Shown here: piece by piece, positions 1 to 64,000 of the stretch
Position numbering within the stretch: position 1 is the first letter of the stretch
How the letters are laid out: every line of letters begins with the position of its first letter
Sequence record: NC_054933.1
Direction: 5' to 3' (one strand)
Length of the DNA: 64,000 bases
DNA from: Escherichia phage teqhad
Made by a program: the position numbers and the translations under genes
The notes under the pieces: generated by a model
What the model was told of the DNA's origin: nothing
Databases searched by the model: none
Seen by the model: only the letters and a program-made list of their open reading frames with translations

Positions 1-817
1 TAACTTTGAAGCCAAAGCCATGCTCACCACAAGCATCATCCCATGTAATGAAGCCTTTATCTTCAAGTGGGTCTAAGATTTTACTCACATAAGTTTCACG
101 ATCATACTTATACGGAATCTCAGTGATATTCATTTGAGTTCGTGAAGTAAACTTGTACGTTCCACGAATTTCATATTGACCGTCAATCTCAACGACTTCA
201 CCACGAAATTCTGGGAATTCTACCTTCGGTTTAGTTACTTTCTTTCCTTGAATAGCTTGCAGTACAGCTTTCTTGACAGAAGAAACACTATGAGGAAGAA
301 TGTAAGTTGCATAACCAGTTGCAATACCGGAAACACCATTAAGAAGAACAGTAGGAATAATAGGCAAATAGAAAGCAGGCGGAATGTGTTCTTTATCTTG
401 ATGTACTGGAGCATATTCAGTATCTTTATATACGTTATAGAAATTTTTACTTACACGAGCAAAAATATAACGACTAGCTGCTGCCTTTTGGACAGTACGA
501 GAACCGAAGTTTCCTTGACCATCTAACAAAGGAAAGTTATTATTCCAAGTATTAGCCATCAAAGCCCCTGCATCTTGTGCAGAGTTTTCACCATGGTGAT
601 ATCCAAGGTCCGCTACACCACCTGCAATAGAAGCAAGTTTGTGAAACTTATCTTTATTTCCTCGTGCCAAATCAAGAGCTCGAGCAATAACAAATCGTTG
701 AACTGGCTTAAATCCATCAATCATATTTGGAATAGCACGATTTTCAACCGTGTACATAGCATAAGCCAATGCTTCATTATCAATGATACTTTTTAAATCG
801 CGATTATTCAGTTGCAT
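1..817 (-). CDS. 52: DNA topoisomerase II medium subunit (gp52), N-terminal part; 3' end lies beyond the window start
   Basis: Minus-strand frame open to the window edge; ATG at 817..815; N-terminus MQLNNRDLKSIIDNEALAYAMY... is GyrA-like. Not in the ORF track because it is truncated. Confidence 0.85.
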   Translation of the reverse strand, partial: MQLNNRDLKSIIDNEALAYAMYTVENRAIPNMIDGFKPVQRFVIARALDLARGNKDKFHKLASIAGGVADLGYHHGENSAQDAGALMANTWNNNFPLLDGQGNFGSRTVQKAAASRYIFARVSKNFYNVYKDTEYAPVHQDKEHIPPAFYLPIIPTVLLNGVSGIATGYATYILPHSVSSVKKAVLQAIQGKKVTKPKVEFPEFRGEVVEIDGQYEIRGTYKFTSRTQMNITEIPYKYDRETYVSKILDPLEDKGFITWDDACGEHGFGFKV

Positions 818-821
818 AAAT

Positions 822-962
822 TTACCATACTAGTGAATGTAGTGCCATAATAACATCAGAAATGAAAAGCACGACTTGAATCAATCCGAACATTACTCCA
901 TAATATAGTGCTACTAATAAAGTAGCAAGGGCTAATGAATAGCCCAAGATTTTCTTAATCAT
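822..962 (-). CDS. small hydrophobic protein (46 aa)
   Basis: Hand-translated MIKKILGYSLALATLLVALYYGVMFGLIQVVLFISDVIMALHSLVW; its ATG overlaps the stop of the upstream ac-like ORF. Confidence 0.35.
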   Translation of the reverse strand: MIKKILGYSLALATLLVALYYGVMFGLIQVVLFISDVIMALHSLVW

Positions 963-1113
963 TAGTAGATAACAACACAAATGTTAAATATGCACACATA
1001 CCCTGAGCTAAAGCTTGCGAAAACACACTGCTAGCATCGATACAGATAGTTAAAACACATGCTACTATCCAACAAATAAATGAAATAACTCCTAATAATT
1101 TTGCAATATTCAT
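955..1113 (-). CDS. ac: small membrane protein, Ac-like (52 aa)
   Basis: Hand-translated MNIAKLLGVISFICWIVACVLTICIDASSVFSQALAQGMCAYLTFVLLSTND; GAGGAAAAT SD before the ATG; size and position between ndd/stp and 52 match T4 ac. Confidence 0.45.
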   Translation of the reverse strand: MNIAKLLGVISFICWIVACVLTICIDASSVFSQALAQGMCAYLTFVLLSTND

Positions 1114-1120
1114 ATTTTCC

Positions 1121-1201
1121 TCACTGGCGTCCGAAGACGCCTTTAGTTTTAAGATTATTACGATAGAACTGCATCACATGTTCGTTATGGAAATTACTCA
1201 T
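1121..1201 (-). CDS. stp: Stp peptide (26 aa)
   Basis: Hand-translated [26 protein letters not shown], matching my memory of T4 Stp; the ATG overlaps the ndd stop (TAATG). Confidence 0.7.
1124..1140 (-). other. GC-stem UUCG hairpin inside the stp coding sequence
   Basis: Plus strand GGCGTCCGAAGACGCC, a perfect 6-bp stem with a UUCG loop on the mRNA, overlapping the stp 3' end and the SD of the ac-like ORF. Confidence 0.45.
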
Positions 1202-1656
1202 TAATATGCCTGCAAAACAAATTTAAAGTTATCAGCCAACATACGGTTCATTTCTTCAAGTGTTTGATACTCAGAATGATGATTACGAGTAAACGCCAAA
1301 GCTAACTGACCTTTTCCAAATCCTGTCGTCAGAGGTTTCATCTTAGAAGCAGGCAGATAAAATACTGTGTATACCATATTGTTATTTGCAATAGTACGCG
1401 CAAGTTGAGACCGGCGTTGACGAATATGACTTAAAACCGCACTAAATCCTTGCTTAGAACGCTGATTACCTACATAAAATCGTGCAGATACGCATGGATT
1501 ACTAAATGGACCACCGAGTTTACTCACTAAAAAGTAAAATCCAGGTTTAGATAAAATATCTTTATGCGGAGTTCCCAAAAACCATTCACCACCCTTGATT
1601 GTACCAATAACAGTTGCGCCTGCATTATTCAGATCAGTAACAGTCATATATTTCAT
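1201..1656 (-). CDS. ndd: Ndd-like nucleoid disruption protein (151 aa)
   Basis: ORF 1201..1704 in track; preferred start is the internal ATG at 1656 with GAGGAAA SD (MKYMTVTDL...); size and position fit T4 ndd. Confidence 0.6.
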
Positions 1657-1716
1657 ATTAATTTCCTCTAAATTATTTTCTACTCCAAGGCCGCATGAAT
1701 ACACACGGCCATTAAA

Positions 1717-1932
1717 TTAATCGTCGCAGTCGACGCTCAATTCCCAAAACTCTTCTACGGTATAAGTTTCAGTATCATTTTCAATACAGAAACGTTCATT
1801 ACTGTTATTTGCTAAAGTAGCGTTAACTGTCGGTTTCTCGCTAGTGCTCTTAAGAGGTGAAATACGAATTAACTGATCACCGTTATCTAAACAGAAAATT
1901 TCACCAACTTTTACATCTTTAAAAATTTTCAT
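1717..1932 (-). CDS. hypothetical protein (71 aa)
   Basis: ORF in track; GAGGTG SD upstream of the ATG. Confidence 0.5.
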   Translation of the reverse strand: MKIFKDVKVGEIFCLDNGDQLIRISPLKSTSEKPTVNATLANNSNERFCIENDTETYTVEEFWELSVDCDD

Positions 1933-2047
1933 AATTCACCTCAGGGAGTATAAAATCCAAATGCAGTTGTTGACCATCCCATCCAATATGGGAAATTTGC
2001 ACCAATGTAAAACATAAGAATATAAAACCAACCGCTCAGCAAATTCA

Positions 2048-2245
2048 TCATTTTACACCATTCCAAATTGTTTCAACCACAGATTTTAAACCATTTTGAT
2101 GAATATCAATTCCGACTACTGTCATCAAATAGATTCCAACTACAACTGAACCTAAGGCAAAAATCAGCATGAAAATGAATAAAGCCGGAAAAATATTATC
2201 GAAAAACCATTCAATAAATGTAAAAGCACTGCGTTTACGCTTCAT
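2048..2245 (-). CDS. hypothetical membrane protein (65 aa)
   Basis: ORF 2048..2266 in track; internal ATG at 2245 has GTGAGGAAAAT SD; hydrophobic core. Confidence 0.5.
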   Translation of the reverse strand: MKRKRSAFTFIEWFFDNIFPALFIFMLIFALGSVVVGIYLMTVVGIDIHQNGLKSVVETIWNGVK

Positions 2246-2252
2246 ATTTTCC

Positions 2253-2366
2253 TCACATAAATCCAAAGTAAACGTTTAATACATCAATCATTAAAACGAT
2301 TGGGAATATACTCAAAACTATTAGTATTATAACTACATTCCATATAGCTTTAACAATCTTTTTCAT
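2253..2366 (-). CDS. small membrane protein (37 aa)
   Basis: C-terminal part of track ORF 2253..2501 starting MKKIVKAIW...; GGAGGA SD; the early promoter cassette lies immediately upstream, so the longer track ORF is unlikely. Confidence 0.4.
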   Translation of the reverse strand: MKKIVKAIWNVVIILIVLSIFPIVLMIDVLNVYFGFM

Positions 2367-2392
2367 TTTCTGTTCCTCCGTAGTTGATAGGG

Positions 2393-2424
2393 TAATAGTA
2401 CCACGGAAGAACAGTCTTGTAAAC
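2393..2424 (-). promoter_or_regulatory. T4-type early promoter (GTTTAC -35 / TGGTACTAT-type -10)
   Basis: Minus strand reads GTTTACAAGACTGTTCTTCCGTGGTACTATTAC; one copy of the repeated cassette. Confidence 0.5.
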
Positions 2425-2609
2425 AACTTTTTTAAAAATATTCGTAATAAATGTGAATACCAACTACTACCGCTGAAACCTGTGCAACCCACCACGCACA
2501 AGCAATAAGTACAGAATTCAAAATTTTCATAATAACCTCATCACAAAAGTAAATGTTAAACAAATTACTGGAATACTAATTAACCAAACAAAACACCACC
2601 ATAATGAAC

Positions 2610-2873
2610 TCATAGTTCAATCTCAGCGATTTTCATTTCATTACTATTAATAGCCGCTTTAAGACTATCTGAAAGAATTACATTCCAGTGGTCATTCATA
2701 TGACCATTAACTAAGCGTGTAATTTCTTCAGGAGTTGAAAAATAAGGCTGATCAGACTCCCAATGCGATAATCCTAAGCGAGTATAAATCATGCCTTCAT
2801 CATCACTAGAATATTCAACTGACACAAACTCATCAGTTATTTTATGCTTAGCATAATAAAATTTAAATTTCAT
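2610..2873 (-). CDS. hypothetical protein (87 aa)
   Basis: Track ORF 2610..2972; internal ATG at 2873 with GGAGAG SD, downstream of the early promoter. Confidence 0.5.
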   Translation of the reverse strand: MKFKFYYAKHKITDEFVSVEYSSDDEGMIYTRLGLSHWESDQPYFSTPEEITRLVNGHMNDHWNVILSDSLKAAINSNEMKIAEIEL

Positions 2874-2904
2874 TTTACTCTCCAAATCCGTATCAGTTGA
2901 TAGT

Positions 2905-2937
2905 TGTATAGTACCACGGTCCTTGTGGTATGTAAAC
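2905..2937 (-). promoter_or_regulatory. T4-type early promoter
   Basis: Minus strand GTTTACATACCACAAGGACCGTGGTACTATAC. Confidence 0.5.
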
Positions 2938-2953
2938 TGTTTTGTGAAATTTT

Positions 2954-3511
2954 TTAAATGGAAAGATACCATCCGTTGTAGTTGCTTTTTCTTACAACCT
3001 TACGAAGGTCTTCTCTGTCACCGATGAACTTCGGAGTGTACTGGATGACACCTGGATGAATTTCTTTAGTGTTGAATATAATTATACAGTCAGCGACTTG
3101 ATGATTTAGAATGGGCCCTAGATTTATTCCAGAACCGTATGGATACTCTCCGCTGCATCCTGTTGTTACAGAAATCCAACGTGAGCCAGTTTGGTGTGTC
3201 TTAACTTCTACACGAAGCCCGCAGTATTTTGGATGCGCCAATACATCCCATGCATATGTGTAAGGATCATCGACATCTTCTTGGCCTTTATTGACATATC
3301 CGCTTAGCCAATCTGCCACGAAAAACTCTGCGTACACAGCGATACGGCATCTTTCGATAACTTCTGCTTTATCCTGGTTCGGGTTTTGTTTTAAAGAGTA
3401 TCTTGCTGTATCAGCAATTTTGACCTTCATTTCACTAGTCAAGTCACTGTTCGATAGGGTAAATGTCGGAATCTGAAATAGTCTCTGTAAACCCGGATTC
3501 GTTTTCTGCAT
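2954..3511 (-). CDS. denB: DenB-like endonuclease IV (185 aa)
   Basis: 185 aa ORF directly downstream of rIIB, the same size and position as T4 denB; AAAGGAAAG SD. Confidence 0.6.
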   Translation of the reverse strand: MQKTNPGLQRLFQIPTFTLSNSDLTSEMKVKIADTARYSLKQNPNQDKAEVIERCRIAVYAEFFVADWLSGYVNKGQEDVDDPYTYAWDVLAHPKYCGLRVEVKTHQTGSRWISVTTGCSGEYPYGSGINLGPILNHQVADCIIIFNTKEIHPGVIQYTPKFIGDREDLRKVVRKSNYNGWYLSI

Positions 3512-3575
3512 TTAGACTTTCCTTTTATGTCGGAATCACTGATATTCATATATAAATCATAATTTCTCTTAAAAC

Positions 3576-3595
3576 AAAAGGGCCGAAGCCCTTAT
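3576..3595 (-). terminator. intrinsic terminator-like hairpin (GGGC-UUCG-GCCC plus U-tract)
   Basis: Minus-strand RNA AAGGGCUUCGGCCCUUUUGUUUU just 3' of the 64-aa ORF. Confidence 0.55.
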
Positions 3596-3596
3596 T

Positions 3597-3791
3597 TTAT
3601 TTGAATTGTGCAATTCTTTTCTCTAGACATTCAGCATAAGATTTCATTGAGATGAACTGTGAAAGTAACAGTTCTTGCTCAACTGCACTAACTGTTAGAA
3701 ACTTTGCGCTTTCTAAAAATTTACTCAGTGCATTAATTTTGAGCATTAATTGATCGTATTCTTCTTTTACTCGTGCTTGATAACCTAACAT
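3597..3791 (-). CDS. hypothetical protein (64 aa)
   Basis: ORF in track, flanked by UUCG hairpins. Confidence 0.5.
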   Translation of the reverse strand: MLGYQARVKEEYDQLMLKINALSKFLESAKFLTVSAVEQELLLSQFISMKSYAECLEKRIAQFK

Positions 3792-3807
3792 AATTTTCCT
3801 TAATGTG

Positions 3808-3826
3808 ATAAGGGCCGAAGCCCTTA
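3808..3826 (-). other. intercistronic UUCG-tetraloop hairpin overlapping the rIIB stop
   Basis: GGGCCGAAGCCC core with no U-tract; more likely an RNA-stability or processing hairpin than a terminator. Confidence 0.45.
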
Positions 3827-4762
3827 TTTAAATTGTTCAGTAACGTCTTCAACTACTTCGTATTGGCAGGTACGCATTTTAGCATCGTTGTAATCAATCG
3901 GAATTGATACTACATCACGAGGATGAACTTTAACTTTTACAACTCGGCTGGTTGAACTGCCAAAGTGACGAATATAAGATTTAGAACACACATGCAGACC
4001 ACGAGAACAAGTTTGTGTATCATCGTCATTCACACGAGTACGTGGCATTTTAACTACTTTACCAGGACTGTTATCAAAGGTGTTTGAGTGACAGTCAAAG
4101 TAATTGCTGCGAACTACTTTCCAAGCATAGAAGTAACCATCTTCTGTAATTTCAATATCGTTTGCTACCAAGAAATCAAAGAGTCGAGATACCGCTTTTT
4201 GGCTTGGGTTTTCCAGCAGATTTTCCAAGAACGGAAAATAAAATTCAAAGTTTTCGCCTTTTTCCATCGAATCAAGAATACGATCAACCAAACCAGACCG
4301 CAATTCAATATTTTGATAGAACAGGCTTCCACCTTCAATTCGAACATCGCCGGAAATATATTTTTCAACAGCGCGACGAACATTAATTTTTTGTGCCGCT
4401 TCTTCCAGCTTATCCGCTACAAGCAGATTGAGAATTTCCTGGAAGTTTGAATGAGTATTAGGTGTTGCATTATAAGTTACACCATCGACAGTAATCGAAA
4501 TGAATTTTTTAGATGCATTCCAAATAATGTCAGATTTAGTAACTGGAGCAATAACTGCATCGCTATTAACTTTAACTGTAATATCACCGCTAATAGTAAC
4601 TTTAGAGCGTTTAGCTTCTTCAGCATTTTTCAAAACACGACGGATTGTATCAACCGATACACCTTGCCAATCAGCCAATTCCTGCTGAGTATAATTACCG
4701 CTTGAATACAGTTTAACAATTTCAGCTTGTTCGTTTTTGGTCAGGCATTTAATATTGTACAT
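3824..4762 (-). CDS. rIIB: rIIB protein (312 aa)
   Basis: 312 aa, N-terminus MYNIKCLTKNEQAEIVKLY...; adjacent to rIIA as in T4. Confidence 0.9.
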   Translation of the reverse strand: MYNIKCLTKNEQAEIVKLYSSGNYTQQELADWQGVSVDTIRRVLKNAEEAKRSKVTISGDITVKVNSDAVIAPVTKSDIIWNASKKFISITVDGVTYNATPNTHSNFQEILNLLVADKLEEAAQKINVRRAVEKYISGDVRIEGGSLFYQNIELRSGLVDRILDSMEKGENFEFYFPFLENLLENPSQKAVSRLFDFLVANDIEITEDGYFYAWKVVRSNYFDCHSNTFDNSPGKVVKMPRTRVNDDDTQTCSRGLHVCSKSYIRHFGSSTSRVVKVKVHPRDVVSIPIDYNDAKMRTCQYEVVEDVTEQFK

Positions 4763-4773
4763 AATTTTCCTTA

Positions 4774-6951
4774 TTAGGCCGCAAGGGCCTTCATAGTTTT
4801 AGCGATTTGGGAAACTTCATCATCACTTAAAGAGTTGCGATATCCGATGAAGTCGGAAACAATACGGAATTTCTTGGTAAACTCAGCAACCATTTTATCA
4901 CTGTTTTTTGAAGCATTATTTGATAATACATCAAAAAGATTAGTTACTGTCCAGATATCATGACCGATGGTATCTTTTCCACCATTAAAATATACACCGC
5001 GCAATGAACTAACTATATTAGCGAGTCGTGTATATTCTTCAGAAACTTCATCTGTACTGAAGTACTTCATCATAAAATCTAGTTCAGGATACTTGATAAT
5101 TTTATCAATATATCGTTGAGCTGAACTTGAATAACCTACATACTTATCATAATCTACATCATCAAAAGCATCTACATATAAATCACGCAAAGCTTCAAAA
5201 ATACATTGGCACTGACCGAGTTCTTTTACCTTTTTCTGTAAAAGCGGACGAATAACATAAAATTCATTAATGCCAATAAGATTAGCCATACGAATCAAAA
5301 TATTCATAGATGGATGACAAAGTGATGTAGTACCATCCATAGAGAAAATATCAGAACGATGCATATACGCTACATAACCAGTAATTTCATCTGCTTCTGA
5401 CGTAAGTGTAAATAGTTCCTCTTTTTCCCATCGCCCATCTTTAATTTCAAATTTAAATGCTGTAGCAGCTTTAGGACGAGGAGCTTTACTTTTAACTGCC
5501 TTCGGAATATAACTTTTAACTAAAGCTTCAATTTCTGACAAATAATGAATGTTAACTTCATCACTTTCAAACATTGCCATAATATCAGGAAGTAAATCAA
5601 TCTGCGATTCTACTTCCGGATTAATAAACAGAAGACGCTCATTATGATGAATATTCAAAGTGTTATTAAATTCACTATCATCTAACGCATGCGCTAATCC
5701 ACGGACAATATTAACACGATTTTTAATATTATCAATAACGATATTAATTTTTGTTGTATTAATACCAAACAGACGATAACTTGATGCAACGGCTGAAGTT
5801 TCATGGCTTTGCTTAATGCGTTTCAGTCGAGGGTCAAGATTTACTTCATACACAACTCCTGCATTGCATAACTTACTGTCAGGTTCAAACATGCTCTGCA
5901 TTTTCTTATATGACAGATTTTTAGTCGTGAATTTGACTGAATTACTAATCATATAATCTCGAGCAGAATACCCCATCTTCATCAATTCACGATATGTGTG
6001 ACGAGGAGATGTAGATTCTTTAAATCGTTTTACATCTTCATTAAATGCTTTCTCACTAAGCTCTTTAACTCGTTCAATAATATTTTTACGAGTGCGATCA
6101 TCTAATGAAAGAGCTTCACGTGATGGAGCAATATCAAGTGAACCCATTGGAAATTTAATGTAATTCACTTCATTACGAATGCTTAGCCAGTTACGGTCTC
6201 TAATAACACCATCGATAGGATAAACAATACCACCATAGATAGCATATAATCCACCACGATCAGGCCAGTATCTTTCTGGATTTACACCGTAATAGTCATC
6301 AAAATCCGGAAAATAATCAATTTCACGGTCAAGACCATTAATAATAGCTAAATCTTTGAACGGTCGCATGATATAAGAAACTTCATAAGCAAAGTTGCTA
6401 AAATCTTTTTCTTCAACTGGAACTACAATTTCAATACCAGTTTTATCATCTGGACCCATTTCTTTCACGAATGTAGGTTTAATTTGTGGACCATCGCCAT
6501 CCATGTAAGCTACATAACCACGAATTTCACCTTTATGATACGAAGTAATACTAAATGTATCAGTATAACTAAACGGAGATTTAGAACCTAAACCAAATCC
6601 GCCAATGAAATCGTTAGATTCAGCCTTAGATGAACTGAAGTATGAATTATACAAACCAGGAGAATTATCATCACCCTGAATATCAAAATCACTCATACCC
6701 GGACCAAAATCTCGGCAAACAAATCGTGGATCTAAACGTCCAGGAACTTGAATGATAAATTTTTCAGGATTTCCATTGAGAGCATGGGCATCAATCATGT
6801 TGGTAATCAATTCACGAACAACTGCGCGAATTTTGTTTGTATACAAATCAGATGACAGAATTTTAAATACTTTAGGAGATGCTGTGATGCTAAATGCTTT
6901 TGATTTAGAACCATTACCAAGAATTGTTTCTTTTTCAGTGGTGATAATCAT
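4774..6951 (-). CDS. rIIA: rIIA protein (725 aa)
   Basis: 725 aa ORF, GAGGAAATT SD; size and synteny match T4 rIIA. Confidence 0.9.
4778..4795 (-). other. intercistronic hairpin between rIIA and rIIB
   Basis: GGCCGCAAGGGCC, a GC stem with a small loop, directly 3' of the rIIA stop and 5' of the rIIB SD. Confidence 0.4.
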
Positions 6952-6961
6952 AATTTCCTCA

Positions 6962-7165
6962 TTAATTCATATTACGCTTAATAACTTCAGCAACTTCTAG
7001 TAGTTCATCTTTAGTTGCGGTGTCGGATTGAATTTTATCTCTAATATCTTTAAAGCGGTTTTTAAATTCTTCGGCTTCTCCCATATCGAAAAAGCGTTGA
7101 ATGATTCTATATTCTCGATGAACTGCTTTATCAAAAAGTTCTAAATTTACTCTATATGATTTCAT
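6962..7165 (-). CDS. rIIA.1-like small protein (67 aa)
   Basis: Track ORF between 39 and rIIA. Confidence 0.55.
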
Positions 7166-7190
7166 TTCAATATCCTCATTTGCCCAATTA

Positions 7191-7220
7191 ATTATACCAC
7201 ATCCTTGTGGTAAAGTAAAC
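7191..7220 (-). promoter_or_regulatory. T4-type early promoter (overlaps the 3' end of gene 39)
   Basis: Minus strand GTTTACTTTACCACAAGGATGTGGTATAAT; near-identical copy at 54092..54121. Confidence 0.55.
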
Positions 7221-9037
7221 TACTGGCTCATCCATTCTTTGCGAAGGTCAGCATTATCTCCCATGAGCATTTCAAAAAGCTCTTTCCAGTTCTCAGGAAG
7301 TTTAACAACATCATATACTGGATTTTGAATCATCTCACGATATTCAGATTTTTCCAAAGAGCCAAGTCCTTTAATATAACGGATGCTATGTTTAGGTAGA
7401 GCATCTTTGGCACTCTCATATTCAGCGACTGTATAAAACCATTCTTGTTTTTTACCGACCTGAGCGATGATTACAGGAGTTTTGACAAAGCGAATTCGTC
7501 CTTGCTCAAACAATTCTGGCCAATTACTAAAAAACCCGAGCAGAGAAGGATAAATGCTTCCTAGACCATCATGGTCAGCATCAGTCATAATAGCAATATT
7601 ATGATAATTCAAGTTTTCAGCTTTTTCACCAAGAACTAATCCAGTGATTGCGCAAATATCAAACAGTTCTTTGTTTTTAAGCATATCAGCATATGACATA
7701 CCCCAGCTGTTAAGAACTTTACCACGCAATGGATAACCACCATGAAGTTCTTTATCACGAACATCAATAAGATATCCGATAGCAGAATCACCCTCAGTCA
7801 AGAAAAGAGTAGTATCAGCATCTTTACCGCAAAGATTCGCTTTGATATGTTTATGAACCTTAGCTTTAGAAGCCTTTTTAGCTGCTTTAGTTTCTGCTGC
7901 TTTTTCTGCTGCCAATTTACGAGCTAATGCTGCTTCAATAATTGGCATCAAAATTGCTTCATTATTTAGAATAGCGCGTGAAATCTTTTTAGCATCAAGT
8001 TGAATATGACTACGGATTTCACCAAATGGAGAAGTCAAACGCTCTTTAGTTTGAGAATCAAATCGCATGTTTTTCATATCACGAACAAACATAACGATAG
8101 TCAAACATTCTTTGACACGTGCTTTAGTTACATCAATTTTGAACTTACGTTTGATTTGTGGAATAAGGTCTTCACAAATATCATCCATAACACAGTCAAT
8201 GTGATGGCCACCATTCTTAGTGTGAATGTTATTCACGTAAGTTAATTGACGAAATCCATCCGGTGAACGACCAACCGCAATAGAACAATTTTCTTGTTCT
8301 TGAACGATAGCATGTTCATCATACTGTCGTGCATATTTCTTAAAATTGCCCTGAACCTTTTTACCATTAAAGGTAAATTGAATATCAGGATAAACAACAG
8401 CAAGTGTCTGGAGACGATCTAGCGTAATATCAAGATAAACTTGGGACAGCTCATTAGTTTCAAATGACATAAAATCAGGAATGAAAGTAACACGAGTTCC
8501 TTTCCATTTTCCAGGAATAGTTTCCCAGGATTTATTTTCCATGCCGTTTGAACAACGAACTACAATATTATTTTGACCATCGCCAGTTTCACCAACAAAC
8601 ATCACAGAAAAAATGTTTGTCAAACTAGAACCAACACCATTCATACCACCGGTGACGCGTTCTTTATCATCACCGAAGTTACCACCTGCTTTTGGAATAG
8701 TCCACGCAGCAACAGGACCAGGAATTTCTTCACCGGTAGGTGTTTTAACCATCGCTTGTGGAATACCGCGACCATTATCTTCAACTGTTACTTGATTGTT
8801 TTTAATAGTAACATTAATTTTATTTGCGAATTTAAACTTAGTACGAATACCTTCATCTACTGAGTTATCGATAATTTCATCAATAAGCTTAACAAGACCA
8901 GGTACATACTGAACACTTTCCCATTTACCAAACAGAAAGCGCTCATGCATTTCATTAGCAGAAGAGCCAATATACATGCCGCTACGCTTTTTGATATGTT
9001 CAATATCGCTCAGAATTTTAATTTCATTCTTAATCAT
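7220..9037 (-). CDS. 39: DNA topoisomerase II large subunit, uninterrupted (605 aa; equivalent to T4 gp39 plus gp60 as one ORF)
   Basis: Continuous ORF; ATG at 9037 with GAGGA SD; MIKNEIKILSDIEHIKKRSGMYIGS..., GyrB-like ATPase and TOPRIM. Confidence 0.9.
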   Translation of the reverse strand: MIKNEIKILSDIEHIKKRSGMYIGSSANEMHERFLFGKWESVQYVPGLVKLIDEIIDNSVDEGIRTKFKFANKINVTIKNNQVTVEDNGRGIPQAMVKTPTGEEIPGPVAAWTIPKAGGNFGDDKERVTGGMNGVGSSLTNIFSVMFVGETGDGQNNIVVRCSNGMENKSWETIPGKWKGTRVTFIPDFMSFETNELSQVYLDITLDRLQTLAVVYPDIQFTFNGKKVQGNFKKYARQYDEHAIVQEQENCSIAVGRSPDGFRQLTYVNNIHTKNGGHHIDCVMDDICEDLIPQIKRKFKIDVTKARVKECLTIVMFVRDMKNMRFDSQTKERLTSPFGEIRSHIQLDAKKISRAILNNEAILMPIIEAALARKLAAEKAAETKAAKKASKAKVHKHIKANLCGKDADTTLFLTEGDSAIGYLIDVRDKELHGGYPLRGKVLNSWGMSYADMLKNKELFDICAITGLVLGEKAENLNYHNIAIMTDADHDGLGSIYPSLLGFFSNWPELFEQGRIRFVKTPVIIAQVGKKQEWFYTVAEYESAKDALPKHSIRYIKGLGSLEKSEYREMIQNPVYDVVKLPENWKELFEMLMGDNADLRKEWMSQ

Positions 9038-9064
9038 CACTTATCCTCGTTTGGTTTCGGGAAT

Positions 9065-9090
9065 ATTATACTCCGGTAATCATAAAGCTA
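9065..9090 (-). promoter_or_regulatory. middle-promoter-like element (MotA-box-like AGCTTTA, 12 bp, TATAAT)
   Basis: Minus strand AGCTTTATGATTACCGGAGTATAAT upstream of gene 39. Confidence 0.4.
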
Positions 9091-9110
9091 AAGGCCCGAA
9101 GGCCTTTTAT
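9088..9110 (-). terminator. hairpin AAAGGCC-UUCG-GGCCUUU
   Basis: Overlaps the stop of the lipoprotein ORF; followed by U-rich sequence. Confidence 0.45.
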
Positions 9111-9376
9111 TTAAAACGGATAGTCGAATCTTTGAAGAATAGACCAGAACATACTGTTCCTTCTACTTTCTGCCCGGTAGGTCCAACAGCACGAAATCCA
9201 GTATGTTGGAAATCATTTTCAGAACAACCGAACCAATTATATCCAGTGATTTCAATATTAGTAAAACCACTTGAAGACAAAACTTTGGTTGCATTATCAG
9301 CATCAGTACATCCTACTAAAGACACTGTTAATACTAATGCTGCAATAGAACGATTAATATATTTCATAATTTTCAC
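9107..9376 (-). CDS. putative lipoprotein (89 aa)
   Basis: Signal peptide with lipobox ...LTVSLVGC. Confidence 0.55.
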   Translation of the reverse strand: MKIMKYINRSIAALVLTVSLVGCTDADNATKVLSSSGFTNIEITGYNWFGCSENDFQHTGFRAVGPTGQKVEGTVCSGLFFKDSTIRFK

Positions 9377-9744
9377 TTAAATTTAATGGCTTGAAGAAGA
9401 CTAATAATTCTCAAGCGACTTCTTTCATCTTTAACTGTAAAAGAAAGAGGGTCACCAGATTTCATAGTAATAGTACATTCAAAATCAAAATCTTCTGTGA
9501 CTTCTTCGAAGAAGTCAAATTCTTCAGCATAAATTAGAACATTACTCTGCATACTGTGAAGAATTTTTCCGTTATTTCCAGACGCTGTACTAATCATCGT
9601 AACATTATGACCTTTCATATCTTCAACGATAAATTCGCTTGTAGATATTACAGCATTAATAGAACCATTCCTATAAATAGCAGACATTAGATATTTCTTT
9701 TCTTCGCCTTCGCGAATACGATATTTCTTACCGATTTTAAACAT
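9373..9744 (-). CDS. hypothetical protein (123 aa)
   Basis: Track ORF 9373..9750 begins at GTG; the ATG at 9744 is preferred. Confidence 0.5.
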   Translation of the reverse strand: MFKIGKKYRIREGEEKKYLMSAIYRNGSINAVISTSEFIVEDMKGHNVTMISTASGNNGKILHSMQSNVLIYAEEFDFFEEVTEDFDFECTITMKSGDPLSFTVKDERSRLRIISLLQAIKFK

Positions 9745-9923
9745 AATCACCCTTTAAGTAAGTCGTAAAATCCGCCATTCACATGCTTAGGAGCAGAAGC
9801 CCGACGAGTAGACAAACGATGACATTTAGGGCAAACATCATTTTCTCGTTCAGAAATCTTTTTAATTTTTTCATATTCATGCCCGCAATCTTCGGATTGG
9901 CATTTATAATCATACATTGGCAT
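9744..9923 (-). CDS. zinc-ribbon protein (59 aa, CxxC...CxxC)
   Basis: Hand-translated MPMYDYKCQSEDCGHEYEKIKKISERENDVCPKCHRLSTRR...; not in track (<60 aa). Confidence 0.45.
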
Positions 9924-9925
9924 AA

Positions 9926-10351
9926 TTATTCCTTAAAATGAGCTTTCAGCATCTGATACAAGGACCATGCCTGTTCATTATTTTCAATAGTAACTTTCAT
10001 GACAGGAAATTCTGTGAAATCTTCTATTTGTTCTTGCTCTTGCTCTTCCTGCTCTTGCTCTTCAGCTGCCTGATATGGATTTTCCACTTCATCAAAGAAC
10101 TCAGCTTCGTTAGTAGAGAGCCAGATAAAGTTTTCGTCAAGGATATCACCATGTGTTGCATATCCAATTGTGCCAGTAAATGACATAATTTTAGTAGGAC
10201 GACCAAGATGGTCAACATCTAAAATTTTAAAAGGATGCATACCTAAACGTCGTGCATAAATTCCGTTATCAGTATGGTCTTTAATAAAAGCTTCTTGAGC
10301 TTGTTTATTTTTAAATTGATACCATTTATTAACTTCAAATTTAATAGCCAT
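9926..10351 (-). CDS. goF: GoF-like protein (141 aa) with acidic EQ repeat
   Basis: 141 aa, the size and position of T4 goF; contains [12 protein letters not shown]. Confidence 0.5.
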
Positions 10352-10566
10352 TAATAAATTTCCTTCCAGTAAGTTGTGCCATCTTCAGTAATTTCACGAA
10401 ATACACCGTAAATTGGTTGTTTATCACCAACCTTTTCATACACATAAACCGAAGTCAAGTGAGTAAACTTAACGGTATGTTCCTTTTGAACTACTACCAA
10501 ATCTGGATCGAATAATACATCTTCAAATTCGTCATTAGTGCAGTTCTGAACAATTTTACGTTTCAT
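10351..10566 (-). CDS. cef: Cef-like protein (71 aa)
   Basis: 71 aa ORF directly after goF, as in T4. Confidence 0.5.
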
Positions 10567-10579
10567 TACAATTTCCTCA

Positions 10580-10849
10580 TTAATTGAACAGTGGAGCGAT
10601 GCGTTTCAGAAGAGTAGCAGCACCTTTGGCAAATTTTACATCATGAAAAACAGTTTCTTCTTCCGTTACAACACGAGCTTTAATGTTTTCACAATCCCAA
10701 TTTTTGCGAACAATCTTCAAAAGCTGCAGTAAATCTTTACATTCAGCAATATCGATAACACATCCACGAGAATCTTCCATTATCGCACGATAACCGTAAG
10801 CCATACCATAATCATTGAAAGATTGCTCGATGATAATTAAATTTTCCAT
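10580..10849 (-). CDS. hypothetical protein (89 aa)
   Basis: Track ORF starts at TTG inside the conserved leader; the ATG at 10849 follows GGAGAATAAA. Confidence 0.5.
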   Translation of the reverse strand: MENLIIIEQSFNDYGMAYGYRAIMEDSRGCVIDIAECKDLLQLLKIVRKNWDCENIKARVVTEEETVFHDVKFAKGAATLLKRIAPLFN

Positions 10850-10955
10850 TTTATTCTCCAAGTTGTTTTCTGTATCAGTAGTTGATATTGATATAGTACC
10901 ATAATCAACTACTGATGTATATAGTTTTATGAAAAATTTTAAACTTTATGCAAAT

Positions 10956-11375
10956 TTATGCTAAAGCTGCTTCGCACCATTTTTTAATTTGGAATTCAGG
11001 AACTACCATGAACTGGCCTGCAAAAACAATATTGTAGAGCTTGACACCATCTTCTACCCAACGGTCCGAAATAAAACCAGCGACTTGATTCGTTGTCCAT
11101 GGAGTTCCATCTGTTGCCGCCGCAATTGTGAATTTATGGTCTTTTACAACTAAAACTGAAGAACAAAGTTTCCATTTAAATGCGCTTTCTTCTGGCTCAA
11201 TGAACTGACTTGAGACATAACCAATGTTACCATCAGCGTCACGAACTTTAACCTCGTTACGACCAAAAACTGGATCACTTACAGAAAGAACTTCAACCAG
11301 CTTTCCTGCAACTTTAGAACGAGAAGCAACGGATACATATACGTAATCACCAGTAGAGAGATTTACAATATTCAT
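10956..11375 (-). CDS. hypothetical protein, tandem paralog 1 of 3 (139 aa)
   Basis: Shares N-terminal SRSKxAGxLVEV and C-terminal DxWVEDGxKLYNIVF motifs with 11385..11858. Confidence 0.6.
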   Translation of the reverse strand: MNIVNLSTGDYVYVSVASRSKVAGKLVEVLSVSDPVFGRNEVKVRDADGNIGYVSSQFIEPEESAFKWKLCSSVLVVKDHKFTIAAATDGTPWTTNQVAGFISDRWVEDGVKLYNIVFAGQFMVVPEFQIKKWCEAALA

Positions 11376-11384
11376 AATAATTCC

Positions 11385-11858
11385 TTAAGCTTTACGAGGA
11401 GAAGCATAACGAGTGATTTCAGATTCTTCAACAACCCGGAAGTCACCTAAGAATACGATATTGTAGAGCTTTTCACCATCTTCAACCCATTGGTCTGTGA
11501 TGAAGCCACACATCCTATCAGTTTTACTTGGACCAGCGAAATCATCAATATAATCGAATTCTTCATCAGTTACAAATTCAACGCCTTTACACAACGCCCA
11601 TTTAAATTGTGCATTAGACTCAGTGGATTCAACTTCTTCAACAGAAGCAAAATGAGAGCTAACACGAGTTTCCAGAAATTTAGGACTTACGTAAGCGTAC
11701 TGAGTTTCAGTTTTTCCAGAACTAGGAATGATTCGAACTTTAACTTCTATAACACGACCAGTACCATTAGTACGAAGTCCTACCACTTCAACTAGACGAC
11801 CTGCAGCTTTAGAACGAGATGCAGACGATACACGCTTAATTTCACCGATAGTAATCAT
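11385..11858 (-). CDS. hypothetical protein, tandem paralog 2 of 3 (157 aa)
   Basis: See paralog 1. Confidence 0.6.
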   Translation of the reverse strand: MITIGEIKRVSSASRSKAAGRLVEVVGLRTNGTGRVIEVKVRIIPSSGKTETQYAYVSPKFLETRVSSHFASVEEVESTESNAQFKWALCKGVEFVTDEEFDYIDDFAGPSKTDRMCGFITDQWVEDGEKLYNIVFLGDFRVVEESEITRYASPRKA

Positions 11859-11930
11859 AATTTTTCTCTCTTTGTTGTTAAGATTTATTCTCCATGAGAG
11901 CCATTATAACAGGCTCTCTATAAAGTAAAC

Positions 11931-12425
11931 TTAATTAAGGATATTAATTACTGCACTACGTGGAACTACACTAAAATCACCTGCATGAACAACGTTCAGA
12001 AGTTCAACACCGTCTTCAATCCACTGATCAGTTACCCATCCACTCACTGGACCTGCGAACGGACGTCGAATTGAAACAGCTTTACACAACAAATCAGTAG
12101 GCTCAATAGGCTTAACCAGAGTACCGTACATACAAGCGATATCCATATCAATACAGATGTCTTTAACGGGTTCTACTTCTTCAATCAACAGTTCAAAGTC
12201 GGTGCTTGGAAGGGCGGTAGTAGAAATTGTACCGTATGAATTTTTAATTTCTAAGAATAACCAAGGGCCTTCAGCTTGTTTGATGAAGTTAACAATAGTG
12301 AAACTATTACCTTGAGTGGCGCCTAAAATTTCACAAAACTTTTCATAAGCTCGCACTGAAGCACCATACCAGTTGATTTGCTTTTCGTCTTTCAGGATGT
12401 AAGTAGCTGTAGTACTGATATTCAT
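11931..12425 (-). CDS. hypothetical protein, tandem paralog 3 of 3 (164 aa)
   Basis: C-terminal GWVTDQWIEDGVELLNVVHAGDFSVV is related to paralogs 1 and 2. Confidence 0.55.
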   Translation of the reverse strand: MNISTTATYILKDEKQINWYGASVRAYEKFCEILGATQGNSFTIVNFIKQAEGPWLFLEIKNSYGTISTTALPSTDFELLIEEVEPVKDICIDMDIACMYGTLVKPIEPTDLLCKAVSIRRPFAGPVSGWVTDQWIEDGVELLNVVHAGDFSVVPRSAVINILN

Positions 12426-12436
12426 AATGTTTTCCC

Positions 12437-12940
12437 TTAATCTAAGGTAATAAAGCCTTTTAATTCGGCATGTGACTTGCGGAACATTACTTGATGACCG
12501 CCAATGATAACTTGGTCATCAGGTACTTCGTATACAGCGAGATAAAATCCTTTAGAAGCTAATTCTTCACGCTCTTCTCGTGTGAACCATCTCATCATAT
12601 CATATTCGCTAGCGAAAGCAAAATGATAAAGAGCTATAAACCATCCTGGAATATAGTGATCTACGCCTACATATTCTTCTTTCTCAAAATTAGTATTAAT
12701 TGCTATATTAGCATTTTTAACTAATAGTTTGTCTTCGTGCGGAAGAGGAATTCTTTTATTATCATTACTATGATGCATAAAATTAGGTCTGTCATAACCT
12801 ACGTGTAATAACCACTCTTCGCTCCATGAATCTATTATACTCCTGTATGGCGTTATTTGAACACAAAGATCTCGACGTATTGTTATAGCATCTTCATAAT
12901 TAAGAATACTAAATGATGATTCAACACGATAAATTTTCAT
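12437..12940 (-). CDS. hypothetical protein (167 aa)
   Basis: Internal ATG at 12940 with GAGGAT SD downstream of the early promoter. Confidence 0.5.
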   Translation of the reverse strand: MKIYRVESSFSILNYEDAITIRRDLCVQITPYRSIIDSWSEEWLLHVGYDRPNFMHHSNDNKRIPLPHEDKLLVKNANIAINTNFEKEEYVGVDHYIPGWFIALYHFAFASEYDMMRWFTREEREELASKGFYLAVYEVPDDQVIIGGHQVMFRKSHAELKGFITLD

Positions 12941-12964
12941 TTTATTATCCTCAGTAGCTATGGT

Positions 12965-12998
12965 GTTATAGTACCACAACTAACCGAGGAAGTAAACA
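12965..12998 (-). promoter_or_regulatory. T4-type early promoter
   Basis: Minus strand GTTTACTTCCTCGGTTAGTTGTGGTACTATAAC. Confidence 0.55.
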
Positions 12999-13002
12999 AC
13001 TT

Positions 13003-13686
13003 TTATCGTTTTGTTGGAAGAGACAGAGGATCGCATTCTTCCTCTGACGGAGCATCTTCAAGACCCATAGCATATCGCAAAGCATACTTCATCATCAGGA
13101 TGTCTTTCGCACAGTCATGAATAGAATCATGTGCAACGAATCCATCTAAAGTTCCTTTTGGAAGAGGACACGTGGTCATATCACGAACAAGCAGAAGTGC
13201 TTCAATTCTGGTACGAATATCACGCTGATTCCAGAATTTACAAGGTTCTAACTTAAATGTATCAAGCTCATTCTCGGAAACGCCGTTAAGACGTTGAATA
13301 TCGCGAATGAGATCAACTAAAATTGGAAAATCAAACGACATTCCACGGCACCAGCCTTGAGATTTCCAAGGATCGATATTATGCGCATTGATGTAATCAT
13401 TAAATTTTGCAATACCATCGATAGTGCTTACATCTTCATCTGATGGTGCAATATTTTTTCGAGCTTCAGGAGATTGATTTTTCCACCATTCGATAGTGCT
13501 TTTAGTAAAAAGACGATGTCCTTTTTGGCTTTTTAAATCAAATTTGATTTTAATGCCACGTGAAACTAATTCATCAAATGTTTCAACGACTTCTGGATTA
13601 GGGTCAAAAGCAATTACAGCCAAATCAATAACAGCTGCTTTTTCACCGCTTCCCATTGTTTCAAAATCTATAATAAAATCAAACAT
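13003..13686 (-). CDS. dexA: exonuclease A (DEDDh 3'-5' exonuclease, 227 aa)
   Basis: MFDFIIDFETMG... DxE exonuclease motif; 227 aa as T4 DexA. Confidence 0.8.
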   Translation of the reverse strand: MFDFIIDFETMGSGEKAAVIDLAVIAFDPNPEVVETFDELVSRGIKIKFDLKSQKGHRLFTKSTIEWWKNQSPEARKNIAPSDEDVSTIDGIAKFNDYINAHNIDPWKSQGWCRGMSFDFPILVDLIRDIQRLNGVSENELDTFKLEPCKFWNQRDIRTRIEALLLVRDMTTCPLPKGTLDGFVAHDSIHDCAKDILMMKYALRYAMGLEDAPSEEECDPLSLPTKR

Positions 13687-13943
13687 TAAACTTTCCTCGC
13701 TAAATCGCGAATTTGGCCTACAGTATAGTCTTGAATATAAACTTTATTAATAGGCTCATCAATAAATTTTGCCATAGATTCAATATCTTTTTGTATCTCT
13801 TTAAGACTGTATACTATCTTTGAAGCTTTTTCGCGAATAGTAATATTTTCAGGACCTGGATTTTCTTCAATGACAGCTTTAACATTTGTCATAAGAGATT
13901 TAAACTGGTACCAACTCAACTCAATCATTAATAATCGCCTCAT
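13686..13943 (-). CDS. hypothetical protein (85 aa), small tandem paralog
   Basis: Similar in length and motif (..DYxVGxI..) to 13921..14181. Confidence 0.5.
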   Translation of the reverse strand: MRRLLMIELSWYQFKSLMTNVKAVIEENPGPENITIREKASKIVYSLKEIQKDIESMAKFIDEPINKVYIQDYTVGQIRDLARKV

Positions 13944-14181
13944 AAAGATAGCTAATTTCGCCTAAAACGTAATCATTGATTGTAACAGTTTTCACTTCAC
14001 CGCAAAAGAATTCTAACGCAATTAAATCTCGTTCAATTTCTTCTAATTGAAGCATCAACTTATTAGATTCAATTTTTACAGTTTCACGATTTTTACCATG
14101 AGCAATTTCATAAATTTCGCTCACTTTATCTTGAAGCAGATAAAACTGATCTTTAGTTATTTCCACGAATAGCTTCCTCAA
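13921..14181 (-). CDS. hypothetical protein (86 aa), small tandem paralog
   Basis: Track ORF. Confidence 0.5.
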   Translation of the reverse strand: MRKLFVEITKDQFYLLQDKVSEIYEIAHGKNRETVKIESNKLMLQLEEIERDLIALEFFCGEVKTVTINDYVLGEISYLYEAIIND

Positions 14182-14413
14182 ATTTAATTAGTAATTTACA
14201 GACACTTTCATCTAGTGTAATTACCGTATCTGTATTACTGTGATATGATTGTTTTTCAATTCGTTTAATTGCTAATATAGTATCACTTATAAGATAAAGC
14301 TTATGAAGGAGCTCAGCTCCTGTTACCATAACATCGAGATTATCTTGCTTATTAGTATGCTTCCTTATACCATCTATTAGACGATTTAAATATTTTGAAT
14401 TGATGTTAATCAT
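14153..14413 (-). CDS. hypothetical protein (86 aa)
   Basis: Track ORF. Confidence 0.5.
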   Translation of the reverse strand: MININSKYLNRLIDGIRKHTNKQDNLDVMVTGAELLHKLYLISDTILAIKRIEKQSYHSNTDTVITLDESVCKLLIKFEEAIRGNN

Positions 14414-14419
14414 ATAGCC

Positions 14420-15739
14420 TCACACATAAAACACATCATAACGACCACGAGTTACACCAACATAAAGAAGCTGCTGAGCTAGTTCAGCATCTGCATAATG
14501 AATACAAGGCGTATAAATGAAAGCACGGTCTACAGACATACCCTGAGCTTTATGGAATGTTGATGCAGGAAGTGCTTTCACTTTACTGAACTGTGATTTA
14601 GCATCCCAAAAATCACTCCATGGAGCTTTTCCGCCTTTATTCCAATTTTTATATGTTTCTGCCGTTTTACCTAAAAATAAGTTAAACTTATACAGCTCTT
14701 CATCAGATGAAATTATTTTAATCTTTTCACGATAATATTCATCATCGCCGTAAGTTTCTACTGTTAAATCCCAATGACGAATTAAGTATTCTCCAGGAAC
14801 ACCACGAGCTTTAACAAACGTTGATGTATACTCTGCTTCTATAATACGAACTAATTGTCCGTTATTAAAAATAATTTCTGACACAGGCTTTCCATCAATT
14901 TTATATGTTTTAATTAATGGTTCCTGCATTACAATAATTTCACCAACAATAAAATCTTTATCAGTTTCAAAAATCTTTTTACGAATAATGCTATTTAACT
15001 TGTCAACAGATTTATTCGTAAATGCCATTACGCGATTTTCAAACAAATCATCTAGTGATTTGACGATTGAAAAATAATTTACCATAAAATCGCGTAAAGC
15101 GGTATCACCAGTAAATCCACGTACTCCATGCCCGTCAACAACTTTATCATAAATCCACTTACCATTACGAACATCAGTAGCTACATCAATAATAGGAGCA
15201 TTACTGCGTTTAACTTCAGTAAGTTCACACTGATAAAAATCTTTGTGTGTAAAGAATGGACTGATATAAGCAGTATTTTCTCCTGGGTCAACAGGTCTAA
15301 TTTGCTTATTATCACCTATTCCAATTATAGTACACCACGGTGGGATAGTTGAAAGCAAAATTTTGAAGAGCTTTCTATCATACATTGACACTTCGTCGCA
15401 GATTAATACCCTGCATTTAGCTAAATCTGGTACTTCTTTTTGTTCAAAAAGAACGTTTTCTTCATACGTAACTGGGTTAATTTTAAGAATACTGTGAATA
15501 GTACTCGCTTCTTTCCCCGACAGTTTTGAAAGAATCTTTTTAGCTGCATGTGTAGGAGCTGCCAAAATGATACCAGTTTCGCCTGTTGATATTAAAGCTT
15601 CAATGATGAATTTTGTAAGAGTAGTCTTACCAGTACCAGCAGGTCCATTAATAGTTACATGATGTTTCTTTTCTTTAATAGCCCTCATAACGATGTTAAA
15701 GGCATTTTTCTGGCCTTCTGTCAAATCATCAAATGTCAT
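14420..15739 (-). CDS. dda: Dda DNA helicase (SF1, 439 aa)
   Basis: Walker A GPAGTGKT; 439 aa as T4 Dda. Confidence 0.9.
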   Translation of the reverse strand: MTFDDLTEGQKNAFNIVMRAIKEKKHHVTINGPAGTGKTTLTKFIIEALISTGETGIILAAPTHAAKKILSKLSGKEASTIHSILKINPVTYEENVLFEQKEVPDLAKCRVLICDEVSMYDRKLFKILLSTIPPWCTIIGIGDNKQIRPVDPGENTAYISPFFTHKDFYQCELTEVKRSNAPIIDVATDVRNGKWIYDKVVDGHGVRGFTGDTALRDFMVNYFSIVKSLDDLFENRVMAFTNKSVDKLNSIIRKKIFETDKDFIVGEIIVMQEPLIKTYKIDGKPVSEIIFNNGQLVRIIEAEYTSTFVKARGVPGEYLIRHWDLTVETYGDDEYYREKIKIISSDEELYKFNLFLGKTAETYKNWNKGGKAPWSDFWDAKSQFSKVKALPASTFHKAQGMSVDRAFIYTPCIHYADAELAQQLLYVGVTRGRYDVFYV

Positions 15740-16047
15740 CGGAAAGTCCCTGCAATTGGAATACTAACAATACGCCCAGTATCTAGAATTCGTTGATATA
15801 ATCTTTGTGTATCTACATCAGGCTTAACATGTTTAACTTCTATTTTATTAAACCAAAACTTGCGTGGAGTCTCAACTAGTCTTGGAATTCCCATACCTAA
15901 AGCTAGTTTATATTGGTCTTTGAGAGTAGTAAAAACTCTATCAGCAATCTCTCTTTCAAAAAATACAGCAGGACGATGTTCATCAAGTGGAACTGGCGCC
16001 GTAAATCCGTCTTTGTCTCGGTAAACTATCGCATATACATAAACCAT
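15736..16047 (-). CDS. hypothetical protein (103 aa)
   Basis: Track ORF, coupled to dda. Confidence 0.5.
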   Translation of the reverse strand: MVYVYAIVYRDKDGFTAPVPLDEHRPAVFFEREIADRVFTTLKDQYKLALGMGIPRLVETPRKFWFNKIEVKHVKPDVDTQRLYQRILDTGRIVSIPIAGTFR

Positions 16048-16048
16048 A

Positions 16049-16795
16049 TTATCCTCGGATAAGTTTAAAAATTGAACAATTTAGCGGGTATCCTCTTTTC
16101 AGTTTAAGTTTATCAATAAAAGACAAGTTTTGATACCGCTCTACACCTTGAATAATTTTATCACACATATCATATTGCATTTCTGCTTCTGACAACTTTT
16201 TCACAATTTTCCAATCCGAGCCTTTAAGAAGAACGTTCAGTTTAACAACTTCAGCGCCTTCTGCTATGCGAGAACCATCAATACGAGCTTTAAGTGCTAT
16301 AATCCTTAGCTTAATGTCAGAGGTCTGTTTTGATTTAGAAAGCTGAGAAATGTGTTCAATTCGATTTTCACGCTTTTTCTGTATAGCTTTAATTTGATTA
16401 TAAGTCTTTTTGATTTTAGCCCATTTCTTTTCATCTAAATTTAGTTTATGAACTTTTTTCGCAGATGAACGACCAATTCGCAAAGCAAATAAATCACGCT
16501 TTTCAATCAACTCTTCTAAAGTATAATCAGAACGAAATGTATTATACTTTTTCTTTACTGCAATAACATTTCCTTTAATGTATCCAACGTTATTATCAAA
16601 ACGTTCTAATGATAATTTCTCTCCTTCAATACGATTATCAAAAGGTTCTCCTGAATAGGCACAAACTTTCTGATCTAAAATGTTCTTAATGTAATTGAAG
16701 TCTAAGTTAAAATCTTTAGAACGTCTTTTAGCAGATGCCTGAGTGTGCTCTAAACGACGTTTAATTTTACGAATTTGATTATTAGACAGTTTCAT
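16049..16795 (-). CDS. srd: Srd-like protein (248 aa)
   Basis: Basic, helical 248 aa ORF immediately downstream of modA, as T4 srd. Confidence 0.5.
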   Translation of the reverse strand: MKLSNNQIRKIKRRLEHTQASAKRRSKDFNLDFNYIKNILDQKVCAYSGEPFDNRIEGEKLSLERFDNNVGYIKGNVIAVKKKYNTFRSDYTLEELIEKRDLFALRIGRSSAKKVHKLNLDEKKWAKIKKTYNQIKAIQKKRENRIEHISQLSKSKQTSDIKLRIIALKARIDGSRIAEGAEVVKLNVLLKGSDWKIVKKLSEAEMQYDMCDKIIQGVERYQNLSFIDKLKLKRGYPLNCSIFKLIRG

Positions 16796-16827
16796 ATTTT
16801 TCTCACATCTTACGGACGATTGACTAC

Positions 16828-16860
16828 TATACTATAACATTTTTACTTCAGATTGTAAAC
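16828..16860 (-). promoter_or_regulatory. T4-type early promoter
   Basis: Minus strand GTTTACAATCTGAAGTAAAAATGTTATAGTATAG. Confidence 0.45.
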
Positions 16861-16917
16861 AACTTTATGCAAAAATGCTTTAAAACTTTCGTGGTATAAT
16901 GAATCTAAGTCCTTCCA

Positions 16918-17520
16918 TTATAGATTAAATCCTTCAAAATCAAGAGTATAGATAGTATATGTTGAATACTTTTTATACTCATATCTATCTGCAATTCTAA
17001 ATACACTTCCAGCTGGTATCATTACTTCTTGTTCATCTGAAACTAATTCCATATTACGATAACGATGGCTATCCGGAAACTTAAAGTTTGGATTGTATTC
17101 TTTACAGCGTAGAGCTTTTATGGCATACTCCTGGAAATTGAATACCATAGGAGCTTTGAATTCAAAAATAACCTGTGTGTTATACTCTAAACCGGAAGCA
17201 AAATGTAGAGCTATATTTTTATCATATGAAGCTGATACGACTTTATCAAATGTAATAATATCAATTCCTTGATTTAACACCTGCTTAGTCTCAGCTGGAA
17301 CACCTCTCCAAAGAGGTTTATCGTTTGGAACCAAACGAGATTTGATTATTTCATTTAACCAAGTATGGTCATCTGGTTTATTAGTAATACAATGAATTAA
17401 AAGTTCAATTTCAGATAAATTAAACCCTTCAGAAAGTAATTCTTCACGAATAGAAGCACGCACCGATGCATCCATTGATTTTATTTTAAAATCTTTTAGT
17501 TGCATTACTGAGTATTTCAT
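16918..17520 (-). CDS. modA: ModA-like ADP-ribosyltransferase (200 aa)
   Basis: 200 aa, tandem with the 207 aa paralog; the size pair matches T4 ModA/ModB. Confidence 0.65.
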   Translation of the reverse strand: MKYSVMQLKDFKIKSMDASVRASIREELLSEGFNLSEIELLIHCITNKPDDHTWLNEIIKSRLVPNDKPLWRGVPAETKQVLNQGIDIITFDKVVSASYDKNIALHFASGLEYNTQVIFEFKAPMVFNFQEYAIKALRCKEYNPNFKFPDSHRYRNMELVSDEQEVMIPAGSVFRIADRYEYKKYSTYTIYTLDFEGFNL

Positions 17521-18140
17521 TCAACTACCTCAATATCATAAACTTTAAATGTTCCAAATGAATCGTGTAATTTTTCTTTTGAAATAGAAGTTATTCTATA
17601 CTTTCCAATTGGAATCATCCATTCCTGTTCACGCACAATCATCATTAAGTTATCAGTACGCTCTGAATCTAATCCATCAGTATCTTCATACGTGTACTTA
17701 AACTCAGTATTAGGAGAAGAAAGTATAATATCGCTGATATGGTCAGAATAATTAAAAGCTTTATTAGTTTTTAAGCGAAGTATTATTTTAGTAAAATATT
17801 CAGCATAAGAAAAAGAACATGCTGTGAGCAAACTAGTAGTAAATGAATCTACTCTATTCGTTGAAAACACTTCTCCAACTTGTAAATCTTTAATAAGTTC
17901 TTCTGTTGATTTTGATATACCACGATATAACTGATAAGGTGATTTAGTTAAATGCTTTTTAATGATTTTATTCAACTGCCTATGAAGAGCTTCATTCTTT
18001 TTAGCTTCCATACATTGCCAAAGAATTGACTGCTCAAAGTCAGTAAATTTTTCACAGACTTTTTTATACATATCATATTGAAAATCAACGCTTTCAGCTT
18101 TTATAGATAACTGTTCAACATCTGCAAGATTAATAATCAT
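17517..18140 (-). CDS. modB: ModB-like ADP-ribosyltransferase (207 aa)
   Basis: 207 aa, 4-nt overlap with modA. Confidence 0.65.
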   Translation of the reverse strand: MIINLADVEQLSIKAESVDFQYDMYKKVCEKFTDFEQSILWQCMEAKKNEALHRQLNKIIKKHLTKSPYQLYRGISKSTEELIKDLQVGEVFSTNRVDSFTTSLLTACSFSYAEYFTKIILRLKTNKAFNYSDHISDIILSSPNTEFKYTYEDTDGLDSERTDNLMMIVREQEWMIPIGKYRITSISKEKLHDSFGTFKVYDIEVVE

Positions 18141-18165
18141 GATAGCCTCCGTATACTTCAGAAGC

Positions 18166-18196
18166 TATCATATCATCGTTAGAAAGGAAAGTAAAC
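18166..18196 (-). promoter_or_regulatory. T4-type early promoter
   Basis: Minus strand GTTTACTTTCCTTTCTAACGATGATATGATAG upstream of modB. Confidence 0.5.
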
Positions 18197-18207
18197 AACT
18201 TTTTGAA

Positions 18208-18390
18208 TTATTTTGCCCAGGGAGCCCAAGGCGGAGGGTCAAGATGATATGAAGCTAGTTCTTCTAGAAGAGCATCTGGGGCTTCAATTCCATAATTCTG
18301 TAATACTATACGGTACTCTTTCTTATAATCACTAGAATCATTCTGGATATTCGTAGAATGATTATCTTCTAACATCTCAAATAAATCCAT
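18208..18390 (-). CDS. hypothetical protein (60 aa)
   Basis: Track ORF. Confidence 0.45.
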   Translation of the reverse strand: MDLFEMLEDNHSTNIQNDSSDYKKEYRIVLQNYGIEAPDALLEELASYHLDPPPWAPWAK

Positions 18391-18398
18391 ATTAATTC

Positions 18399-18869
18399 CT
18401 AGCGATAAAAACCAAAATGACGATTAGCTTCAATAATCTTTCTTTCTTCTTCGGACATTCTCCATCGTAGTCCAACATCAAAATGAGCCCAGACCATCCT
18501 AACAAATGCATTTATATCTTTAATATCTTCAATAATGAATGTTTTACTTTTAGAAGGTTGACTCGCTAATTTAACTTTATCGTCTTCAAACATGTCAAAA
18601 AGACCATATTCATGAGCTCTTTTATAGCCTTTAATAGTTAAAGCTTCAGAAGAAGAAAATGGTGAATCTGTATTCTGCAAAATATCTTCAGTATGCTTTA
18701 TAATTAGAATAATATTTTCTGGATATTTTCTTTCTTTTATATCTTTAATTAAAATATCCGGATTTTCTGCTAAAGGAATAATTAATGAGCATTTTTTATC
18801 AAGTGTATTTACTGATTTACCTTCTTTAGACATAAATTCTATTGAATAATGTTTTGCTACTTCAATCAT
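18399..18869 (-). CDS. hypothetical protein (156 aa)
   Basis: Track ORF. Confidence 0.5.
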
Positions 18870-19014
18870 GGGATTTCCTTTTGCCTACTAATGGACCATC
18901 GGGAATTTTGTTTTCCTGGATATATTTCTCATTTTCTTCCATCATTTTACTGCCAATTTTAAGAAGCAAATCCAGTGCTTCATTTGCTTTAGCTTTAGCC
19001 TCTTCCAGCGTCAT
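18862..19014 (-). CDS. small helical protein (50 aa)
   Basis: Hand-translated [23 protein letters not shown]...; its stop overlaps the next ATG (ATGATTGA). Confidence 0.3.
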
Positions 19015-19022
19015 ATCTTTGT

Positions 19023-19226
19023 TCACGATTTATCCCCATAGATGTCTCTCATCAATTTAAGCGCTGAGCGTTCTAATTTCTTTTCTTTCTCAGCACTAAT
19101 CATTGATTTCATCCATTCTTCCGATTCGTTCTGCATTTCTTTATTTGCTTGTTCAACCCAACCATCATCAATGTACATTGAGTTTGGTCTATTGAACCAT
19201 TCAAGAATCTTCTTGAGAGCTTTCAT
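19023..19226 (-). CDS. hypothetical protein (67 aa)
   Basis: Track ORF. Confidence 0.5.
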
Positions 19227-19686
19227 TTATTTTACCTAAAACAATAGTAGGAGCATTGTCAAATTTATGAATTTTTAGCAAATTTGGATTTAAATTATTC
19301 CATAAAGAGGTAATAAAATATGATAGCGCACTTTCGTCCGTAATTATAAATTTATTTCCTTTATCTATTTTCCAATCATATATTGAATCATATGAATAGA
19401 AGGATAACGGTTTATTATTATAATATGCTTCAGCAACATCAATATAGTTAGATTTAGTAAATGCTTGAATTGCCATAAATGGAGAATTTTGTACAGTTTC
19501 AATAATTCCGATCTTTTTAAGTTTTATTTCAACATCTTCTGGAATTGGCATTGAAATAAAATCTTCTACTAGATACATGTTATTGTCATATCTTTTATCA
19601 ATCATTACTGCTACTGTAATTGGAACATCCTTGACAAACGCCATACTAATGCTATTGATAGACATTTCAAACAAAATTGCTTCCAT
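19201..19686 (-). CDS. hypothetical protein (161 aa)
   Basis: Track ORF starts at TTG; the ATG at 19686 follows GAGGAAAATT. Confidence 0.5.
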
Positions 19687-19694
19687 AATTTTCC

Positions 19695-20036
19695 TCAATC
19701 ACAAGATGTAGATGAACAACTAGAATCACAAGAACTTCCGCATGAATCACCTGCCCATACATGAACAGGAACATTAGTATCATATGAATCAGAACTAGAC
19801 TGTGTATTCTGTGTGTTAGATGATGTAGTAGGTACTGACCAGCGCCAAGGATTTTTATAATATTCTTGGGCTTCTTCATAAGTCATAGTAACTGCTTCTA
19901 CTGTTCCATCTCCCATATAAACATATTCAACTACAGTTAAAGGGAGATAGTCATTTGAAATAGGAACTACACCTTCCCCAGGAGTTGTAGAGAAAAAATC
20001 CGTAAAGAAACTTTTAAACCAATTAAAGATAAACAT
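19695..20036 (-). CDS. hypothetical protein with Cys/Ser-rich C-terminal tail (113 aa)
   Basis: C-terminus ...[19 protein letters not shown]. Confidence 0.5.
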
Positions 20037-20242
20037 TACAAAAAGCCTCTTTTGAATTCAACTTGTTTATCGCCATAATCATATCGAATCTCTGCATTAA
20101 ATTCGACAGAGCCATCTGCGTACATCATAAATGAATGCACAACAACTTCTGTAGACCATGGTTGTAGTTCATATTTCTTCATTACATGCCGTGAAATGAT
20201 AATATCTAAATCTTCATTTGGTTTAATCCAGCGATTTAACAT
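20036..20242 (-). CDS. hypothetical protein (68 aa)
   Basis: Track ORF; GAGGAG SD; early promoter upstream. Confidence 0.5.
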   Translation of the reverse strand: MLNRWIKPNEDLDIIISRHVMKKYELQPWSTEVVVHSFMMYADGSVEFNAEIRYDYGDKQVEFKRGFL

Positions 20243-20266
20243 AGTGCTCTCCTCTATAAGATAATT

Positions 20267-20298
20267 CTATTATACCATACTCATTGTGGAAAGTAAAC
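20267..20298 (-). promoter_or_regulatory. T4-type early promoter
   Basis: Minus strand GTTTACTTTCCACAATGAGTATGGTATAAT. Confidence 0.55.
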
Positions 20299-20303
20299 CG
20301 GTA

Positions 20304-20335
20304 AAATGAAAAAGGACTCCCGAAGGAGTCCTTGA
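20304..20335 (-). terminator. intrinsic terminator (GGACUCC-UUCG-GGAGUCC plus U-tract) downstream of soc
   Basis: Minus-strand RNA AAGGACUCCUUCGGGAGUCCUUUUUCAUUUU. Confidence 0.6.
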
Positions 20336-20339
20336 ATTA

Positions 20340-20576
20340 TTAACCACCTATTTCTGTTGGCGTAAACATTGCAGCATTCTTAGTTTTCCAGTCAGCTGCA
20401 TCAGAAACTACAGTAGAATATGCCGCCTTTTCAGAAGGAAAGGTCTGATAATGAGAATCTGCAATACGATGCTCGTTAGAATAGATTTCAAACGGAACAG
20501 AAACTTCCATACCTTTAACTTCTTTGCCTTCACCCGCTGGATGAGTAAAGGTCTTGATGTTAACGAAACCACCCAT
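20340..20576 (-). CDS. soc: small outer capsid protein Soc (78 aa)
   Basis: ...VNIKTF...HYQTFPSEKAAYSTV... matches the remembered T4 Soc; late promoter upstream. Confidence 0.8.
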   Translation of the reverse strand: MGGFVNIKTFTHPAGEGKEVKGMEVSVPFEIYSNEHRIADSHYQTFPSEKAAYSTVVSDAADWKTKNAAMFTPTEIGG

Positions 20577-20607
20577 AATAAACTCCTTTATTGTTTAATT
20601 ACAGGTG

Positions 20608-20615
20608 TATTTATA
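20608..20615 (-). promoter_or_regulatory. late promoter TATAAATA upstream of soc
   Basis: Plus-strand tatttata, i.e. TATAAATA on the coding strand about 30 nt upstream of the soc ATG. Confidence 0.6.
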
Positions 20616-20785
20616 TCAGTCTTCAATGAAAACTTGTGCCAGGAATTCGTGTTCATCTTGAATTTGTTTATATAAAGCCATTACAGCATTTATATTAGAG
20701 CTATCTACTTTAAGTTGATAAGCATACCACTCGTGTAAATTAATTAAAGCTTTTTGACGTCTAATAAATTCTTCTTTGGATATTT

Positions 20786-20986
20786 TCATTTTGAATGCTC
20801 TATAATTAATTTTAAGGCTTTTTCACTGACAAAAATTTCATCAGGACCTTCTTCTACAACCCAATCAACCGTACGAAGCTGATTAGATAAGAGCTCACAT
20901 ACGAGCTCCTTGTCATAATCTTTAAATAGCTGGTCAATACGTTTCTTGCGGGCTTTCTTAAGCTGGCGTTTATTTAAACGAGCCAT
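20786..20986 (-). CDS. hypothetical basic protein (66 aa)
   Basis: Track ORF; its start codon overlaps the gene 56 stop. Confidence 0.45.
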   Translation of the reverse strand: MARLNKRQLKKARKKRIDQLFKDYDKELVCELLSNQLRTVDWVVEEGPDEIFVSEKALKLIIEHSK

Positions 20987-21504
20987 TAATAGCCTCTGTC
21001 TTGACGAGCGAAATTTTCAGCATTTTTCAGATAATAAAGTTTAAAGATTTCTTCAGCTGACATTCCAAGAGCAATGAATTTATTCATGAAAAAGTGAAAT
21101 TGATCAATCAGTTCAAATTTAATTTCAAGTTGATCTTCAGGAGATAAATCTTGAATTTTCTTGGATTGCATTTCAGCATAACGTTTCTTCCAAGGTTTCC
21201 ATACAGCAGAAGCTTCTTTTTCACCATTACTCATACCACCAAGAGAAGTATATAGCTCGCGAGTTTCGTCTGCGATATAATCGTCTTGGTTTCGCAACCA
21301 AGCAAGAACTTCTCCTGCGGTTTCAAGTGAATCAGGATGACGATTTGTTTCTGGTTTATCATTAGCCAAACGAATCTGTAAATGCCGCTGCATGTCAAGC
21401 ATAACTTGTAGTGGGTCAATATTGTGCATAATATTCTCAGCATATGCACGATTTGCTTTATCAACACCTTCGATCAAATGAGCACATTCATTAAAGTGAG
21501 CCAT
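20986..21504 (-). CDS. 56: dCTP pyrophosphatase gp56 (MazG-like, 172 aa)
   Basis: MAHFNECAHLIEGVDKANRAYAENIMHNIDPLQ...; the ATG at 21504 has AAGGAAA SD, so the longer track ORF is an N-terminal over-extension. Confidence 0.85.
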   Translation of the reverse strand: MAHFNECAHLIEGVDKANRAYAENIMHNIDPLQVMLDMQRHLQIRLANDKPETNRHPDSLETAGEVLAWLRNQDDYIADETRELYTSLGGMSNGEKEASAVWKPWKKRYAEMQSKKIQDLSPEDQLEIKFELIDQFHFFMNKFIALGMSAEEIFKLYYLKNAENFARQDRGY

Positions 21505-21575
21505 TATTTTTCCTTTCAATTCATGGGTTAGTAGATTAATTATACAATAAATATATAAAGCAATAAGGAGGACAT

Positions 21576-21776
21576 ATGGTACAAAAATTAATGGCACTTG
21601 TTAATGCCATCAAAGGTAATAAAAAGCGTATAGCTTTTACTATTTCTGCTATGGTAGGAATTTTACTCTGGAACTTTATTTTATCACCTGTTGCAATTGC
21701 ACATGGTATTAATATTCCAGTAGTTACTCTTGATACATTCGTAGATTTAGCATTTGCTTTAGTTGGGTTAATTTAA
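21576..21776 (+). CDS. small membrane protein on the plus strand (66 aa, two predicted TM segments)
   Basis: AAGGAGG SD 4 nt before the ATG; hydrophobic; convergent with gene 61. Confidence 0.45.
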   Translation: MVQKLMALVNAIKGNKKRIAFTISAMVGILLWNFILSPVAIAHGINIPVVTLDTFVDLAFALVGLI

Positions 21777-22801
21777 ATCTTAGCATATTTAGATAGCCGC
21801 ATTTTAGCCATCAACCCCTGGGCAATATTATTTTTCATATATTCCATAATTTGTTCAGGGGTTGCACCTTCCTTTCTAATCATATCATTAACATCTTTTG
21901 ATTTCCAGGGAGATTTATCCCAAAACATAACCCTTTCTCCTGCATCAACCAATTTAGTCATTCGTTTAATAGTGTCAGGGTGACGAGGTTCATTATCTAA
22001 AACCCACACACGTCTATCTTTAAATGGAACAACTTCTAGGTCTAATTGACCACCCGTAATAGCTATACCATTTTCAATAAAAAGTGAATCTATAGGTCCT
22101 TCTAGAACATATACATCACCATCTTTAACTCGTTCGACTCCATATATTTTTGTTGCCTCAGGATAAGCTTTAATGGTGATATATTTTTGAGGAGCATCTT
22201 TCTTTAATGCACGTCCTTGAAAAGACTCAGCTTTTCCGTTAGCATTATAAATTGGAATAACAAGACGAGGCTCAGGTATTTCCTTTTTATATGTTCCCGG
22301 TGCTATGCTATTAACCAATTTAGGCCATTCGGTTGTAAACCAAAGATATTTCCATTTATCCTTTGGAATACAACGAGCTTTTACATATTTTATAATTGGA
22401 TGGTCTTCCGCCAGTTTATCTAATCTAATACATGACGGAAGAAATTTAATTATTTTCTTCTCGGGTTGTTTAGGAAGTTCTTTAGGTTTTTCTACTGGAC
22501 GACTTTTACCTTTTTCTTTTCTTATTTCAAAGATATACTCACGATATAAATCAGGTTCAAACTCCTTTAAATATATTCCGATTGGTGCATGATAGTTACA
22601 GTTATAACAATGAATATTTCCTTCATTATTATCACCATAATACCATCCACGAGCTTTATTCTGGTCGGTTTTTGAATCTCCACAAACAGGGCATCTAAAC
22701 CGCAATTTAAAAGTTGAACTATTATTTACTTGTGTGAATTTAGGTAAATGAGCTAATGCACGGTATGCAAATTCATTATCAATCCAAGGTATTGATGACA
22801 T
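21773..22801 (-). CDS. 61: DNA primase gp61 (342 aa)
   Basis: Zn-ribbon CPVCGDS...CYNC plus TOPRIM region; 342 aa as T4 gp61. Confidence 0.9.
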   Translation of the reverse strand: MSSIPWIDNEFAYRALAHLPKFTQVNNSSTFKLRFRCPVCGDSKTDQNKARGWYYGDNNEGNIHCYNCNYHAPIGIYLKEFEPDLYREYIFEIRKEKGKSRPVEKPKELPKQPEKKIIKFLPSCIRLDKLAEDHPIIKYVKARCIPKDKWKYLWFTTEWPKLVNSIAPGTYKKEIPEPRLVIPIYNANGKAESFQGRALKKDAPQKYITIKAYPEATKIYGVERVKDGDVYVLEGPIDSLFIENGIAITGGQLDLEVVPFKDRRVWVLDNEPRHPDTIKRMTKLVDAGERVMFWDKSPWKSKDVNDMIRKEGATPEQIMEYMKNNIAQGLMAKMRLSKYAKI

Positions 22802-22803
22802 TT

Positions 22804-22968
22804 TTACTCTTCTTTTTCTTTAGATTCCTCTTTTTTCTTTTTAGGAATCTGTTCAGGACCTTTATTTACTACAGCGCCTGATGTTGTTCCAGTAGAGATA
22901 TTTTCAGGACTACCACCTGAATCTCCAGCGACCATATCTTCTTTGATAAATTCTTTATATGTTTTCAT
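22804..22968 (-). CDS. small hydrophilic protein (54 aa)
   Basis: Hand-translated MKTYKEFIKEDMVAGDSGGSPENISTG...; its start lies inside repeat copy 1. Confidence 0.35.
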   Translation of the reverse strand: MKTYKEFIKEDMVAGDSGGSPENISTGTTSGAVVNKGPEQIPKKKKEESKEKEE

Positions 22969-22969
22969 A

Positions 22970-23326
22970 TTAACCTCTATTCATAAAAGCATTAAAAATT
23001 TGGTCATCAATAGATAGTGCAGTAATATTTTCTGCATCATTTAGCAAATCATTAATTTCATCAGATAGCATAACACATGTACCTTTATTTCCTGTAATTG
23101 TTACTGCGCAATTACGAACGTTTTCTTTATTAAATTTTAGGTTAATATTTTCGTAATGAAAATCCTTTAATGCTGAATATATTTTTAAAATAAAATTGTC
23201 TTTTACTACAATAAACCCAACCTCACTATTAAAACGTGGTTCATGGAAACTGTAATAAACCTTTTCATCTATAAAATCGTATGAAATTTTTTCCATTTTT
23301 AAATATGAAAATTCAGAACTATACAT
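22970..23326 (-). CDS. 61.1-like hypothetical protein (118 aa); paralog of the C-terminal half of the next gene
   Basis: Ends ...SIDDQIFNAFMNRG; GFIVVKDNFILKIY aligns to GGIFVKDNRITRIIY in 23328..23954. Confidence 0.55.
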   Translation of the reverse strand: MYSSEFSYLKMEKISYDFIDEKVYYSFHEPRFNSEVGFIVVKDNFILKIYSALKDFHYENINLKFNKENVRNCAVTITGNKGTCVMLSDEINDLLNDAENITALSIDDQIFNAFMNRG

Positions 23327-23327
23327 A

Positions 23328-23954
23328 TTAATCTCTATTCATAAAAGCATTAAAAATTTGGTCATCAATAGAAACATTTACTTTAGACTGTTTTTCAGAT
23401 GGCAATTCATATCCACATATTACAATTTTATGATCAATATCAAAATACACAGAAGCAATATGATTAATGCTGTTTTCAGTAAAGTCTAAATCAACATCAA
23501 TATCTTTTTGACCAAAGCCCAAAGGATAAATAATGCGAGTAATTCGATTATCTTTAACAAATATTCCACCGACATACTCTGTGCTGCGTTTAAAGTCTAC
23601 ACGCCGACGAAATGAAAAATATTCAGGCTCTTTATGAGCTCGGCTCATAGGGCACAACGAATAACTAGAATAAGAGATGTCAAATCCTACGCCTTCAATA
23701 TGAACTAAATTGTCATGATTAAACCAATTATAATCATATGCCAAGTCCATTAGATTGTCATATGTGAAAGGCACCGGATTAACATCATTGGTCACAAGCA
23801 TATAATTAGCAACTGCTATAATTTCATTATTTTTAACGAATACAAACCGTGATTGATGCGAATGACCTGGACCCGCGTTTTCACGATTAATGATATAACA
23901 CTGGGCACCTTTATATTTGTATGTATCTTTGCACTTGTGCATTTGATAGAGCAT
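23328..23954 (-). CDS. 61.2-like hypothetical protein (208 aa)
   Basis: Ends ...SIDDQIFNAFMNRD; AGGTGA SD. Confidence 0.55.
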   Translation of the reverse strand: MLYQMHKCKDTYKYKGAQCYIINRENAGPGHSHQSRFVFVKNNEIIAVANYMLVTNDVNPVPFTYDNLMDLAYDYNWFNHDNLVHIEGVGFDISYSSYSLCPMSRAHKEPEYFSFRRRVDFKRSTEYVGGIFVKDNRITRIIYPLGFGQKDIDVDLDFTENSINHIASVYFDIDHKIVICGYELPSEKQSKVNVSIDDQIFNAFMNRD

Positions 23955-24247
23955 TATTCACCTACCACTTCAGCGATGATATTTTTATTATTAAAGTTTT
24001 TATCGCAATACAGAACATAATTATACTGCATTACACCACCAGACTTAAGCTGTTTTTGCACTTCGGCTTTCATTTCAGGACGATCGCGCTCAACGATATT
24101 CATAATATCTGCTTCAATTTGGGTTTCAACCTCAGTCTGATCAGCAGTCATAGACCATTCGCACAAATCTTTATCATAACCTGCCATAGCAGGCTGAGCA
24201 GCACAAGAAGCTAAAGCAAAAATTGCAGCAAAGATAAATTTTTTCAT
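23954..24247 (-). CDS. sp: Spackle-like periplasmic protein (97 aa, signal peptide)
   Basis: Signal peptide MKKFIFAAIFALASCAAQPAMA; 97 aa as T4 sp; position between 61.2 and 61.4. Confidence 0.6.
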   Translation of the reverse strand: MKKFIFAAIFALASCAAQPAMAGYDKDLCEWSMTADQTEVETQIEADIMNIVERDRPEMKAEVQKQLKSGGVMQYNYVLYCDKNFNNKNIIAEVVGE

Positions 24248-24305
24248 GATAATCTCCTCAGTAGTTTATGTTTATAATATCTCAATTTCCAATAAAAGTA
24301 AACAG

Positions 24306-24563
24306 TTATTTTAAAACTTCTGCATAATCACATGTTACAAACTGTTTCTCTAGCTTGACGATTTTACGAAAATACCTTTTGCATTGACGAATCTGCCGCT
24401 TCGTAGGGCGAACAGCAAACTTAATAAATTCCACTCGACCAAATGGAGGGCTTTCTTCTGCTGGAATATCTAACACCAATTCCCACGTATCTGCAATAAG
24501 TGCTTTGAATTGCGTATTTTTCCTGGCGTTATACGGAGTAGGTTTAAATAAAACAATATGCAT
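24306..24563 (-). CDS. 61.4-like small protein (85 aa) adjacent to dmd
   Basis: GAGGAT SD; TAATG coupling to dmd. Confidence 0.5.
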   Translation of the reverse strand: MHIVLFKPTPYNARKNTQFKALIADTWELVLDIPAEESPPFGRVEFIKFAVRPTKRQIRQCKRYFRKIVKLEKQFVTCDYAEVLK

Positions 24564-24564
24564 A

Positions 24565-24747
24565 TTATCCTCGGCAATCTACTTCACATACTTTCTTGTC
24601 ATCAATGAAAGCTTTAACTAATGCTTTATTAACTTCAGCATATTGAGTAGTAGCCCATTGAACGTCATCTTTCATCATTGTGATTTCTTTAGTAAACATG
24701 CTTTCATTCTTAAACCACCCCATAAAAACTACCTTTACCAATTCCAT
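24565..24747 (-). CDS. dmd: Dmd (60 aa)
   Basis: MELVKVVFMGWFKNESMFTKEITMMKDDVQWATTQYAEVNKALVKAFIDDKKVCEVDCRG matches my memory of T4 Dmd; the track ORF is extended 5 codons at the N-terminus. Confidence 0.75.
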   Translation of the reverse strand: MELVKVVFMGWFKNESMFTKEITMMKDDVQWATTQYAEVNKALVKAFIDDKKVCEVDCRG

Positions 24748-24774
24748 AACAATCTCCCCCATTTAACCAACAAG

Positions 24775-24807
24775 ACTACTATACCATAGTCTTGTCAGCT
24801 TGTAAAC
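24775..24807 (-). promoter_or_regulatory. T4-type early promoter upstream of dmd
   Basis: Minus strand GTTTACAAGCTGACAAGACTATGGTATAGT. Confidence 0.5.
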
Positions 24808-26234
24808 TAAAATTTTAATTCATTTGCCAAAGCATCTAACTGGGCTCGAGTGGATTCATTTCTTTGATAGCGATTCTGCTCAGCCTGAATCTGTTGTGAA
24901 CCTGCTACTTCGTTCACTTCAGTTGGAGTAGAATCTTGCTCAATTTCTACCCATTTCTGATTTCCTTTTTGAACACCCATCAAAAACTTATTCCATTTAT
25001 TCTTATCGCCATATCGTGATTTGATTTGCTTAATGAGTTGTTGTTCAGCAGCTGCTAACTCCTCGGTTTCAATGACCGCAAGCATAAAATCGGCTGTTGC
25101 TGGAAGACCGGCAGATTCTGCAATATCGCTCATGTTAACATCAGAAGAATCCCAAGCTTGTTTGCCGACCTGTGCTGCAGTCCAAAGAACAGTTTCGGTT
25201 TCAACAGCCAGAGCACGCAATTCCTCTGCAATAGCTTTAACAGTCGTGTAACTATTTTCTGAATAAACTCTAATGCGGCAAGATTTACAAATACCCAGAT
25301 AGTCAACAATAATGATTGTTGGAACAAAATTCTTCTTGAGCTTCAATTCGTTTAAAAGAGATCGAAATGTATTAGCGTCTGCTCCACCAGTAGGATACTG
25401 TTTAACGATTAAACGACCGAGAGTAGATTTCTCACGCCATTTTTCCATTTTTCCTTTATACTCAGCGTAAGAAATATGCCCATCATCAATGTCATCAAGA
25501 GAAACATCAAGCATATTAGCATCAATACGTTTAGCACAGACTTCTTCTGCCATTTCCATGGAAATGTAAAGAACATTATGTCCAAGCTGCAAATAATCTG
25601 CTGCTAATGAACACAATCCTAATGACTTACCAACGTTAACGCCAGCCATTAAAACGTTCAGCGTTCCAGTCTCAGCTCCGCCTTTAGTAATTTTGTTTAG
25701 AATTCTGAGTTTAAATGGAACCTTACGAGCTTTATTCATATAAGATAGCCAACGTGCTTCGTAGTCATCCATCCAATCATGACCAACGTAGCTATCAAAT
25801 GAAATTGATAATGCTTGACGCATAATGTCAGGAATAGCACCAACATCCGGCATTTTCTTATTTCGTTTTTCCGGAGGAAGCTCAGCATTAGTTTGAATTT
25901 CGATTATTTTAGACGTAGCATTAAACATCGCCCTTTGCTGAACATATTTTTCTGTTTCTTTTATTAACCAACTGTGGTCTTCCGGAGAATCAGCCAGTTT
26001 TGAAATAAGTGTTTTTACACCAGAATATTCTGTTTCAGTAAATGAACTATTTTCTAATGCAACATTTAACGCATTAATAGATGGAACGCTATGATACTCA
26101 TTAACATGAGATTTAATTAATTTGAATGTATTTTTAGCTGGACCACTTTCAAAATATTCTGAATCCATATATGGCCAAACTTTTGAAAAATAAGCTTGAT
26201 CAAATATGAGATGAGAAAGAATAATTTCTACCAC
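24807..26234 (-). CDS. 41: replicative DNA helicase gp41 (DnaB-like, 475 aa)
   Basis: Walker A GVNVGKS; 475 aa; GTG start 5 nt after AAGGAG. Confidence 0.92.
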   Translation of the reverse strand: MVEIILSHLIFDQAYFSKVWPYMDSEYFESGPAKNTFKLIKSHVNEYHSVPSINALNVALENSSFTETEYSGVKTLISKLADSPEDHSWLIKETEKYVQQRAMFNATSKIIEIQTNAELPPEKRNKKMPDVGAIPDIMRQALSISFDSYVGHDWMDDYEARWLSYMNKARKVPFKLRILNKITKGGAETGTLNVLMAGVNVGKSLGLCSLAADYLQLGHNVLYISMEMAEEVCAKRIDANMLDVSLDDIDDGHISYAEYKGKMEKWREKSTLGRLIVKQYPTGGADANTFRSLLNELKLKKNFVPTIIIVDYLGICKSCRIRVYSENSYTTVKAIAEELRALAVETETVLWTAAQVGKQAWDSSDVNMSDIAESAGLPATADFMLAVIETEELAAAEQQLIKQIKSRYGDKNKWNKFLMGVQKGNQKWVEIEQDSTPTEVNEVAGSQQIQAEQNRYQRNESTRAQLDALANELKF

Positions 26235-26243
26235 ACTTACTCC

Positions 26244-26588
26244 TTAAAAGAATTTAAATTTTTTCTTTGACCTTTTATTAAATGCATCTTGCAGTTGCAT
26301 TGTAATACATTTTTCTACATGAGGAGCTAACTCAGCTTTTCTTTCTTGGTCAAGAACAGCAAAGTCCATTACAACCTTTCCATCAACCCAATCCAGTTTA
26401 GTTACATACACTATATGTGTAGAACCATCTTCTAGTTTAATGACAATCTCCTGGATAACATTTTCCATAGCGGATTTAATTATCTTAAGAGATTCATTAA
26501 AAAGACGTTCTTTTCTTTCTTCTTCCCCCTCCGAAGAGGGGGATTCATCGATAATTTCTAGATCTAAATCTAAATCATCTTTATTCAT
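26244..26588 (-). CDS. 40: gp40-like protein (114 aa)
   Basis: Track ORF 26244..26606; the ATG at 26588 overlaps the uvsX stop; size matches T4 gp40. Confidence 0.55.
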   Translation of the reverse strand: MNKDDLDLDLEIIDESPSSEGEEERKERLFNESLKIIKSAMENVIQEIVIKLEDGSTHIVYVTKLDWVDGKVVMDFAVLDQERKAELAPHVEKCITMQLQDAFNKRSKKKFKFF

Positions 26589-27762
26589 TAAATTCTTCCA
26601 TATCACTTAACTGTTCGAGGTCAGTTTCTAAATCAGCTGCTGATTTACTTTTACTTTCTGGAGATTTAAATTTTTCAACCTTTGAGTTAATCAATTCATC
26701 AACTTCAGCTTCAACAATTTCATTACTATCAATAGCACCTAACTGATAAGCACGTTTAATAGCATCTCGGAATGGTTGATGTTTAAATAAAGGACCCCAG
26801 AATGTAGTGCAGTTGGTATCTTTTGCACGCCAAGATTTTTCTTCACGAATCATCTCGCCGGTTTCTTCATCAAGAAATTCACGAGCATACCAGCCATTTT
26901 TAGGTTTTACCACGAATCCTAATTCTAGAGCCATATCTAACAATCCAGAATAAGGATCAATACCACCGTCAAATTTAACATCAATAAAGAATTTACTTTT
27001 TTCTTTAACGGTACGAGATTTTTCTACATTTAGAACAAATTGATACCCCTGAAGATCAGAACCATCTTTAATCTGACGTTTACCGATAATGAATACAGTA
27101 TCAGCCGAATACATTACGCCTGTACCACCTGTCATCACGGTTTTACTAAACATTTCAATTGTTTCAATTGTATGGTTAACCGCAACACATGGAATATTTT
27201 TAATGCTAAAATAAGGAGTAACAATACGGAATAATGACTTCAGTGATTTAGCACGAGTCATATCTGCCACAGATTTTTCATTCAAGGCATCTTCAGTTTC
27301 TTTCTTAGAAGCCATATTACCAATTGAGTCGATGAATACTATAACTTTTTCACCACGCTCAATAGCTTCAAGCTGATTCACCATATCAATTTTCAGCTGT
27401 TCAACTGACTGAATTGGCGTATGAATTACTCGTTCCGGGTCAACTCCCATGGATCGCAAATAAGCTGGAGTAATACCAAATTCACTATCATAGAATAGAC
27501 AAACCGCGTCAGGATATTTGTTCAAATATGCCGCAACCATAGTCAAAGACATATTTGATTTAAAGTGTTTAGAAGGACCTGCAAAAATAGTTAAACCAGA
27601 CTGCATGCCGCCATCAATCGCACCAGAAATAGCAATATTAAGCATTGGAATTTTTGTACGAATTACATCCTTTTCATTAAAGAATTTAGATGTAGTCAGT
27701 TCAGCAGTCATTTTAGAAGTGGAAGCTTTAATCAAACGGGATTTTAAATCTACAATAGACAT
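26581..27762 (-). CDS. uvsX: UvsX recombinase (RecA-like, 393 aa)
   Basis: Walker A GPSKHFKS and RecA fold motifs; acidic C-terminus. Confidence 0.92.
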   Translation of the reverse strand: MSIVDLKSRLIKASTSKMTAELTTSKFFNEKDVIRTKIPMLNIAISGAIDGGMQSGLTIFAGPSKHFKSNMSLTMVAAYLNKYPDAVCLFYDSEFGITPAYLRSMGVDPERVIHTPIQSVEQLKIDMVNQLEAIERGEKVIVFIDSIGNMASKKETEDALNEKSVADMTRAKSLKSLFRIVTPYFSIKNIPCVAVNHTIETIEMFSKTVMTGGTGVMYSADTVFIIGKRQIKDGSDLQGYQFVLNVEKSRTVKEKSKFFIDVKFDGGIDPYSGLLDMALELGFVVKPKNGWYAREFLDEETGEMIREEKSWRAKDTNCTTFWGPLFKHQPFRDAIKRAYQLGAIDSNEIVEAEVDELINSKVEKFKSPESKSKSAADLETDLEQLSDMEEFNE

Positions 27763-27839
27763 TCATTTTTTCCATAGGCATCATTATATTTTCCTCACTG
27801 GTTAAAGATAGAGTAATTATAACACAATAAATTTAGGCA

Positions 27840-28688
27840 TTAATCAACTGCTATTGGATGAATAGCATTAAACTTATGAAATGCTTCTGATTTTTCTTTA
27901 CGTGAAACGCACATGCGAAGAACCTTTAATGGTTCGTCTTCTTCACCCAACGATTTTCGTTTTTCAATATTAGAAGTTTTCCAACGAGCTTGCTCTGGAA
28001 ACTCTCTATTAATCTGCTCAAGCGCTCTATTATGTTTAGAATTACTACGAATTGAACTGCACCCGCCAGGAGCTTGTGCTTTTCCAGATACAACTAGATA
28101 TTTGAACAAGGCCAAATGCGGATAACCTTGATTAATTAAATTGAGAAATGCATACATATCTTCGCATAAATCAATTTTTCCATACCCAATTTGTTCTGTC
28201 GTAAGTTTTCCGAGGTCATACCATGTATTCGTGAATCCATATGAATTTTCACGATAATTACCCCAAGATGAAGTAATTTTAAAAATAGGTAGACGAGCAT
28301 GGCCATGATAATACCCGCAATCCATGGCATCCTCAACATATTGAATCAATTCATAGAACTGTTCACGAGTCAATTGATTGACTTTATCTACGCAACGACG
28401 ATCATCTCTTTTTCGCATTGAACTCATACGAATAGTAGTATCATCGTCAATCATCCAGATTCGTTGACCTGCATACATATCGGTAATTGCTTTACGAGTA
28501 CCGGCAATTCCGTTTACATCATCAGGAATAGTTATAATTTTAGCTCTAGACCCATAAGCGTCATGATAAGCTTTTTCTTCATGTTCACGCACTACAATAT
28601 GCGGTTCATAATCAGTCGGAAACATATCAAGGGCAGAAACTGCCCCGACACGTTGATAACTTGGAATTACGAATTGAATCATTTCCAC
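27840..28688 (-). CDS. putative DNA glycosyltransferase (282 aa) at the beta-gt position
   Basis: Lies between uvsX and 42; has a hydrophobic DDD motif (IWMIDDDTTI) and does not resemble the 351 aa T4 beta-gt that I recall. Confidence 0.5.
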   Translation of the reverse strand: MEMIQFVIPSYQRVGAVSALDMFPTDYEPHIVVREHEEKAYHDAYGSRAKIITIPDDVNGIAGTRKAITDMYAGQRIWMIDDDTTIRMSSMRKRDDRRCVDKVNQLTREQFYELIQYVEDAMDCGYYHGHARLPIFKITSSWGNYRENSYGFTNTWYDLGKLTTEQIGYGKIDLCEDMYAFLNLINQGYPHLALFKYLVVSGKAQAPGGCSSIRSNSKHNRALEQINREFPEQARWKTSNIEKRKSLGEEDEPLKVLRMCVSRKEKSEAFHKFNAIHPIAVD

Positions 28689-29419
28689 TCACCTTTATAG
28701 TCTTTTTTCACAATATGAGTTTCGCCAGTATTCCACCAATGATCAACCAAATAAAAATGACGAGAATATACATGAAGACTTCCAACATTCCATATAATAG
28801 AACCTGCTTTATACTGACGAGTTGAATCGCCTGCATTCAAATCAGATACTAATTTATCTAATACGTATTTTTGCCATGCATAATCATTACGGAATCCGAA
28901 GACCACGTCATTTGAGCGCATGTTAACAACCGCATTAATTTTCTTGTCACGAATCAGATACTGTACGGTATTCGTACACATGAAATCTGACATACCATCT
29001 TTATTGTAGTCAAACTGCATAGATGGACGAGTATAAATCATGATACCACGCCGAGAATCAGGATTTTGACCAAGTTCAGCTAAACACATGTCATATTGAG
29101 CATAGTTATCTTCTGACCAGATAGCCCAACCATAATTCGAGTTAATTTCACCTTTAGAAGATGCTACTTGTTGCCAAATCTTCGGTGTTTCACCTGGAAT
29201 ATCTTTAACAAACAAGCTCTTAGATTTATACCATTCAAGTTCACGCTGAATGTATTCATCATTAAGAGCGCCAAAAATAAACGGTTCATCTGCTACAAAT
29301 GATGCGCCAATAATTTCAATAGTTTTAACACCAGTTTTATCAACTACGAAATCTTTTTCTTTTAATGCAAGCCCCAAATGAAGACGGATTTCTTCAACTG
29401 TCATAGAGTCACTAATCAT
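28679..29419 (-). CDS. 42: dCMP hydroxymethylase gp42 (246 aa)
   Basis: Thymidylate-synthase-like fold; 246 aa as T4 gp42. Confidence 0.9.
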   Translation of the reverse strand: MISDSMTVEEIRLHLGLALKEKDFVVDKTGVKTIEIIGASFVADEPFIFGALNDEYIQRELEWYKSKSLFVKDIPGETPKIWQQVASSKGEINSNYGWAIWSEDNYAQYDMCLAELGQNPDSRRGIMIYTRPSMQFDYNKDGMSDFMCTNTVQYLIRDKKINAVVNMRSNDVVFGFRNDYAWQKYVLDKLVSDLNAGDSTRQYKAGSIIWNVGSLHVYSRHFYLVDHWWNTGETHIVKKDYKGEWK

Positions 29420-29445
29420 TTAAACCTCAATTGATGCATTCATAT

Positions 29446-29577
29446 TTAAATTGTAACAGTAATAAACCCCACCCCTATGATAAGAGTTGGAATCATAGCA
29501 GGAACTGTTACGCTATAGTATATACTTATTATAACCATCAAGATTAAAAGCAATGCTGCTATAATTTTGCTTTTCAT
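29446..29577 (-). CDS. small membrane protein (43 aa)
   Basis: Hand-translated MKSKIIAALLLILMVIISIYYSVTVPAMIPTLIIGVGFITVTI; ATGA overlap with the imm stop. Confidence 0.35.
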   Translation of the reverse strand: MKSKIIAALLLILMVIISIYYSVTVPAMIPTLIIGVGFITVTI

Positions 29578-29825
29578 TCTTTCTCTCTGATGATAATTAC
29601 CTGATTTGGCTGTGCAGACTTTTTAGTTTCACCAGCAATTGACCAAATAAATGTAATAAACCAACCAATAATTGACCAGTTAAACAGTAAAGATGTGAAA
29701 AAGATTCCTACTGTCGATTTTGACCCACGCATCAAGGCGATAAACCATGGAAGCATGTATATAATAATAGCCAACACACCTGAAACTAAAACCATAAAAA
29801 TTGAACCTGCTACTAAAGTTTCCAT
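29574..29825 (-). CDS. imm: Imm superinfection immunity membrane protein (83 aa)
   Basis: Two TM helices; 83 aa; directly upstream of gene 42. Confidence 0.7.
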   Translation of the reverse strand: METLVAGSIFMVLVSGVLAIIIYMLPWFIALMRGSKSTVGIFFTSLLFNWSIIGWFITFIWSIAGETKKSAQPNQVIIIREKE

Positions 29826-29832
29826 CTTTTCC

Positions 29833-30213
29833 TCACTTAGTCAAATTTTTTACGCATGAATTATAAGAATTCACTACATACTCCATCGGAGCATTTTTAC
29901 CAGTACGCCATTGGTAATTATTAGCCCAATTAGCCCAAATTTCGGCGCAGTAGTTTTCAATTTTTTCTTCGCGTGTAATTACATCAGAATTACGATATGC
30001 TTGAGCAGATTCATCTGGACGAATAGCTTCGTCAAAATTCGCCTGCATTTGTTCGACTGTTTGCTTTGGAGCTTCTTTATAACACTTGACATTAGGATTA
30101 TAAAATTTGCTTGAACAGTTTACAATTTTTCCTACATCAGACTGATTTACTACCGGTCCTTGAGCTACACAACCAGTAAGACCTAATGCAATAACCAAAA
30201 TAGCGATTTTCAT
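29833..30213 (-). CDS. putative lipoprotein (126 aa)
   Basis: Signal peptide with lipobox LGLTGC. Confidence 0.55.
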   Translation of the reverse strand: MKIAILVIALGLTGCVAQGPVVNQSDVGKIVNCSSKFYNPNVKCYKEAPKQTVEQMQANFDEAIRPDESAQAYRNSDVITREEKIENYCAEIWANWANNYQWRTGKNAPMEYVVNSYNSCVKNLTK

Positions 30214-30223
30214 AATAATTTCC

Positions 30224-30460
30224 TCAAATGCAAGTAGTAATTACTCCAGTAGTGCTTATGCAGGTATTACCCATTTGCACACCTAAAGATCCATTTGTAT
30301 TCACATGAAGATTATCATCAATTTTTGTTGATACTTTACCATTCATGTGAATAACAGTATTAGATTCAATCACATTCTGAGTATCATTTTCAATATCAAT
30401 AAATGAAACAGCTGCTAATGCAACTAAACACACTGCTAAGCAACCATAAACAATTTTCAT
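30224..30460 (-). CDS. small secreted protein (78 aa)
   Basis: Track ORF starts at TTG in the conserved leader; ATG at 30460 after GGAGAATAAA; N-terminal signal-like segment. Confidence 0.5.
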   Translation of the reverse strand: MKIVYGCLAVCLVALAAVSFIDIENDTQNVIESNTVIHMNGKVSTKIDDNLHVNTNGSLGVQMGNTCISTTGVITTCI

Positions 30461-30491
30461 TTTATTCTCCAAATCCGTATTAGTTGATAGT

Positions 30492-30524
30492 TGTATAGTA
30501 CCACAGAGGAACAGTCTTGTAAAC
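30492..30524 (-). promoter_or_regulatory. T4-type early promoter
   Basis: Minus strand GTTTACAAGACTGTTCCTCTGTGGTACTATAC. Confidence 0.55.
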
Positions 30525-30605
30525 AGTTTTGTGAAAAATTTTTTAGGGAATTCTAAAGGTCCAGAATCATCTGTTTTTCATAAGTATAGATTTATATTAC
30601 TTGTA

Positions 30606-30630
30606 TGAAAAAGGGACCCGGAGGTCCCTA
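30606..30630 (-). terminator. intrinsic terminator (GGGACC-UCCG-GGUCCC plus U-tract) downstream of gene 43
   Basis: Minus-strand RNA AGGGACCUCCGGGUCCCUUUUUCAU. Confidence 0.6.
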
Positions 30631-30641
30631 GATTTATTCTA

Positions 30642-33338
30642 TCAGCCAAACAGGAAGTCTAACGAAGCTTTTTCTTCATAGTCCATACCAGCCGATTCAC
30701 ACATACCCGCAAGCGGTTTAACAAACGATTTTTGGAACAAAGTTGAGTAGTCAATCCAAGACAGTACATCAGAACGAATTTCTTTTGGAAGTTCTGTGCC
30801 CGACGGCCAAGCAATGCACTTGTCACCAAATGGATTTCCTTCACGCAATGGAAGAACCATTACCTTATTTCCATCCAAAATTGGAGCTACACCCAGACCA
30901 CTAACAGCTCGACGATAAGTTAGCACACCACGAATATGGAACGGGCATTTAAATCCTGGCCAACCTTTATCATCATATTTCGCTATATCGTTCGCAGTTT
31001 TTACTTCAGCAATAACTTTATAGTCAAGTTGACGATATTCTTTCTCGAAGTTTTTGTAATATTCTTGGACAGACTCTTCACCTTCCTGAAGAATACGACG
31101 AATACTTTCTTCGAGAGCTTCTTGCACTGCTTTTGGTGTTGAACTCTGCTGAGTTTCCATACCCATGATTTTTAGATGCGGTTCAGCAAATCGCTTATCT
31201 TCCATATCATAAACGTTCAGAGCATAACGCTTTTTCGCTTTCCAAAATCCGCCAATGCCCTTTGAACCAAGTGGAGGGCAAGAAATAGCTTCACGGTCCA
31301 TATGCATCAGATGCTCGCGGTTATTCATATAATCACATAACTCACGATATGCAACATCAATCATAGGTTCCATCTTTTTCTTACCGAACTGATTCATGAA
31401 TTCAACTAAATCGTTCTGCTCTTTGAATCGGTCAAGACCAACTTTTTCAATAACTTTATCTACGCAAACATATACCGAATCAGTATCACCTGCCGCGATG
31501 AAATCTTCACCATTAGTTCCGCATACTTTATTCAGATATTCATTAATTTTACGAGCAATCCACTGAATACCGACTTGACCAAAAATTGTGATAGCAGTAG
31601 CATTTCGCAAATCATAGTAACGGAAATGAATATTACCAAGAGCACCATAAAGACTGTTAATAAGAATTTTACGGTTCAGCTGATTTGTATTAGCAAGTGT
31701 AGCTGCTTTTTCACATTCCTCAATCAGACTATTGAGAACAGATTCAGTATAATTCGATAGTTCATTTAAGAAATCATCACTGAACTTAACATATCGTTCA
31801 ACTTCTGGTTTAGTTGAACAGGACCCTGCGCCTTTCATAATAATCTTTTTAATAGCTTCGGCATTCATTTCTTCAGCGAACATTTTCTTTTTCCAATCTT
31901 TACGCTGGAAAAATACTTTAGCGATTTCCTTTGGAATGATACCTTCTTGATGCTTATCATACATCCATCCATTCGGAGAACAAGAATATTCATCACTCGG
32001 TTTAGGAGCTGTTCCTGCGATATATTCATGAATTGGATAAACTTTAAACTGCCCACGAATAGTCTCAGGACTAATGTTAACCTGACGAATAATGCTCGGA
32101 TACAAAGACGTCAAGTCAAAACTCATAATATATCGACGAGCAATTGGTTTAGGTTCAAATACAAATGCACCCGGAAAACTCTGTTTAACGTGCGAACCTT
32201 GTTGAGGAATAACCTTGTGTTCACCTTTCAATGAGTTAAAAATAATAGCATCCCAGGTTTTAATAGGACTCATTACACCAGAAAAAGGCATTTTAGCGTA
32301 ATAAGACATACTTAAAACTAGATCGATAAACCCGCGAATTTTATCAATTGCTTGAACTGATTCTACGTCAATGATGTTATAACTAATGTATCGTTGATGA
32401 TTAGTCTCACGAAGTTTATTAATAGGACCGTCGTATGGTAATTTACCTTTTTTGGTTTCATGTTGAGCAACTGATTCCAAAGAGAATGACGGCAAATTAG
32501 TAAATGCGAATTTCTTATACAAATCTAAATAATCAAGAATAGATACGCCATCAATAGAATAAATTTCTTTGCTACCGTACATATTTTGGATAAGTTTAGA
32601 TTTTACTCGACCGATTGGAGAGAAGCGTTTCATACTACGTTCACCGAGAACCATTTTAACGCGATTCATGATATACGGAACGTCAAATCCCTCAATATTC
32701 CAACCAGTAAAAATAGCAGGTCGTTTCTGTTCCCAGAGATTGATATATTCCATGAGCATATCACGCTCATTATCGAATGGCATATAAATTACTCGGTCAA
32801 GAATTTCTTGAGGAACTTCATCACCACCTTCACAGTCAAGCTTAGCAGCTAACTTTGCATCCCATTTTGATACTGAACCATACATTGAATTCAAAAGGTC
32901 GAAAACATAAAAACGATCATCAATTGAATCGTAATGAGTGATAGCATCAATTTCATATTCAGCTTTCATTGGGTCAGGAAATTTATCACCAGTAACCTCA
33001 ATGTCACAGTTAGCTACACGAACAAATTTTCGGTCATAAACAATTTCTGAACCGTATGTATCACTGATATAAGCGAGTTTAAAATCGTTCATACCGAGAG
33101 CTTCGAGACCGATGTCTTCCATTCGTTTCATCCAATCTCGAGCATCTTTCATTGATGGAAATTTTTGAGGAGCGCAGTTTTTACCATAGATGTCTTTGTA
33201 CTTTGACTCTTCCTTACAATGCCTAAACATAGTTGGAAGATATTCTACTTCACGAGTACGTTCCTTTCCATTTTCATCAATATAACGTTCAACAATATTA
33301 TTTCCGACTGTTTCAATAGAGATATAAAATTCTTTCAT
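30642..33338 (-). CDS. 43: DNA polymerase gp43 (family B, 898 aa)
   Basis: 898 aa; exonuclease and polymerase motifs (...YGDTDS...). Confidence 0.95.
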   Translation of the reverse strand: MKEFYISIETVGNNIVERYIDENGKERTREVEYLPTMFRHCKEESKYKDIYGKNCAPQKFPSMKDARDWMKRMEDIGLEALGMNDFKLAYISDTYGSEIVYDRKFVRVANCDIEVTGDKFPDPMKAEYEIDAITHYDSIDDRFYVFDLLNSMYGSVSKWDAKLAAKLDCEGGDEVPQEILDRVIYMPFDNERDMLMEYINLWEQKRPAIFTGWNIEGFDVPYIMNRVKMVLGERSMKRFSPIGRVKSKLIQNMYGSKEIYSIDGVSILDYLDLYKKFAFTNLPSFSLESVAQHETKKGKLPYDGPINKLRETNHQRYISYNIIDVESVQAIDKIRGFIDLVLSMSYYAKMPFSGVMSPIKTWDAIIFNSLKGEHKVIPQQGSHVKQSFPGAFVFEPKPIARRYIMSFDLTSLYPSIIRQVNISPETIRGQFKVYPIHEYIAGTAPKPSDEYSCSPNGWMYDKHQEGIIPKEIAKVFFQRKDWKKKMFAEEMNAEAIKKIIMKGAGSCSTKPEVERYVKFSDDFLNELSNYTESVLNSLIEECEKAATLANTNQLNRKILINSLYGALGNIHFRYYDLRNATAITIFGQVGIQWIARKINEYLNKVCGTNGEDFIAAGDTDSVYVCVDKVIEKVGLDRFKEQNDLVEFMNQFGKKKMEPMIDVAYRELCDYMNNREHLMHMDREAISCPPLGSKGIGGFWKAKKRYALNVYDMEDKRFAEPHLKIMGMETQQSSTPKAVQEALEESIRRILQEGEESVQEYYKNFEKEYRQLDYKVIAEVKTANDIAKYDDKGWPGFKCPFHIRGVLTYRRAVSGLGVAPILDGNKVMVLPLREGNPFGDKCIAWPSGTELPKEIRSDVLSWIDYSTLFQKSFVKPLAGMCESAGMDYEEKASLDFLFG

Positions 33339-33394
33339 AGATATTCCTTAGTTTATAGCCCGAGTTATTAGGCTCTTGATATATTATACTCCAA

Positions 33395-33416
33395 ATAAGG
33401 GGCCGAAGCCCCTTTG
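33395..33416 (-). terminator. hairpin GGGGC-UUCG-GCCCC
   Basis: Immediately 3' of the 33419..33655 ORF. Confidence 0.45.
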
Positions 33417-33418
33417 CT

Positions 33419-33655
33419 TTAAATTTCTATTGTACGACGCGATATAACGGACTTGCCATCTGTATTTGTGGTTTTGATAATCGCATGAAATGCGCGTTGG
33501 CGTGGGTAAACTAATCGTTGGAATTCTTTTTGGAATTCTATTTGTTTATCTTCCGGGAGGTCAAAAACCAGTTGGGTAGAAGACAGACCATATGTTTGTT
33601 TTAGATTTTCGAATATTAGAAAAGCTTCGGTAAACTGAATCTCTGATTGTGTCAT
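33419..33655 (-). CDS. hypothetical protein (78 aa) between regA and 43
   Basis: Track ORF 33419..33706; an internal ATG is chosen to avoid overlap with regA. Confidence 0.4.
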   Translation of the reverse strand: MTQSEIQFTEAFLIFENLKQTYGLSSTQLVFDLPEDKQIEFQKEFQRLVYPRQRAFHAIIKTTNTDGKSVISRRTIEI

Positions 33656-33665
33656 ATAATTTACC

Positions 33666-34034
33666 TTAATTACCAATCGTATATTTAGGAACGAGTTTCC
33701 ATTCATGTTTTTGTTTAAAAGAAATAACTCGGAAGTTATTAGTTAAATCTTTCATAAAAGTTCTTTGTCCAGGAACGATTTCAATCAGTCCCCAATCTTC
33801 TAACAGCCATGCAATCGAATCACGACGAACTTCATCTTCTTCTGTCATTTCAACTTGACGGCCATCCATACGAAGCATTTCTTTAAAATGAACGATATAG
33901 TATAGTCCTTTTTTCTGAAGAATATGACAGGACTGATACAGAACTTTATCTTTATTATTAGCAATTCCCATACGAGTCAAAGTTTCTTTTACTTTCAGAA
34001 AATCTTCAGGTTTTTTAAGAGTAATTTCAATCAT
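33666..34034 (-). CDS. regA: RegA translational repressor (122 aa)
   Basis: 122 aa, MIEITLKKPEDFLKVKETLTRMG... Confidence 0.85.
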   Translation of the reverse strand: MIEITLKKPEDFLKVKETLTRMGIANNKDKVLYQSCHILQKKGLYYIVHFKEMLRMDGRQVEMTEEDEVRRDSIAWLLEDWGLIEIVPGQRTFMKDLTNNFRVISFKQKHEWKLVPKYTIGN

Positions 34035-34035
34035 T

Positions 34036-34599
34036 TTACCATTCCAATGCTAGTTTTTTGAGTTGTTTCTGTTCTTTTACGTTCTTAGTCACTTCTTTTA
34101 AAAAATCATCCGTGACTAATCCTTTAAGTTCTTTTAATACTAAAGGTAGTTTTCCATTTTTAGTAAGAATTGATTTATAGTTAATTGCATCATTTGTGTT
34201 AACTTGATACCGCTTAGCAAGTAACTTAATAATCAATACTTCGGTGGAATCTTCAACTAGTTTTGCCCATTTACCATATCTTTTACCACGAGGAACTGCA
34301 GCCATCAGATAATTAAAATGGGCTTCATCGCTTAAACCTGATCCAATTAAATTCATAGCATATACAGCTGGCATGCACTCCGGAAATTGTGATAATGCAT
34401 TTTCAACCATGAATTTTGAATAATCTTTTTGAGCAATAGAGCATTTAGTTTTATTATTAATAGCTCCAATTATTTCAAAAAACTCATTTTCAGCTTTTTC
34501 TTTAAAAGAATCAGCAGCGGATTGGACAGCTGTCCAATCTTTTGAATACCAAGCAACTTGATGCTCGTTTAATTGAATATCATCTTCAAATAAGCTCAT
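34036..34599 (-). CDS. 62: clamp loader small subunit gp62 (187 aa)
   Basis: Internal ATG ([22 protein letters not shown]...) chosen over the longer track ORF. Confidence 0.85.
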
Positions 34600-34600
34600 A

Positions 34601-35560
34601 TCACTTCCACTGCATTTCACATGCTAATTGAATGAAAAGATAAGCTAAATGCAATTCAGTATTAGCTGCAATACCATGATACTGATTATTTTCGCCGACA
34701 ATTTCGTACATACGAATAATACTCTGTGGAGTTACACGTGAATAGATTTCTTCGGCAAGTTTACCCACGAACCACGAATAATCGGCTGCATATTTTGGTG
34801 CTAAAGCTCTGAGTTGTTTAACATCTTTATTTTTGAGAGACTCAAGAACATCATCAATAGCACCACGATCGTTAGTAACCAGTGATAAAATACCAGCATC
34901 CAAAACACCTTTAGATGAATAACTATCGAGCTCGCCAATAGTTTTACGAAAATCAGGAAAATTCTTTTTAACCAAAGCTGCTACAACTTTCATATCAGCT
35001 ATAGCAATTCCTTCATGCTTACAGATTTCAGTCAATCGACGAATCATCTGCTTCATCATTTCAATTTTATCTTCATCGGTCGGTTGACCGAATGTAATAA
35101 CTCGACAGCGTGACTGAAGTGGTTTAATAATACCATCAATATTGTTAGCAGTAATAATAATACTACAGTTTGAACTATAAGCTTCCATAAAGGAACGAAG
35201 ATGTCGCTGAGACTCTGCTAACCCTGAGCGGTCAAATTCATCAATAACGATTACTTTTTGACGACCATCAAATGAAGCGGCGCTGGCAAAATTAGTCAAA
35301 GGACCACGAACGAAATCAATTTTACAATCTGATCCATTCACAAACATCATATCAGCATTTACATCATGACACAATGCTTTTGCTACAGTTGTTTTACCTG
35401 TTCCTGGAGAAGGAGAATGAAGAATAATATGTGGAATCTTACCTTTACTTGTAATAGATTTAAAGGTTTCTTTATCAAAGGCGGGAAGAATACATTCATC
35501 GATAGTAGATGGACGATATTTCTGTTCAAGAATGTGTTCTTTTTCATTTACGGTAATCAT
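34601..35560 (-). CDS. 44: clamp loader large subunit gp44 (AAA+, 319 aa)
   Basis: Walker A GTGKTT; the second ATG follows GAGGAAATT. Confidence 0.9.
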
Positions 35561-35591
35561 AATTTCCTCATTCAAGTTTTAGTGTAAATTA

Positions 35592-35610
35592 TAAAGGGCC
35601 GAAGCCCTCT
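35592..35610 (-). terminator. hairpin GGGC-UUCG-GCCC downstream of gene 45
   Basis: Minus-strand RNA AGGGCUUCGGCCCUUUAUAAUUU. Confidence 0.5.
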
Positions 35611-35611
35611 A

Positions 35612-36298
35612 TTAAAAATCGTGGGTAGAATCAGCTTCAAGAGCTACTACATAATTCGCATGTTCACCTTCAAATTTAGCAGCACCTTGTTTACCTTTTG
35701 CCCAGAGCAGAAGTTTATAATTTCCTGGTTGCATTTTCATATTTGCCATATTGATAATGAAATTAAATGTATTTTCACCATCATAATCACCAAGAGTCAA
35801 AGAATATTTAACACGGGTCAGAGCAGAATCTTCTACTTTATTAAAACCGTTAATTACGATTTTACCTTCTTTTACCGTGATAGCAATTGTATCAATTTGC
35901 AGACCACGAGATACACGCAACAGCTGTTGAAGGTCTTCAGCTTTAATTTCAGTAACAACAGATGCTACCGGGAATGGAATTGGTTTATTAGGAGCAACTA
36001 CTGTACTCGGATCGGCTGCTGGCCAAAAAATTGTTGAACGAGCATCAGCAATTTTAATATTTCCATCTTCTGACTGGGAAATTTCTGCATCATCATTAAC
36101 TAGAGACAGAATACCGAGAAAACCGTTCAAATCGTAAATTGCTACATCAAAATCAATAGTGTCAGAAATATTTGCTTCCGCATAAGTTGTACCATTAACT
36201 GCACGAGTCATAATAAATTGACCTGATTTAAGCATAATACCAGAGTTAATAGTAGCGAAATTTTTAAGCAGAGCAGTAGTATCTTTAGACAGTTTCAT
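35612..36298 (-). CDS. 45: sliding clamp gp45 (228 aa)
   Basis: 228 aa, MKLSKDTTALLKNFATINSGIM... Confidence 0.9.
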   Translation of the reverse strand: MKLSKDTTALLKNFATINSGIMLKSGQFIMTRAVNGTTYAEANISDTIDFDVAIYDLNGFLGILSLVNDDAEISQSEDGNIKIADARSTIFWPAADPSTVVAPNKPIPFPVASVVTEIKAEDLQQLLRVSRGLQIDTIAITVKEGKIVINGFNKVEDSALTRVKYSLTLGDYDGENTFNFIINMANMKMQPGNYKLLLWAKGKQGAAKFEGEHANYVVALEADSTHDF

Positions 36299-36353
36299 GT
36301 AATTTCCTTCAATTCAAATGAGATTTAATTTTATAACTAATTTAATAAAGCAA

Positions 36354-36743
36354 TTAACGATTAAAATCAGCCGCAATTGTTTCCGCAACAATTTGTGCAG
36401 CAACAATTAGACGTTCATCTGCATTACCGCAATAATCATCTTCAAGGCGTTCACCGCATGAAGTCATAATAAATTTAGCACCGGCGTTTAGGGATTCTGT
36501 AGTATGTTTGCGCATTAATTCAATCCATTTATTACTTACTTCACGATCGATAGCTTCATAATACGCATGACGAGCAGGTGCAGATTTAATTTTGTTCTGA
36601 ATAACTTCCATTGCATTATCAGAAAGAGACAAAACCCATGCTCGACGAATTTTATTTTGGTTTTGTGGATTTGATTCAGAACGCACGTGTTTTGGCTGAA
36701 TATCTTTTACATCAACAGTATAATTCACAGTAATTTTAGTCAT
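36354..36743 (-). CDS. rpbA: RpbA-like RNA polymerase binding protein (129 aa)
   Basis: 129 aa ORF directly downstream of gene 45. Confidence 0.65.
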
Positions 36744-36752
36744 AATACACCT

Positions 36753-36944
36753 TTAGTCATAATAATCAGTAACAGTCCAAGCTTCATTTCTATTGGACAT
36801 TATTTTTGTATATTCTGCTTTAAATGCATTCCTAAGCATAGATTCAGTAACTATATGCTCTTCATTAGAAAAATTATTTCTCAGAATATATCGTTTTATT
36901 TCAGGAAAAGTTAATAGATGCTGTCCGGTTGAATATTCTGCCAC
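36753..36944 (-). CDS. 45.2-like small protein (63 aa)
   Basis: Track ORF. Confidence 0.5.
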   Translation of the reverse strand: MAEYSTGQHLLTFPEIKRYILRNNFSNEEHIVTESMLRNAFKAEYTKIMSNRNEAWTVTDYYD

Positions 36945-36954
36945 AGTTCCTCCG

Positions 36955-36962
36955 TATAAATA
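36955..36962 (+). promoter_or_regulatory. late promoter TATAAATA (plus strand) upstream of the HNH endonuclease gene
   Basis: Exact TATAAATA 33 nt upstream of the ATG at 36996. Confidence 0.55.
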
Positions 36963-36995
36963 TGTTTATCACTCGCTGTATCAAAAGGATATGTT

Positions 36996-37712
36996 ATGAA
37001 TTATAAACTAATTTATGAAAAGTTAATCTCTAATGCTAAATCTCGAAAACTTGATTGCTATACTGAATCTCATCACATTATACCACGCTGTTTAAATGGC
37101 AGCGATGATGCTTCAAACTTAGTAGAGTTAACACCAGAAGAGCACTATGTAGCTCATCAACTTTTAGTAAAAATTTATCCTTCTGAACCAAAATTAGTCT
37201 ATGCTGCTAACATGATGACAGTTTCCACGAAATACGCTAAACGCAACAATAAAACTTTCGGTTGGATTCGTCGTAAACTCTGGGAAATAGAAAAGAACAA
37301 AGAATTCTCCCAGGAGACACGAAAGAAAATGTCTGATGCAGTAGCTAATAAAGCAAGACTAACTTGTCCTCATTGCGGTAAGTCTGGATTAAGCGGGAAT
37401 ATGAATCGTTGGCATTTTGATAACTGCCCAAATCACCCTAATCCTAAAGTTAGACCACCAATGTCTAAAGAACACAGAAATAATATCTCAAACGGACTTA
37501 AAGCAATCGTTCTTGAAGAAACATCCTGCGAATTCTGCGGAATGATAGGCAAGAAATGCGTTATCGCAGCGCATAGAAATTTCTGCAAGAAAAATCCAAA
37601 TGGACGCAAGAAAACTGAAAAGACTGGTACTTGCGTCCATTGTGGTAAAGTTACCACTTTCGGAAATTTATCAAGATGGCATAATGATAACTGTAAATAT
37701 AAACCTAGCTAA
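36996..37712 (+). mobile_element. free-standing HNH homing endonuclease gene (238 aa) on the opposite strand, with repeated CxxC zinc-ribbon motifs
   Basis: HNH motif ...ESHHIIPRCLNGSDDASNLVELTPEEHYVAHQ...; C-terminal repeats CPHCGKSGLSGNMNRWHFDNC and CVHCGKVTTFGNLSRWHNDNC. Confidence 0.8.
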
Positions 37713-39393
37713 TCTTAGCTAAACTAAATCTACCAACTTTTTCCATTTGAATATGCTGACCGTATTCTTGTGGGTCATGGTCTTTATGCGAAATTATGAA
37801 GAAGTTGGTATCCTTCAAACCATCTAAAATTTTAGCTACATTTTTAATACCTTCAGCATCAAATGCACCGTCATACACTTCATCAAGAAATAAACAACTT
37901 ATTTTAACACCTGAAACTTTTTCAGCAATATCACGCCAAGTAAATAAAAGAGCAATATCAATTCGTGCTTTTTCACCTTGACTGAATGAAGCATAACTAA
38001 AATCTTCACGACCACGGGATTTAATTGTCTCATTAAATTCTTCATCTAATGTAAACACATAATCCGCTTCCATTATTTTAAGATAATAATTAATCTGTTT
38101 ATTAAATAATGGAATGTACTTTTTAATAATAGCACCTTTAATACCAGAATCTTTGAGCATATCAGTCAAAATTCCTCGGTGGTATTTTTCCATTACTAAA
38201 TTAGTTTTTGTCTTAACAATTTTATCAAGTTCTTCTTGAAGCAGTGCTATTTCATCAGCATGGTCAATAAACTCAGAAGATGCTTTTTCTATAGCTGCTT
38301 TAACTTTTTTAGCTTTATCTACCGTCGTGATTAAGGATTGCTTTTTATTGCGAATATCATTTGCTAATGACTGTTGGGTTTTAATATTATCTCGGTATTC
38401 ATCAACAAGAACTTTTAAATTATCGCGATGCGTTGAAAGCTGTTCAAACGAATGCGTGCATTCAGAAACTTTATCTTTAATTTTAGAAACAACTTTATCA
38501 CCGGAACTTAATTGTGACAAACAGGTTGGACATAATCCACCTTCATGATACATATTAATGACTTTATTATACGAGTCAATTTTTGATTTAATTAAAACTG
38601 CTTCTTGACCGATTTTATTAAATGCATCAGTCGGGTCTTCGTCTAAAACAATATTAACTAATCTTTCATTAGCTTCTTCTATTTCTGATTTTAGCGTTCT
38701 AGCTTCTTTTGCCAAATCATCATACATATTTTGAAGACGAGTAAGGTTGTCACCAGACAATTTTTTCTGACGTTCAACATTATCATTATATATTTTAATT
38801 TGTTGGATAATACTATCTTTTTTAACATCAAGCACTTGGTTTTGTGAATTTAATTCACGTATTAGTGCTTTATTAAGCTTATCCATTTCAGCTAATGTTC
38901 CTACCTCAAGCAGGTCTTCCACAAGCTTTCTTCGTGCAGGGGTCGACAAACCCATGAAAGGGGTATACCCTGCTGTACCAAGGACAACAATCTGCTTGAA
39001 ACTGGCATATGACATTCCGATAAGCTGTTCAAATTCTGCTTGGAAATCTTTACTGCTGGCAGATTCATTAAGACGTGTACCGTTAACGGTGATTTCGAAA
39101 ACGTTTGGTTTTTGTCCTCTTTTGATATAGTACTTTTTCTCATCATATTCCATCCACAGTTCAACTAAAAGTTCTTTCTTATTTGTGCTGTTTATTAATT
39201 GACCTTTCTTTACATCACGAAATGGCTTGCCAAAAAGCCCAAACGTGATGGCTTCTAACATAGTAGACTTACCACCGCCATTTCGTCCAGTAATAAGAGT
39301 TTTTTGAACCTTATCTAATTGAATGTCAATAGGATTTCCACCTACTGACATTATATTTTGATACCTAACTCGGTTTAGTTTAAAATTCTTCAC
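37705..39393 (-). CDS. 46: recombination nuclease subunit gp46 (Rad50/SbcC-like, 562 aa)
   Basis: Walker A GRNGGGKST; coiled-coil middle; C-terminal signature/Walker B. Confidence 0.9.
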   Translation of the reverse strand: MKNFKLNRVRYQNIMSVGGNPIDIQLDKVQKTLITGRNGGGKSTMLEAITFGLFGKPFRDVKKGQLINSTNKKELLVELWMEYDEKKYYIKRGQKPNVFEITVNGTRLNESASSKDFQAEFEQLIGMSYASFKQIVVLGTAGYTPFMGLSTPARRKLVEDLLEVGTLAEMDKLNKALIRELNSQNQVLDVKKDSIIQQIKIYNDNVERQKKLSGDNLTRLQNMYDDLAKEARTLKSEIEEANERLVNIVLDEDPTDAFNKIGQEAVLIKSKIDSYNKVINMYHEGGLCPTCLSQLSSGDKVVSKIKDKVSECTHSFEQLSTHRDNLKVLVDEYRDNIKTQQSLANDIRNKKQSLITTVDKAKKVKAAIEKASSEFIDHADEIALLQEELDKIVKTKTNLVMEKYHRGILTDMLKDSGIKGAIIKKYIPLFNKQINYYLKIMEADYVFTLDEEFNETIKSRGREDFSYASFSQGEKARIDIALLFTWRDIAEKVSGVKISCLFLDEVYDGAFDAEGIKNVAKILDGLKDTNFFIISHKDHDPQEYGQHIQMEKVGRFSLAKIS

Positions 39394-39653
39394 AAAAGAT
39401 TCCTTTTAATGTATCTTTTAGACCATTCTATCATATCATCATAATCTAAAAAGTATTCATCAAATTCAGCCACGCAAACAACACCTTGTGCTGTTTTTGA
39501 TGTAATATAAATTATTCCAACATATCTAGAATCTTCTTCGGTATAATCAATATTTGCTATGAATTCATCATTAATGTCAAATGTCGAAAACTTCACAGTA
39601 TGCATCCTTAATACAAGATACAGCCATATCTTGTAATGATTTAGGTGTGTCAT
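39390..39653 (-). CDS. hypothetical protein (up to 87 aa)
   Basis: Track ORF; start codon uncertain. Confidence 0.4.
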   Translation of the reverse strand: MTHLNHYKIWLYLVLRMHTVKFSTFDINDEFIANIDYTEEDSRYVGIIYITSKTAQGVVCVAEFDEYFLDYDDMIEWSKRYIKRNLL

Positions 39654-39840
39654 TATCTAAAATGTTGAAGTTAAAAGATACAGCCCAGTCAGTGCAGACT
39701 GTAACCTTTTTAATACAATTATCTTCAACCTCTAGTGGTTCAAACCAATATTCAATAATTTCTTTATGCCCAATATCATCTTTTACTTCGCATTCAAAAT
39801 GCTGACTCATCATAACATTTTTAAATTCATCAAAAGTCAT
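39577..39840 (-). CDS. hypothetical protein (87 aa)
   Basis: Track ORF coupled to gene 47. Confidence 0.45.
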   Translation of the reverse strand: MTFDEFKNVMMSQHFECEVKDDIGHKEIIEYWFEPLEVEDNCIKKVTVCTDWAVSFNFNILDNDTPKSLQDMAVSCIKDAYCEVFDI

Positions 39841-40856
39841 TGTGTTGCCTCTACATATAACTGATTTGCATATTGAATAAGTGCTTCACGGTCAGAATCA
39901 GTGATGTCTGGAATTGCATTAATGTATTCTTCCATCAACGTCTGAAGAGATTGAACTTCAACTTCTTCACTGTCATCTGACTCGACAGAGTTATCAATCT
40001 TTGACACAACTCGTAATGAATGCACAACTTTTTCTAGTTCAGATTCGAACTTCGTCAGATTTTTGTCTACTTCAGTTACTATAACACGTACTGATAGATT
40101 TGTAAAATCTTTATAGTCAATTTTTCCTTTAAACGGATAATGAATTCTACGATGCCAGGTAGTATTGTTTGGAATAAATTCCATTCGTTCTGTTTCTGTA
40201 TCAAACATCCAGAACCCACGAGGGTCATTCTCGTCACCTGCTGTTAGTGTCCATGGTGTCCCAATATATCTGACGTTAGCAGCCTCAGAGATAGTATGGA
40301 AGTGACCAGACCACACCTCTTTATAAGTCTTAAGGAAATCAGGTTCAAGACCGTGAGATTTCATTCCTTTATAAAAATAAAATCCATTCAGTTCCCAGTG
40401 ACCAACACAAAAAGAAGCAGATGAAGTTTTGATGTGTTCAAGAATTTCACCAGTATTTTCTTCGCACATCCAAGGAATCAAATCAATCAAACACCCGTCA
40501 AAATCTACTGTAGTAGGCTTATCATACACTTTAACATTATGATATTTAGCCAAAAGCTCAGTAGAGGCATTTGGATGCATTACATTTTTGTAGTGGAGAT
40601 CGTGATTTCCTACAATAGTATGTAATGTGATTCCAGCGTCATCAAGCATTTGAACTATTTCACGGGCAAACTCCATAGTTTTATGCGTGATTGCTTTTCG
40701 CACATCAAAAATATCACCATATTGAATCCATACAGTAATTCCATTTTTCTTAGAATATTCTATCGCTTGCTTAATTCCATCAATTTGAATACCGCGAATC
40801 CACTCATCATCAGCTTTAACGCCTAAATGCCAATCACCCAAGTTTAGTATTTTCAT
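39837..40856 (-). CDS. 47: recombination nuclease subunit gp47 (Mre11/SbcD-like, 339 aa)
   Basis: Phosphoesterase motifs (GDWHLG, GNHD); 339 aa. Confidence 0.9.
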   Translation of the reverse strand: MKILNLGDWHLGVKADDEWIRGIQIDGIKQAIEYSKKNGITVWIQYGDIFDVRKAITHKTMEFAREIVQMLDDAGITLHTIVGNHDLHYKNVMHPNASTELLAKYHNVKVYDKPTTVDFDGCLIDLIPWMCEENTGEILEHIKTSSASFCVGHWELNGFYFYKGMKSHGLEPDFLKTYKEVWSGHFHTISEAANVRYIGTPWTLTAGDENDPRGFWMFDTETERMEFIPNNTTWHRRIHYPFKGKIDYKDFTNLSVRVIVTEVDKNLTKFESELEKVVHSLRVVSKIDNSVESDDSEEVEVQSLQTLMEEYINAIPDITDSDREALIQYANQLYVEATQ

Positions 40857-41457
40857 GGTGTCTTTTCCATCCTAATTTAGCTGCTTTTGAAACCAGTTCT
40901 TTAATTTTTCCTTTTGTCCATTCAGGACCAGGAGGTTCATGACATAACATTTGCTTAACTCCGTTATTATACCATTTTTTACCTTTATTATGTGATGAAG
41001 CTTTAAATTTATTTGACCTTCCTTTTACATAACCTTCTGGAATATAAGGCAAAAAGGCAGATTTTCCTGTTAATGGATCATGTGAATGTATATTTCCTTT
41101 ACAATTATGAGAACCATATAATGGATGATTTTGTCCTTTATTATCTCTTCCAAATGAACCTTTTGGAGCAGCATATGACATATTAAAGAATAATGGATTT
41201 TTAACTGCATCATGCAATCGTTGATAATATAACTCGCATTTAATAGCTTCTTCACGCGTATCAAATTCAGCTAAAATGCATGAATCAAATAAGTGAGGAT
41301 TATCTGAAAGCTCTTTATTATAAATTTTCTTATACTTTTTAGATAAAACTGAACCATGATATCCAGCTAAATGCCTATCTAAAGACGTAGATCCAATATA
41401 AAAAGGAGGAAGTTTATCTCCACTATATATTGTTAAATAAGTTATATATTTTTTCAT
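40834..41457 (-). mobile_element. free-standing GIY-YIG (Seg-like) homing endonuclease gene (207 aa)
   Basis: YLTIYSGDKLPPFYIGST (GIY...YIG spacing), conserved R and E, and ...FDSCILAEF... which parallels I-TevI ...FECSILEE...; basic C-terminal DNA-binding region. Confidence 0.7.
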
Positions 41458-41594
41458 ATATCAAGAACCGTCATTGAAATGCAAAATAAAATTATTGAAA
41501 TAAACCCATCTGGTGTGCTAAAGAACCCAATCCAACATGCTTTAGTGAATAGATAAAATGCAAGAAAAAGTATCACATATCCAAGAAATATCAT
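41454..41594 (-). CDS. small hydrophobic protein (46 aa)
   Basis: Hand-translated MIFLGYVILFLAFYLFTKACWIGFFSTPDGFISIILFCISMTVLDI; ATGA overlap with the endonuclease start. Confidence 0.3.
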   Translation of the reverse strand: MIFLGYVILFLAFYLFTKACWIGFFSTPDGFISIILFCISMTVLDI

Positions 41595-41618
41595 TATATC
41601 AAACTCCGTATAAAGCTA
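41593..41618 (-). promoter_or_regulatory. middle-promoter-like element (AGCTTTA, 12 bp, TATAAT)
   Basis: Minus strand AGCTTTATACGGAGTTTGATATAAT upstream of the GIY-YIG gene. Confidence 0.4.
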
Positions 41619-41635
41619 AAGGGCCGAAGCCCTTT
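41618..41635 (-). terminator. hairpin GGGC-UUCG-GCCC immediately 3' of alpha-gt
   Basis: AAAGGGCCGAAGCCCTTT. Confidence 0.45.
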
Positions 41636-42836
41636 ATTTTGTAATAATGTCAAACTGTTCTTTAAAGCAGAAGCTTGAATCTTGATGCTGATACAAAAAT
41701 TCATATGCTTTTTCTCGCTCACGGTCATAAAGAGCTCGGTCAGATGACAGTTCTTTAATACGCTCAAATGTTGATTCCATATCATTTTCATCAAACCAAA
41801 TGATACCGCTATCATGCGAGGTCAAAGGAGTATTATCAACACGGAATTTTAAATTTTCGCCAGTAGATTTCCAAAATACCGGAATTGTTCCACATGCACC
41901 AAGCTCGAGATGAGTATATTCTAAAGAACGTTGTAGATATTTTTTATCCAACTTACTCAACTGATAACCAAAACCGGATTTACTCATGCGTTCAAGCATT
42001 TCGCTATTTACATAACGATCAAGAATTTGCGTTGGCAAATTAGGAGCAATTTTAATTTGGTCTACTTGATGAAGACGATAATACTCGTATGGAATTCCTT
42101 TTTCTTTAATAGGAATGAACGCTGGAGAACGTTCCAGACCTTCCATAATAGTACTTAGTCCTGCAGGTTTAAGATGTTTTTCATGAAAATCAAACATCTG
42201 ATAAAAACCTTTCCATGTAGTCGTACGACCAATCCATCGGTTGACATTCATGTTAATTTCAGAAACATCTTTCCAGTAGGTTGACCGAACCTTCGCAATA
42301 TCCATAGGAGGCTGAAAGTTATATACGGTCGGCGCTTCTTCAATATCATCAAACAAAGAAACTGTTTCAGGATACCATTCTTTCATCAGAACTTTATTAA
42401 AATCGCCATTATCAGAATGACTAAAAATAACATCAGCTCGACGAACAGTTTCTTCTAATCCCAAATTTCGGCGCAAAGAAAGAGAAGAATGGTCATGTTG
42501 ATAAACTACAACACGAACCGAAGGTTTAATGTTATCAATAATTTTTTTATAGTTATTAATAGTGTCTTCTTCAACTGAAGTAGCAGGAACTGAATTGATA
42601 ATTAGAATATCACAATCATTTACCAGCTTAAGTGTTTTATCGTATTCTTTTGCCAATAAAACCGGAATTGAAAATGATTTATAATCATGTGCGCAATTAC
42701 GAGTAAATGATTTATCTTTAGCATAAACCAAAGTTACTTCATGACCATTTTTAATAAACCAATCACGTTGCTCAAGAGAAAATTTAGTTACACCACAACC
42801 TTCAAGACCTCGAGCCATAAAAATACATACTTTCAT
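41634..42836 (-). CDS. a-gt: DNA alpha-glucosyltransferase (400 aa)
   Basis: 400 aa, MKVCIFMARGLEGCGVTKFSLEQRDWFIKNGHEVTLVYAKDKSF... matches the remembered T4 alpha-gt. Confidence 0.85.
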   Translation of the reverse strand: MKVCIFMARGLEGCGVTKFSLEQRDWFIKNGHEVTLVYAKDKSFTRNCAHDYKSFSIPVLLAKEYDKTLKLVNDCDILIINSVPATSVEEDTINNYKKIIDNIKPSVRVVVYQHDHSSLSLRRNLGLEETVRRADVIFSHSDNGDFNKVLMKEWYPETVSLFDDIEEAPTVYNFQPPMDIAKVRSTYWKDVSEINMNVNRWIGRTTTWKGFYQMFDFHEKHLKPAGLSTIMEGLERSPAFIPIKEKGIPYEYYRLHQVDQIKIAPNLPTQILDRYVNSEMLERMSKSGFGYQLSKLDKKYLQRSLEYTHLELGACGTIPVFWKSTGENLKFRVDNTPLTSHDSGIIWFDENDMESTFERIKELSSDRALYDREREKAYEFLYQHQDSSFCFKEQFDIITK

Positions 42837-42887
42837 TTAATATCCTCATTGTTTTTGGTTTATTTTACCAAAAATTTATAAAGCAAT

Positions 42888-42907
42888 ATAGGAGCCGAAG
42901 CTCCTAT
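42888..42907 (-). other. hairpin GGAGC-UUCG-GCUCC
   Basis: ATAGGAGCCGAAGCTCCTAT upstream of alpha-gt. Confidence 0.4.
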
Positions 42908-43080
42908 CCGCATAATACGCCATACAAAGGCTCATTAGAGCTTCTAAATTTTATGCGCTTATATGTTATAGTTCCTTCTGCTTTAGCTTTATCGTAAGAC
43001 TCTTTAAAGCGTCTCATCATTTCTACTTTAGAGGAACGAATTTTATTATAATCTATTTCAGAAGTCTGGATGTTCATCTT

Positions 43081-43287
43081 TCATAACTGCCACCATTTTT
43101 TGACTTGATAAGAATCAACCCACACTTTCATATTAGGGTCTGCTCTTACAATAGGAGGATTAACTTCTTTAATTGAACTATCATGGTATTCTTTTTCAGA
43201 AATTTTCACACAAAGATGACCATTCAAAGATTCAGTAAATCCTGCATTAATTTTAAGACGCTTGAATTTTACGTGTGTAAGCATCAA
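43081..43287 (-). CDS. hypothetical protein (68 aa)
   Basis: Track ORF. Confidence 0.45.
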   Translation of the reverse strand: MMLTHVKFKRLKINAGFTESLNGHLCVKISEKEYHDSSIKEVNPPIVRADPNMKVWVDSYQVKKWWQL

Positions 43288-43570
43288 TCATATCCTCAAT
43301 TTGCGATCTAGTAGTCTTCCAAAGAATACTGATGAGTTCATCGTTATATGGCTGTTTTAGAATATCCCGACTTTTCTTGATAGCATATTCGTATTGAGCA
43401 AAATTATTGTTTTCAGCTGCGATCTGAGCGTGCTTATAAAGACGATTCAGTTCGCGTTTGTTTTTAGACAATAACTTATTTGCTTTTCTTTCTGCTTCAA
43501 GACGGTTCTTTTCTTCAATAGAAGAAATAAGCTTTTCCACTTCATCATTAATTTCGGGTTTATCAGTCAT
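43253..43570 (-). CDS. hypothetical protein (105 aa)
   Basis: Track ORF. Confidence 0.5.
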   Translation of the reverse strand: MTDKPEINDEVEKLISSIEEKNRLEAERKANKLLSKNKRELNRLYKHAQIAAENNNFAQYEYAIKKSRDILKQPYNDELISILWKTTRSQIEDMIDAYTRKIQAS

Positions 43571-43571
43571 A

Positions 43572-43790
43572 TTATTTCTCTAATATAAAATAAAAATCAT
43601 CATCTGTTAAATGATACCTGTAATTTAATTCTACACCATTAGATTTAAAAGCGGTATCATACGGATTTTCTGGATCAATATCAATGTCAAGAGCTAAAAC
43701 TTCCCTGAGATACATTTTAAGTAAATAGGGAATAGCTTCAACTTCAGGTATTTCTTCCAAGAATCCGGAGAGGTTAATCGTTAGCCTCAT
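43572..43790 (-). CDS. hypothetical protein (72 aa)
   Basis: Track ORF. Confidence 0.45.
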
Positions 43791-44331
43791 ATAAAAAATC
43801 CAAACTAGGAGAATCGTCTACAACACTTTTCTTTTCAGCCCCCGGTGTTCTATAGGTTGATTCTTCGTAATGCGTCATTTTATCGTAGATGTCTTGAATA
43901 AAAGTTTCATCTACTAACGCAACCATATCGTCGTCACGACTGTCATAGACATTGTGAACGAAGTAACTATATTTCTTTGCAACTTCCTTACGTTCTTTTT
44001 TAATACGCTGGACGAATGCATTAAAACAAGCTTGAGTTATATATGCATGTGGGTTTTTATATTTCGTTTCATCAAAATTATGAAGCCCCTTAATAGAAGC
44101 TTCTATACCATCTGCAATCATTTCTTGTTTCCAAGACTGGGTGTATCCTGAAAAGTTGAAACGTTTAGATAAGCCTTCTGCAATAAGCATAATGGCTAAT
44201 CCGATAGTATCATTCTGACGAACTACTTTATTTGGGTCTTTATTATTTGCTAATTCTGTTTTCCAATCAATAATAGCTTGTAAAAGCTCTTTATTGTTTA
44301 CGTAATTATATTTAGGCTTAGTTTCTGACAT
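43774..44331 (-). CDS. 55: late sigma factor gp55 (185 aa)
   Basis: [30 protein letters not shown]...; the third ATG follows GAGGTGA. Confidence 0.85.
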
Positions 44332-44409
44332 TTTCACCTCTTAGCTCAATTCATAGATCTATTATATCATAATATTTGAAGATCTATCTTAAAGCATAGA
44401 GAATATCAG

Positions 44410-44679
44410 TTATCTAAGTAAACAGTATGCTTGGAATACTTTCTCCATCATCTTTTTAAATTCATGAATATCTATATAATGACTAGTTAAATCAGCATGA
44501 TATAAAAAGTCTAAAAACTTTTCATGTGTGCTAACATATTCACTTTCATTTAATTCAGAAACATGACTTTCCCAATATCCAACACCAGTCTTATTTGGGA
44601 AAAATGAAATTTTCATATATTGGTCAACATAGAAAATGCCATAATTTTCAATAGTAATAGAAATATTAATAAATTTCAT
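44410..44679 (-). CDS. hypothetical protein (89 aa)
   Basis: Track ORF. Confidence 0.45.
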   Translation of the reverse strand: MKFINISITIENYGIFYVDQYMKISFFPNKTGVGYWESHVSELNESEYVSTHEKFLDFLYHADLTSHYIDIHEFKKMMEKVFQAYCLLR

Positions 44680-44891
44680 ACATTCATCAACTTAGCCGCT
44701 TCAAGAGCTGCATCTAGTGAATCAAATTGGTCAACATATTCAATCAATTCGCCATAATTGGCATATAACCACCATTGGCTAAATTCATACTCAAGGATGA
44801 ATCCGTTTCCTTCAATTTGAGTTAAACCAATGCCATTTGTATTTACTTCATATCCAGCAAGACGCAAATCGTTAATAAGAGCTTCGTTCAT
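44676..44891 (-). CDS. hypothetical protein (71 aa)
   Basis: Track ORF. Confidence 0.45.
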   Translation of the reverse strand: MNEALINDLRLAGYEVNTNGIGLTQIEGNGFILEYEFSQWWLYANYGELIEYVDQFDSLDAALEAAKLMNV

Positions 44892-44893
44892 AA

Positions 44894-45220
44894 TTATACC
44901 TTAGTAATTTTCAGGTCTGCAAATTTTTTCTTGCGTTGATTTTTCATGCGACGAATAGTTTTATCGGAAATTTCATGCTTTTGATAAGCTTTAGATTCTA
45001 CACCAAAAGCTTTAACATCAAATTCTGACAAGATATATTGAACCAACAATTCACGGACAGTATTGCGTCCAATCTTCTGATCATTCTGTTTCATCGTTTG
45101 ATGAAGCTCTTTTTCCCATTTATCCAAACTTTGAGGAGTTACAATATCGCCTTTTTCTAGCAAAGAAACTACTTTATCATATGCGTAAGAATTAATGACG
45201 TTTTTAATTTGAATAGTCAT
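44894..45220 (-). CDS. hypothetical protein (108 aa)
   Basis: Track ORF. Confidence 0.5.
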   Translation of the reverse strand: MTIQIKNVINSYAYDKVVSLLEKGDIVTPQSLDKWEKELHQTMKQNDQKIGRNTVRELLVQYILSEFDVKAFGVESKAYQKHEISDKTIRRMKNQRKKKFADLKITKV

Positions 45221-45249
45221 ACATTATCCTCAATTACGTTAAAATTTTA

Positions 45250-45275
45250 TTATCCAAAAAGGGCCGAAGCCCTTA
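45250..45275 (-). terminator. intrinsic terminator (GGGC-UUCG-GCCC plus U-tract)
   Basis: Minus-strand RNA AAGGGCUUCGGCCCUUUUUGGAUAAUAAAAUUUU. Confidence 0.55.
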
Positions 45276-45473
45276 GCTAAACTTTTTGGCACCCTTCCAG
45301 CCTTCATACATCATTGCGGCTGATATTAATATTGCTCCTGAGCAACTTGAATATTTGTGATTCCAAAACCAGTTCAGAAAAACTTCGTCATCAATACCTT
45401 GGGCTATCATATTTTCAAAGAACTGACGACGAGCTTCGGCAATTCGCTGCGATAATTTAGATTCAGGATTCAT
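45273..45473 (-). CDS. hypothetical protein (66 aa)
   Basis: Track ORF. Confidence 0.45.
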   Translation of the reverse strand: MNPESKLSQRIAEARRQFFENMIAQGIDDEVFLNWFWNHKYSSCSGAILISAAMMYEGWKGAKKFS

Positions 45474-45605
45474 TTAAATTTTCCAATTACCATTTTCATC
45501 AATAAATTTAATCCAGTCATTTACTGACCACTTAGTTGTATCACCTTTTGGAGTAACATTTAAAGTGTATAACCCCTGCTTAAAAAGCATTCGTTTGATA
45601 TTCAT
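45474..45605 (-). CDS. small protein (43 aa)
   Basis: Track ORF 45474..45689, trimmed to the ATG at 45605 after GAGGAAAAT. Confidence 0.35.
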   Translation of the reverse strand: MNIKRMLFKQGLYTLNVTPKGDTTKWSVNDWIKFIDENGNWKI

Positions 45606-45612
45606 ATTTTCC

Positions 45613-45906
45613 TCAGCTGTAACGATAACACTCGTTTGATTTACGTTTAGCAACTCGTTGAGAAGTATTATAATCAAAATCATCGTCAATGTAAACTGAT
45701 TTTTTCAACTTTCTTACTTCACCGCGTAATTGACGATTTAGCTCATCTTTAACTTCTGAATCAATACCTTTCATTCTACGCCATTTATCTGAGCGAAAAA
45801 TGTTTTCAACCATATCTTTATGACTTACACCATCAGGAGCTTTACGCTTTCCGAAATAGTCATAATCACGTACTTTTAAATCTTTACGACGATACGTTTT
45901 ACCCAT
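45613..45906 (-). CDS. hypothetical basic protein (97 aa)
   Basis: Track ORF trimmed to MGKTYRRKDLK...; ATGGGTAA coupling with the upstream small ORF. Confidence 0.45.
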   Translation of the reverse strand: MGKTYRRKDLKVRDYDYFGKRKAPDGVSHKDMVENIFRSDKWRRMKGIDSEVKDELNRQLRGEVRKLKKSVYIDDDFDYNTSQRVAKRKSNECYRYS

Positions 45907-46075
45907 GGAGTTTAATTTCCTTAGCAACTGAACTAAATACAGCACGATCACAAACCATGCGTTTGTTCCATTTAATCACAGTATAATGAACATCTAGATC
46001 ATCGACTGCTGTAACAATAACGATATGTCCGTTAACACGATAGTACTGGTCAATTTTAATCTCTTTATCAACCAT
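45899..46075 (-). CDS. small protein (58 aa)
   Basis: Hand-translated MVDKEIKIDQYYRVNGHIVIVTAVDD...; downstream of the early promoter at 46104..46134. Confidence 0.35.
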   Translation of the reverse strand: MVDKEIKIDQYYRVNGHIVIVTAVDDLDVHYTVIKWNKRMVCDRAVFSSVAKEIKLHG

Positions 46076-46103
46076 ATCAATTCCTCAAAGGTAATTCATA
46101 TGT

Positions 46104-46134
46104 TAATAATACCACGGTTTGAACCTGTTGTAAA
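46104..46134 (-). promoter_or_regulatory. T4-type early promoter
   Basis: Minus strand GTTTACAACAGGTTCAAACCGTGGTATTAT. Confidence 0.45.
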
Positions 46135-46204
46135 CAACTTTGTGAAAAATATTTTAGGGAATGATAAGAAAGGAACGATAGCTTAGAATGGTAATATACA
46201 GAAT

Positions 46205-46233
46205 GTGAGAAAGAAAGGCCCAGAGGGCCCGTC
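46205..46233 (-). terminator. terminator-like hairpin (GGCCC-UCU-GGGCC plus U-tract)
   Basis: Plus strand AAAGGCCCAGAGGGCCCGTC, directly 3' of the glutaredoxin-like ORF. Confidence 0.45.
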
Positions 46234-46557
46234 TTAATCTTCTATGATATCTCTATCATATCCAAGTGAAATGAGAGTTTCTTTGAAGTGTTTAATGTTC
46301 TTTTGTCTAGAATCATTAATGAAAATGACTGGATAACGAATGTTAAGAGATGTGAATCCAGCGCGTTTAGCAAGAGATACAATCAGAGGACGATCATACT
46401 CAATCTTACCGTTATTTGTAAGAACTTTATAGAAAGTAAAAGGAGCATTGAGCTCCTTTAGAAGTTTTGTAACTGATTGACATCCAGGACAACGACCTAC
46501 TTCATCTGGAATTCCATAGACTTCAATCTTATTCTTTAAGTTCGAGTTTTGTTCCAC
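46234..46557 (-). CDS. glutaredoxin-like protein (CPGC motif); start codon uncertain, possibly GTG
   Basis: ...KIEVYGIPDEVGRCPGCQSVTKLLKELNAPFTFYKV...; no in-frame ATG before the redox motif. Confidence 0.45.
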   Translation of the reverse strand: MEQNSNLKNKIEVYGIPDEVGRCPGCQSVTKLLKELNAPFTFYKVLTNNGKIEYDRPLIVSLAKRAGFTSLNIRYPVIFINDSRQKNIKHFKETLISLGYDRDIIED

Positions 46558-46840
46558 GAGAAATAATTCCTTGGTAAGCCCAATAAGGAGGATTAACAGA
46601 ATCCTCACCAGAGTTTTCTTCAGGAAAATAAACCTGGATAACAAATCCAGACGCATCAAAGGTAAAATAAACCGTAGGCAATTCACCTAACAATTCGGCA
46701 CGAGCATTAATTTCTTCTAGATCTCGTTCACGTCCAGCCCAAAAACTAGGATTTAGATTACATTCGTAAAAATAATAGTCATTACCGAACATATCAAAAC
46801 CCTTCCAACTCTCTACCACGTACCGCTCAAAACTAATCAT
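46529..46840 (-). CDS. hypothetical acidic protein (103 aa)
   Basis: Track ORF. Confidence 0.45.
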   Translation of the reverse strand: MISFERYVVESWKGFDMFGNDYYFYECNLNPSFWAGRERDLEEINARAELLGELPTVYFTFDASGFVIQVYFPEENSGEDSVNPPYWAYQGIISRGTKLELKE

Positions 46841-46842
46841 AA

Positions 46843-47058
46843 TTAAGCCTTTTTATCAAGAACAGAATTCAGTTTGTTAGTAATTTTATCCAGACGCTCA
46901 TTAAACTCACTAGAAGATAAGCCCTTTTCTGGAGAAATTAAACTAATAACGAAAAATATAGCAATAAAAGGAATAAGGAAAATAGCTCCAACTGCCATAA
47001 ACAGAAAGAATGTTACAGTTGTAAGAAAATCAGCTAAACCTTTACGAAATTTATACAT
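46843..47058 (-). CDS. small membrane protein (71 aa)
   Basis: Hydrophobic N-terminal half. Confidence 0.5.
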   Translation of the reverse strand: MYKFRKGLADFLTTVTFFLFMAVGAIFLIPFIAIFFVISLISPEKGLSSSEFNERLDKITNKLNSVLDKKA

Positions 47059-47173
47059 ATTTTACCCTTAATTAATTAACAAAGCATTGATAAGTACTAA
47101 ACTATATTGGGAATAAAATTCTGGACCAAAATGAAAAATCATATCATTTATAGTATCCATAATGCAATTCAAT

Positions 47174-47644
47174 TTAATCATGTTTCCACACCCCATCGGT
47201 ATTTGACCAAAGTCGCTGATTATCTGATCCTCGCCACAGCTTTTTAGTCGGAAGATTTTTCTCATACTTCCCATCAATAATAACATCAACATATTTAAGC
47301 ATTTCTAGTTGTTTAATATCTTCAAACTTATATCCTGTCCACAACCAAATGCTTTTATTGGGATAAAGATTTTTAATAGTTTGAACCACAGAGTGAATCA
47401 CGTCTCTGTTATCAGGATAAAGAGGGTCACCTCCGGTTATAGTCAATCCTTCTATATAATCATTATTCAAACATTCAATTAATTGTTCTAGTGTTTCACC
47501 AGTGAATGGAACACCATTTCTAGCATTCCATGTTGATTTATTATAACACCCTTCGCATTTATGCAAACAACCTGTAACGAAAAGAACGACCCTGCATCCA
47601 GGGCCATTCACAAAATCACAGGGATAAAATCTATCGTAATTCAT
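47174..47644 (-). CDS. nrdG: anaerobic ribonucleotide reductase activating protein NrdG (radical SAM, 156 aa)
   Basis: Cys cluster CLHKCEGCYN; 156 aa; 4-nt overlap with nrdD. Confidence 0.85.
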   Translation of the reverse strand: MNYDRFYPCDFVNGPGCRVVLFVTGCLHKCEGCYNKSTWNARNGVPFTGETLEQLIECLNNDYIEGLTITGGDPLYPDNRDVIHSVVQTIKNLYPNKSIWLWTGYKFEDIKQLEMLKYVDVIIDGKYEKNLPTKKLWRGSDNQRLWSNTDGVWKHD

Positions 47645-49458
47645 TGGTGTTTAACCCTATGCATGATTTCTTTATTTTTACCGAGATTAAATCCGCGTTC
47701 GTTCGGATTTCCCAAATAGCCGCATGTTCTTCTTATTGTGTTCATCTTTTTAGGATCAGTTTCTCCACAAATAGAACAAACAAATCCGTTTTCAGTAGGA
47801 GTCATTTCATGGGTACTTCCGCATGTAAAACACTTATCTACTGGCATATTAACACCAAAATAATCTAAATGCTGTGCAGCATAATCCCACACGGCCTCAA
47901 GACCTTTTAAGTTATTTTTCATATCAGGAAGTTCAACATAAGAAATGTGACCGCCGGTCGCAATGAAATGATACGGCGCTTCACGAGAAATCTTTTCAAA
48001 CGGAGTAATATTTTCTTCTACTGAAACATGGAAACTGTTGGTGTACCAACCTTTATCGGTAACATCCTTTACACTTCCATATTTTTCGGTATCAAGTTTA
48101 CAGAAGCGATAACAAAGGTTTTCAGCAGGAGTAGAATACAAGCTAAAAGCAAAACCAGTTCTTTCAGTCCACTGCTTAAGACGAGCATTCATTTTAGTTA
48201 AAATTTCTTGTCCAATATCACGACCGACAAGAATATTCAATTCGTGAATACCAATGTATCCTAAGGACACTGAACTTCTACCGTTTTTAAATAACTCAAT
48301 TATATCATCATCAGGTTTAAGACGAACCCCGAATGCACCTTCTTGGTAAAGAATAGGAGCAACAGTCGCTTTAACTCCTTTTAAGGAACTAATTCTACAC
48401 ATCAAAGCTTCAAAACATAAATCCATTCGCTCATTGAACAATTCGATAAATTTCTGTTCATTGAACTGTGTTCCAATATAAGAATCTAACGCGATACGAG
48501 GAAGATTCAGTGTTACAACACCGAGATTATTACGTCCATCAAGAATTTCATTACCAGTCGAATCTTTCCATACGCTCAAGAAACTACGGCAGCCCATTGG
48601 AGAAACAGGAACAGATGAACCAGTGATATCTTTATTGTTCTTAGCTGAAATAATATCAGGATACATTCTTTTGCTTGCGCACTCTAGAGCAAGCTGTTTA
48701 ATATCATAGTTCGGATCGTCTTTATAAAGATTAACACCTTCTTCAACAAACATAACAAGCTTAGGGAAAATAGGAGTTATCCCATCACGACCAAGACCTT
48801 TAATACGATTTTTCAGAATTGCTTTCTGAATCATTCGTTCAGTCCAGTCAGTTCCTGTACCAAATGTAATTGTTACAAAAGGTGTTTGTCCGTTTGAACT
48901 AAAGAGAGTATTTACTTCATATTCATAAGCTTGGAATGCATCGTATACATCTTTTTCTGTTTTAGATTGAGCATAATTCAACGCATCAGCGATTTGCCAT
49001 TTTTCTGCATCCTCAATATGTTTTGCATAGGTGCGTTTAACATAAGGAGAAAGTACTTTATCTACATTCGCAAAAGTCGTTCCGCCGTATTGGTGAGAAG
49101 CAACTTGCGCAGTAATTTGCGCCATAATTGCAGTAGCAACTCCAATTGATTTAGGAGTTTCAATCTGTGCATTACCTAGCTTAAATCCGTTCTCAAGCAT
49201 TCCTTTTAAATCTACTAAACAACAATTAGTAAATGGAAGAGCAGGGGAATAATCAATATCGTGGAAATGGATAATTCCGCTTTCATGCGCTTTCATAATA
49301 AAAGACGGGACCATATTTTTGGCAATGTGTTTAGACACAATACCAGCCATAAGGTCCCGTTGAGTTGGAAAAACACGAGAATCTTTATTAGCATTCTCGT
49401 TCAAAAGGTCTTTATTAGTTTTATGAATCAATCCTTCAATTTCTTTTTCAATTGTCAT
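47641..49458 (-). CDS. nrdD: anaerobic ribonucleotide reductase NrdD, uninterrupted (605 aa)
   Basis: C-terminal glycyl-radical region ...TCGYLGNP... and Zn site CxxC...CxxC; continuous ORF. Confidence 0.92.
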   Translation of the reverse strand: MTIEKEIEGLIHKTNKDLLNENANKDSRVFPTQRDLMAGIVSKHIAKNMVPSFIMKAHESGIIHFHDIDYSPALPFTNCCLVDLKGMLENGFKLGNAQIETPKSIGVATAIMAQITAQVASHQYGGTTFANVDKVLSPYVKRTYAKHIEDAEKWQIADALNYAQSKTEKDVYDAFQAYEYEVNTLFSSNGQTPFVTITFGTGTDWTERMIQKAILKNRIKGLGRDGITPIFPKLVMFVEEGVNLYKDDPNYDIKQLALECASKRMYPDIISAKNNKDITGSSVPVSPMGCRSFLSVWKDSTGNEILDGRNNLGVVTLNLPRIALDSYIGTQFNEQKFIELFNERMDLCFEALMCRISSLKGVKATVAPILYQEGAFGVRLKPDDDIIELFKNGRSSVSLGYIGIHELNILVGRDIGQEILTKMNARLKQWTERTGFAFSLYSTPAENLCYRFCKLDTEKYGSVKDVTDKGWYTNSFHVSVEENITPFEKISREAPYHFIATGGHISYVELPDMKNNLKGLEAVWDYAAQHLDYFGVNMPVDKCFTCGSTHEMTPTENGFVCSICGETDPKKMNTIRRTCGYLGNPNERGFNLGKNKEIMHRVKHQ

Positions 49459-49928
49459 TTTAAACTCTTTCTAAGCTGCTTCTTGAATGAAGCTATTAAT
49501 TGTGTTTTGGTGTCAGATTCATTATATTCAAATCCTCTTTGAAGCATCTCGGCCATCATTTCCTCTTTTCCTAAACGAGAAAATTCCTTTGATTTATCTC
49601 CAACGAAGTTAGGGTGAATATTATTTTGGGTGTAATCGGATTTTAAATAAGTAAGTAAATTTTCTAACCATTCAAGATAATCAACACCTTGTCCCTTTAA
49701 GCCAGAACGATTAAATTTATGCTTCATTTGACCTTCTGCGGCATTGCAGAGATTACAAAGCAATCCACGTACCTTTCCTGCTTTTGGTCCATTTAATTCA
49801 TGGTCATGGTCGAGGTGATTAGCTTGAACGTCAGGATTTAGTTCTCGTTGGCAAATTAAGCATTTACCATTTTGTGCATCATAAAATTTCTGTTTTTCTT
49901 CTTTGTATAATTTGCCAGTCAATAACAT
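49455..49928 (-). CDS. 49: endonuclease VII gp49 (Holliday junction resolvase, 157 aa)
   Basis: 157 aa, CxxC...H-N-H-type motifs (DHDHELNGP). Confidence 0.85.
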   Translation of the reverse strand: MLLTGKLYKEEKQKFYDAQNGKCLICQRELNPDVQANHLDHDHELNGPKAGKVRGLLCNLCNAAEGQMKHKFNRSGLKGQGVDYLEWLENLLTYLKSDYTQNNIHPNFVGDKSKEFSRLGKEEMMAEMLQRGFEYNESDTKTQLIASFKKQLRKSLK

Positions 49929-49970
49929 AATAAAACCCTTACCTTAAATAGATAAGGGTATTTATTATTT

Positions 49971-50456
49971 TCAAGTATTGTAAAACATTTGATTCAATCG
50001 CTTATATTGCCGAATCTTTTGGTCAGAAAAAGAAATTTGGGTTTCAAGCCATTCAATATATTCTGCCGCAGCTTGCATCAAATTTCCTTCATAGCCATCG
50101 TTATTTTCTTGTGCAGCTAATTTAGCTAATGCGTATGAAATACGTTCACCTTGAAAATCAGCTTTAGGCTTCTGAACAACTTGATTAGTTCTCTCTACAA
50201 CTTCTTCAATTTCGCCATTTTCTACTGATTCAGTATTCCACAAGCACCAATACGTAATTGGCTTATCGTAGATGTTAATAATCTTTCCATCAGAAAGTTC
50301 AATTTCAATAATTCCAGTGTCAGGCTCTATATCATCTTCACATTCTTTTGCAAGTTCACGAACTTTAAAGACAGTACCTGCACTAAGTTCCGGCCAGTAA
50401 TTACACAGCCCTGTATCAGCACGATTAATTCTAAACCACTTATCTACTGTAATCAT
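49971..50456 (-). CDS. pin: Pin-like protein (161 aa)
   Basis: Size and position downstream of gene 49, as T4 pin; internal ATG chosen. Confidence 0.5.
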   Translation of the reverse strand: MITVDKWFRINRADTGLCNYWPELSAGTVFKVRELAKECEDDIEPDTGIIEIELSDGKIINIYDKPITYWCLWNTESVENGEIEEVVERTNQVVQKPKADFQGERISYALAKLAAQENNDGYEGNLMQAAAEYIEWLETQISFSDQKIRQYKRLNQMFYNT

Positions 50457-50579
50457 GTCCCATCTCCATATCAATTAAGTCATTTATCGTTGGTTCATTA
50501 TATACTGTTTCTTCATCAGTGTAAACCGGTTCTTCCGGCTCTGGCTCTACAGTTTCCCATCTAGCCGCCCACCAAGGTT

Positions 50580-50900
50580 TTATAGCGTAATCCATTCTCG
50601 TACTATCTGAGTTACTACACGTTCACGGGGCTCGACTAGTTCAACAGTCGGAACTGCATAATACCAGTCAGAATGATAAGAACCTGACCGAGATTCATTT
50701 ACCGCTACATGTACATTATGTTTTGGACTAAAGTAAACACACTGACGATATTGGCATTTACCATCTTGCACCCAGTCTTCTATTTCGATAGGTTTAAGAT
50801 AATCGGAAAAATCGAAATCATAGTTTTCCGAAAATGCATCATGGTCTTCAATGATTTCGCTCAGAACTGCATCAACATCTAATTTATTTTCAATAGTCAT
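50580..50900 (-). CDS. hypothetical acidic protein (106 aa)
   Basis: Track ORF. Confidence 0.5.
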   Translation of the reverse strand: MTIENKLDVDAVLSEIIEDHDAFSENYDFDFSDYLKPIEIEDWVQDGKCQYRQCVYFSPKHNVHVAVNESRSGSYHSDWYYAVPTVELVEPRERVVTQIVREWITL

Positions 50901-50910
50901 TTTTCACCAA

Positions 50911-51120
50911 TTAATTTCGCAATTTATTAAGTTCTTCATCATCAATCCAGGATTCTAGTCCTGTTGGCAGGTCACATTCAATTTCCCAAAGAAGTTCTTC
51001 AATTTTATGAAGACGATCTAGTTCTTCAGCAGGAATAGTAACCATTGACGGAGCTCTTGCTACATTAATATCGTAAATCATATTTACCCCAGTTTGACCA
51101 TACAATCGCCGTATTTCCAC
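50911..51120 (-). CDS. hypothetical protein (up to 69 aa)
   Basis: Track ORF; start uncertain. Confidence 0.4.
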   Translation of the reverse strand: MEIRRLYGQTGVNMIYDINVARAPSMVTIPAEELDRLHKIEELLWEIECDLPTGLESWIDDEELNKLRN

Positions 51121-51299
51121 TTAGAAATAGACTTTTCACCATTAGAATAATAAACTTCGAGTTTAGCACGATTATTTTTAATTTGAATAACCTTGGCTGT
51201 CATCAAAGTTCCATACCCATAATAAACTGCAACTTCATCACCTACATATACCGCGCTTCCGCGGTAATCATGAATATAGTCATTTCCTTCGAGCATCAT
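51084..51299 (-). CDS. hypothetical protein (71 aa)
   Basis: Track ORF. Confidence 0.45.
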   Translation of the reverse strand: MMLEGNDYIHDYRGSAVYVGDEVAVYYGYGTLMTAKVIQIKNNRAKLEVYYSNGEKSISKWKYGDCMVKLG

Positions 51300-51559
51300 T
51301 TAAAATATTCTCGCAGTTGGTCAAATCCACCAATATGACTTCCATCAGGAGCAAATACTTGTGGCATTGTCAAACCAATTTGAGTATCACGACCTAGTTT
51401 AGTCAGAAGCTCAGCGATTTTCTCATCATCAAAAACACCTTTTTCCGGCATAATGTTGATAAATTCAAACGGCTGTTTCTTCACGGTCAAAAGACGTTTT
51501 GCATTATCGCAATACACACATTTATGAATGTTGCTATCATAACCATATACTTTAAACAT
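51296..51559 (-). CDS. nrdC: thioredoxin NrdC (87 aa, CVYC)
   Basis: MFKVYGYDSNIHKCVYCDNAKRLL...; 87 aa. Confidence 0.8.
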   Translation of the reverse strand: MFKVYGYDSNIHKCVYCDNAKRLLTVKKQPFEFINIMPEKGVFDDEKIAELLTKLGRDTQIGLTMPQVFAPDGSHIGGFDQLREYFK

Positions 51560-51560
51560 A

Positions 51561-51803
51561 TTATTCCTTAATTCCTAGTACTTGTTTAAAAGTCTCGTCG
51601 TAATCAAGACTTTGGCCCGTTTGTTCTTTATGTTTGTATATAATATCACTTACTTCTGATAGCATATTTTTATATGAACGAGTTAAAGCAGATTTAAGCA
51701 CGCTGTATCTATCAGGAAATTTACCATGTTCATTATAATACGCTATTGCTAATTCACGGACTGCCTTTTCAGCAGTCTCCATATATTCTTTACGCTTTGT
51801 CAT
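51561..51803 (-). CDS. hypothetical protein (80 aa)
   Basis: Track ORF trimmed to the internal ATG ([15 protein letters not shown]...). Confidence 0.4.
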
Positions 51804-52086
51804 TTTCTTCTCGGTCAAATCGGTGTTTACAATGGCGGCATTTATAACGAAGATTACTAGTCTGCCAATGAACCAATTGCACCTGTTCAGTTCCACATTC
51901 AGGGCAATTAGGAACGTTTTTAGAAGCCCTTTCGCGACGTTTAACCATAGCCATAATGGCATCCCATGCTGGAGGTTTAAAATCTAAATCGTCAGTAACT
52001 AGCAGTCCTTTATCAAACCCAACGCATGGAGTCCATTCAGGAAAATCTGAAGCTTCGGCAATATCTTCTAATAAACGCTTTTTCAT
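51790..52086 (-). CDS. zinc-ribbon protein (98 aa)
   Basis: CPECGTE...CRHCKHRF. Confidence 0.5.
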
Positions 52087-53009
52087 TTCAGTACCTCAAT
52101 AGCATCACGTAAACCATTTGCTTTGGCGGTTAAAGCCTTAATAACTTTAGTATGCTCTTCAATCTGTTTTTCAACTTCAATCAAACGGGCACTGAGATAT
52201 TCGCGTTCTTCTTTCATAGTATCATTCCCATGATTGGGCTTTGGCGTAGGTTTAAATTTATTAGGGTCCTTTAACTTAATAACAACTTTAGTTTCAAACA
52301 GTGAAAGACCATAATTCGTATTATCATCAAAGGATTCAACTACGTCCATTTTAGACAATAACGTACGAAGATTATAAGTCAAAGAACGAATCGTTTTATT
52401 ATGTTTATTAGCTTCACATGGTTTCATATATGGAAGATTTTTATATATTTCATGCGGAGCACAAACAATAATTGACAATTCAAATGGTCCATTCTGTGAT
52501 GATGGAATGAATTTAGCCGTAACCCAATCTTTTACATTTACATTAATAGTACGATCATCGCCATGACAAAACAGTCTACGAGAATGCTTAAAAATCATAT
52601 TCACATTATTATTAAATTCGTGTGAAAACTCGCTGGCAAATTTTTCTTTACTATTTTTAGAAAACCATTCTTCTAAATAAGTTCTTTTCACGTCATTAAT
52701 AATATTAAATGTAACAACATTAGCATTTGATACATTAGTCTCAATGTAGCTTGGATACATAAATTTTTTAACATTATTAACAGCTATCACAGAAGATAGT
52801 AATCGGGAACGTTTGAACCACTCGAGCAAAGAACCAAGAGAATGTGAATACGCATTTTGTGTATCTTTACAAATATGGTTTTCCCATCCAATATAGTCTA
52901 AAAAATCACGAAGAATATTATTGATTACTGCTCTGTGTCCTATCTGATAATTACGATGTTTAGTAATAAGACTGTCAAAATAATCAATATAATGTTTACG
53001 AGTTTTCAT
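52083..53009 (-). CDS. paralog A of a 4-gene tandem family (308 aa), C-terminal coiled coil
   Basis: Starts MKTRKHY...; central ..L..L...KxMDVV.. segment shared with paralogs B and C; heptad-like C-terminus. Confidence 0.6.
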   Translation of the reverse strand: MKTRKHYIDYFDSLITKHRNYQIGHRAVINNILRDFLDYIGWENHICKDTQNAYSHSLGSLLEWFKRSRLLSSVIAVNNVKKFMYPSYIETNVSNANVVTFNIINDVKRTYLEEWFSKNSKEKFASEFSHEFNNNVNMIFKHSRRLFCHGDDRTINVNVKDWVTAKFIPSSQNGPFELSIIVCAPHEIYKNLPYMKPCEANKHNKTIRSLTYNLRTLLSKMDVVESFDDNTNYGLSLFETKVVIKLKDPNKFKPTPKPNHGNDTMKEEREYLSARLIEVEKQIEEHTKVIKALTAKANGLRDAIEVLK

Positions 53010-53061
53010 GTTCTTCTCACTTGGTTAATGATTTATACTCCGAGCCATCCTTGGCTTTAAA

Positions 53062-54063
53062 TTACTTAATTAACTGTAAAGCTTGTTCAAGACGATCCAG
53101 GCGATTAACAGATTCTTCCCAAATCCTTTTAGCCTGCTCATATTCTTTCTGCGCTTTATTAGAAATTTCTAGAACTTCTTTATAAGCTTTTTCTAATGCA
53201 ATAACTTCTGGACGAATTTCTACCGGTTCAGGCGAATCATCAAGATTATCCATTAGTTCCTCAAGTGTAGTTTCTTCTTTAGGAGTATTCACAATTTCTT
53301 CACATTTTTGTTGGTAAATTTCTTTATCAGTTAGTGAATAAGCACATTTCACTTCACGAAGGCTAATTACGAGTTTATATCCTTCCCAACCGCATATATT
53401 CTTAAAAGGATATGTATGAATATTTTCTACTGTTTCCATACAAAGTAATGCGGTCTCTAATTGACGAGTTATAGTGCTAGCAATTGAGAAAAATTTATTA
53501 ATATTCTTTTGGTTAGTTTCTGGTGTAAAAAATCCATAATTCACAAAAATAGCTACTTTATTTTTATCAAGTTCATATTCTTTTATGATAATCATATCAG
53601 AAGCCAAAGGATGAATTTGACGATAATCGCCATAACATAATTTAGAAGCTGATTTTAGAATTTGCTTCTTGAAAAGTCTGAAATTACTAATCCAACGACG
53701 AGTAAAAATATTCTCAGGGTCTTCTTTATTATTGAGATGATAAGAATTAACATCACCGAACCAATTATATCCTACTACATCTTTAGTTCGTTTAATTTCT
53801 TTCCCAAAATTACCAAGAATATCCCGATTAACCAAATATGAAAGAAGACGAGACTCTTTAAAGGTTTTCTTGATAACATCTTTATCTACACGGCTAGAAA
53901 TTTTACGAATTTCATGAATAAATTTAGTAGAAGAAACAATACCTGCATCAACACTATTGAGCCATTGATTGATAATAGAAAGAACGCTATTTTGGCCAAA
54001 CATCGGTATAGCTTTATCATCAATAACGCTATTGAATGATTTGATATATTCGTTACGAGTCAT
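53062..54063 (-). CDS. paralog B of the 4-gene tandem family (333 aa)
   Basis: Track ORF trimmed to MTRNEYIKSF... (GAGGAG SD); C-terminal coiled coil. Confidence 0.6.
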   Translation of the reverse strand: MTRNEYIKSFNSVIDDKAIPMFGQNSVLSIINQWLNSVDAGIVSSTKFIHEIRKISSRVDKDVIKKTFKESRLLSYLVNRDILGNFGKEIKRTKDVVGYNWFGDVNSYHLNNKEDPENIFTRRWISNFRLFKKQILKSASKLCYGDYRQIHPLASDMIIIKEYELDKNKVAIFVNYGFFTPETNQKNINKFFSIASTITRQLETALLCMETVENIHTYPFKNICGWEGYKLVISLREVKCAYSLTDKEIYQQKCEEIVNTPKEETTLEELMDNLDDSPEPVEIRPEVIALEKAYKEVLEISNKAQKEYEQAKRIWEESVNRLDRLEQALQLIK

Positions 54064-54091
54064 ATTAATCTCCTCAGTAGAAAGTAAGAAC

Positions 54092-54121
54092 ATTATACCA
54101 CATCCTTGTGGCAAAGTAAAC
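54092..54121 (-). promoter_or_regulatory. T4-type early promoter, near-identical to the copy at 7191..7220
   Basis: Minus strand GTTTACTTTGCCACAAGGATGTGGTATAATG. Confidence 0.55.
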
Positions 54122-55140
54122 TAGTTCAGTGCATTTAGTGCATTGTTCAGTTTAGAACGTTGCTTCATGAGATTTTTGACTTTTTCTTGTGCTTTTTCTA
54201 GCATCTTTTCAGCTTCTAGCACTTCATTGGTCGCTTTAACGAGTTCATCATCTACTGCCTTAAGGGACTTCTCAATCGCATCCGCGTGCCATTTTTCAAC
54301 AGGTTTAAGACTCGGATTTTCAATAGGAAGAAAATTCACTTTATTGAATTTCCATGCATCTTTATTGCCTGAACTATACATCCAAAATTTAGGATCGTTT
54401 GATGAGTAATTAGATAAATTTAAGTTATCTTGCACTTCTTGCTTTTTCTCTTGCGGGACTTCGTCCTTTCTCAAAAAATCGTATTTAAATGAAACGATCA
54501 TATCAAGTTCATATGTTGTTGTATGTTCCCAATTTCGCTCAAAACGAGGTAAAATCTTAGAATGAACAGCGGCAACAACATCCATATACTTAAATGCTTC
54601 TGTCAACTGCGATTTAAGGCATTCGCAAATTGAAAGAGAATTTTTTGTATTAGGTTTAAAGCTAATTCGTGCAGTTCTATTATTTTCTTTTAATGGTCTT
54701 ACTTCCATCTGAAGAGTATAACCATCAAATTTCAGGTTCTTTAAGTTAATGTCAGAACCTTTTAATCGACTAGCCGTCGACAAAATTTGCTTTAATTGTT
54801 TACGGAATAGAGCAATAAATCTCCATTCAATACGATAATGATTTGGATTGAAAAATCCAGATGATAAATCGACCTTACTCTGACCAACACCTTGAACAAA
54901 CAGAGGATTTTTATAATCAATAGTTTTACAGAAATCGGTGAGCTGCTCACGAGCAGTCATTTGTGTAATATACCCCGCTTTACTAAAATGACGTAACCAT
55001 TCACTGCTATTCATATATTTAAAGTGAATATCACGATTAACTTTATCAGGGTCTAAATTATTTTGGCACAAAAATGTCATAACATCACGAGTATAGCTGG
55101 CATTACGAACCATATCTTCAATTTGAGAACGAGTTTTCAT
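54121..55140 (-). CDS. paralog C of the 4-gene tandem family (339 aa)
   Basis: Starts MKTRSQIEDM...; C-terminal coiled coil. Confidence 0.6.
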   Translation of the reverse strand: MKTRSQIEDMVRNASYTRDVMTFLCQNNLDPDKVNRDIHFKYMNSSEWLRHFSKAGYITQMTAREQLTDFCKTIDYKNPLFVQGVGQSKVDLSSGFFNPNHYRIEWRFIALFRKQLKQILSTASRLKGSDINLKNLKFDGYTLQMEVRPLKENNRTARISFKPNTKNSLSICECLKSQLTEAFKYMDVVAAVHSKILPRFERNWEHTTTYELDMIVSFKYDFLRKDEVPQEKKQEVQDNLNLSNYSSNDPKFWMYSSGNKDAWKFNKVNFLPIENPSLKPVEKWHADAIEKSLKAVDDELVKATNEVLEAEKMLEKAQEKVKNLMKQRSKLNNALNALN

Positions 55141-55148
55141 GGTGTTCC

Positions 55149-56051
55149 TTAAGATTTAAGTAAATCAACAATTTTAATTAACTTTTCACGCTCAGATTTA
55201 GCTTTACTACTCAATCCAGATAGTCTAAAGATTTCATCGTCATATTGTTGAATAGAAATATTCAGCTCTTCAATTTGCTTATTAAAATAATCAATTTGTT
55301 CAGAATGTTTTTCGTTACTACGAACTGGTACAGGTTTTGTAGGAAATTTAGTTAAACTGGATTCATCCGGGCGATAAATTAAAATACAATTTGAACCAAT
55401 CGGGCATTTAGCACCAGACACATATTCTAATGTTCCAGCTTCCTTTAAAACTTCAAAAGCTAAACAGAGATGATGCCCCATATTGACATAATCTGTAGAG
55501 TGAGCTCTGACGTAATAATCATCTCCACGAGTGCTAAATTTAAAGCATTTAAGGTCTTCTGTATTATTAGTTTTAAAAATCATTTGTTTATCTAAACCTT
55601 TAGCTAATCGAGCGCCTAATGCTAATAATCGTCGTTGATTTTCCCACAAATCCGCAATCATTTGATCGAATGACAATTTCGGCATTAGTCGACCATAAAG
55701 GTCATATCCTTTATTATAATTGCGAAGGATTTCACTCGCATTAATACGAGACAACGCTCCAATTTTATTAAGGGCTTTCATGATGCGATTAGATAAACCC
55801 ATTCCAGACCCATTTGTTCGTTGTAAATGTTTTTCTAATCCAAATCCAATATCAACTTTAAATTTATCTAAAATTTCAGCATGAACATCTCTGTCAATAA
55901 CATTCAAATCCAAAGTTGGGTTAAATCTATGAAAAAATTTATCTGGCTCTCCACGACGAAGTACAGTCCATTCATTTAATTTTTTATTAACTAAAGATTT
56001 AATTACTGCATTGACATTATTAATTACTACTGACATATTTTTCTCACTCAA
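55149..56051 (-). CDS. paralog D of the 4-gene tandem family (300 aa)
   Basis: Similar architecture with a C-terminal coiled coil; the most divergent member. Confidence 0.5.
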   Translation of the reverse strand: MSEKNMSVVINNVNAVIKSLVNKKLNEWTVLRRGEPDKFFHRFNPTLDLNVIDRDVHAEILDKFKVDIGFGLEKHLQRTNGSGMGLSNRIMKALNKIGALSRINASEILRNYNKGYDLYGRLMPKLSFDQMIADLWENQRRLLALGARLAKGLDKQMIFKTNNTEDLKCFKFSTRGDDYYVRAHSTDYVNMGHHLCLAFEVLKEAGTLEYVSGAKCPIGSNCILIYRPDESSLTKFPTKPVPVRSNEKHSEQIDYFNKQIEELNISIQQYDDEIFRLSGLSSKAKSEREKLIKIVDLLKS

Positions 56052-56452
56052 TTTTCAATTTTACTAAATACACAGAATATGATGGAAAAGACTATATAAG
56101 CACCGCATACAGATTGAACTAATACCATTCCAAAGAACCAAACAATATTATCAAACAATGTCTGTTTTACGTCGAAAGGACGTAAACTTACAGTAATATT
56201 ATCGCCTTTTTCTATTGATGAATACATCTCTGGTGAAATATATTCACTAAATCTATAACCGTCTTTGAGTTCATATACGGCAATAAACGATAAACTAGAC
56301 CCCTTTCCTTGAGTTCCTGTAAGGGTATTAACTACAGTAACATCATAATCTTTATAATGCATATAATCATTAATTGCGTAATAACCATATGCAACTACTA
56401 CACATAAACAACATATCAATAAATTCAATCTTTTAATTATCAACTGTTTCAT
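56048..56452 (-). CDS. membrane protein (134 aa)
   Basis: N- and C-terminal hydrophobic helices. Confidence 0.5.
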   Translation of the reverse strand: MKQLIIKRLNLLICCLCVVVAYGYYAINDYMHYKDYDVTVVNTLTGTQGKGSSLSFIAVYELKDGYRFSEYISPEMYSSIEKGDNITVSLRPFDVKQTLFDNIVWFFGMVLVQSVCGAYIVFSIIFCVFSKIEN

Positions 56453-56482
56453 AATAATCTCAATTAAAAGGGCTTAGAACCA

Positions 56483-56506
56483 TTATACCATCCTTGGTAT
56501 AAAGCG
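56483..56506 (-). promoter_or_regulatory. promoter-like element (CGCTTTA box, 11 bp, TGGTATAAT)
   Basis: Minus strand CGCTTTATACCAAGGATGGTATAATGG. Confidence 0.35.
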
Positions 56507-56507
56507 G

Positions 56508-57035
56508 TTATGCGAGTACCGTCTTTAACCGTTCTTCAAACTTCCGAAGAGTATTCTGGCGTTCAGCTCTTTGCTTTTTGTAAGTTTCAATACGCTCTGA
56601 AATGAGAGTGTATCGTTCATTTACTGATTCTTTCATAAAATCAGGAATTTCACGAGAAGCTTTAATCTCATCAAATTTATCAATAACAGCTTGCTCTTCA
56701 GCAATTAAGTTATCATACATCAAAATATCTTTCTTGATGAACTCAATATCTTCTTGAGTTACACGAGATAATTTAGATGCTTTATCCTTTTTGTACTGTT
56801 CGTTAGTATCACGAGACCAGTGTAATGTACGATTTTTATTCGTATTTTTGTAAATTTCTACAATACCAATCTCATCAATAATAACGATCCAATTCCAACG
56901 GGATTTGTAAATTTGTCCTCCATCAACCGTGATTTCACCTCCGATTGAGATGTCATTAAAGAACTTGCTTTGTGCTTCTGATTTAAATTTACCATCATTG
57001 TAATTTACCAGGTTGAAAATATCTTTAGCGTTCAT
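56508..57035 (-). CDS. hypothetical protein (175 aa)
   Basis: ATG after GGAGGAACAGAAA in the conserved leader. Confidence 0.5.
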   Translation of the reverse strand: MNAKDIFNLVNYNDGKFKSEAQSKFFNDISIGGEITVDGGQIYKSRWNWIVIIDEIGIVEIYKNTNKNRTLHWSRDTNEQYKKDKASKLSRVTQEDIEFIKKDILMYDNLIAEEQAVIDKFDEIKASREIPDFMKESVNERYTLISERIETYKKQRAERQNTLRKFEERLKTVLA

Positions 57036-57061
57036 TTTCTGTTCCTCCGTAGTTGATAGTT

Positions 57062-57093
57062 GTATAGTACCACAGAGGAACAGTCTTGTAAAC
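57062..57093 (-). promoter_or_regulatory. T4-type early promoter
   Basis: Minus strand GTTTACAAGACTGTTCCTCTGTGGTACTATAC. Confidence 0.55.
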
Positions 57094-57095
57094 CA

Positions 57096-57410
57096 CTAAA
57101 AGAAACTTCTTTCACAATTTTTTCCACTGAACCATGCGCTCACTGCTTTCTTAGTCTCAGGAGCAGTGTTATCCATAAACCATTCAAAGGCAGCCTTTTT
57201 ATGATTCTGGAGGGCTTCTCGGGCTTTAATCTGCTCACGGTCTATTAACACTAACATATGAGCCTTTCTTGTCACCAAGGGCTTCTTATGATTCTTGGAG
57301 TATTCCCAGTCATTTGTCCAACGCATTGTCGTTGCGAACTGAAATACTGCTTCTTTAATTTTAGTTTCGTAAATTTCACGAGCCTTTGAGTATAACATCA
57401 TTACCTCCAT
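57096..57410 (-). CDS. hypothetical basic protein (104 aa)
   Basis: Track ORF. Confidence 0.5.
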   Translation of the reverse strand: MEVMMLYSKAREIYETKIKEAVFQFATTMRWTNDWEYSKNHKKPLVTRKAHMLVLIDREQIKAREALQNHKKAAFEWFMDNTAPETKKAVSAWFSGKNCERSFF

Positions 57411-57499
57411 TTATCAGTTTAATTCTAGTCATCTTTTTGATGGCAGTCCATATAATCTATTTCTGAACTGCCTTTTTATCTTAGAAGGCCTCTTATGAA

Positions 57500-58468
57500 T
57501 TATTTCAGAAGAGTAACCTCAGCGATTTCTTCCCAACCGTTTTTGTCGGTCATAATAAAGTCAGCAAGATAAAGAGCAGTACGCAGTGAAACATTGCGTA
57601 AACGATTAACATTGACTTTCATCCATGATAATGCTTTATAAGTTTCTTCATCAGAAAGACCACGCTTTTGCATCATGTCAGTTGAAAGAATAACATCTTC
57701 AACCCTGACCATAATTTCTTCATTAGTGTGAACACCCAAATCCAAATAAACTGAGCGGGACACTAATGCTTGTAAATGTGGAGCAAGTTTAGTACCACGG
57801 TCTAATTCGCGGTCAATGTCAACGTTTGTGATAAAAACAATCGTTCCTTTAAATTCAAACTCACGCTCAATGCCTTTTTCTTCTAAGTAAGAAGATGCAG
57901 TGCTCCAGCAGACTTTACGGGTCTCTCCAGTGTCCAGAGCAGCTTTCAGAAGATTAAGAATGTCCATATCAGAGAAAACATCCACATCATCAATCAAAAG
58001 GACAGAATTCTCTTCACGATTATTCCAAAGTTGTTCATAAAGACCGATACCGGAGATTTTACCGTTAATGCTTTTATATTCAATGTATCCATTATCATTT
58101 GCTTTATTTAAAGCTTTATCTAAAGAATACGTTTTACCAATACCTGCTGCTCCCGAGATAATTAATGAACGAATGTTTCCGTTAATAATACCATTCGTCA
58201 TCATTCCCATAACATTAAATCTTTTATTAATGCGGGTTTTCATATCTTCATATGATTCTTTAACTTCTTCAACTTTTACACCATCATATGAAATGTCTGA
58301 TTTGTAAACCCAAACACCGCGACGTTTACCGTCAATTTCAACAAAAACTTTACCATCTCCTTGTGCATCTACCGGAGCATTATCTGGGAACCATTCACCT
58401 AAGAGCTCAAAAGTTCCAGAGATTTCTTTACCGAAGTAGATACCCTTATTGATAGTTACAGTTTTCAT
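57500..58468 (-). CDS. P-loop NTPase (322 aa)
   Basis: Walker A GAAGIGKT and Walker B LLIDDVD; track ORF trimmed at the TTG/ATG artefact (MKTVTINKG...). Confidence 0.6.
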   Translation of the reverse strand: MKTVTINKGIYFGKEISGTFELLGEWFPDNAPVDAQGDGKVFVEIDGKRRGVWVYKSDISYDGVKVEEVKESYEDMKTRINKRFNVMGMMTNGIINGNIRSLIISGAAGIGKTYSLDKALNKANDNGYIEYKSINGKISGIGLYEQLWNNREENSVLLIDDVDVFSDMDILNLLKAALDTGETRKVCWSTASSYLEEKGIEREFEFKGTIVFITNVDIDRELDRGTKLAPHLQALVSRSVYLDLGVHTNEEIMVRVEDVILSTDMMQKRGLSDEETYKALSWMKVNVNRLRNVSLRTALYLADFIMTDKNGWEEIAEVTLLK

Positions 58469-58499
58469 TTTATTCTCCAAATCCGTATCAGTTGATAGT

Positions 58500-58532
58500 T
58501 GTATAGTACCATAAAGCTTTATGCTTGTAAAC
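58500..58532 (-). promoter_or_regulatory. T4-type early promoter
   Basis: Minus strand GTTTACAAGCATAAAGCTTTATGGTACTATAC. Confidence 0.5.
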
Positions 58533-58552
58533 CGTTTTGTGAAAAATTTTTG

Positions 58553-58582
58553 AAATAAAAAAGGGAGCCCGAAGGCTCCCTA
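58553..58582 (-). terminator. intrinsic terminator (GGGAGCC-UUCG-GGCUCCC plus U-tract)
   Basis: Minus-strand RNA AGGGAGCCUUCGGGCUCCCUUUUUUAUUUC. Confidence 0.6.
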
Positions 58583-59596
58583 TCATTTATAATAACTTCG
58601 GTGGTTTTCAAGATAGACCTTCTCAAGGAAGTCATCCCAGAAACCCATGTCTACTTTTTGCTGCATACCGTTCTTAGAAGCTTCAGTAGATGCTGCTTCT
58701 ACTTGATCGACCACATCTTCCAAAAACTTTTGAACCGTTTTAAATGGATGTTTACCCAACTTCACGTCGAGAATAAATGGAGCGTCTTGAAGTGGATAAA
58801 CCAAGTCACCAGTTTTGTAAATTTCCAATAGTTGAAGTCCACCACGACAAGCATGGCTCAGAGCTTTCCAGTCAATGCCTTCATTGGCTTCGGCCTTTCG
58901 AGCGCGTTCACCATATTCAGCATCTAATTTGTTCAGTGACTGCTTAAGCTCAATAAGAGAAAGCGTTGTCTGATATTTACGACCCAGCACTGTATAGAAC
59001 GTTTGTGGACCTGTTTTCTCATGATTATGGAACACCCATTCACAGAATTCGTTTTCTGGAAGACGATGCTTAATATCTTCAACTTTAGTACGACGCTGCT
59101 TAATGGAACCGTCTTCTTGGTAATCAACCCATTGCTCAGGGATTTGATTAACTACTTTCAATACATCACGTAATGCAGCCAAACGAGAACCCTTGACGCC
59201 GTATTTAGAAGCTTGCTTGCGGACATATCCTAAATAGGATTTCATGTTAGTCGTATAAAAACGAGAACGGTTGTCTTGAATAAACTTCCACACATCAGGC
59301 AAATCAGATTTAACCACTAGTTCAGGTGGAGTGTGAAGCATATCCAATGCTACAGTTTCACCATCTGCTGCTAATTTAAAGAAATATTTAAGACTGTATA
59401 GTTCATGGTCAATATCATCTTTAGTGTTTTTAGATGATGTGTTGTTAGTGTTTTTACTCATGTGCTCTTTGACATTTCCGACAAGAATATCGCGAGCAGG
59501 AGGAACAAAGATTTCTTTAAAATCTACATCAGATTCTGGGGTAGAAGTTCCATAAAGATGACTACCAAAATAGCTTTTCATTACTGTTTTCATCAT
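58583..59596 (-). CDS. predicted nucleotidyltransferase (Pol-beta superfamily, 337 aa)
   Basis: GS...DxD motif: FGSHLYGTSTPESDVDFKEIF. Confidence 0.6.
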   Translation of the reverse strand: MMKTVMKSYFGSHLYGTSTPESDVDFKEIFVPPARDILVGNVKEHMSKNTNNTSSKNTKDDIDHELYSLKYFFKLAADGETVALDMLHTPPELVVKSDLPDVWKFIQDNRSRFYTTNMKSYLGYVRKQASKYGVKGSRLAALRDVLKVVNQIPEQWVDYQEDGSIKQRRTKVEDIKHRLPENEFCEWVFHNHEKTGPQTFYTVLGRKYQTTLSLIELKQSLNKLDAEYGERARKAEANEGIDWKALSHACRGGLQLLEIYKTGDLVYPLQDAPFILDVKLGKHPFKTVQKFLEDVVDQVEAASTEASKNGMQQKVDMGFWDDFLEKVYLENHRSYYK

Positions 59597-60054
59597 TCAG
59601 CCTTATATTCAATAACAGGACATACTTTAGCTTTACGAGCTTTTAAAAATTCAACGATAATCGATTTCTTGGGTTGAATAGGAGGTAAACCTTTATTTTT
59701 CCTATCAATGTTTTCTACGTGTAAAGCATAATCCTTTTTCCATTTATAATCTTTATATTTTTCACGCAAATGTACAGGAATAACAAATGAACCAATAATA
59801 AGTAAAACAACCAAAAGCGCAAGTATAAATGCTGATGGAAGCAAAGTCCATAAACTACCAAAAATAAGCCAACGCTGTAAACTTTCTGCACAAATAATTG
59901 TTAGCCCTACGAGTATAGCACATCCAAAAATAGAAACGAAAAATGTAGGAATGGCAATAGACCAAAAATATGCGCATAGTGTCTTAGGTCGTTGCCATTC
60001 ATCGTTAAACAATTTGAATAATTTATAATGCCAAGAGTTTTCATTAATAATCAT
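59593..60054 (-). CDS. membrane protein (153 aa)
   Basis: Three hydrophobic segments; AAAGGA SD. Confidence 0.5.
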   Translation of the reverse strand: MIINENSWHYKLFKLFNDEWQRPKTLCAYFWSIAIPTFFVSIFGCAILVGLTIICAESLQRWLIFGSLWTLLPSAFILALLVVLLIIGSFVIPVHLREKYKDYKWKKDYALHVENIDRKNKGLPPIQPKKSIIVEFLKARKAKVCPVIEYKAE

Positions 60055-60056
60055 AA

Positions 60057-60578
60057 TTATCCTTTCATTGAAGGTGTAACAGTTGTTAAATACTTAATCA
60101 TAGCCTCAGCTTCTGATTTTGATAGTGAAATTTCTTCACCGTTTTGGCGAATAGAAACAAAATCTGGATGACGATCACCACCAGCTTTTAAAACACACAT
60201 ATAAGTATCAGCTTCGCCTTCAATATTTGAAATGATTGAAGCAGTTCCACACGAATGTGGTTTTTGATAAATCAATACAGCTTTTCTTCCACCATTTGAC
60301 TGTTCATAGGCTTTTAATACATCAAACAAATCAGTTCTTTTATCAATAGCTAAGATGTTATTTTCATCTTCAATATTAAATCCTTCGGATACTTCATAAA
60401 GAGTTACCCATAAATCACCGATGTCAATAACAGCATTTACTTTTCCACGGCTTTCAAGAGTATGACAAATTTTCTTGATTTCGTCATAACTCATTTTAAT
60501 AATATCATCTCCTTGACTAAGGAAGATGTCATTTTTAAATTCAACACGAATTAAACCACTTCCACTTGAAATAAACAT
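60057..60578 (-). CDS. hypothetical protein (173 aa), tandem paralog 1 of 2
   Basis: ...GFNIEDENN... and ...SKSEAEAMIKYLTTVTPSM align with the next ORF. Confidence 0.5.
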   Translation of the reverse strand: MFISSGSGLIRVEFKNDIFLSQGDDIIKMSYDEIKKICHTLESRGKVNAVIDIGDLWVTLYEVSEGFNIEDENNILAIDKRTDLFDVLKAYEQSNGGRKAVLIYQKPHSCGTASIISNIEGEADTYMCVLKAGGDRHPDFVSIRQNGEEISLSKSEAEAMIKYLTTVTPSMKG

Positions 60579-60584
60579 ATTTCC

Positions 60585-61139
60585 TCACTTTGAAATCATA
60601 ATTGGAATGACAGAATCAAGATAAGTCTTTAGCGCAATAGCTTCGTCTTTGGTAAATGTGACAATATGTGCTCGAAAATCGTCAATTTGACGAATAGATA
60701 CTACATCTCCCTCTTCATAGCATTTTGACACATTTAAAATAGTTTCATCATTCTGATTGCAAGCGTTAGTAATAATAGCATTGCAATTTTTAAACCATTT
60801 TAAACTGTGTTTTCTTTCATTAGAATAATAAAAATATTTAATCTTATCTATAAAACTATCCCAATGGATAACTGATAAGCATATTGACTCGCTTTCAATA
60901 TTAAATCCTGGGCATGAAGAATAAAAATGAATTTTATGCTCATCATTAATGCTTACAATTTTATCAGTATAAGGATTTTCAATTTGGGTTAAATGAATGA
61001 TTTCACTAGGCGTAAAATATAGCATATCATCTTCTTGTGTCAAACGATACATATTATTTACTTTTTCTATAGCCAATTCACCAAAAAGTGAACTAACTTC
61101 TAATACTAATCGTTTCATATTAATCCTTTTTATTGGCAC
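60585..61139 (-). CDS. hypothetical protein (184 aa), tandem paralog 2 of 2
   Basis: ...GFNIESESI... and ...TKDEAIALKTYLDSVIPIM. Confidence 0.5.
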   Translation of the reverse strand: MPIKRINMKRLVLEVSSLFGELAIEKVNNMYRLTQEDDMLYFTPSEIIHLTQIENPYTDKIVSINDEHKIHFYSSCPGFNIESESICLSVIHWDSFIDKIKYFYYSNERKHSLKWFKNCNAIITNACNQNDETILNVSKCYEEGDVVSIRQIDDFRAHIVTFTKDEAIALKTYLDSVIPIMISK

Positions 61140-61386
61140 GAATTTGTTCTAAAATTTTAGAGTATTCCTTTGTATCAGATTTACGTACAATCGATACACT
61201 ATACGGCATACTATCGGTGTCTTTTATAAAGCGTTCCAAATGACACTCTAATAAAATTTCTGGATTATAAATCGTGTACATCAAATTACCTGTTGCTCCA
61301 CGATATTGACAGATTTCTACTGATTGAACACCATTCCATAATTTTGTTAAGACCAAATCACCTACTTCTAATTTAGGAAAGCCCAT
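61120..61386 (-). CDS. hypothetical protein (88 aa)
   Basis: Track ORF trimmed to MGFPKLEV... (GGTGA SD). Confidence 0.45.
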   Translation of the reverse strand: MGFPKLEVGDLVLTKLWNGVQSVEICQYRGATGNLMYTIYNPEILLECHLERFIKDTDSMPYSVSIVRKSDTKEYSKILEQIRANKKD

Positions 61387-61387
61387 G

Positions 61388-61573
61388 TTATTCACCAATT
61401 AAAGTTTCAATATAAGAATCAAGATTTACTTTAGCTTCTTCCATAAGAGTTTTGTATTTAATCTTGTTAGCATGTCCGGAGAAAGCTGATTCATCAATAA
61501 CTGTTGATGTATGAACAGCTCTACTATACGTCTCAATTAATTCTCTTAATTTAAAAGCCTGCTCACTTGTCAT
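61388..61573 (-). CDS. hypothetical protein (61 aa)
   Basis: Track ORF. Confidence 0.45.
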   Translation of the reverse strand: MTSEQAFKLRELIETYSRAVHTSTVIDESAFSGHANKIKYKTLMEEAKVNLDSYIETLIGE

Positions 61574-61677
61574 TACATACTCCTTTGAATCATATCAATA
61601 ATATTGTTCACCAGATTATAGGTAAACATTGGGTAATTATATTGAATCATCACATATATAACAAACAAAACTTTCAT
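61573..61677 (-). CDS. small hydrophobic peptide (34 aa)
   Basis: Hand-translated MKVLFVIYVMIQYNYPMFTYNLVNNIIDMIQRSM; TAATG coupling to the next gene. Confidence 0.3.
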   Translation of the reverse strand: MKVLFVIYVMIQYNYPMFTYNLVNNIIDMIQRSM

Positions 61678-61704
61678 TCTCTTCTCCTTGACAGTTGACA
61701 AGAT

Positions 61705-61734
61705 TACTATACCATAACCTTGCCAACTTGTAAA
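61705..61734 (-). promoter_or_regulatory. T4-type early promoter
   Basis: Minus strand GTTTACAAGTTGGCAAGGTTATGGTATAGT. Confidence 0.5.
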
Positions 61735-61900
61735 CCGTTAAATGTTGTTTTCAATAAAATTCTGAAGCTTTGTGTGAGCATCAACCATGATTTTCATTTC
61801 TTCCTTTGCGAAAGCTGTACCTCTTTCCCGAGCAGAATACTCATAGTCAGAAACTGCATTAGCATATTCTTCAATTAGCTTCATTAAAAACATCTGCTTT

Positions 61901-62095
61901 TCAGTTTTCATTATTCCACCTAATCATTTCAAGATATTGAACTAACTTAGCTTTAGATTTATCCAAATCCTTTTTAGCTGCTTCTATACCGTCGTATGAA
62001 TATCCTTCACAATGCTCAACTGCTAATTGATATGAATCTATTTCAATATCACGTGCTAATTTAATGATTTTTTCAAACTGTTCACGTGTTAGCAT
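61901..62095 (-). CDS. hypothetical protein (64 aa)
   Basis: Track ORF. Confidence 0.45.
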   Translation of the reverse strand: MLTREQFEKIIKLARDIEIDSYQLAVEHCEGYSYDGIEAAKKDLDKSKAKLVQYLEMIRWNNEN

Positions 62096-62097
62096 AC

Positions 62098-62301
62098 TTA
62101 AACTCTCGTATTATGATCGATAATTTCATCAAGAAACATATCTAACGCTTCTAAAGCATTATCAACTTTAGCTTCAAGTTCATCAATGCCTTTATTTGCA
62201 ATGCCTGACGAAAACCAAGCAAAGTCACTAAGTTCCTCGTCTGCTTTACGAATTAAAGCTACCAATTCTTTAATCTTATCCGCTTGTTCGATACTAATCA
62301 T
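62098..62301 (-). CDS. hypothetical protein (67 aa)
   Basis: Track ORF trimmed to [13 protein letters not shown]... (GGTGGA SD). Confidence 0.45.
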   Translation of the reverse strand: MISIEQADKIKELVALIRKADEELSDFAWFSSGIANKGIDELEAKVDNALEALDMFLDEIIDHNTRV

Positions 62302-62489
62302 TATTCCACCACATATGAAAGAGAGAATATTGCACACGCCATGTGAGTTGCAACTTCATCACACATATTATAACGTTTCTTAAGAAGTTCTACAAGTTCT
62401 TCACTAGTAACTTCATCCATGTCGACGAAAAAATCACCATTAATGATGACGTAGATATTTCCTTCTTGATTAAGTGCTTCAATTTTCAT
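62301..62489 (-). CDS. hypothetical protein (62 aa)
   Basis: Track ORF. Confidence 0.45.
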
Positions 62490-62514
62490 GATGTTCTCCT
62501 CTTTATCCGATGGT

Positions 62515-62547
62515 TGTATAGTACCACGGCTCAGACGGAAAGTAAAC
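62515..62547 (-). promoter_or_regulatory. T4-type early promoter
   Basis: Minus strand GTTTACTTTCCGTCTGAGCCGTGGTACTATAC. Confidence 0.55.
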
Positions 62548-62554
62548 CGGTAAA

Positions 62555-62582
62555 ATGAAAAAAGTCTCCCGAAGGAGACTAA
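62555..62582 (-). terminator. intrinsic terminator (GUCUCC-UUCG-GGAGAC plus U-tract)
   Basis: Minus-strand RNA AGUCUCCUUCGGGAGACUUUUUUCAUUUU. Confidence 0.6.
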
Positions 62583-62584
62583 TG

Positions 62585-62971
62585 TTATTCGAGGGAAAGA
62601 AGATACTTACTCTGGTAAAACATTCCAGTAATATCATCTATCGTGCTTTGAATGGCTGGAGGCATTTCTTTATAAATGCTGTTAGATTGGTCTAGTATGC
62701 GATCAATCATTTTAATTATGTCGGTAGGAAGTTTACTGGCATCTGGAATTGAAGGTGTGTATTTTCTACCAGAATACCCCAAATATTGCTCACCAAATTT
62801 ATCAATCAAATCTGGCAACTCGGAGAAAATAAAATCGTATGCTTTGTGTCTAGCATAACTTTTAGTTTCAAAATGTGCAGAATGAAAATAAGCTTGTGCA
62901 GCCATTAATAAACCTAAGTATTCATCTGCCTTTGAAGGTTTTCCACTTTGTGAAAAGTCGCTGAATTTCAT
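62585..62971 (-). CDS. hypothetical protein (128 aa)
   Basis: Track ORF. Confidence 0.5.
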
Positions 62972-63261
62972 TCAGTCTCCAATTTAATGTTCATAATTCT
63001 AGCGTATGATTGTGCCATCTCCGCGCCTCGTTCTATACATTCAAAATCAGAAGAGCACGGGTCATTTTTATAGGTCGTTCTCATAAAACTATAGAACTGT
63101 TCAGATGATTCTACACTTTTATTTTCAAAAAGCATATAAACGTGTCTAATACCAGATTCCATAAATTTATCAAAATGAGGATCGACATTCGCTTCAATCG
63201 ATGGAGATAAAACAAATGACAATCCTAGCATGGCAAATAGTGCCGTTGCTTTTAAGGCCAT
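62968..63261 (-). CDS. rI: RI-like lysis inhibition protein (97 aa, N-terminal signal anchor)
   Basis: MALKATALFAMLGLSFVLSPSIEA...; 97 aa; close to tk, as in T4. Confidence 0.6.
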   Translation of the reverse strand: MALKATALFAMLGLSFVLSPSIEANVDPHFDKFMESGIRHVYMLFENKSVESSEQFYSFMRTTYKNDPCSSDFECIERGAEMAQSYARIMNIKLETE

Positions 63262-63273
63262 AAAGGCCTCCTA

Positions 63274-63486
63274 TCATTTTTGTCCTGTATTTACTTTATG
63301 CCGATGCACGGCCTTAACTTTATCAAGGTATTTTTCAAAATTTCGCAATCTAGTATAGTCTGCCGGAGATTGGTTGAGTGATACTTCTCGACGCAAAGCT
63401 GAAATAACATTTCCAACTTCCCTACGAATTTCATCTAATTGAAGAACAGTAAGATTGCGAAGTTGCTTTTCAGTTAATTGTAGCAT
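63274..63486 (-). CDS. hypothetical protein (70 aa)
   Basis: Track ORF; late promoter upstream. Confidence 0.45.
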
Positions 63487-63512
63487 ATATACCCCTTTAG
63501 TTAGATAAACCT

Positions 63513-63520
63513 ATTTATAA
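63513..63520 (-). promoter_or_regulatory. late promoter TATAAATA
   Basis: Plus-strand tatttata about 26 nt upstream of the ATG at 63486. Confidence 0.5.
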
Positions 63521-63528
63521 CTTTTGCA

Positions 63529-64000
63529 CTAACCAAGCTTTTTAGTTAATTCATTCCAATGTTTTCTACACAAAGAAACATAAATTTCATCACCAATACA
63601 GATTTGATTACCTTCTTTAACTGGTGTTCCATCTTCCATTAATCGAGCTGTCATAATCGCTTTTTTACCACAATGACAAACTGCCTTTAGTTCAATAAGT
63701 TTATCTGCAATCGCTAAAAGTTCTTTAGAACCTTCAAACAATTTTCCAGCGAAATCAGTCCTTAATCCATAAGCCATAACAGGAACATTATATGTATCAA
63801 CAATTCGACTCAATTGATGCACTTGTTCAGTTTTTAAAAACTGAGCTTCATCTACAAATACGCAATGAATATCTTTTTGTGCTTCAGCCCATTTATAGAA
63901 CTCAAAAATATCCATATCATCCGTAATAATATTCGCTTCCTGCTTAATTCCAATACGAGAAACGACTTCACAGACAGAATCGCGAGTATCAATAGCAGGC
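63529..64000 (-). CDS. tk: thymidine kinase, C-terminal part (5' end beyond the window)
   Basis: ...DIFEFYKWAEAQKDIHCVFVDEAQFL... and Zn site CHCGKKA...C; the frame stays open to the window end. Confidence 0.85.
   Translation of the reverse strand, partial: PAIDTRDSVCEVVSRIGIKQEANIITDDMDIFEFYKWAEAQKDIHCVFVDEAQFLKTEQVHQLSRIVDTYNVPVMAYGLRTDFAGKLFEGSKELLAIADKLIELKAVCHCGKKAIMTARLMEDGTPVKEGNQICIGDEIYVSLCRKHWNELTKKLG

Follow-up and report, generated by a model that had tools for sequence, protein, structure and literature searches.

Genes and signals between soc and gene 61

We analysed a 64-kb stretch of the genome of Escherichia phage teqhad (the window), which is a mosaic Tequatrovirus sequence; along 24 kb it is ∼96–97% identical to several T4-like coliphages of known sequence. 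In the window, gene 56 and gene 61 are separated by a gap of 268 nt (21505..21772) according to both the listing of open reading frames (ORFs) and the raw sequence, in accordance with the ∼270 bp that had been given by an earlier reading of the sequence alone (the sequence-only reading). The sole sizeable ORF of this gap is a 66-codon frame on the opposite strand, known as dam.1, RB32ORF030w or RB69ORF029w, which is preceded by the strong AAGGAGG Shine–Dalgarno sequence that the same reading had pointed out (Table 1). The TAA codon of dam.1 (21774..21776) and the stop codon of gene 61 (21773..21775) overlap, sharing the palindrome TTAA. A 203-aa extension of gene 56 initiated by GTG (20986..21597) was rejected as an ORF-finder artefact because gp56 begins MAHFNE in all relatives.

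Table 1. Positions of genes and predicted signals around gene 56 in the teqhad window
Feature	Position	Strand	Basis and remarks
soc, small outer capsid protein, 78 aa	20340..20576	-	Pfam Soc, E=7.8e-20
Late promoter of soc, TATAAATA	20608..20615	-	31 nt upstream of the soc ATG
57-aa ORF between soc and soc.2	20616..20789	-	PHROG 9053, function unknown; T6ORF029 position (position match only)
soc.2, 66 aa, basic	20786..20986	-	PHROG 5782, E=3.3e-40; sits where T4 has segF
Gene 56, dCTPase/dUTPase, 172 aa	20986..21504	-	ORF listing; annotated gp56 in RB14, T4 and T6
Predicted MotA-dependent middle promoter of gene 56	21539..21562	-	TGCTTTA 21562..21556, 11-nt spacer, -10 element TATAAT 21544..21539
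Late-promoter-like motif AATAAATA	21546..21553	+	7/8 match to TATAAATA; 22 nt upstream of the dam.1 ATG
Shine–Dalgarno sequence AAGGAGG	21565..21571	+	4 nt before the dam.1 ATG; kept in all homologues
dam.1 (RB32ORF030w, RB69ORF029w), 66 aa, predicted membrane protein	21576..21776	+	PHROG 2024, E=1.4e-31
Hairpin (21613..21588) and T-run, candidate intrinsic terminator	21578..21613	-	Within the first 13 codons of dam.1
Gene 61, DNA primase, 342 aa	21773..22801	-	ORF listing, raw sequence

On the other side of gene 56, the 66-aa basic ORF that the sequence-only reading had described as adjoining gene 56 is present and is soc.2. T6 and moskry both call the ORF found here, between soc and gene 56, soc.2, and in RB14 it goes by RB14ncORF029c. 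In T4, the free-standing homing endonuclease gene segF lies between soc and gene 56 (PMC2988022). The T4 gene order segF–56–dam–61 bears out what the earlier reading had stated of T4, both for segF next to 56 and for dam between 56 and 61, and teqhad has no segF there. The presence of soc.2 instead of segF beside gene 56 is a known difference, with soc.2 being the T2/T6-type occupant of this position.

Beyond gene 61, the window carries two tandem ORFs, at 22970..23326 (-, 118 aa) and 23328..23954 (-, 208 aa, 61.2-like), both of which end in ...SIDDQIFNAFMNR(G/D). Of this pair, the long form alone is found in T4 and the short form alone in RB14, while the window has both in tandem.

An insertion hot spot between gene 56 and dam.1

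To place the teqhad arrangement among its relatives, we compared the locus across T-even phages and their more distant kin. T6 (MH550421) and RB14 (FJ839692) share the gene order of the window, with soc, a small ORF (T6ORF029 in T6), soc.2, gene 56, the plus-strand 66-aa ORF and gene 61, and like the window they lack dam and segF; RB14 is 97.9% identical over 1.4 kb across the 56–61 locus. T6 differs in having ATT where the micro-gene has ATG (2232..2247 of our T6 locus sequence, L028), and the protein in its record, 61 aa long, initiates at Met6, a codon well away from the ribosome-binding site, so that the precise start may vary from phage to phage. T4 (NC_000866) shares with the window genes 56 and 61 and the 66-aa ORF with a GATAAATA motif and a ribosome-binding site, but differs in carrying a ∼0.9 kb dam cassette between the gene 56 promoter and the late promoter of the micro-gene, and in having segF where the window has soc.2 and the 57-aa ORF.

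The micro-gene itself is intact in T4, where it lies between dam and 61 with its own AAGGAGG and 65 of its 66 residues identical to those of the window (one I->V). The T4 RefSeq record leaves this dam–61 gap (17626..17934, 309 bp) unannotated, the ORF being found at 3014..3214 of our T4 locus sequence (L001); T2, T6, RB14 and most newer records do annotate the 66-aa ORF. In T2, dam is accompanied by an extra 181-aa ORF and by the micro-gene, the latter annotated as ‘similar to RB69ORF029w’, and P8 has the same layout (the extra ORF measures 181–186 aa across T2 and P8). The sequence-only reading had seen the micro-gene as standing ‘instead of’ dam, which is not supported given that T4 has the intact ORF between dam and 61 and T2 annotates both. 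Other occupants are found between gene 56 and the micro-gene elsewhere: a homing endonuclease gene in Yersinia phage fPS-90, and two to three small ORFs in the metagenomic T4-like contigs L022 and L023, whose closest relatives are Klebsiella and Enterobacter phages. By sequence comparison, then, the micro-gene is the constant element and the stretch between it and gene 56 is the variable one. The dam-less layouts of T6, RB14 and many relatives, together with the lack of Dam in RB14, argue that the stretch from 56 to the micro-gene is a hot spot for insertion, and dam one of several accessory cassettes that it can hold. The teqhad arrangement is not unusual; it is of the T6/RB14 type, already annotated in public genomes.

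Distribution of Dam

As the sequence-only reading had claimed, there is no dam in the 56–61 interval of teqhad, and its proposed check, a search for a dam homologue elsewhere, returned none in the 64-kb window or in the whole RB14 genome. With T4 Dam as the tblastn query, the best match in the window was a weak one at 52396..52599 (E=0.02), which was rejected as a chance match because it is antisense to a 308-aa ORF. We defined a T4-type Dam as an ORF of ∼259 aa that is homologous to T4 Dam, with FxGxG and DPPY motifs; the window contains no such ORF, and within it the motif [DNS]PP[YFW] occurs in no methylase-size ORF, its sites falling only in ORFs of at most 107 codons. The complete RB14 genome has neither a Dam homologue (tblastn best E=0.95) nor an annotated dam.

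In the phage collection, T4-type Dam (at least 90% identity) is found in 182 records. The DNA of the 56-to-61 interval is found in 505 Tequatrovirus records, in 335 of which it covers at least 80% in one piece, like the dam-less window. Judged by interval coverage, the dam-less layout is thus common to about two thirds of the ∼500 Tequatrovirus records, and together with the layouts of RB14 and T6 these counts show that the dam-less state is common and already present in published genomes. Classical enzymology is reported to have found a DNA adenine methylase induced by T2 and T4, and not by T6. With the insertion site between 56 and 61 empty here, teqhad most probably produces no GATC adenine methylase of its own.

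dam.1 is conserved as a protein-coding frame

Residues 2-66 of the dam.1 product match positions 1-65 of the 65-position PHROG 2024 profile. By tblastn the micro-gene is present in ∼695 phage records, ∼500 of them at 90–100% identity (Tequatrovirus) and 194 at <60% identity (Mosigvirus, Gaprivervirus and Kanagawavirus), and among the matches listed it adjoins the primase gene in every case. In several Tevenvirinae genera it lies on the opposite strand and converges on the 3′-terminus of the gene block on the primase side, and in most cases its end overlaps the stop codon of the primase gene. This convergent position was found in the window, T4, T2, T6, RB14, F2, moskry, WFK, Q7622 and the contigs L022 and L023, with a 124-aa ORF interposed between the micro-gene and primase in L023. 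When 1.8 billion representative proteins were searched exhaustively with a profile, only 14 clusters were recovered, and a scan of viral contigs contributed only five further, near-identical loci. All distant members scanned (P0078, P0080-P0088) match PHROG 2024, which is labelled ‘unknown function’.

Each of eight pairs of dam.1 sequences was analysed for its ratio of non-synonymous to synonymous substitution (Nei–Gojobori), giving dN/dS of 0.10–0.39, with six of the eight pairs at 0.10–0.25. The values are 0.10–0.25 within Tequatrovirus and within Gaprivervirus and ∼0.2–0.4 between genera, where synonymous sites are saturated and protein identity is still ∼50%. Across 20 sequences W32, N33, F34, P38, G44 and P48 are invariant, and among 16 distant members P38 is invariant and W32 and N33 nearly so. 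The family core for which we tested, W-N-(F/Y)...P...G...P...(D/E), is present in the window micro-protein. The conserved frame, the ribosome-binding site and the substitution pattern all argue that dam.1 is a protein-coding gene under purifying selection.

Members of PHROG 2024 also occur away from T4-like phages. An E. coli prophage in yegD has one as its final gene (9502..9714 of L031; 25 of 5426 complete genomes), and another lies in a metagenomic phage contig (3001..3210 of L027) between tail genes and a serine recombinase gene.

A late-promoter motif precedes dam.1 in all lineages inspected

The octamer TATAAATA is the T4 late-promoter element. In every dam.1 homologue inspected, (N)ATAAATA lies 15–35 nt upstream of the ATG, even amid unrelated surrounding sequence. 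The variant AATAAATA is found in the window, RB14 and Mosigvirus; GATAAATA in T4, T2 and the distant contig L023 (nearest to Klebsiella phages); CATAAATA in Gaprivervirus and the distant contig L022; and TATAAATA itself in Kanagawavirus. In RB14 the AATAAATA variant also precedes genes 49, 15, inh and t.

The heptamer ATAAATA is ∼6-fold depleted in the window, where it occurs seven times on both strands compared with 41±6 times in dinucleotide shuffles; RB14 has 51 occurrences where 122 are expected. The seven window sites are at 9673(+), 20614(-), 21547(+), 23526(+), 36956(+), 49965(-) and 63518(-), and five of them lie 22–33 nt before an ORF with a ribosome-binding site, namely soc, dam.1, an HNH endonuclease ORF, gene 49 and a 70-aa rI.1-like ORF. 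A plain scan for ATAAATA therefore picks out likely late promoters of the early region. We found no sigma-70-like site on the plus strand upstream of dam.1. A conserved motif that is otherwise depleted, in combination with the lack of a sigma-70-like site upstream, leads us to read dam.1 as a late gene, most probably transcribed from AATAAATA by gp55/gp33/gp45-directed RNA polymerase. Literature searches on T4 transcription start mapping and T4 ribosome profiling returned nothing relevant to a dam.1 transcript.

This signal layout resembles that of T4 late genes served by TATAAATA and gp55/gp33/gp45 (soc, 49 and t), in which, likewise, (N)ATAAATA stands 20–35 nt ahead of the ATG and a strong ribosome-binding site comes after the motif. 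Unlike those genes, dam.1 points rightward on its own amid ∼50 kb of early and middle genes that run leftward; in RB14, the dam.1 strand carries only 2 of the 93 features annotated over the first 50 kb. Two further rightward sites in the window have a perfect TATAAATA. One stands 33 nt before the ATG of a 238-aa ORF for an HNH-type (mob-like) endonuclease (motif and ORF together at 36955..37712, +), which, like dam.1, runs rightward by itself where the early genes around it run leftward. The other, at 9672..9679 (+), has no ORF or ribosome-binding site behind it and may drive late synthesis of an RNA antisense to early genes.

The late motif shares its DNA with a signal for the opposite direction. 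MotA-dependent middle promoters have the consensus TGCTT(t/c)A ∼12 bp upstream of a TAnnnT -10 element, and the predicted gene 56 promoter of this type occupies the same 71-nt region, with the late motif of dam.1 sitting within its spacer. T6 and Gaprivervirus have the same MotA box and -10 element, Mosigvirus F2 has a weaker version, and a ‘predicted middle promoter’ is annotated, independently, at the corresponding place of the fPS-90 record. In T4 the dam cassette parts the two promoters, and each stays next to its own gene.

Within dam.1, the minus-strand hairpin and T-run are annotated as a terminator in SA21RB and fPS-90, and probably end the gene 61 transcript. They are seen in Tequatrovirus only, being absent from Mosigvirus, Gaprivervirus and Kanagawavirus. 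The same DNA (21578..21613) apparently codes on the plus strand and acts as a terminator on the minus strand. No terminator was found for a rightward dam.1 transcript, which would run antisense into gene 61.

Predicted topology of the dam.1 protein

We modelled the dam.1 protein with AlphaFold (AF2) from 20 sequences, obtaining helices at residues 2-12, 16-42 and 52-65 (pLDDT 81). The chain can be divided into an N-terminal amphipathic helix, a KGNKKR basic cluster, a membrane helix at ∼19-42 bearing the invariant W-N-F...P, a loop with HG..P, and a short acidic-hydrophobic C-terminal helix. Hydropathy likewise gives one strong membrane segment at ∼19-42, with KGNKKR just before it. All members have four to eight K/R residues N-terminal to the membrane helix and almost none after it, from which a cytoplasmic N-terminus is predicted.

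The sequence-only reading had labelled the protein ‘two-TM’. This label is doubtful because there is only one strong helix, while the C-terminal helix (52-65) is 14 residues long and, though hydrophobic and free of K/R, carries a conserved acidic D/E53 and usually D57; on a crude scale, the insertion energy of the last 19 residues sums to +5.8 to +9.5, which is unfavourable. A protein that spans the membrane once, and whose C-terminal helix is associated with the membrane on the periplasmic side, is no less likely than a two-TM one. Probably, dam.1 encodes a small protein of the inner membrane that has a cytoplasmic basic N-terminus, crosses the membrane through a single helix and places a short acidic-hydrophobic helix on or within its periplasmic side. 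Pfam, NCBIfam, PDB sequence-profile and BFVD fold searches with the micro-protein gave nothing usable, and literature searches on the dam.1 family names and on the distribution of dam in T-even phages returned nothing relevant. As a low-confidence guess, dam.1 could be a late accessory of the envelope or of lysis timing.

Alternative explanations

The absence of dam from this locus would have another meaning if dam had moved elsewhere in the genome rather than been lost, so that the phage still methylates GATC. The window shows only 64 kb of ∼167 kb, and more distant T4-like genera do carry Dam homologues at other map positions. We nevertheless consider a move highly improbable: besides the negative searches of the window and of the complete RB14 genome, T4-type Dam occurs in only 182 records against ∼500 Tequatrovirus records with the micro-gene, and every inspected T4-type Dam copy maps to the 56/61 locus. 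A similarly slight chance attaches to the idea that the 66-codon frame is no gene, and that its DNA is kept for the gene 61 terminator and for a late promoter making antisense RNA against the primase mRNA. The minus-strand hairpin within the ORF, the rightward transcript lacking a predicted terminator and the omission of the ORF by the T4 RefSeq annotators would all fit such a non-coding role. However, the dN/dS values above speak against it, as does ∼50% protein identity with invariant W-N-F/P/G/P residues despite saturated synonymous sites; frame length and ribosome-binding site are kept in every lineage, the hairpin is missing outside Tequatrovirus, and family members reside in unrelated prophages with no primase gene nearby. 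With dam.1 taken as coding, an antisense effect could still come on top.

If dam.1 is a gene, a holin-like or antiholin-like lysis-timing factor is a candidate for its product, though an unlikely one. Its small size, membrane helix and late-promoter motif agree with such a role, as do one UniProt entry auto-named ‘Holin’, the matches of distant members to PF11351 GTA_holin_3TM (E ∼0.1; 13.6–13.9 bits, with a cutoff of 24.8) and to the holin PHROG 11161 (E=0.012–0.065), and the position of the E. coli prophage member 1.5 kb from a lysozyme gene. All of these holin matches are sub-threshold, and we rejected them as evidence because they cover only the hydrophobic segment. In the two non-T4 (pro)phage contexts that we inspected around distant members, neither showed a recognisable lysis cassette and no spanin or endolysin gene is adjacent; there is only the lysozyme gene, which is on the other strand. 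In T4-like phages the gene never adjoins the endolysin gene, its neighbours in the window being 56 and 61, and the T4 lysis set is already complete with t, e, rI, rIII and pseT.2/pseT.3. The family does resemble class II holins and pinholins in its length (57–73 aa), its hydrophobic helix and the basic cluster next to the membrane. Unlike them, it has no significant profile match and one convincing membrane helix rather than two, lacks a charged C-terminal tail and is not linked to an endolysin gene. A broader proposal, to which we give slightly more credit while still holding it doubtful, is that dam.1 is an overlooked, near-universal late gene of enterobacterial Tevenvirinae, encoding an inner-membrane protein with a late role in lysis timing, lysis inhibition or envelope integrity, and that its transcript might act as an antisense RNA shutting down primase expression. 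If this were true, the E. coli prophage relatives would suggest that dam.1 function is not tied to T4 biology.

Interpretation

Very probably, the window holds the T6/RB14-type, dam-less form of a known variable T-even locus, and dam.1 is a real gene for a small membrane protein that is most probably made late. In this explanation, the constant parts of the locus would be gene 56 with its leftward MotA-type middle promoter, and the rightward late promoter with dam.1, converging on gene 61. Between the two promoters would lie the insertion hot spot, empty in teqhad, T6 and RB14 and filled elsewhere by dam (T4), by dam and a 181-aa ORF (T2), by a homing endonuclease gene (fPS-90) or by small ORFs (Klebsiella-type relatives). 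dam.1 would be transcribed late from AATAAATA and translated from its strong ribosome-binding site.

The presence or absence of dam here is an ordinary accessory-gene polymorphism of T-even phages and matters little. It predicts that teqhad DNA would be without phage-made GATC adenine methylation, a modification that influences how sensitive unglucosylated DNA is to some methylation-dependent or methylation-blocked nucleases. The residual value of the finding lies in dam.1: the T4 reference omits a gene that is conserved, and under purifying selection, across several genera, and that resembles a solitary late gene placed within the early region.

Follow-up and report, generated by a model that had tools for sequence, protein, structure and literature searches.

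The DNA analysed here (hereafter the window) is a stretch of 64,000 nucleotides from Escherichia phage teqhad (NC_054933.1), a Tequatrovirus with a T4-like genome. The region of interest carries, all on the minus strand, the genes for gp41 helicase, dmd (24565-24762), 61.4 or tifA (24306-24563), sp or spackle (23954-24247; Pfam PF25676), an ORF of 208 amino acids (23328-23954), an ORF of 118 amino acids (22970-23326), gene 61.1 of 54 amino acids (22804-22968) and the gene for gp61 primase, in this order. The ORFs of 61.1 and of the 118-aa and 208-aa proteins are as the preliminary description of this DNA has them. The stop codon of sp overlaps the start codon of the 208-aa ORF (TAATG), and sp constitutes the conserved left flank of a slot with variable gene content. 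A sigma-70-like early promoter was predicted at 24806-24778 by a promoter scan. The dmd and tifA genes, which encode the anti-RnlA and anti-ToxN factors, respectively, form the published 'anti-TA island' together with adfA (Srikant, Guegler and Laub 2022, PMC9391042), and the preliminary description was right in placing the repeat described below next to a counter-defence cluster.

The 208-aa protein matched the Pfam model PF23813 over its entire length (residues 1-207 aligned to profile positions 1-210; 454.6 bits, with the cut-off at 27), and T4 gp61.2 occupies the identical position between sp and 61.1. Judging from these data, the 208-aa protein is full-length AdfA (T4 gp61.2), anti-DarT factor A, in its T4-type allele. 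The LeRoux laboratory described AdfA as an anti-DarT factor; the protein neutralises DarT1 by direct binding, with a His as the determinant (residue 164 by the numbering of RB69 AdfA), and deletion of adfA from T4 gave no phenotype (PMC11257639). In our alignment, His165 of the window AdfA, located in an INHIAS motif, corresponds to this published determinant. The relatives of AdfA appeared to be essentially confined to T-even phages, as an exhaustive HMMER search against 1.84 billion representative proteins recovered a single relative of full length besides three fragments, and did not connect AdfA with any other protein family. A sequence search of the PDB yielded no match, AdfA being a protein without a solved structure. 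The two halves of AdfA are weakly similar to each other (P = 5e-4).

Both a repeat finder and a pattern search of the window detected exactly two copies of a 49-bp direct repeat, at 22966-23014 and 23324-23372, which are identical at 48 of 49 bases and spaced by 358 bp. The repeat with one mismatch in the preliminary description was thus found again at both sites. No match of this length appeared in any of 100 dinucleotide-preserving shuffles, and none is expected by chance. On the coding (minus) strand, each copy comprises 14 codons, SIDDQIFNAFMNR(G/D), followed by TAA, a single T and the ATG of the next gene. The downstream copy on this strand (copy 1, 22966-23014) contains the last 14 codons of the 118-aa gene (SIDDQIFNAFMNRG), TAA, the spacer base and the ATG of 61.1. 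A GAGG ribosome-binding site is found inside the last codons of this copy, which thereby supplies both the ribosome-binding site and the start codon for the translation of 61.1. Copy 1 is identical at 49 of 49 bases to the single copy of T4 and to that of T2. The upstream copy (copy 2, 23324-23372) contains the last 14 codons of adfA (...MNRD), TAA, the spacer base and the ATG of the 118-aa gene. Its single mismatch, GAT for GGT, replaces Gly by Asp and turns the GAGG preceding the 118-aa gene into GAGA. The content of the copies had been read beforehand as a shared C-terminus, a stop codon and the next ATG, and this reading stands, except that one base separates the stop codon from the ATG (TAA-T-ATG) where the two were believed to overlap. 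Likewise, the tail said to comprise 13 amino acids is indeed shared, but spans 14 residues once the Ser is counted. We can discard the possibility of the repeat arrangement being an assembly artefact of the window, because the identical junction between adfA and the 118-aa gene recurs in 152 independent phage records.

The gene content of the slot after sp differs among phages. In every T-even-type lineage examined, the slot carries one or two genes of three families, all of which end in the same tail. Family A is AdfA, including the 208-aa T4-type allele and alleles of 210-216 aa; family B comprises proteins of 117-119 aa, one of which is encoded by the 118-aa gene of the window (hereafter B); and family C comprises proteins of ~145 aa found in Gaprivervirus and Dhakavirus (phrog_8539). 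Family A occurs alone in T4, PE37 and RB69-like phages, B alone in T2, and A is followed by B in the window, RB32, wV7 and Sf21. Family C occurs alone in VR5, VR26 and JS98, and together with a B homologue designated B' in VR7, VR20, VR25 and SP18. We found the region as a whole in ~629 phage records, adfA in 485, B in 297 (T2 included), the A+B arrangement in ~156, the T2-type B-only junction in 141, and C and B' of Gaprivervirus/Dhakavirus in 86 and 34, respectively. The T2-type B-only arrangement has a 12-nt spacer (TTAGAGGTTAGT), which matches the last 12 nt of a tail at 10 of 12 positions.

The tail is seen at the same gene position across at least four lineages of Tevenvirinae, namely Tequatrovirus, RB69-like phages, Gaprivervirus (VR5, VR7, VR20, VR25, VR26 and SP18) and Dhakavirus (JS98, JS10 and Bp7). 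A search of IMG/VR with a degenerate tail pattern retrieved 16 contigs; the tail lies at the sp-61.1 locus in 15 of the 15 contigs that were read, the 16th (L032, VR26-like) has the same flanks of the C gene, and the pattern was detected nowhere else in the viral genomes searched. The consensus of the tail is (S/A)(I/V)DDQIFNAFM(N/K)(R/K)(G/D). The stop codon after the tail is TAA, or occasionally TAG or TGA, and a single T usually separates this codon from the ATG of the following gene, A being the spacer base in the RB69-like loci. No lineage changes an amino acid in the nine codons for DDQIFNAFM. At the third positions of these codons, synonymous differences between lineages affect five sites or more, and the next three codons contribute another two variants of this kind (AAT/AAC and AGA/CGA). 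As nine residues are fixed while synonymous positions vary, the comparison of lineages indicates that the tail peptide is under purifying selection. The tail was predicted to be helical in both of the AlphaFold2 models generated for AdfA and B, which are of low confidence (pLDDT 57 and 70) and cannot serve for a reliable fold comparison.

If the repeat were a nucleic-acid signal that happens to overlap a coding sequence, i.e., a MotA-dependent middle promoter, a PeSL cassette or an RNA hairpin, the conservation described above would reside in the DNA or RNA, and some details are compatible with this idea. On the coding strand, the stretch AATGCTTTTATGAATAGAGGTTAATATG contains, by eye, a MotA-box-like TGCTTTT, 12 bases and TAATAT, which we take to resemble a MotA box and a -10 element at the right spacing, and the sequences TCTATT and AATAGA at the ends of the repeat are complementary to each other. 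Nevertheless, the TGCTT core is broken in the tails of Gaprivervirus and Dhakavirus (GCC) and of the RB69-like phages (GCA), all of which keep the peptide, so that a MotA-box middle promoter in the repeat is unlikely on comparative grounds. Our scan detected neither a sigma-70-type promoter nor a terminator in either copy. Predicted folds of the RNA are no better than those of shuffled sequences (z from -0.3 to -1.2), and the VR20 copies lack the fold. We accordingly rejected an RNA structure, which folds at the level of shuffles and is not conserved in Gaprivervirus, as well as a PeSL regulatory cassette, for which there is no promoter or terminator match and no stable hairpin, the repeat being coding sequence. 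Altogether, we regard a nucleic-acid signal as highly improbable.

A C-terminal peptide shared among phage proteins may also recall the motif S-L-D-F-L-(F/Y), by which T4 proteins such as gp43 and gp55 bind the gp45 sliding clamp. We compared the tail with the C-termini of both proteins (gp43 of the window ends in ...ASLDFLFG), and it matches neither; SIDDQIFNAFMNRG shares only S-(I/L)-D with the clamp-binding type (SLDFLF/Y), and this candidate was rejected.

We consider it probable that the repeat is the conserved 3' end module of every gene in the variable sp-61.1 slot of T-even-type phages, and this probability applies to the explanation as a whole, including the recombination between the copies discussed below. 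The module would serve two roles at once: it would provide a C-terminal peptide that purifying selection maintains and that is predicted to form a helix, and it would supply the stop codon together with the start signals of the following gene, whichever this is, namely the GAGG ribosome-binding site and the ATG (always ...GGTTAATATG). The window would carry the module twice because two slot genes lie there in tandem.

B (phrog_4122; RB32ORF033c-like), located between adfA and 61.1, has one domain and ends in the shared tail. The gene is intact with a dN/dS value of 0.2-0.35, and, by this measure, B is under purifying selection. The annotation of B in RB32 reads 'similar to gp61.2'. B and AdfA, tail included, gave a BLASTP match with 34% identity over 105 aa (E = 3e-9), and B with its tail matched PF23813 with 33.5 bits (cut-off 27), its residues 22-118 being aligned to profile positions 113-211; the precomputed Pfam labels on B homologues were also PF23813. 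Nevertheless, when the tail was removed, B did not match the Pfam AdfA model even at E <= 10. Profile-profile alignment of the tail-less B and AdfA families by hhalign gave P = 7e-4 to 2e-3, and the shuffle tests on the tail-less sequences gave p = 0.002-0.03. When the shuffle test was anchored at the tail, it was significant for the Tequatrovirus pairs (p = 0.003-0.005), but not against RB69-like AdfA. Beyond the tail, AdfA and B have in common a short motif, G-x-I-x-VKDN-x-I, and B has Asn at the position of AdfA's DarT1 determinant. A Foldseek search of BFVD with the AdfA model returned one B-family and one C-family protein as the best non-self matches, with scores that include the tail and models that are poor. 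For B' of Gaprivervirus, the best alignment was to the N-terminal and not to the C-terminal half of AdfA. From these comparisons, A and B may plausibly be related, though no more than distantly, and their paralogy outside the tail is weak. Of the earlier proposal that B is a paralogue of the C-terminal half of AdfA, what holds is the shared tail and a weak similarity beyond it; the assignment to the C-terminal half is undermined by the loss of the Pfam match without the tail and by the fit of B' to the N-terminal half.

The two genes are adjacent, co-oriented and identical at their ends, and together with the BLASTP and Pfam matches of B to the C-terminal part of AdfA, these features had suggested that the 3' half of adfA was recently copied in place, leaving the 49-bp repeat as the footprint of a partial tandem duplication. 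A recent segmental duplication should leave similarity across the whole duplicated unit that decays evenly, and what we observed differs sharply from this pattern. The identity between the two genes falls from 48/49 to background exactly at the edge of the repeat; in the best protein alignment, 14 of 14 third codon positions agree inside the tail, as opposed to 19 of 51 outside. Outside the 49 bp, no nucleotide similarity was found between adfA and B, the best blastn match (E = 0.19) not being collinear, and the Pfam match of B depends on the tail as described above. Moreover, B sits alone, directly after sp, in the 141 T2-type records, and in Gaprivervirus it is C, a different gene, that precedes B', which has 45% identity to B. 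It follows from the latter arrangement that the B family predates the split of these genera, and from the two arrangements combined that B is an old gene in its own right, which exists without adfA. We therefore dropped the earlier interpretation, and a recent duplication now appears extremely unlikely to us. As far as the comparison of genomes can tell, the event by which A and B became separate did not leave the repeat behind.

The two copies would instead represent a joint where a B cassette is lost, gained and exchanged, which is part of the explanation we regard as probable. Comparison of the window with T4, and of RB32 with PE37, revealed a clean indel of 358 bp, which corresponds to B plus one repeat copy. 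In T4, PE37 and the contigs L008-L010, one 49-bp copy joins adfA to 61.1 with no other scar; for T4 and PE37, exactly one copy is what a repeat-mediated deletion is expected to produce. The single copy left is of the downstream type. A crossover between the two copies would delete B and one copy cleanly and give rise to the T4 or PE37 arrangement, and both sub-lineages of the T4-type adfA indeed occur with and without B. Exchange of B alleles is suggested by the comparison of teqdroes with Sf21, in which the mismatches per 40 nt amount to 0-1 through adfA, 4-10 between the tails, and 0-2 after the second tail; adfA and 61.1/61 are almost identical between the two phages, whereas their B alleles are 83% identical. 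Crossovers within the copies during mixed infection could have swapped or added B alleles in this manner while leaving reading frames and start codons undisturbed. The one-copy arrangement of T4 and PE37, the 358-bp indel and the allele swap bounded by the copies in teqdroes and Sf21 all bear out the view in the preliminary description that the repeat is a substrate for recombination.

The tail-like 12-nt spacer of the T2-type arrangement hints that the B-only state may derive from the tandem state; we could not reconstruct a clean microhomology junction for the T2-type B-only deletion. T4 amplifies and deletes segments of this island via microhomologies of 6-10 bp within a few passages (PMC9391042).

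The only copy-number variant seen in a database record is that of Yersinia phage phiD1, with four repeat copies and two copies of B. We rejected this variant as an Illumina-adapter misassembly: the extra segment starts with an N-riddled Illumina adapter, and all 20 bases called in the first 30 positions of the adapter agree with it. The repeat can mislead assemblers, and this GenBank record serves as an example.

The copies are most likely kept nearly identical to each other, synonymous sites included, by homologous recombination or gene conversion, as may be judged from the comparative data. In VR20 and UPEC01, the two copies are distinguished only by the last codon and by the stop codon, which is TAG in the upstream and TAA in the downstream copy; in their relatives VR25 and VR7, the copies differ at three synonymous sites and the terminal GAT/GGT codon. 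Sf21 and wV7 are reciprocal mosaics of synonymous variants, and the tails of T4-type adfA are equal to B tails at every synonymous site. Such patchy sharing of synonymous variants within a genome points to gene conversion. Homogenisation appeared to be incomplete, as the genomes that combine a 210-aa adfA allele with B (wV7, teqdroes, UFV05 and O157kw) differ between the copies at 3 of 49 positions. The terminal codon has never been homogenised in the 18 of 18 tandem genomes read, which have GAT or AAA-GGT upstream and AGA-GGT downstream.

Alternatively, selection alone on the peptide, the ribosome-binding site and the start codon might account for the near-identity of the copies, with no exchange between them and no special part for the repeat in recombination. 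The tail being invariant over nine residues in all lineages, the nearly universal ...GAGGTTAATATG junction, and the 3-5 differences that some tandem genomes keep between their copies fit well with this idea, and part of the identity could in fact reflect shared ancestry together with selection on the peptide and ribosome-binding site, as the tract is short. It is difficult, however, to explain by selection alone why the synonymous positions of the tail are free to vary between lineages, yet are identical or mosaic within genomes, why the boundaries of the indel and of the allele swap fall at the copies, and why the adfA 3' sequence of each sub-lineage is found in genomes with A alone alongside the A+B genomes. 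We thus judge selection as the sole cause to be quite unlikely, and favour selection on the module combined with recombination between its copies.

The mechanism invoked here, in which short direct repeats undergo homologous recombination, is ordinary in T4-type phages and well established, and nothing at this locus overturns the current understanding. For the form that the joint takes, a coding tail, we found no description in the literature searched. The repeat can be seen as a natural example of how a coding-end module that carries the start of the next gene lets accessory genes change while the operon remains unbroken. Every characterised gene of the T4 anti-toxin island (dmd, tifA and adfA) neutralises a bacterial toxin, and B may be a counter-defence gene as well. 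It is a well-motivated candidate, since it shares the C-terminal peptide of AdfA and is found intact and under selection in ~300 T-even phages. T2 was described as lacking an adfA homologue (PMC11257639). B, which is the only gene in the sp-61.1 slot of T2, qualifies the statement that this phage is without a relative of adfA. It is attractive to speculate that the tail is a common functional handle, such as a docking or inhibitory helix, that AdfA, B and the 145-aa C protein are alternative specificity domains of one family of anti-toxin (anti-DarT-like) factors, and that the sp-61.1 interval is a site at which phages swap or stack cassettes of counter-defence specificity, the tail and its translational junction acting as a universal in-frame joint; we offer this idea tentatively, and think it unlikely. 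If this is the case, T2 would hold a different counter-defence specificity, not none.

The locus can be compared with several known systems. B resembles AdfA (PF23813) in having its 14-residue tail and the G-x-I-x-VKDN-x-I motif, but is approximately half as long and, without the tail, is not recognised by the Pfam model. The amplifications and deletions in the T4 anti-TA island (PMC9391042) concern the same island and the same recombination machinery, and in both cases direct repeats flank a counter-defence-type gene. Nevertheless, the events in that study were selected in the laboratory, used unique microhomologies of 6-10 bp and amplified dmd-tifA, whereas a standing 49-bp repeat here bounds the natural presence/absence and allele polymorphism of another gene, and no amplification of B was seen among the database records, the phiD1 variant being an artefact. 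In the PeSL shuffling of T4-type phages, short conserved sequences likewise flank non-essential genes in plastic regions, and recombination between PeSLs leads to insertions, deletions and replacements among close relatives (Arbiol et al. 2010, PMC2839356; Comeau et al. 2014, PMC4122927). PeSLs, however, consist of an intergenic early promoter and a stem-loop terminator, whereas the repeat described here is a coding tail with a translational junction and is restricted to one locus. Finally, the locus shares with the concerted evolution of tandem paralogues a short near-identical tract in otherwise saturated paralogues, with variants that are mosaic within genomes. It differs in that the tract of ~42-49 bp lies at the extreme 3' end and carries the start signals of the next gene, and in that the last codon (Gly as opposed to Asp or Lys) has stayed different between the copies throughout the tandem genomes read.

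The two copies of the tail shared by adfA and B (the 118-aa gene that follows it) do not end on the same codons. The upstream copy ends in ...AGA GAT, ...AAG CGA GAT or ...AAA GGT and the downstream copy in ...AGA GGT, ...AAG CGA GGT or ...AAA CGA GGT, and the two differed in each of the 18 tandem genomes read. In the window, the difference lies between 23324-23332 (upstream copy) and 22966-22974 (downstream copy). As the ending of the upstream tail is altered, the GAGG ribosome-binding site before B is weaker; the difference may tune translation of B or lower recombination. The AGA GGT ending was found in all single-copy Tequatrovirus genomes.

The record of Yersinia phage phiD1 (L041, HE956711.1 16857-20360; locus 1307-1549) appeared to offer a copy-number variant, as the 49-bp repeat occurs four times in it, alongside two copies of B and one 33-aa ORF. 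Nevertheless, the additional segment of 194 bp opens with an Illumina TruSeq adapter containing many Ns (AGATCGGAAGAGCACACGTCTGAACTCCAG), the called bases of which match at 20 of 20 within the first 30 positions of the adapter. We therefore rejected the four-copy state as natural variation; the arrangement is a misassembly, seeded at the 49-bp repeat.

Within AdfA (window 23328-23954), the N-terminal half bears a weak likeness to the C-terminal one (hhalign, P = 5e-4), with a common motif, FVFVKNNEII in one half and GGIFVKDNRI in the other. AdfA may represent an internal duplication of a ~95-residue domain, which would be present once in B and once in C, the third family found in this slot. 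The gene itself is mosaic. The adfA of PE37 (L038) combines a 5' half of the 210-aa type with a 3' half of the T4 type, the latter being 99.7% identical to that of RB32, and the wV7-type alleles (L037) are patchworks; recombination breakpoints therefore fall inside adfA as well. The mosaicism was noted at window positions 23372-23390 and in PE37 and wV7.

A metagenomic protein of 102 aa (P0062) is identical to AdfA residues 103-130 over its residues 1-28, and 77% identical over residues 1-39 in the HMMER alignment. The remainder looks like N-terminal sequence from an enzyme of the pyruvate formate-lyase type, and the protein is probably a chimeric assembly.

Members of the C family (~145 aa, phrog_8539), in which no Pfam domain was found, take the place of adfA downstream of sp in Gaprivervirus (VR25, VR20, VR7, SP18, P8, MN01, UPEC01 and ECML-359; L006/L007/L043-L048) and Dhakavirus, with further loci at L013-L018 and L032. 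Their C-terminal tail is the same as that of adfA and B. Downstream of C, 34 of the 86 records have a gene resembling B that carries the tail a second time. The gene 3' of this second tail is variable too, with genes of 73 aa and 63 aa among those found.

Two further observations concern genes nearby. Several records label 61.1 as a 'major capsid domain-containing protein' (e.g., teqsoen, L042, MN895436.1, locus 1015-1203; L039, 632-796), likely a propagated misannotation; in teqsoen, the ORF called for 61.1 is also longer and overlaps with that of the primase, suggestive of an indel. On the opposite strand, in the space separating the primase gene from the gene upstream of it, the window carries a hydrophobic 66-aa ORF (21576-21776, +). 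The T2 and Sf21 annotations liken this ORF to RB69ORF029w, a predicted membrane protein; T4 lacks it at this position.

Phage T2 is said to naturally lack an adfA homolog (PMC11257639). The adfA slot of T2 (L002, MH751506.1, locus 2454-2823) holds the 118-aa gene with the common tail, labelled 'gp61.2' in GenBank, and the 12 nt that separate it from sp (TTAGAGGTTAGT) resemble the final 12 nt of a tail copy.

Follow-up and report, generated by a model that had tools for sequence, protein, structure and literature searches.

A T4-like early gene block with dmd, tifA, spackle and adfA between replication genes 41 and 61 of Escherichia phage teqhad

Gene content of the 41–61 interval

The window analysed here is a stretch of 64,000 nucleotides from Escherichia phage teqhad (NC_054933.1), and its ORF map places all genes of the 41–61 interval on the minus strand. 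The replication gene 41 (24807..26234), which ends in a TAG stop codon at 24809..24807, is followed by dmd (24565..24747, 60 aa; 61.5 in T4), tifA (24306..24563, 85 aa; 61.4 in T4), sp or spackle (23954..24247, a 97-aa precursor; 61.3 in T4), adfA (23328..23954, 208 aa; 61.2 in T4), a paralogue of the AdfA family referred to here as orf118 (22970..23326, 118 aa), 61.1 (22804..22968, 54 aa) and the replication gene 61 (21773..22801). The three ORFs that a first-pass annotation had placed here, as dmd, an adjacent 85-aa gene and spackle, are all present at these positions and on the minus strand. With the exception of orf118, the gene map is exactly that of T4 (NC_000866); the gene order is common to T4, T2, KMB23 and slur03, and the complete order dmd-tifA-sp-adfA is also found in T4, KMB23 and slur03, T2 being without a full-length adfA. 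A total of 629 phage records match the locus stretch and the nearest public records to a 12 kb stretch are Tequatrovirus phages at ~97% identity, while no public record is identical over the locus, the best reaching 97.8%. The window is a segment of a T4-like phage (Tequatrovirus), in which replication genes 41 and 61 flank the usual block of early genes.

The assignment of the 60-aa ORF to Dmd, made in the first-pass annotation, is borne out by pairwise comparison with T4 Dmd (60/60 residues identical), by the Pfam family Dmd (PF17587; E=1.6e-46, 156.9 bits against a cut-off of 27) and by PDB entry 5hy3_B, 'Antitoxin Dmd', which is matched over residues 1–60; the protein also belongs to PHROG 2102. 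Inactivating changes were looked for in dmd, and its product shows zero differences from that of T4. The gene, located directly downstream of gene 41 and behind a promoter-like site identical to that of T4, starts at the T4-equivalent ATG, with a GGAG Shine–Dalgarno sequence 6 nt ahead. Compared with T4, one extra G is present in the G-run just upstream of the Shine–Dalgarno core, and it brings an upstream ATG at 24762 into frame, so that the mechanically called ORF begins 5 codons earlier and gives a product of 65 aa. Among 501 phage records for the G-run region, the closest (five at 99.2%) are all 130 nt long over this region, where the window has 131 nt, and an exact search of IMG/VR returned no instance of the window's G-run string and five of the T4-type string. 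The extra G may be a homopolymer sequencing error; as it leaves GGAG at the same distance from the dmd ATG, its effect should be nil.

Comparison of the 85-aa tifA product with T4 gp61.4 (TifA) gave 83/85 identical residues (98%), so the similarity is present, the two changes being V13A and I83V; identity to T2 TifA is likewise 83/85, and V83 is common to both. The Pfam family DUF7279 is matched with E=2.5e-20 (72.6 bits against a cut-off of 24.5). Residues P53, T54, K55, R56 and R59 are retained, being invariant in the window, T4, T2 and RB69, and residue 41 is F, the weaker, T4-type allele. Homologues of TifA occur in 638 phage records, none of them 100% identical to the window allele (best 98.8%). 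A PDB sequence search with TifA found nothing. The fold expected for the protein is an N-terminal three-stranded sheet, a loop of ~20 aa and a C-terminal helix (PMC10853763), and a single-sequence AlphaFold model has strands at residues 4–8, 27–30 and 44–49 and a helix at 55–72, at a mean pLDDT of only 47.6, too low for the model to count as independent confirmation.

Spackle is identical to the T4 protein at 95/97 residues, the differences being T8A, which lies in the signal peptide, and K53E; the E53 allele is also found in T2, KMB23 and slur03. The protein matches Pfam T4_Spackle (PF25676; E=5.5e-45, 152.3 bits) and PDB entries 6x6o_A and 7cn6_A, the latter covering residues 23–97, and the signal peptide corresponds to the first 22 aa, which are missing from the 75-aa mature protein. 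A disulfide bond has been reported for mature Spackle, and its contacts with gp5 have been listed (PMC7677548); C29 and C81, and the gp5-contact residues S32–A35, Q37 and N76, are invariant. The adfA product is identical to T4 gp61.2 at 204/208 residues and matches Pfam AdfA, 'Anti-DarT factor A' (PF23813; E=4.7e-137, 454.6 bits); its His165 aligns with R164 of RB69 AdfA, and a PDB sequence search with AdfA found nothing.

The probability that these reading frames are open by chance, or are pseudogenes in decay, is negligible: the matches are full length, the products have T4 lengths at 98–100% identity, the Pfam E-values are strong, and starts, stops and ribosome-binding sites are intact. The Pfam matches and the identity to T4 together refute such a reading, the family matches of Dmd, TifA and Spackle being beyond chance. 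A search of the five proteins against NCBIfam returned nothing, hence no curated name; the plus-strand antisense ORFs under dmd, tifA and sp matched no Pfam family; and an Rfam scan of 20000..28000 gave a single chance-level snoRNA hit, far under its gathering score, with no structured RNA in the cluster.

The gene orf118 has no T4 counterpart and is the orthologue of a T2 gene annotated gp61.2; in T2, described as 'lacking adfA', this orthologue has been overlooked. Its product corresponds to the C-terminal half of AdfA (Pfam AdfA, residues 22–118, 33.5 bits against a cut-off of 27) and is 34% identical to the window AdfA (BLASTP, E=3e-9), with the last 13 residues identical bar one; an Asn is present where AdfA bears the specificity-determining His or Arg. 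The gene has a GC content of 25%, against 34% for the window. Its product belongs to PHROG 4122 and is found in 331 phage records, always as 'hypothetical protein', yet forms just five tight clusters in a large protein collection, so that the family is narrow. An AlphaFold model built on a shallow seven-row alignment reached a pLDDT of 60, and a Foldseek search of BFVD with this model returned its own family and a 212-aa protein (28% identity, rmsd >11 Å), with no functional lead. For orf118 as for adfA, one copy of a 49-nt direct repeat (22966..23014 and 23324..23372; 48/49 identical, 98%) includes the 3'-terminal codons, the stop codon and the ATG that follows; the copies lie 358 nt apart and bracket exactly one gene, orf118. 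Such a repeat is the kind of substrate by which T-even recombination gains and loses genes. The last codon (Gly or Asp) was considered as a trace of orf118 loss from T4 via this repeat and was rejected, since RB69 AdfA also ends in Gly, which makes the last-codon base uninformative on that loss.

Promoter-like sites and gene junctions

A promoter scan identified an early-type promoter for dmd-tifA at 24778..24807 on the minus strand, with 10/12 matches to the consensus. The site runs from 24806 to 24778 as TTTACA, a 17-nt spacer and TATAGT, the last extended by a TG ahead of it. It can also be read as starting with GTTTAC, the form of T4 early promoters, and in this reading its first base (24807) doubles as the final G of the TAG that ends gene 41. 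An A/T-rich stretch upstream of the promoter lies within the last codons of gene 41. The site is identical in T4, KMB23 and slur03, and the window and T4 share every base between the stop codon of gene 41 and a point just beyond the -10 hexamer. In T4, the dmd-tifA pair has an early promoter upstream of dmd (PMC9391042), and the identity of the two sequences suggests that the site would function in the same way in the present phage.

The first-pass annotation had proposed an early promoter for the whole cluster that overlaps the 3' end of gene 41. The shared G of the stop codon and the A/T stretch inside gene 41 mean that the overlap holds, if narrowly; service to the whole cluster is another matter, as this promoter is documented for dmd and tifA only. 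A second promoter-like site is located in the 58-nt spacer between tifA and sp (24274..24303, minus strand), where (G)TTTACT, 17 nt and TATTAT give 9/12 matches. Read from 24302 to 24274, it is conserved in T4, KMB23 and slur03 apart from one substitution and an indel of 2 bp close to the -10 region. By its match to the consensus, the second site is a probable promoter of sp and the genes downstream. Since sp has a promoter-like site of its own, the promoter on the gene 41 side is certain only for dmd-tifA.

The junctions between the genes are tight. The tifA ATG lies 1 nt past the dmd stop codon (TAA-T-ATG) and the GAGGA Shine–Dalgarno sequence of tifA is inside the end of dmd, so that the two genes look translationally coupled; promoter and terminator scans gave no match between dmd and tifA, and by analogy with T4 the pair most likely forms one transcription unit. 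The start of adfA overlaps the sp stop codon (TAATG), and each junction from sp through to gene 61 is an overlap or a gap of 1–2 nt. No intrinsic terminator was predicted in 22700..25000.

Predicted functions and the anti-toxin island

The identities of the genes can be read directly from the window, and the functions proposed for them here are carried over from experiments on the T4, T2, T6 and RB69 proteins. Our working hypothesis, which we consider very probable, is that the locus is a T4-like early block in which Dmd, TifA, Spackle and AdfA would act as they do in T4. The early promoter at the end of gene 41 would drive dmd and tifA together. Given its 100% identity to the protein of the published work, Dmd is predicted to be an antitoxin mimic that binds and inhibits the endoribonuclease toxins RnlA and LsoA (PMC3014915; PMC9391042), substituting for the short-lived antitoxins of these toxins, which would allow the middle and late mRNAs of T4 to survive.

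For the 85-aa gene, a link between T4 61.4 and inhibition of ToxN had been suggested with low confidence in the first-pass annotation, and this suggestion proves right, tifA being a tested ToxN inhibitor (PMC9391042; PMC10853763). When T4 was evolved on toxIN-carrying E. coli, segmental amplification of the two-gene dmd-61.4 locus resulted; the 61.4 protein was found to inhibit ToxN and to co-precipitate with it, and the gene was renamed tifA (Srikant 2022; PMC9391042). Subsequent work has shown that RNA is bound by TifA via a basic C-terminal helix with the cap P53-T54 (Guegler 2024; PMC10853763), that the P53A/T54A or K55A/R56A/R59A substitutions abolish RNA binding, ToxN binding and rescue alike (PMC10853763), and that TifA and the trapped ToxN are found in a large RNA–protein complex enriched in 16S rRNA (PMC10853763). 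By analogy, the window TifA would bind RNA and inhibit the type III toxin ToxN: the Pro-Thr-capped basic helix at its C terminus would contact the RNA, and TifA and RNA together would keep this endoribonuclease trapped in a ribonucleoprotein complex that is inactive.

The potency of TifA is set by residue 41, F41 (T4) being weak and F41S and F41H giving markedly better inhibition (PMC10853763), and the F41 of the window allele predicts a T4-like, moderate potency. One could argue from this that a single-copy F41 allele fails in practice against E. coli-type ToxIN, its target being some other ToxN variant or its role general RNA binding. The improvement brought by F41S and F41H fits such an argument, as does the strong restriction of T2, T4 and T6 by plasmid-borne toxIN despite near-identical TifA (PMC9391042), and several TifA homologues of other phages neutralize none of the toxins tested (PMC10853763). 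We nevertheless consider it quite unlikely, because T4 tifA knockouts suffer a ~100-fold loss in plating efficiency on chromosomal toxIN (PMC9391042), which indicates that the native T4-type allele works at natural toxin levels, and because T2, T4 and T6 TifA rescue ToxN toxicity when expressed (PMC10853763; PMC9391042). A single native copy of tifA suffices for T4 against chromosomal but not plasmid-borne toxIN (PMC9391042). With F41 as in T4, the window allele, acting as a ToxN inhibitor, should beat chromosomal-level but not plasmid-level toxIN unless amplified or mutated. Residue 13 lies in the N-terminal part of the protein, the β-sheet of which is predicted to face ToxN, so V13A could alter potency or specificity slightly.

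Spackle, made early and located in the periplasm, blocks superinfection by binding gp5 of incoming T-even phages at its lysozyme domain (PMC7677548). At 98% identity to the T4 protein, the window Spackle is predicted to inhibit the gp5 tail lysozyme of superinfecting T-even phages after export to the periplasm, and to act in superinfection exclusion. The first-pass annotation was correct as to the identity and position of spackle; the counter-defence role it had given the gene does not hold, since the target is the gp5 tail lysozyme and not host immunity (PMC7677548). The same annotation had described a compact counter-defence cluster, of which the anti-toxin part (dmd and tifA) stands, but its boundary was drawn one gene short, omitting adfA.

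By its family and its near-identity to T4 gp61.2, the window adfA is anti-DarT factor A, and by analogy a real third anti-toxin member of the block; AdfA would bind DarT ADP-ribosyltransferase toxins. A His at the position of RB69 R164 enables binding and neutralization of DarT1 (PMC11257639). At the native level in T4, however, adfA adds nothing measurable against DarTG1, AdfN (gp30.3) being the main factor (PMC11257639), which leaves the natural target of T4-type AdfA uncertain.

The dmd, tifA and adfA genes lie within 1.4 kb, in an order conserved in T4, KMB23 and slur03, and in this respect the locus resembles the region of dmd, tifA and adfA that has been called 'an anti-TA island', the other genes of which were held to be attractive anti-toxin candidates (PMC9391042). 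The block is not wholly directed against host defences, as sp targets superinfecting phage. A different view of the same correctly identified genes is that they form no functional island, the 41–61 interval being a permissive, early-transcribed slot for unrelated small accessory genes that turn over by recombination; the grouping of two or three anti-toxin genes would then be without mechanistic significance. The position of Spackle, which serves superinfection exclusion rather than an anti-toxin function, in the middle of the block would be in keeping with this, as would the variable content of the interval, RB69 having imm and imm.1 in the tifA–sp gap and two further ORFs in the gap between gene 41 and dmd, T2 being without adfA and T4 without orf118; the 49-nt repeat that brackets orf118 is likewise as expected for recombinational gain and loss. 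Yet three of the six short genes in this interval encode independently validated anti-TA inhibitors (Dmd, TifA and AdfA), and dmd and tifA remain neighbours even in RB69, with a TifA identity of only about 56–57%. We regard the accessory-slot view as possible but doubtful; it and the island view are not mutually exclusive.

It is unlikely, in our estimation, that orf118 encodes a fourth toxin inhibitor of the island, tuned, for example, to a different DarT variant. T2 turns DarTG1-sensitive without adfN, and it follows that its orf118 orthologue gives no native-level protection against DarTG1. The gene is nevertheless the loose end of the locus: it is AdfA-like, the published remark on anti-toxin candidates among the genes of this region applies to it (PMC9391042), and if it does inhibit a toxin, it would be the fourth member of the island.

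The genes, their functions, the operon structure and the idea of an anti-toxin island have all been published for T4 already (1996–2024), and near-identity to T4 makes the locus an ordinary one. Its value is predictive, for the annotation of host range: the phage is predicted to resist RnlAB, LsoAB and, at chromosomal expression levels, ToxIN, whereas high-copy ToxIN should restrict it, short of amplification of tifA or a change at residue 41.

Comparison with T4, T2 and RB69

The dmd-tifA-(sp)-adfA island of T4 has the same genes as the window, in the same order, on the same strand and with the same spacing (PMC9391042), and the identity between the encoded proteins is 100% for Dmd and 98% for each of TifA, Spackle and AdfA. 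T4 differs in having no 118-aa AdfA-family gene between adfA and 61.1. Relative to T4, the window shows V13A and I83V in TifA, the extra G in the G-run upstream of dmd and a 2-bp deletion in the -10 region of the promoter-like site of sp.

The adjacency of tifA and dmd has been noted in T2, T4, T6 and RB69 (PMC9391042). The 41–61 interval of T2 likewise contains dmd, tifA and sp, and T2 gp61.2 is the orthologue of the window orf118; however, T2 is without a full-length adfA, whereas adfA and orf118 are both present in the window, and the C terminus of T2 Spackle differs from that of the window protein. In RB69, too, dmd adjoins tifA, and sp is followed by adfA, but tifA and sp are separated by imm and imm.1, and gene 41 and dmd by two extra ORFs. 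The TifA of RB69, about 56–57% identical, is shorter, carries H41 and is a stronger inhibitor of ToxN (PMC10853763), and the RB69 AdfA carries R164, the allele that does not neutralize DarT1, where the window protein has His (PMC11257639).

An AdfA-family gene bracketed by a direct repeat

Adjoining the anti-DarT factor A gene adfA (T4 61.2; 23328..23954, minus strand) lies a gene of 118 codons, orf118 (22970..23326, minus strand), whose product belongs to the AdfA family, matches the C-terminal half of AdfA and is 34% identical to the neighbouring AdfA. The gene is lacking in T4, yet the T2 gene product called 'gp61.2' is its orthologue, and it was found in 331 phage records. Its GC content is 25%, as against 34% for the window. 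A direct repeat of 49 nt, the two copies of which (22966..23014 and 23324..23372) are identical at 48 of 49 positions, takes in the 3' end of each gene, orf118 as well as adfA, and the start codon that follows it. With 358 nt from one copy to the next, the pair brackets exactly one gene, and it is plausible that the repeat is a substrate for recombination by which orf118 is gained or lost, T4 being without it.

At the position of His165, the specificity-determining residue of AdfA, the orf118 product has Asn. AdfA itself differs from the T4 protein by I162S, L62P, P190S and G208D, the first of these lying three residues ahead of His165.

Gene 61.1 (22804..22968, minus strand) encodes a protein of 54 aa that is also similar to the C-terminal 46 positions of the 156-aa PHROG family phrog_2086 (E=2.3e-16), which suggests that a longer protein has in gp61.1 a short relative or a remnant. 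The RB69 gene annotated gp61.1 is longer, at 279 bp (L005, the RB69 sequence, 1318..1596).

Changes upstream of dmd and sp

Upstream of dmd, the gene of the RnlA/LsoA antitoxin mimic, the stretch at about 24751..24762 (minus strand) has one G more in its G-run (ATGGGGGAG) than T4 has (ATGAGGAG). The extra G brings an upstream ATG (24762) into the dmd reading frame, so that the mechanical ORF is 65 aa long. The spacing from the Shine-Dalgarno core to the dmd ATG is the same as without it. Of 501 phage records that match here, the closest lack the extra G, and IMG/VR, searched for exact matches, returned none for the string that contains it; a sequencing error in the homopolymer may be the cause.

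In the spacer between tifA (T4 61.4, ToxN inhibitor) and sp (spackle, superinfection exclusion), a promoter-like site (24274..24303, minus strand) differs from T4 and KMB23 by a 2-bp deletion, common to the window and slur03, and a C-to-T change, which jointly convert the -10-like hexamer TACTAT to TATTAT. This might raise transcription of sp and adfA.

Variability between genes 41 and 61

The interval between replication genes 41 and 61 is a variable slot for accessory genes. RB69 has two additional ORFs between gene 41 and dmd, and carries the superinfection-immunity genes imm and imm.1 between tifA and sp (L005 3012..3690), so that in RB69 both superinfection-exclusion functions stand side by side.

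Follow-up and report, generated by a model that had tools for sequence, protein, structure and literature searches.

In bacteriophage T4, the start codon of gene 41 is already known to be GTG, as it is both annotated and published as an ordinary GUG initiation site. The T4 records NC_000866 and OZ209057 annotate a 1428-nt coding sequence (CDS) from the same GTG, which in the RefSeq record spans complement(20612..22039), with gene 40 ending 9 nt upstream, and which in the second record was assigned the same start by an independent Pyrodigal annotation. A 2025 paper from the Hinton laboratory prints that the gene 41 start codon is GUG and employs mCherry reporters that carry a gene 41 leader of 358 nt or only 20 nt together with either GUG or AUG starts. 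This paper was the sole relevant match of a literature search on gp41 and GTG; the search, which missed the primary papers of the 1980s, found no direct N-terminal protein sequence of gp41 and no ribosome-footprint data.

Two further groups of described sites are relevant for comparison. The first is the general class of GUG sites led by a Shine-Dalgarno (SD) sequence in E. coli and its phages, which are characterized by a strong SD, a short spacer, and a GUG that is likewise read by fMet-tRNA. The second comprises the GUGUG sites, at which the choice of start may be ambiguous and termination-reinitiation may operate (PMC9841429). In that study, only the 3' GUG of the overlapping pair initiated at aligned spacings of 10/12 and 11/13, while ambiguity set in from 12/14. 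It was further found that GUG is more sensitive to short spacing than AUG, and that a spacing of 12 is sub-optimal for GUG in vitro (PMC9841429).

The gene 41 start and its counterpart in T4

In the 64-kb stretch of DNA analysed here (the window), gene 41 is represented by an open reading frame on the minus strand (24807..26234; 475 aa plus stop) that encodes gp41, the DnaB-like replicative helicase of the primosome. A GTG is the first start-type codon of this frame, and the protein begins with MVEIILSHLIFDQAYF (MVEIILSHL...). The assignment follows from the open reading frame and from the comparison with T4: in a phmmer search against the PDB, residues 1-475 aligned to residues 1-475 of T4 gp41 (8dtp_A) with one substitution, I91V, which identifies the product as the orthologue of T4 gp41 over its full length. 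The T4 gp41 chains of 8dtp and 8duo and of related PDB entries also have 475 residues and begin with MVEIIL. At the nucleotide level, the window shares 100% identity with both T4 records over the 121 nt that have the start at their centre, and the order uvsX - 40 - 41 - dmd on one strand matches the order annotated in T4 and in phage NBG2.

A direct reading of the minus strand from 26246 to 26226 gives T-AAGGAG-TAAGT-GTG-GTA-GAA, in the wider context of AAATTCTTT TAA GGA GTA AGT GTG GTA GAA ATT ATT, with TTT before the TAA. The SD sequence UAAGGAG (26246..26240, minus strand) is complementary over 7 nt to the 3' end of the 16S rRNA, and a 5-nt spacer, TAAGT (26239..26235), separates it from the GTG (26234..26232), which is read as fMet according to the sequence, the T4 annotation, the literature and the relatives. 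The preliminary description, made from the letters of the sequence, had placed the GTG 5 nt after a strong AAGGAG, and this arrangement is indeed present, with AAGGAG at 26245..26240; the interval it gave (26232-26246) comprises precisely the start codon, the spacer, the SD and the stop of gene 40. The first three nucleotides of the SD (26246..26244) are at the same time the TAA stop codon of the upstream cistron, gene 40, which encodes a head vertex assembly chaperone of 114 aa (26244..26588, minus strand; annotated at 22049..22393 in T4, 345 nt). This stop is in frame with the GTG and precedes it by 9 nt.

Since the gene 40 TAA is an in-frame stop 4 codons 5' of the GTG, an in-frame ATG upstream is impossible for gene 41, and on the downstream side the next in-frame ATG occurs only at codon 23 (26168..26166, minus strand). 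The earlier statement that no nearby in-frame ATG would keep the conserved N-terminus thus holds on both sides. The GTG is consequently a start codon without an upstream alternative, and it is followed by conserved coding sequence from its first codon onward. In the metric of PMC9841429, its aligned spacing is 12, a workable distance for an SD complementary to the 16S rRNA 3' end. Compared to the general class of SD-led GUG sites, the site is not unusual; its spacing is slightly below the optimum of 13-14. T4 gene 41 shares all of its elements, from the gene 40 stop and the SD to the spacer and the GTG.

Taken together with the codon usage of the relatives described below, we consider it close to certain that gene 41, which encodes the replicative helicase of this T4-type phage, is genuinely translated from this GTG. 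The proposal that gene 41 starts at GTG is thereby borne out by the open reading frame, the T4 annotation, the statement in print and the start-codon signature seen among the relatives, and the suggested comparison with the annotated T4 start leads to the same codon in the RefSeq CDS at complement(20612..22039). The scientific stakes of this result are small, as the T4 GTG start stands in a curated genome record and is knowingly used in current experiments.

The motif alone is statistically unremarkable. AAGGAG-N5-GTG occurs once in the 64-kb window, compared with a mean of 0.25 in shuffled sequences and at least one match in 21 of 100 shuffles, and TAAGGAG is not enriched in the window (5 found, 6.5 expected). 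The case for the GTG start is made not by the motif count, but because this GTG heads a conserved open reading frame and is conserved in relatives. RNA folding of 111 nt around the start gave -13.8 kcal/mol, where shuffled sequences averaged -14.9 (z = 0.37). The start region is thus without significant structure, which is in favour of initiation there, and has no regulatory hairpin. A scan of 26100..27900 returned fewer promoter-like sites than in shuffles, none bearing on the start, and a single terminator-like site, which lies on the plus strand and has no bearing on the start either.

The window is a T2/T6-type Tequatrovirus and not T4 itself. About 680 phage records match over a 2-kb region, with Tequatrovirus NBG2 as the best (98.4%) and T4 at 97.9%. 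In contrast to T4, the window (26581..28688, minus strand) encodes a UvsX of 393 aa (391 in T4), is without the homing endonuclease gene segA, and carries in place of the T4 b-gt gene a 282-aa open reading frame (27840..28688, minus strand) that matches the beta-glucosyl-HMC-alpha-glucosyltransferase of NBG2, a DNA-modification locus of the T2/T6 type.

Two other GTG codons in the region are longest-ORF artefacts. The GTG start of the glucosyltransferase frame (28688..28686, minus strand) has its counterpart in NBG2 in an ATG a few codons downstream, giving a CDS of 843 nt. Similarly, the longest frame of gene 40 begins at a GTG at 26606..26604 (minus strand; 120 aa), whereas T4 annotates an ATG downstream, at 26588 (114 aa).

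Start codons among relatives and the ATG at codon 23

For a comparative view, 45 IMG/VR loci encoding gp41 relatives with 59-100% identity were considered, which together with the window comprise 46 loci and 31 distinct start regions. At the position aligned with the gene 41 start, the distinct sequences carry GTG (25), ATG (5) or TTG (1), and GTG is found in 40 of the 46 loci. The other valine codons, GTA, GTC and GTT, occur in none of the 31 distinct start regions. By comparison, the conserved Val19 uses all four valine codons and Leu9 six leucine codons among the related loci. The codon at the aligned start thus changes only among start codons, and this restricted interchange, set against the free codon choice at Val19 and Leu9, is the signature expected of an initiation codon. 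In one locus (L047), ATG replaces GTG in a context that is otherwise identical to that of its GTG-bearing relatives L028 and L046. The GTG-start relatives also have an SD-like GGAG or GAGG 5-6 nt before the aligned start (8 nt in one alignment, that of the L027-type group).

Within codons 2-22, the mean pairwise differences amount to 0.25, 0.16 and 0.52 per site at codon positions 1, 2 and 3, respectively. The region is conserved as protein and diverges preferentially at third positions, and we therefore conclude that it is translated. This bears directly on the only in-frame competitor, namely translation from the ATG at codon 23, which would yield a helicase of 453 aa and leave the GTG as a valine codon in an untranslated leader. 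Such a start is annotated in three of the nine sampled GenBank records: NBG2 (MH243439, 4033..5394), which is the record of the best DNA match to the window, EPIMRB01 (PQ657784, 167..1528) and Roth20 (PQ657793, 167..1540). The other records use the gene 41 GTG, and a Gaprivervirus record takes an in-frame GTG that lies two codons before it. From our point of view, initiation at codon 23 is scarcely conceivable. The 22 codons 5' of it are kept as protein while synonymous change is abundant, its ATG is preceded by ...aaagtttggccatat (ttggccatat) and has no purine-rich SD, and the residues ahead of it can be aligned to the first residues of distant, ATG-initiated homologues. Moreover, codon 23 is a leucine codon in seven loci (L027, L032, L036, L037, L041, L042 and L044), so that the downstream ATG cannot be the start of the family, and the GTG is the start taken in the curated annotation of T4, in the PDB constructs and by the Hinton laboratory. 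Evidence for initiation at a downstream ATG had been named at the outset as what would refute the GTG start; such initiation is excluded by the comparative data, despite the three of nine sampled records that annotate the ATG. The codon-23 annotations are automatic calls and not experiments, and they reflect the preference of gene callers for ATG. The practical value of the GTG assignment lies in annotation quality, as a third of the sampled T4-like records lose 22 conserved N-terminal residues of the helicase.

Beyond this group, eight distant homologues, from Acinetobacter, Krischvirus, Slopekvirus, Vibrio, Aeromonas and Kuttervirus phages and from the cyanophages S-RIM2 and P-SSM2, have an ATG at the aligned start or close to it, and seven of them are annotated with ATG. 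Their N-termini align at the same xxE/DxI/VLSxL motif. Because these more distant homologues carry ATG at or near the same N-terminus, we conclude that GTG is a derived state that is stably kept within the Tevenvirinae.

A separate observation concerns the helicase of P-SSM2 (L054, GU071092, 359..400), whose annotated start is a TTG, with an ATG following seven codons later (MERIETTILRNLV). This ATG is closer than the annotated TTG to the aligned N-terminus of the family, and the TTG start is probably an over-extended annotation.

The overlapping GUG pair

As a small correction to the preliminary description, the gene 41 start belongs to a GTGTG, in which two GTGs overlap, and is the 3' one of the two. 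The 5' GUG (26236..26234, minus strand) opens a mini-ORF in another frame, GUG-UGG-UAG (26236..26228), which is predicted to be unused. The site thereby resembles the ambiguous GUGUG and AUGUG sites (PMC9841429) in that overlapping GUGs follow a UAAGGAG-type SD and in that a stop lies two codons on in the 5' frame. It differs from them in its spacing, as the aligned values are 10 for the 5' GUG and 12 for the gene 41 GUG, whereas the ambiguous sites need 12/14 or more, and in that the motif is unconserved beyond the T4-close phages.

One could imagine that both codons are used, with some ribosomes starting at the 5' GUG, making fMet-Trp, stopping at the UAG (26230..26228, minus strand) and reinitiating on the gene 41 GUG, so that helicase output would be lowered or tuned. 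The required sequence, GUGUGGUAG, is present in the window, both ambiguity and termination-reinitiation have been demonstrated at GUGUG sites (PMC9841429), and the UAG in the 5' frame is conserved, since codons 2-3 read GTA GAA in 24 of the 25 distinct GTG-start sequences. We nevertheless regard dual initiation as very improbable. At a spacing of 10/12 the published assays show use of the 3' GUG only (PMC9841429), and the 5' GUG is not conserved, being present only in the T4-close group and absent from the RB69-like and all more distant GTG-start lineages. The conservation of the UAG, in turn, is more readily accounted for by its role in other lineages, where it terminates gene 40. The annotated GUG is hence predicted to be the one that should be used exclusively, because the 10/12 spacing gave 3'-only initiation in that study (PMC9841429).

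Linkage to gene 40 and a putative initiation mechanism

The distance between the gene 40 stop and the start of gene 41 was read in the window (26246..26228, minus strand) and in the loci L027, L028, L033, L039, L045, L047 and L041 (around 1489-1500). Throughout the surveyed GTG-start lineages of the Tevenvirinae, it lies either at -12 to -15 or at +5..+7 from the gene 41 start. The upstream stops are TAA codons that coincide with the SD or adjoin it, and the internal stops are the UAG inside GUG-GUA-G at +5..+7 and, in L041, the stop in TTGGTAA. Codons 2-3 (GTA GAA) are near-invariant at the wobble position. The +1-frame UAG contained in GUG-GUA-G is the gene 40 stop of the Gaprivervirus-like lineages, and it persists out of frame where gene 40 stops earlier, 12 nt upstream. 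A stop close to the downstream start is therefore not only present in the window, it is also conserved among the relatives, and this tight linkage makes it plausible that the two genes are translationally coupled.

Based on these features, initiation might proceed as follows. The 3' end of the 16S rRNA in the 30S subunit would pair with UAAGGAG, by which the GUG 5 nt downstream would enter the P site, and initiator fMet-tRNA would read this codon, so that the protein would begin with Met-Val-Glu-Ile-Ile-Leu. As the SD overlaps the gene 40 stop, ribosomes ending gene 40 would be released 9 nt before the GUG, and they probably also feed gene 41 initiation, which would amount to coupling on a polycistronic uvsX-40-41 mRNA. 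A GUG at slightly short spacing should further keep the output somewhat below that of an AUG, in line with what would be a modest need for the protein. Methionine aminopeptidase is known for its general specificity, which includes removal of a methionine that precedes valine, and the N-terminal Met of gp41 would probably be removed in this way.

A stricter version of coupling would be that most gene 41 translation is carried out by ribosomes arriving from gene 40, through obligatory termination-reinitiation, and that the GUG is tolerated only owing to this coupling. The position of the gene 40 stop, 9 nt before the GUG and overlapping the SD, would suit such an arrangement, and so would the stops of the relatives, whether they fall at -12 to -15 or, within GUGGUAG, at +5..+7. 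However, a strong 7-nt SD is present, and the Hinton laboratory used a leader of 20 nt, lacking gene 40, to drive a GUG-mCherry reporter. Obligatory coupling therefore seems unlikely: the strong SD and the short-leader reporter imply that ribosomes can enter independently, and coupling would then probably add to this entry instead of being a requirement.

Going beyond additive coupling, one could speculate that GUG-GUA-G is a conserved start/stop module which couples helicase synthesis to gene 40 translation across the Tevenvirinae, and that the GUG would be selected, and not merely tolerated, because it keeps output low and upstream-dependent. We consider this doubtful. Nonetheless, the conservation of GUG within the Tevenvirinae, as opposed to ATG farther out, together with the linkage to the gene 40 stop provides a small hint as to what determines the dosage of the helicase.

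Genes 40 and 41 of T4-type phages share a frame and are separated only by the TAA plus GGA GTA AGT (26246..26232 in the window, minus strand, with the GTG included). A gp40-gp41 readthrough fusion as a conserved feature was considered and rejected, as the offsets vary in the relatives (-12, -13, -14 and -15), and such a fusion is unlikely to have a function.

Lastly, the Gaprivervirus-like start region (L062, MT611523, 77..97; near 1477-1497 in the L027-L046 group) reads GAG GTG GTG GAA GTG GTA GAA and contains an apparent 9-nt near-duplication that results in three in-frame GTGs. MT611523 annotates the middle GTG, whereas the third is the one indicated both by aligning the region to T4 and by L047, which has ATG there.

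Follow-up and report, generated by a model that had tools for sequence, protein, structure and literature searches.

Assignment of the gene between gene 42 and uvsX of Escherichia phage teqhad to the T2/T6-type βα-glucosyltransferases

In the 64,000-nucleotide stretch of Escherichia phage teqhad DNA analysed here (the window), the gene lying between gene 42 and uvsX almost surely encodes a β-glucosyl-HMC-α-glucosyltransferase (βα-GT) of the T2/T6 type, a member of the TAGT family with a GT-A fold that puts a further glucose on phage DNA already carrying α-glucose. The assignment is based on identity to the T2 enzyme, family membership, fold, motif and genomic position, together with the co-occurrence of an α-glucosyltransferase (α-GT) gene, the supplier of the acceptor, and the absence of a T4-type β-glucosyltransferase (β-GT) from the 64-kb window. 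The finding is correct yet already known, this being a common gene in its usual position in T4-like coliphages. Published work already covers the gene itself as well as where it sits, its class of fold, what it makes and how it figures in the arms race, and the arrangement is the common one in the genus, so nothing here counts as a discovery. Knowing the gene pair helps annotation and the choice of phages: α-GT with βα-GT, instead of α-GT with β-GT, predicts gentiobiosyl-hmC DNA in a T4-like phage, and gentiobiosyl-hmC in turn predicts how the phage fares against modification-dependent defences: in reported work Brig1 is partly held off, the diglucosyl mark resists BapA, and enzymes of the GmrSD/BrxU type remain effective.

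Identity and genomic position

The predicted protein is identical to the T2 β-glucosyl-HMC-α-glucosyltransferase at 277 of 280 residues (99%), and only H40N, D55G and R106H separate it from the T6 enzyme when lesions specific to individual T6 records are left aside. At the DNA level, megablast matched the gene to 473 phage records, all with at least 80% coverage at 90% identity or higher, many of which carry the label "beta-glucosyl-HMC-alpha-glucosyltransferase"; RB51, RB68 and Ac3 were the best matches at 99.8%, and T2 matched at 97.8%. The PHROG family of that name (PHROG 842) covered residues 2-277 of the 282-residue open reading frame (ORF) at E = 3e-89, and the Pfam TAGT profile (PF20691) aligned to residues 5-209 over its positions 2-205 of 205 with 41.3 bits, the curated gathering cut-off being 27.5 bits. 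The T2/T6-type identity that the first-pass annotation had proposed for the ORF is thereby borne out by 277/280 identity to T2, three substitutions relative to T6 and the PHROG 842 match, with T4 β-GT at chance level in BLASTP.

A six-frame ORF list gives the gene as a minus-strand ORF of 282 codons from a GTG (27840..28688), flanked by uvsX and gene 42 (Table 1), which is how it was first annotated. The ORF and its location hold, but the 5' end was 6 nt too long and the product has 280 residues. Translation almost certainly begins at the ATG at 28682, because annotated homologues begin there (the T2, RB51, NR1, Geo and RB14 records, with a 280-residue product and the N-terminus MIQFVIPSY) and the N-terminal alignment agrees, six of the eight protein-database homologues beginning exactly with MIQF; the in-frame GTG at 28688 was dropped on these same grounds. 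Gene 42, the immediate upstream neighbour, ends in GGT GAG TGG AAA TGA, and the ATG ATT CAA TTC of βα-GT starts inside this end to create an ATGA overlap, which suggests that the gene is co-transcribed and translationally coupled with gene 42. A search around βα-GT for promoters and terminators of its own was uninformative: there were 10 promoter-like sites where 9.5 would be expected and 2 terminator-like sites where 0.9 would be. The order gene 42, βα-GT, uvsX is shared with T2, T6, RB51, NR1 and Geo.

Table 1. Coordinates of the features discussed, in window positions
Feature	Position	Strand	Evidence
βα-GT (ggt / ba-gt), beta-glucosyl-HMC-alpha-glucosyltransferase	27840..28682	-	280 aa from ATG; homologue starts, ATGA overlap
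DDD motif (GAC GAT GAT, D79-D80-D81)	28440..28448	-	sequence; alignment; model strand E74-79
E174-D175 ("ED" in LCEDMYAF)	28158..28163	-	start of helix 174-184
Gene 42, dCMP hydroxymethylase	28679..29419	-	Pfam PF00303, 3.9e-16; gp42 in matching records
uvsX recombinase (downstream landmark)	26581..27762	-	ORF; 98.9% identity to Tequatrovirus uvsX genes
α-GT, DNA alpha-glucosyltransferase	41634..42836	-	Pfam PF11440, E = 3.9e-237, full-length profile; ORF
Cassette replaced relative to T4	27751..28696	-	946 bp without blastn match to T4 NC_000866

The slot differs from that of T4 by a clean exchange of cassettes between conserved flanks. When window positions 26000..30700 were compared with T4 by blastn, homology extended up to 27750, in uvsX, and resumed at 28697 (next to the final 18 nt of gene 42), from where gene 42 is 96% identical to that of T4. 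Between the same flanks T4 carries 1941 bp with b-gt and with segA, which encodes a homing endonuclease, and segA is absent from the cassette in the window. Compared with T4 β-GT (NP_049658, from NC_000866), the window protein gave chance fragments only (BLASTP E = 2.2); PF09198, which T4 b-gt matches at 9.4e-98, did not match it; and neither T4 β-GT nor SegA, run by tblastn over the full 64 kb of the window, gave a match below E = 1.4. Homology to T4 β-GT is ruled out by these three results, and the earlier remark that the protein does not look like T4 β-GT was well founded. The two enzymes nonetheless have much in common. T4 β-GT (b-gt, PF09198, PDB 1JG7) and βα-GT occupy the same genomic slot adjoining gene 42, a synteny that has already been published, and both are inverting users of UDP-glucose that form a β-linkage and act as the "second" glucosyltransferase beside α-GT. 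They differ in fold, GT-B in T4 β-GT and GT-A in βα-GT (PMC13216743 and this analysis), and in acceptor, which is bare hmC for the former and α-glucosyl-hmC for the latter. The α-GT gene itself was described at first pass as T4-like, and this holds; it is a real ORF with a strong match to the α-GT profile (Table 1).

Fold and candidate catalytic residues

An AlphaFold2 model of βα-GT, made from a nine-sequence alignment, had a mean pLDDT of 74.7 and a pTM of 0.75, with low confidence at residues 126-134, 196-211 and 244-246. Its N-terminal half consists of β-strands alternating with helices. A Foldseek search of BFVD returned the βα-GT of Klebsiella phage PKO111 as the top match (1.5e-33), followed by phage proteins with a TAGT domain. 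The fold is that of the GT-A (nucleotide-diphospho-sugar transferase) class with a conserved acidic DxD motif, as in the TAGT family, and the two-Rossmann-domain arrangement of GT-B enzymes was not found in the window protein. Structure prediction and fold comparison, proposed earlier as a check, thus find a glycosyltransferase fold, and one of the GT-A type. In agreement, the T6 enzyme modelled with AlphaFold3 has been classed as GT-A and clusters beside GT2, in contrast to α-GT and β-GT, which are GT-B (PMC13216743).

The hydrophobic DDD motif that had drawn attention to the ORF reads IWMIDDD (residues 75-81) and is of the DxD type, closing a hydrophobic β-strand that the model places at residues 74-79. 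All three aspartates are invariant in the nine aligned homologues, down to an identity of 28% by BLASTP or 32% in the alignment, and general GT-A enzymology predicts the motif to be the site for Mn2+/Mg2+ and the diphosphate of UDP-glucose. In the model, helix 174-184 opens at E174-D175, a pair that is likewise invariant across the alignment, and D175 is a candidate for the catalytic base that an inverting enzyme of GT2-like type would need. Because the family has no solved structure, we can only infer its catalytic residues; phmmer against PDB sequences gave chance matches only (E > 1).

Cellular GT-A enzymes of the GT2 family (BcsA 9fmv, TarP 6h1j, AvpGT 9jma) have the same nucleotide-diphospho-sugar transferase fold as βα-GT and, like it, are inverting and carry a DxD behind a hydrophobic strand. 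TAGT stands for TET-associated glycosyltransferase, a name that refers to a genomic association with TET/JBP dioxygenases, which the model does not require. The window protein resembles the PF20691 family in its GT-A fold, its DxD motif and its above-threshold match to the full profile. It departs from the family in three respects: hmC is made here by gp42 on the nucleotide and not by a TET/JBP dioxygenase on DNA, glucose is added to a sugar that the base already bears, and a basic C-terminal extension is present. These last ~70 residues (210-280; window 27840..28052) extend past the Pfam model and have a pI of 9.6, compared with 5.9 for residues 1-209. R212, F228, P229, E250 and R256 are invariant in this region, which was modelled at low confidence and is possibly a DNA- or acceptor-binding element.

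Predicted DNA modification and its degree

In the pathway that the gene content would support, gp42 produces hm-dCMP, which replication would place in DNA as hmC, and α-GT would attach a glucose taken from UDP-glucose to hmC by an α-linkage, yielding the acceptor for βα-GT. The latter would then use a second UDP-glucose to set a β-1,6-linked glucose on the α-glucose, which results in gentiobiosyl-hmC. The conversion of UDP-α-glucose into such a β-linked product would fit the chemistry of a GT-A enzyme that is inverting, resembles GT2 and has a metal site of the DxD type. The diglucosyl mark would mask α-glucosyl-hmC from defences that read it, among them the glycosylase Brig1 and the deglucosylase BapA, and GmrSD-type enzymes would still see the DNA. 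For the enzyme in the window, both the chemistry and the defence effects are predicted from the literature on its relatives.

The β-glucosyl-HMC-α-GT of T2 and T6 has been identified with PF20691 and converts α-glucosylated cytosine into 5-gentiobiosyl-methylcytosine (PMC13216743, NAR 2026). According to the same study, α-GT or β-GT is paired with TAGT in the vast majority of phages encoding such enzymes and α-GT occurs together with β-GT in only six phages; within Tequatrovirus most phages pair α-GT with TAGT, and the T4 pair is a rarity (PMC13216743). Ten Tequatrovirus phages from Durham with the same gene pair contained hmdC, α-glc-mdC and α-gent-mdC and no β-glc-mdC (PMC13390438, AEM 2026). 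Deletion of ba-gt in T6 left α-glucosyl-hmC only and raised sensitivity to the Brig1 glycosylase (PMC11078745, Nature 2024), and T6 Δg-gt DNA became a substrate of the BapA deglucosylase (2026 preprint, bioRxiv 10.64898/2026.02.25.707755). The first-pass annotation had expected a T2/T6-type enzyme at the β-gt position to give gentiobiosyl-HMC DNA, for which the first three of these sources speak, and to change which host restriction systems can see the DNA, with which the altered response of the T6 mutants to Brig1 and BapA agrees. As position, fold, product and defence are all covered by published work, its proposal is correct and was already established.

The contrast between T2 and T6 in diglucosylation has been known for 60 years. 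Published shares of gentiobiosyl-hmC in total hmC are about 5% for T2 and about 72% for T6, and the two enzymes are ~98% identical to each other. Both resemble the window enzyme closely: that of T2 (e.g. AYD82639.1, XYW65403.1) has 280 residues, lies likewise between gene 42 and uvsX and shows the ATGA overlap, and that of T6, which genetic work has proved necessary for gentiobiosyl-hmC, has the same length and position. From the window to T2 the substitutions are R11H, H40Y and P251S, and the window protein keeps the family-invariant R11. This arginine (codon at window 28650..28652) follows directly on the first β-strand (IPSYxR) and is invariant in the nine-sequence alignment. The R11H probe was identical in all T2 records found (PV958097, MH751506, LC348380, AP018813, NC_054931, PV648363 and PV648364) and the change is also carried by the T2-derived SV76, while R11 is retained in the closest phages outside T2, RB14 among them. 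We therein see a candidate explanation for the low (~5%) diglucosylation of T2, of which no discussion was found in the literature examined.

Two further phages provide points of comparison. The NR1 enzyme differs from that in the window by D24N and H40Y only, and NR1 DNA is about two-thirds gentiobiosyl-mdC (PMC13390438); the Geo enzyme differs at eight positions, and the Geo nucleoside profile is intermediate, at 1:2:2. Since R11 is kept and the enzyme is two residues from that of NR1, we lean towards a high, T6/NR1-like gentiobiosyl level in the window phage. The broader proposition, that variation in βα-GT and not in α-GT or expression sets the degree of gentiobiosylation, that R11H explains the difference between T2 and T6 and that the window phage belongs with the high producers, is put forward tentatively and is rather doubtful as a whole. 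If true, the phage would be of the high-gentiobiosyl T6 type even though its sequence is closest to that of T2. That very closeness, three differences from an enzyme whose phage has only ~5% gentiobiosyl-hmC, could also be taken to mean that the window enzyme is a weakly active βα-GT, leaving the DNA mostly mono-α-glucosylated with a few per cent gentiobiosyl-hmC. We consider this unlikely, as the T2-specific R11H, itself of putative effect, is missing from the window at an otherwise invariant arginine, and NR1, at two residues' distance, has DNA with about two-thirds gentiobiosyl-mdC.

Other readings of the locus and adjoining observations

The protein might instead be a functional analogue of T4 β-GT that β-glucosylates bare hmC directly, as it sits in the β-GT slot and an inverting GT-A enzyme would form a β-linkage with any acceptor. 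This is highly improbable given 99% identity to the T2 enzyme, the lack of β-5-glc-mdC in phages with the same gene pair, in which some 1/4 to 1/3 of hmC is bare (PMC13390438), and the retention of α-glucosyl-hmC alone in T6 Δba-gt (PMC11078745).

Two independent public T6 records have lesions in βα-GT, each a different one. MH550421.1 has a TAG amber at codon 10 (~3952-3954 of the retrieved locus, minus strand), for which reason a 261-residue product from Met20 is annotated there. NC_054907.1 / AP018814.1 (921-1760 of the retrieved locus) lacks 3 nt in frame and with them one aspartate of the DDD motif, the 279-residue product reading IWMIDDTTI. Laboratory stocks can thus acquire damage in βα-GT. 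Since T6 is the phage that textbooks cite for high gentiobiosylation, either the lesion-bearing T6 stocks have drifted or the records contain errors. Neither lesion is present in the window gene, and although these records lend some colour to the idea of a decayed or inactive remnant, that idea is scarcely credible for a full-length ORF with Q10, R11, DDD and all 40 invariant positions intact and with the translational-coupling overlap with gene 42 kept. No direct evidence speaks against the preferred reading, a T2/T6-type βα-GT.

A slippage-prone "contingency locus" in T2 agt has been reported to toggle glucosylation (2025 preprint 10.1101/2025.10.21.683753). In the window, α-gt contains an A7 homopolymer at 42542..42548 on the minus strand (nt 289-295) and an A6 further on, and βα-GT has no such homopolymer tract of 6 nt or longer. 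Directly downstream of α-gt lies an ORF of 207 codons resembling homing endonucleases (40834..41457, minus strand), with matches to PHROG 10820 (HNH endonuclease label, 1e-94) and PHROG 314 ("homing endonuclease", 5e-18) and a Pfam GIY-YIG score of 21.4 bits, just below the 22.6 cut-off; tblastn showed no similarity to T4 SegA.

Another segment without a T4 counterpart in blastn, of ~240 bp, was observed at 30214..30452 in the interval between imm.1 and gene 43. An ORF at 30224..30472 (minus strand) encodes 82 residues with a hydrophobic N-terminus and belongs to PHROG 4189 (unknown function); it corresponds to RB51ncORF048c in RB51 and is present in T2 too. For the 25 kb at 16000..40999 the best full-length public matches were ~96-97% identical (teqhal, Paracelsus, REP1), none being near-identical, compared with 99.8% between the βα-GT gene alone and those of RB51, RB68 and Ac3. 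Judged by these comparisons, the genome is that of a mosaic Tequatrovirus.
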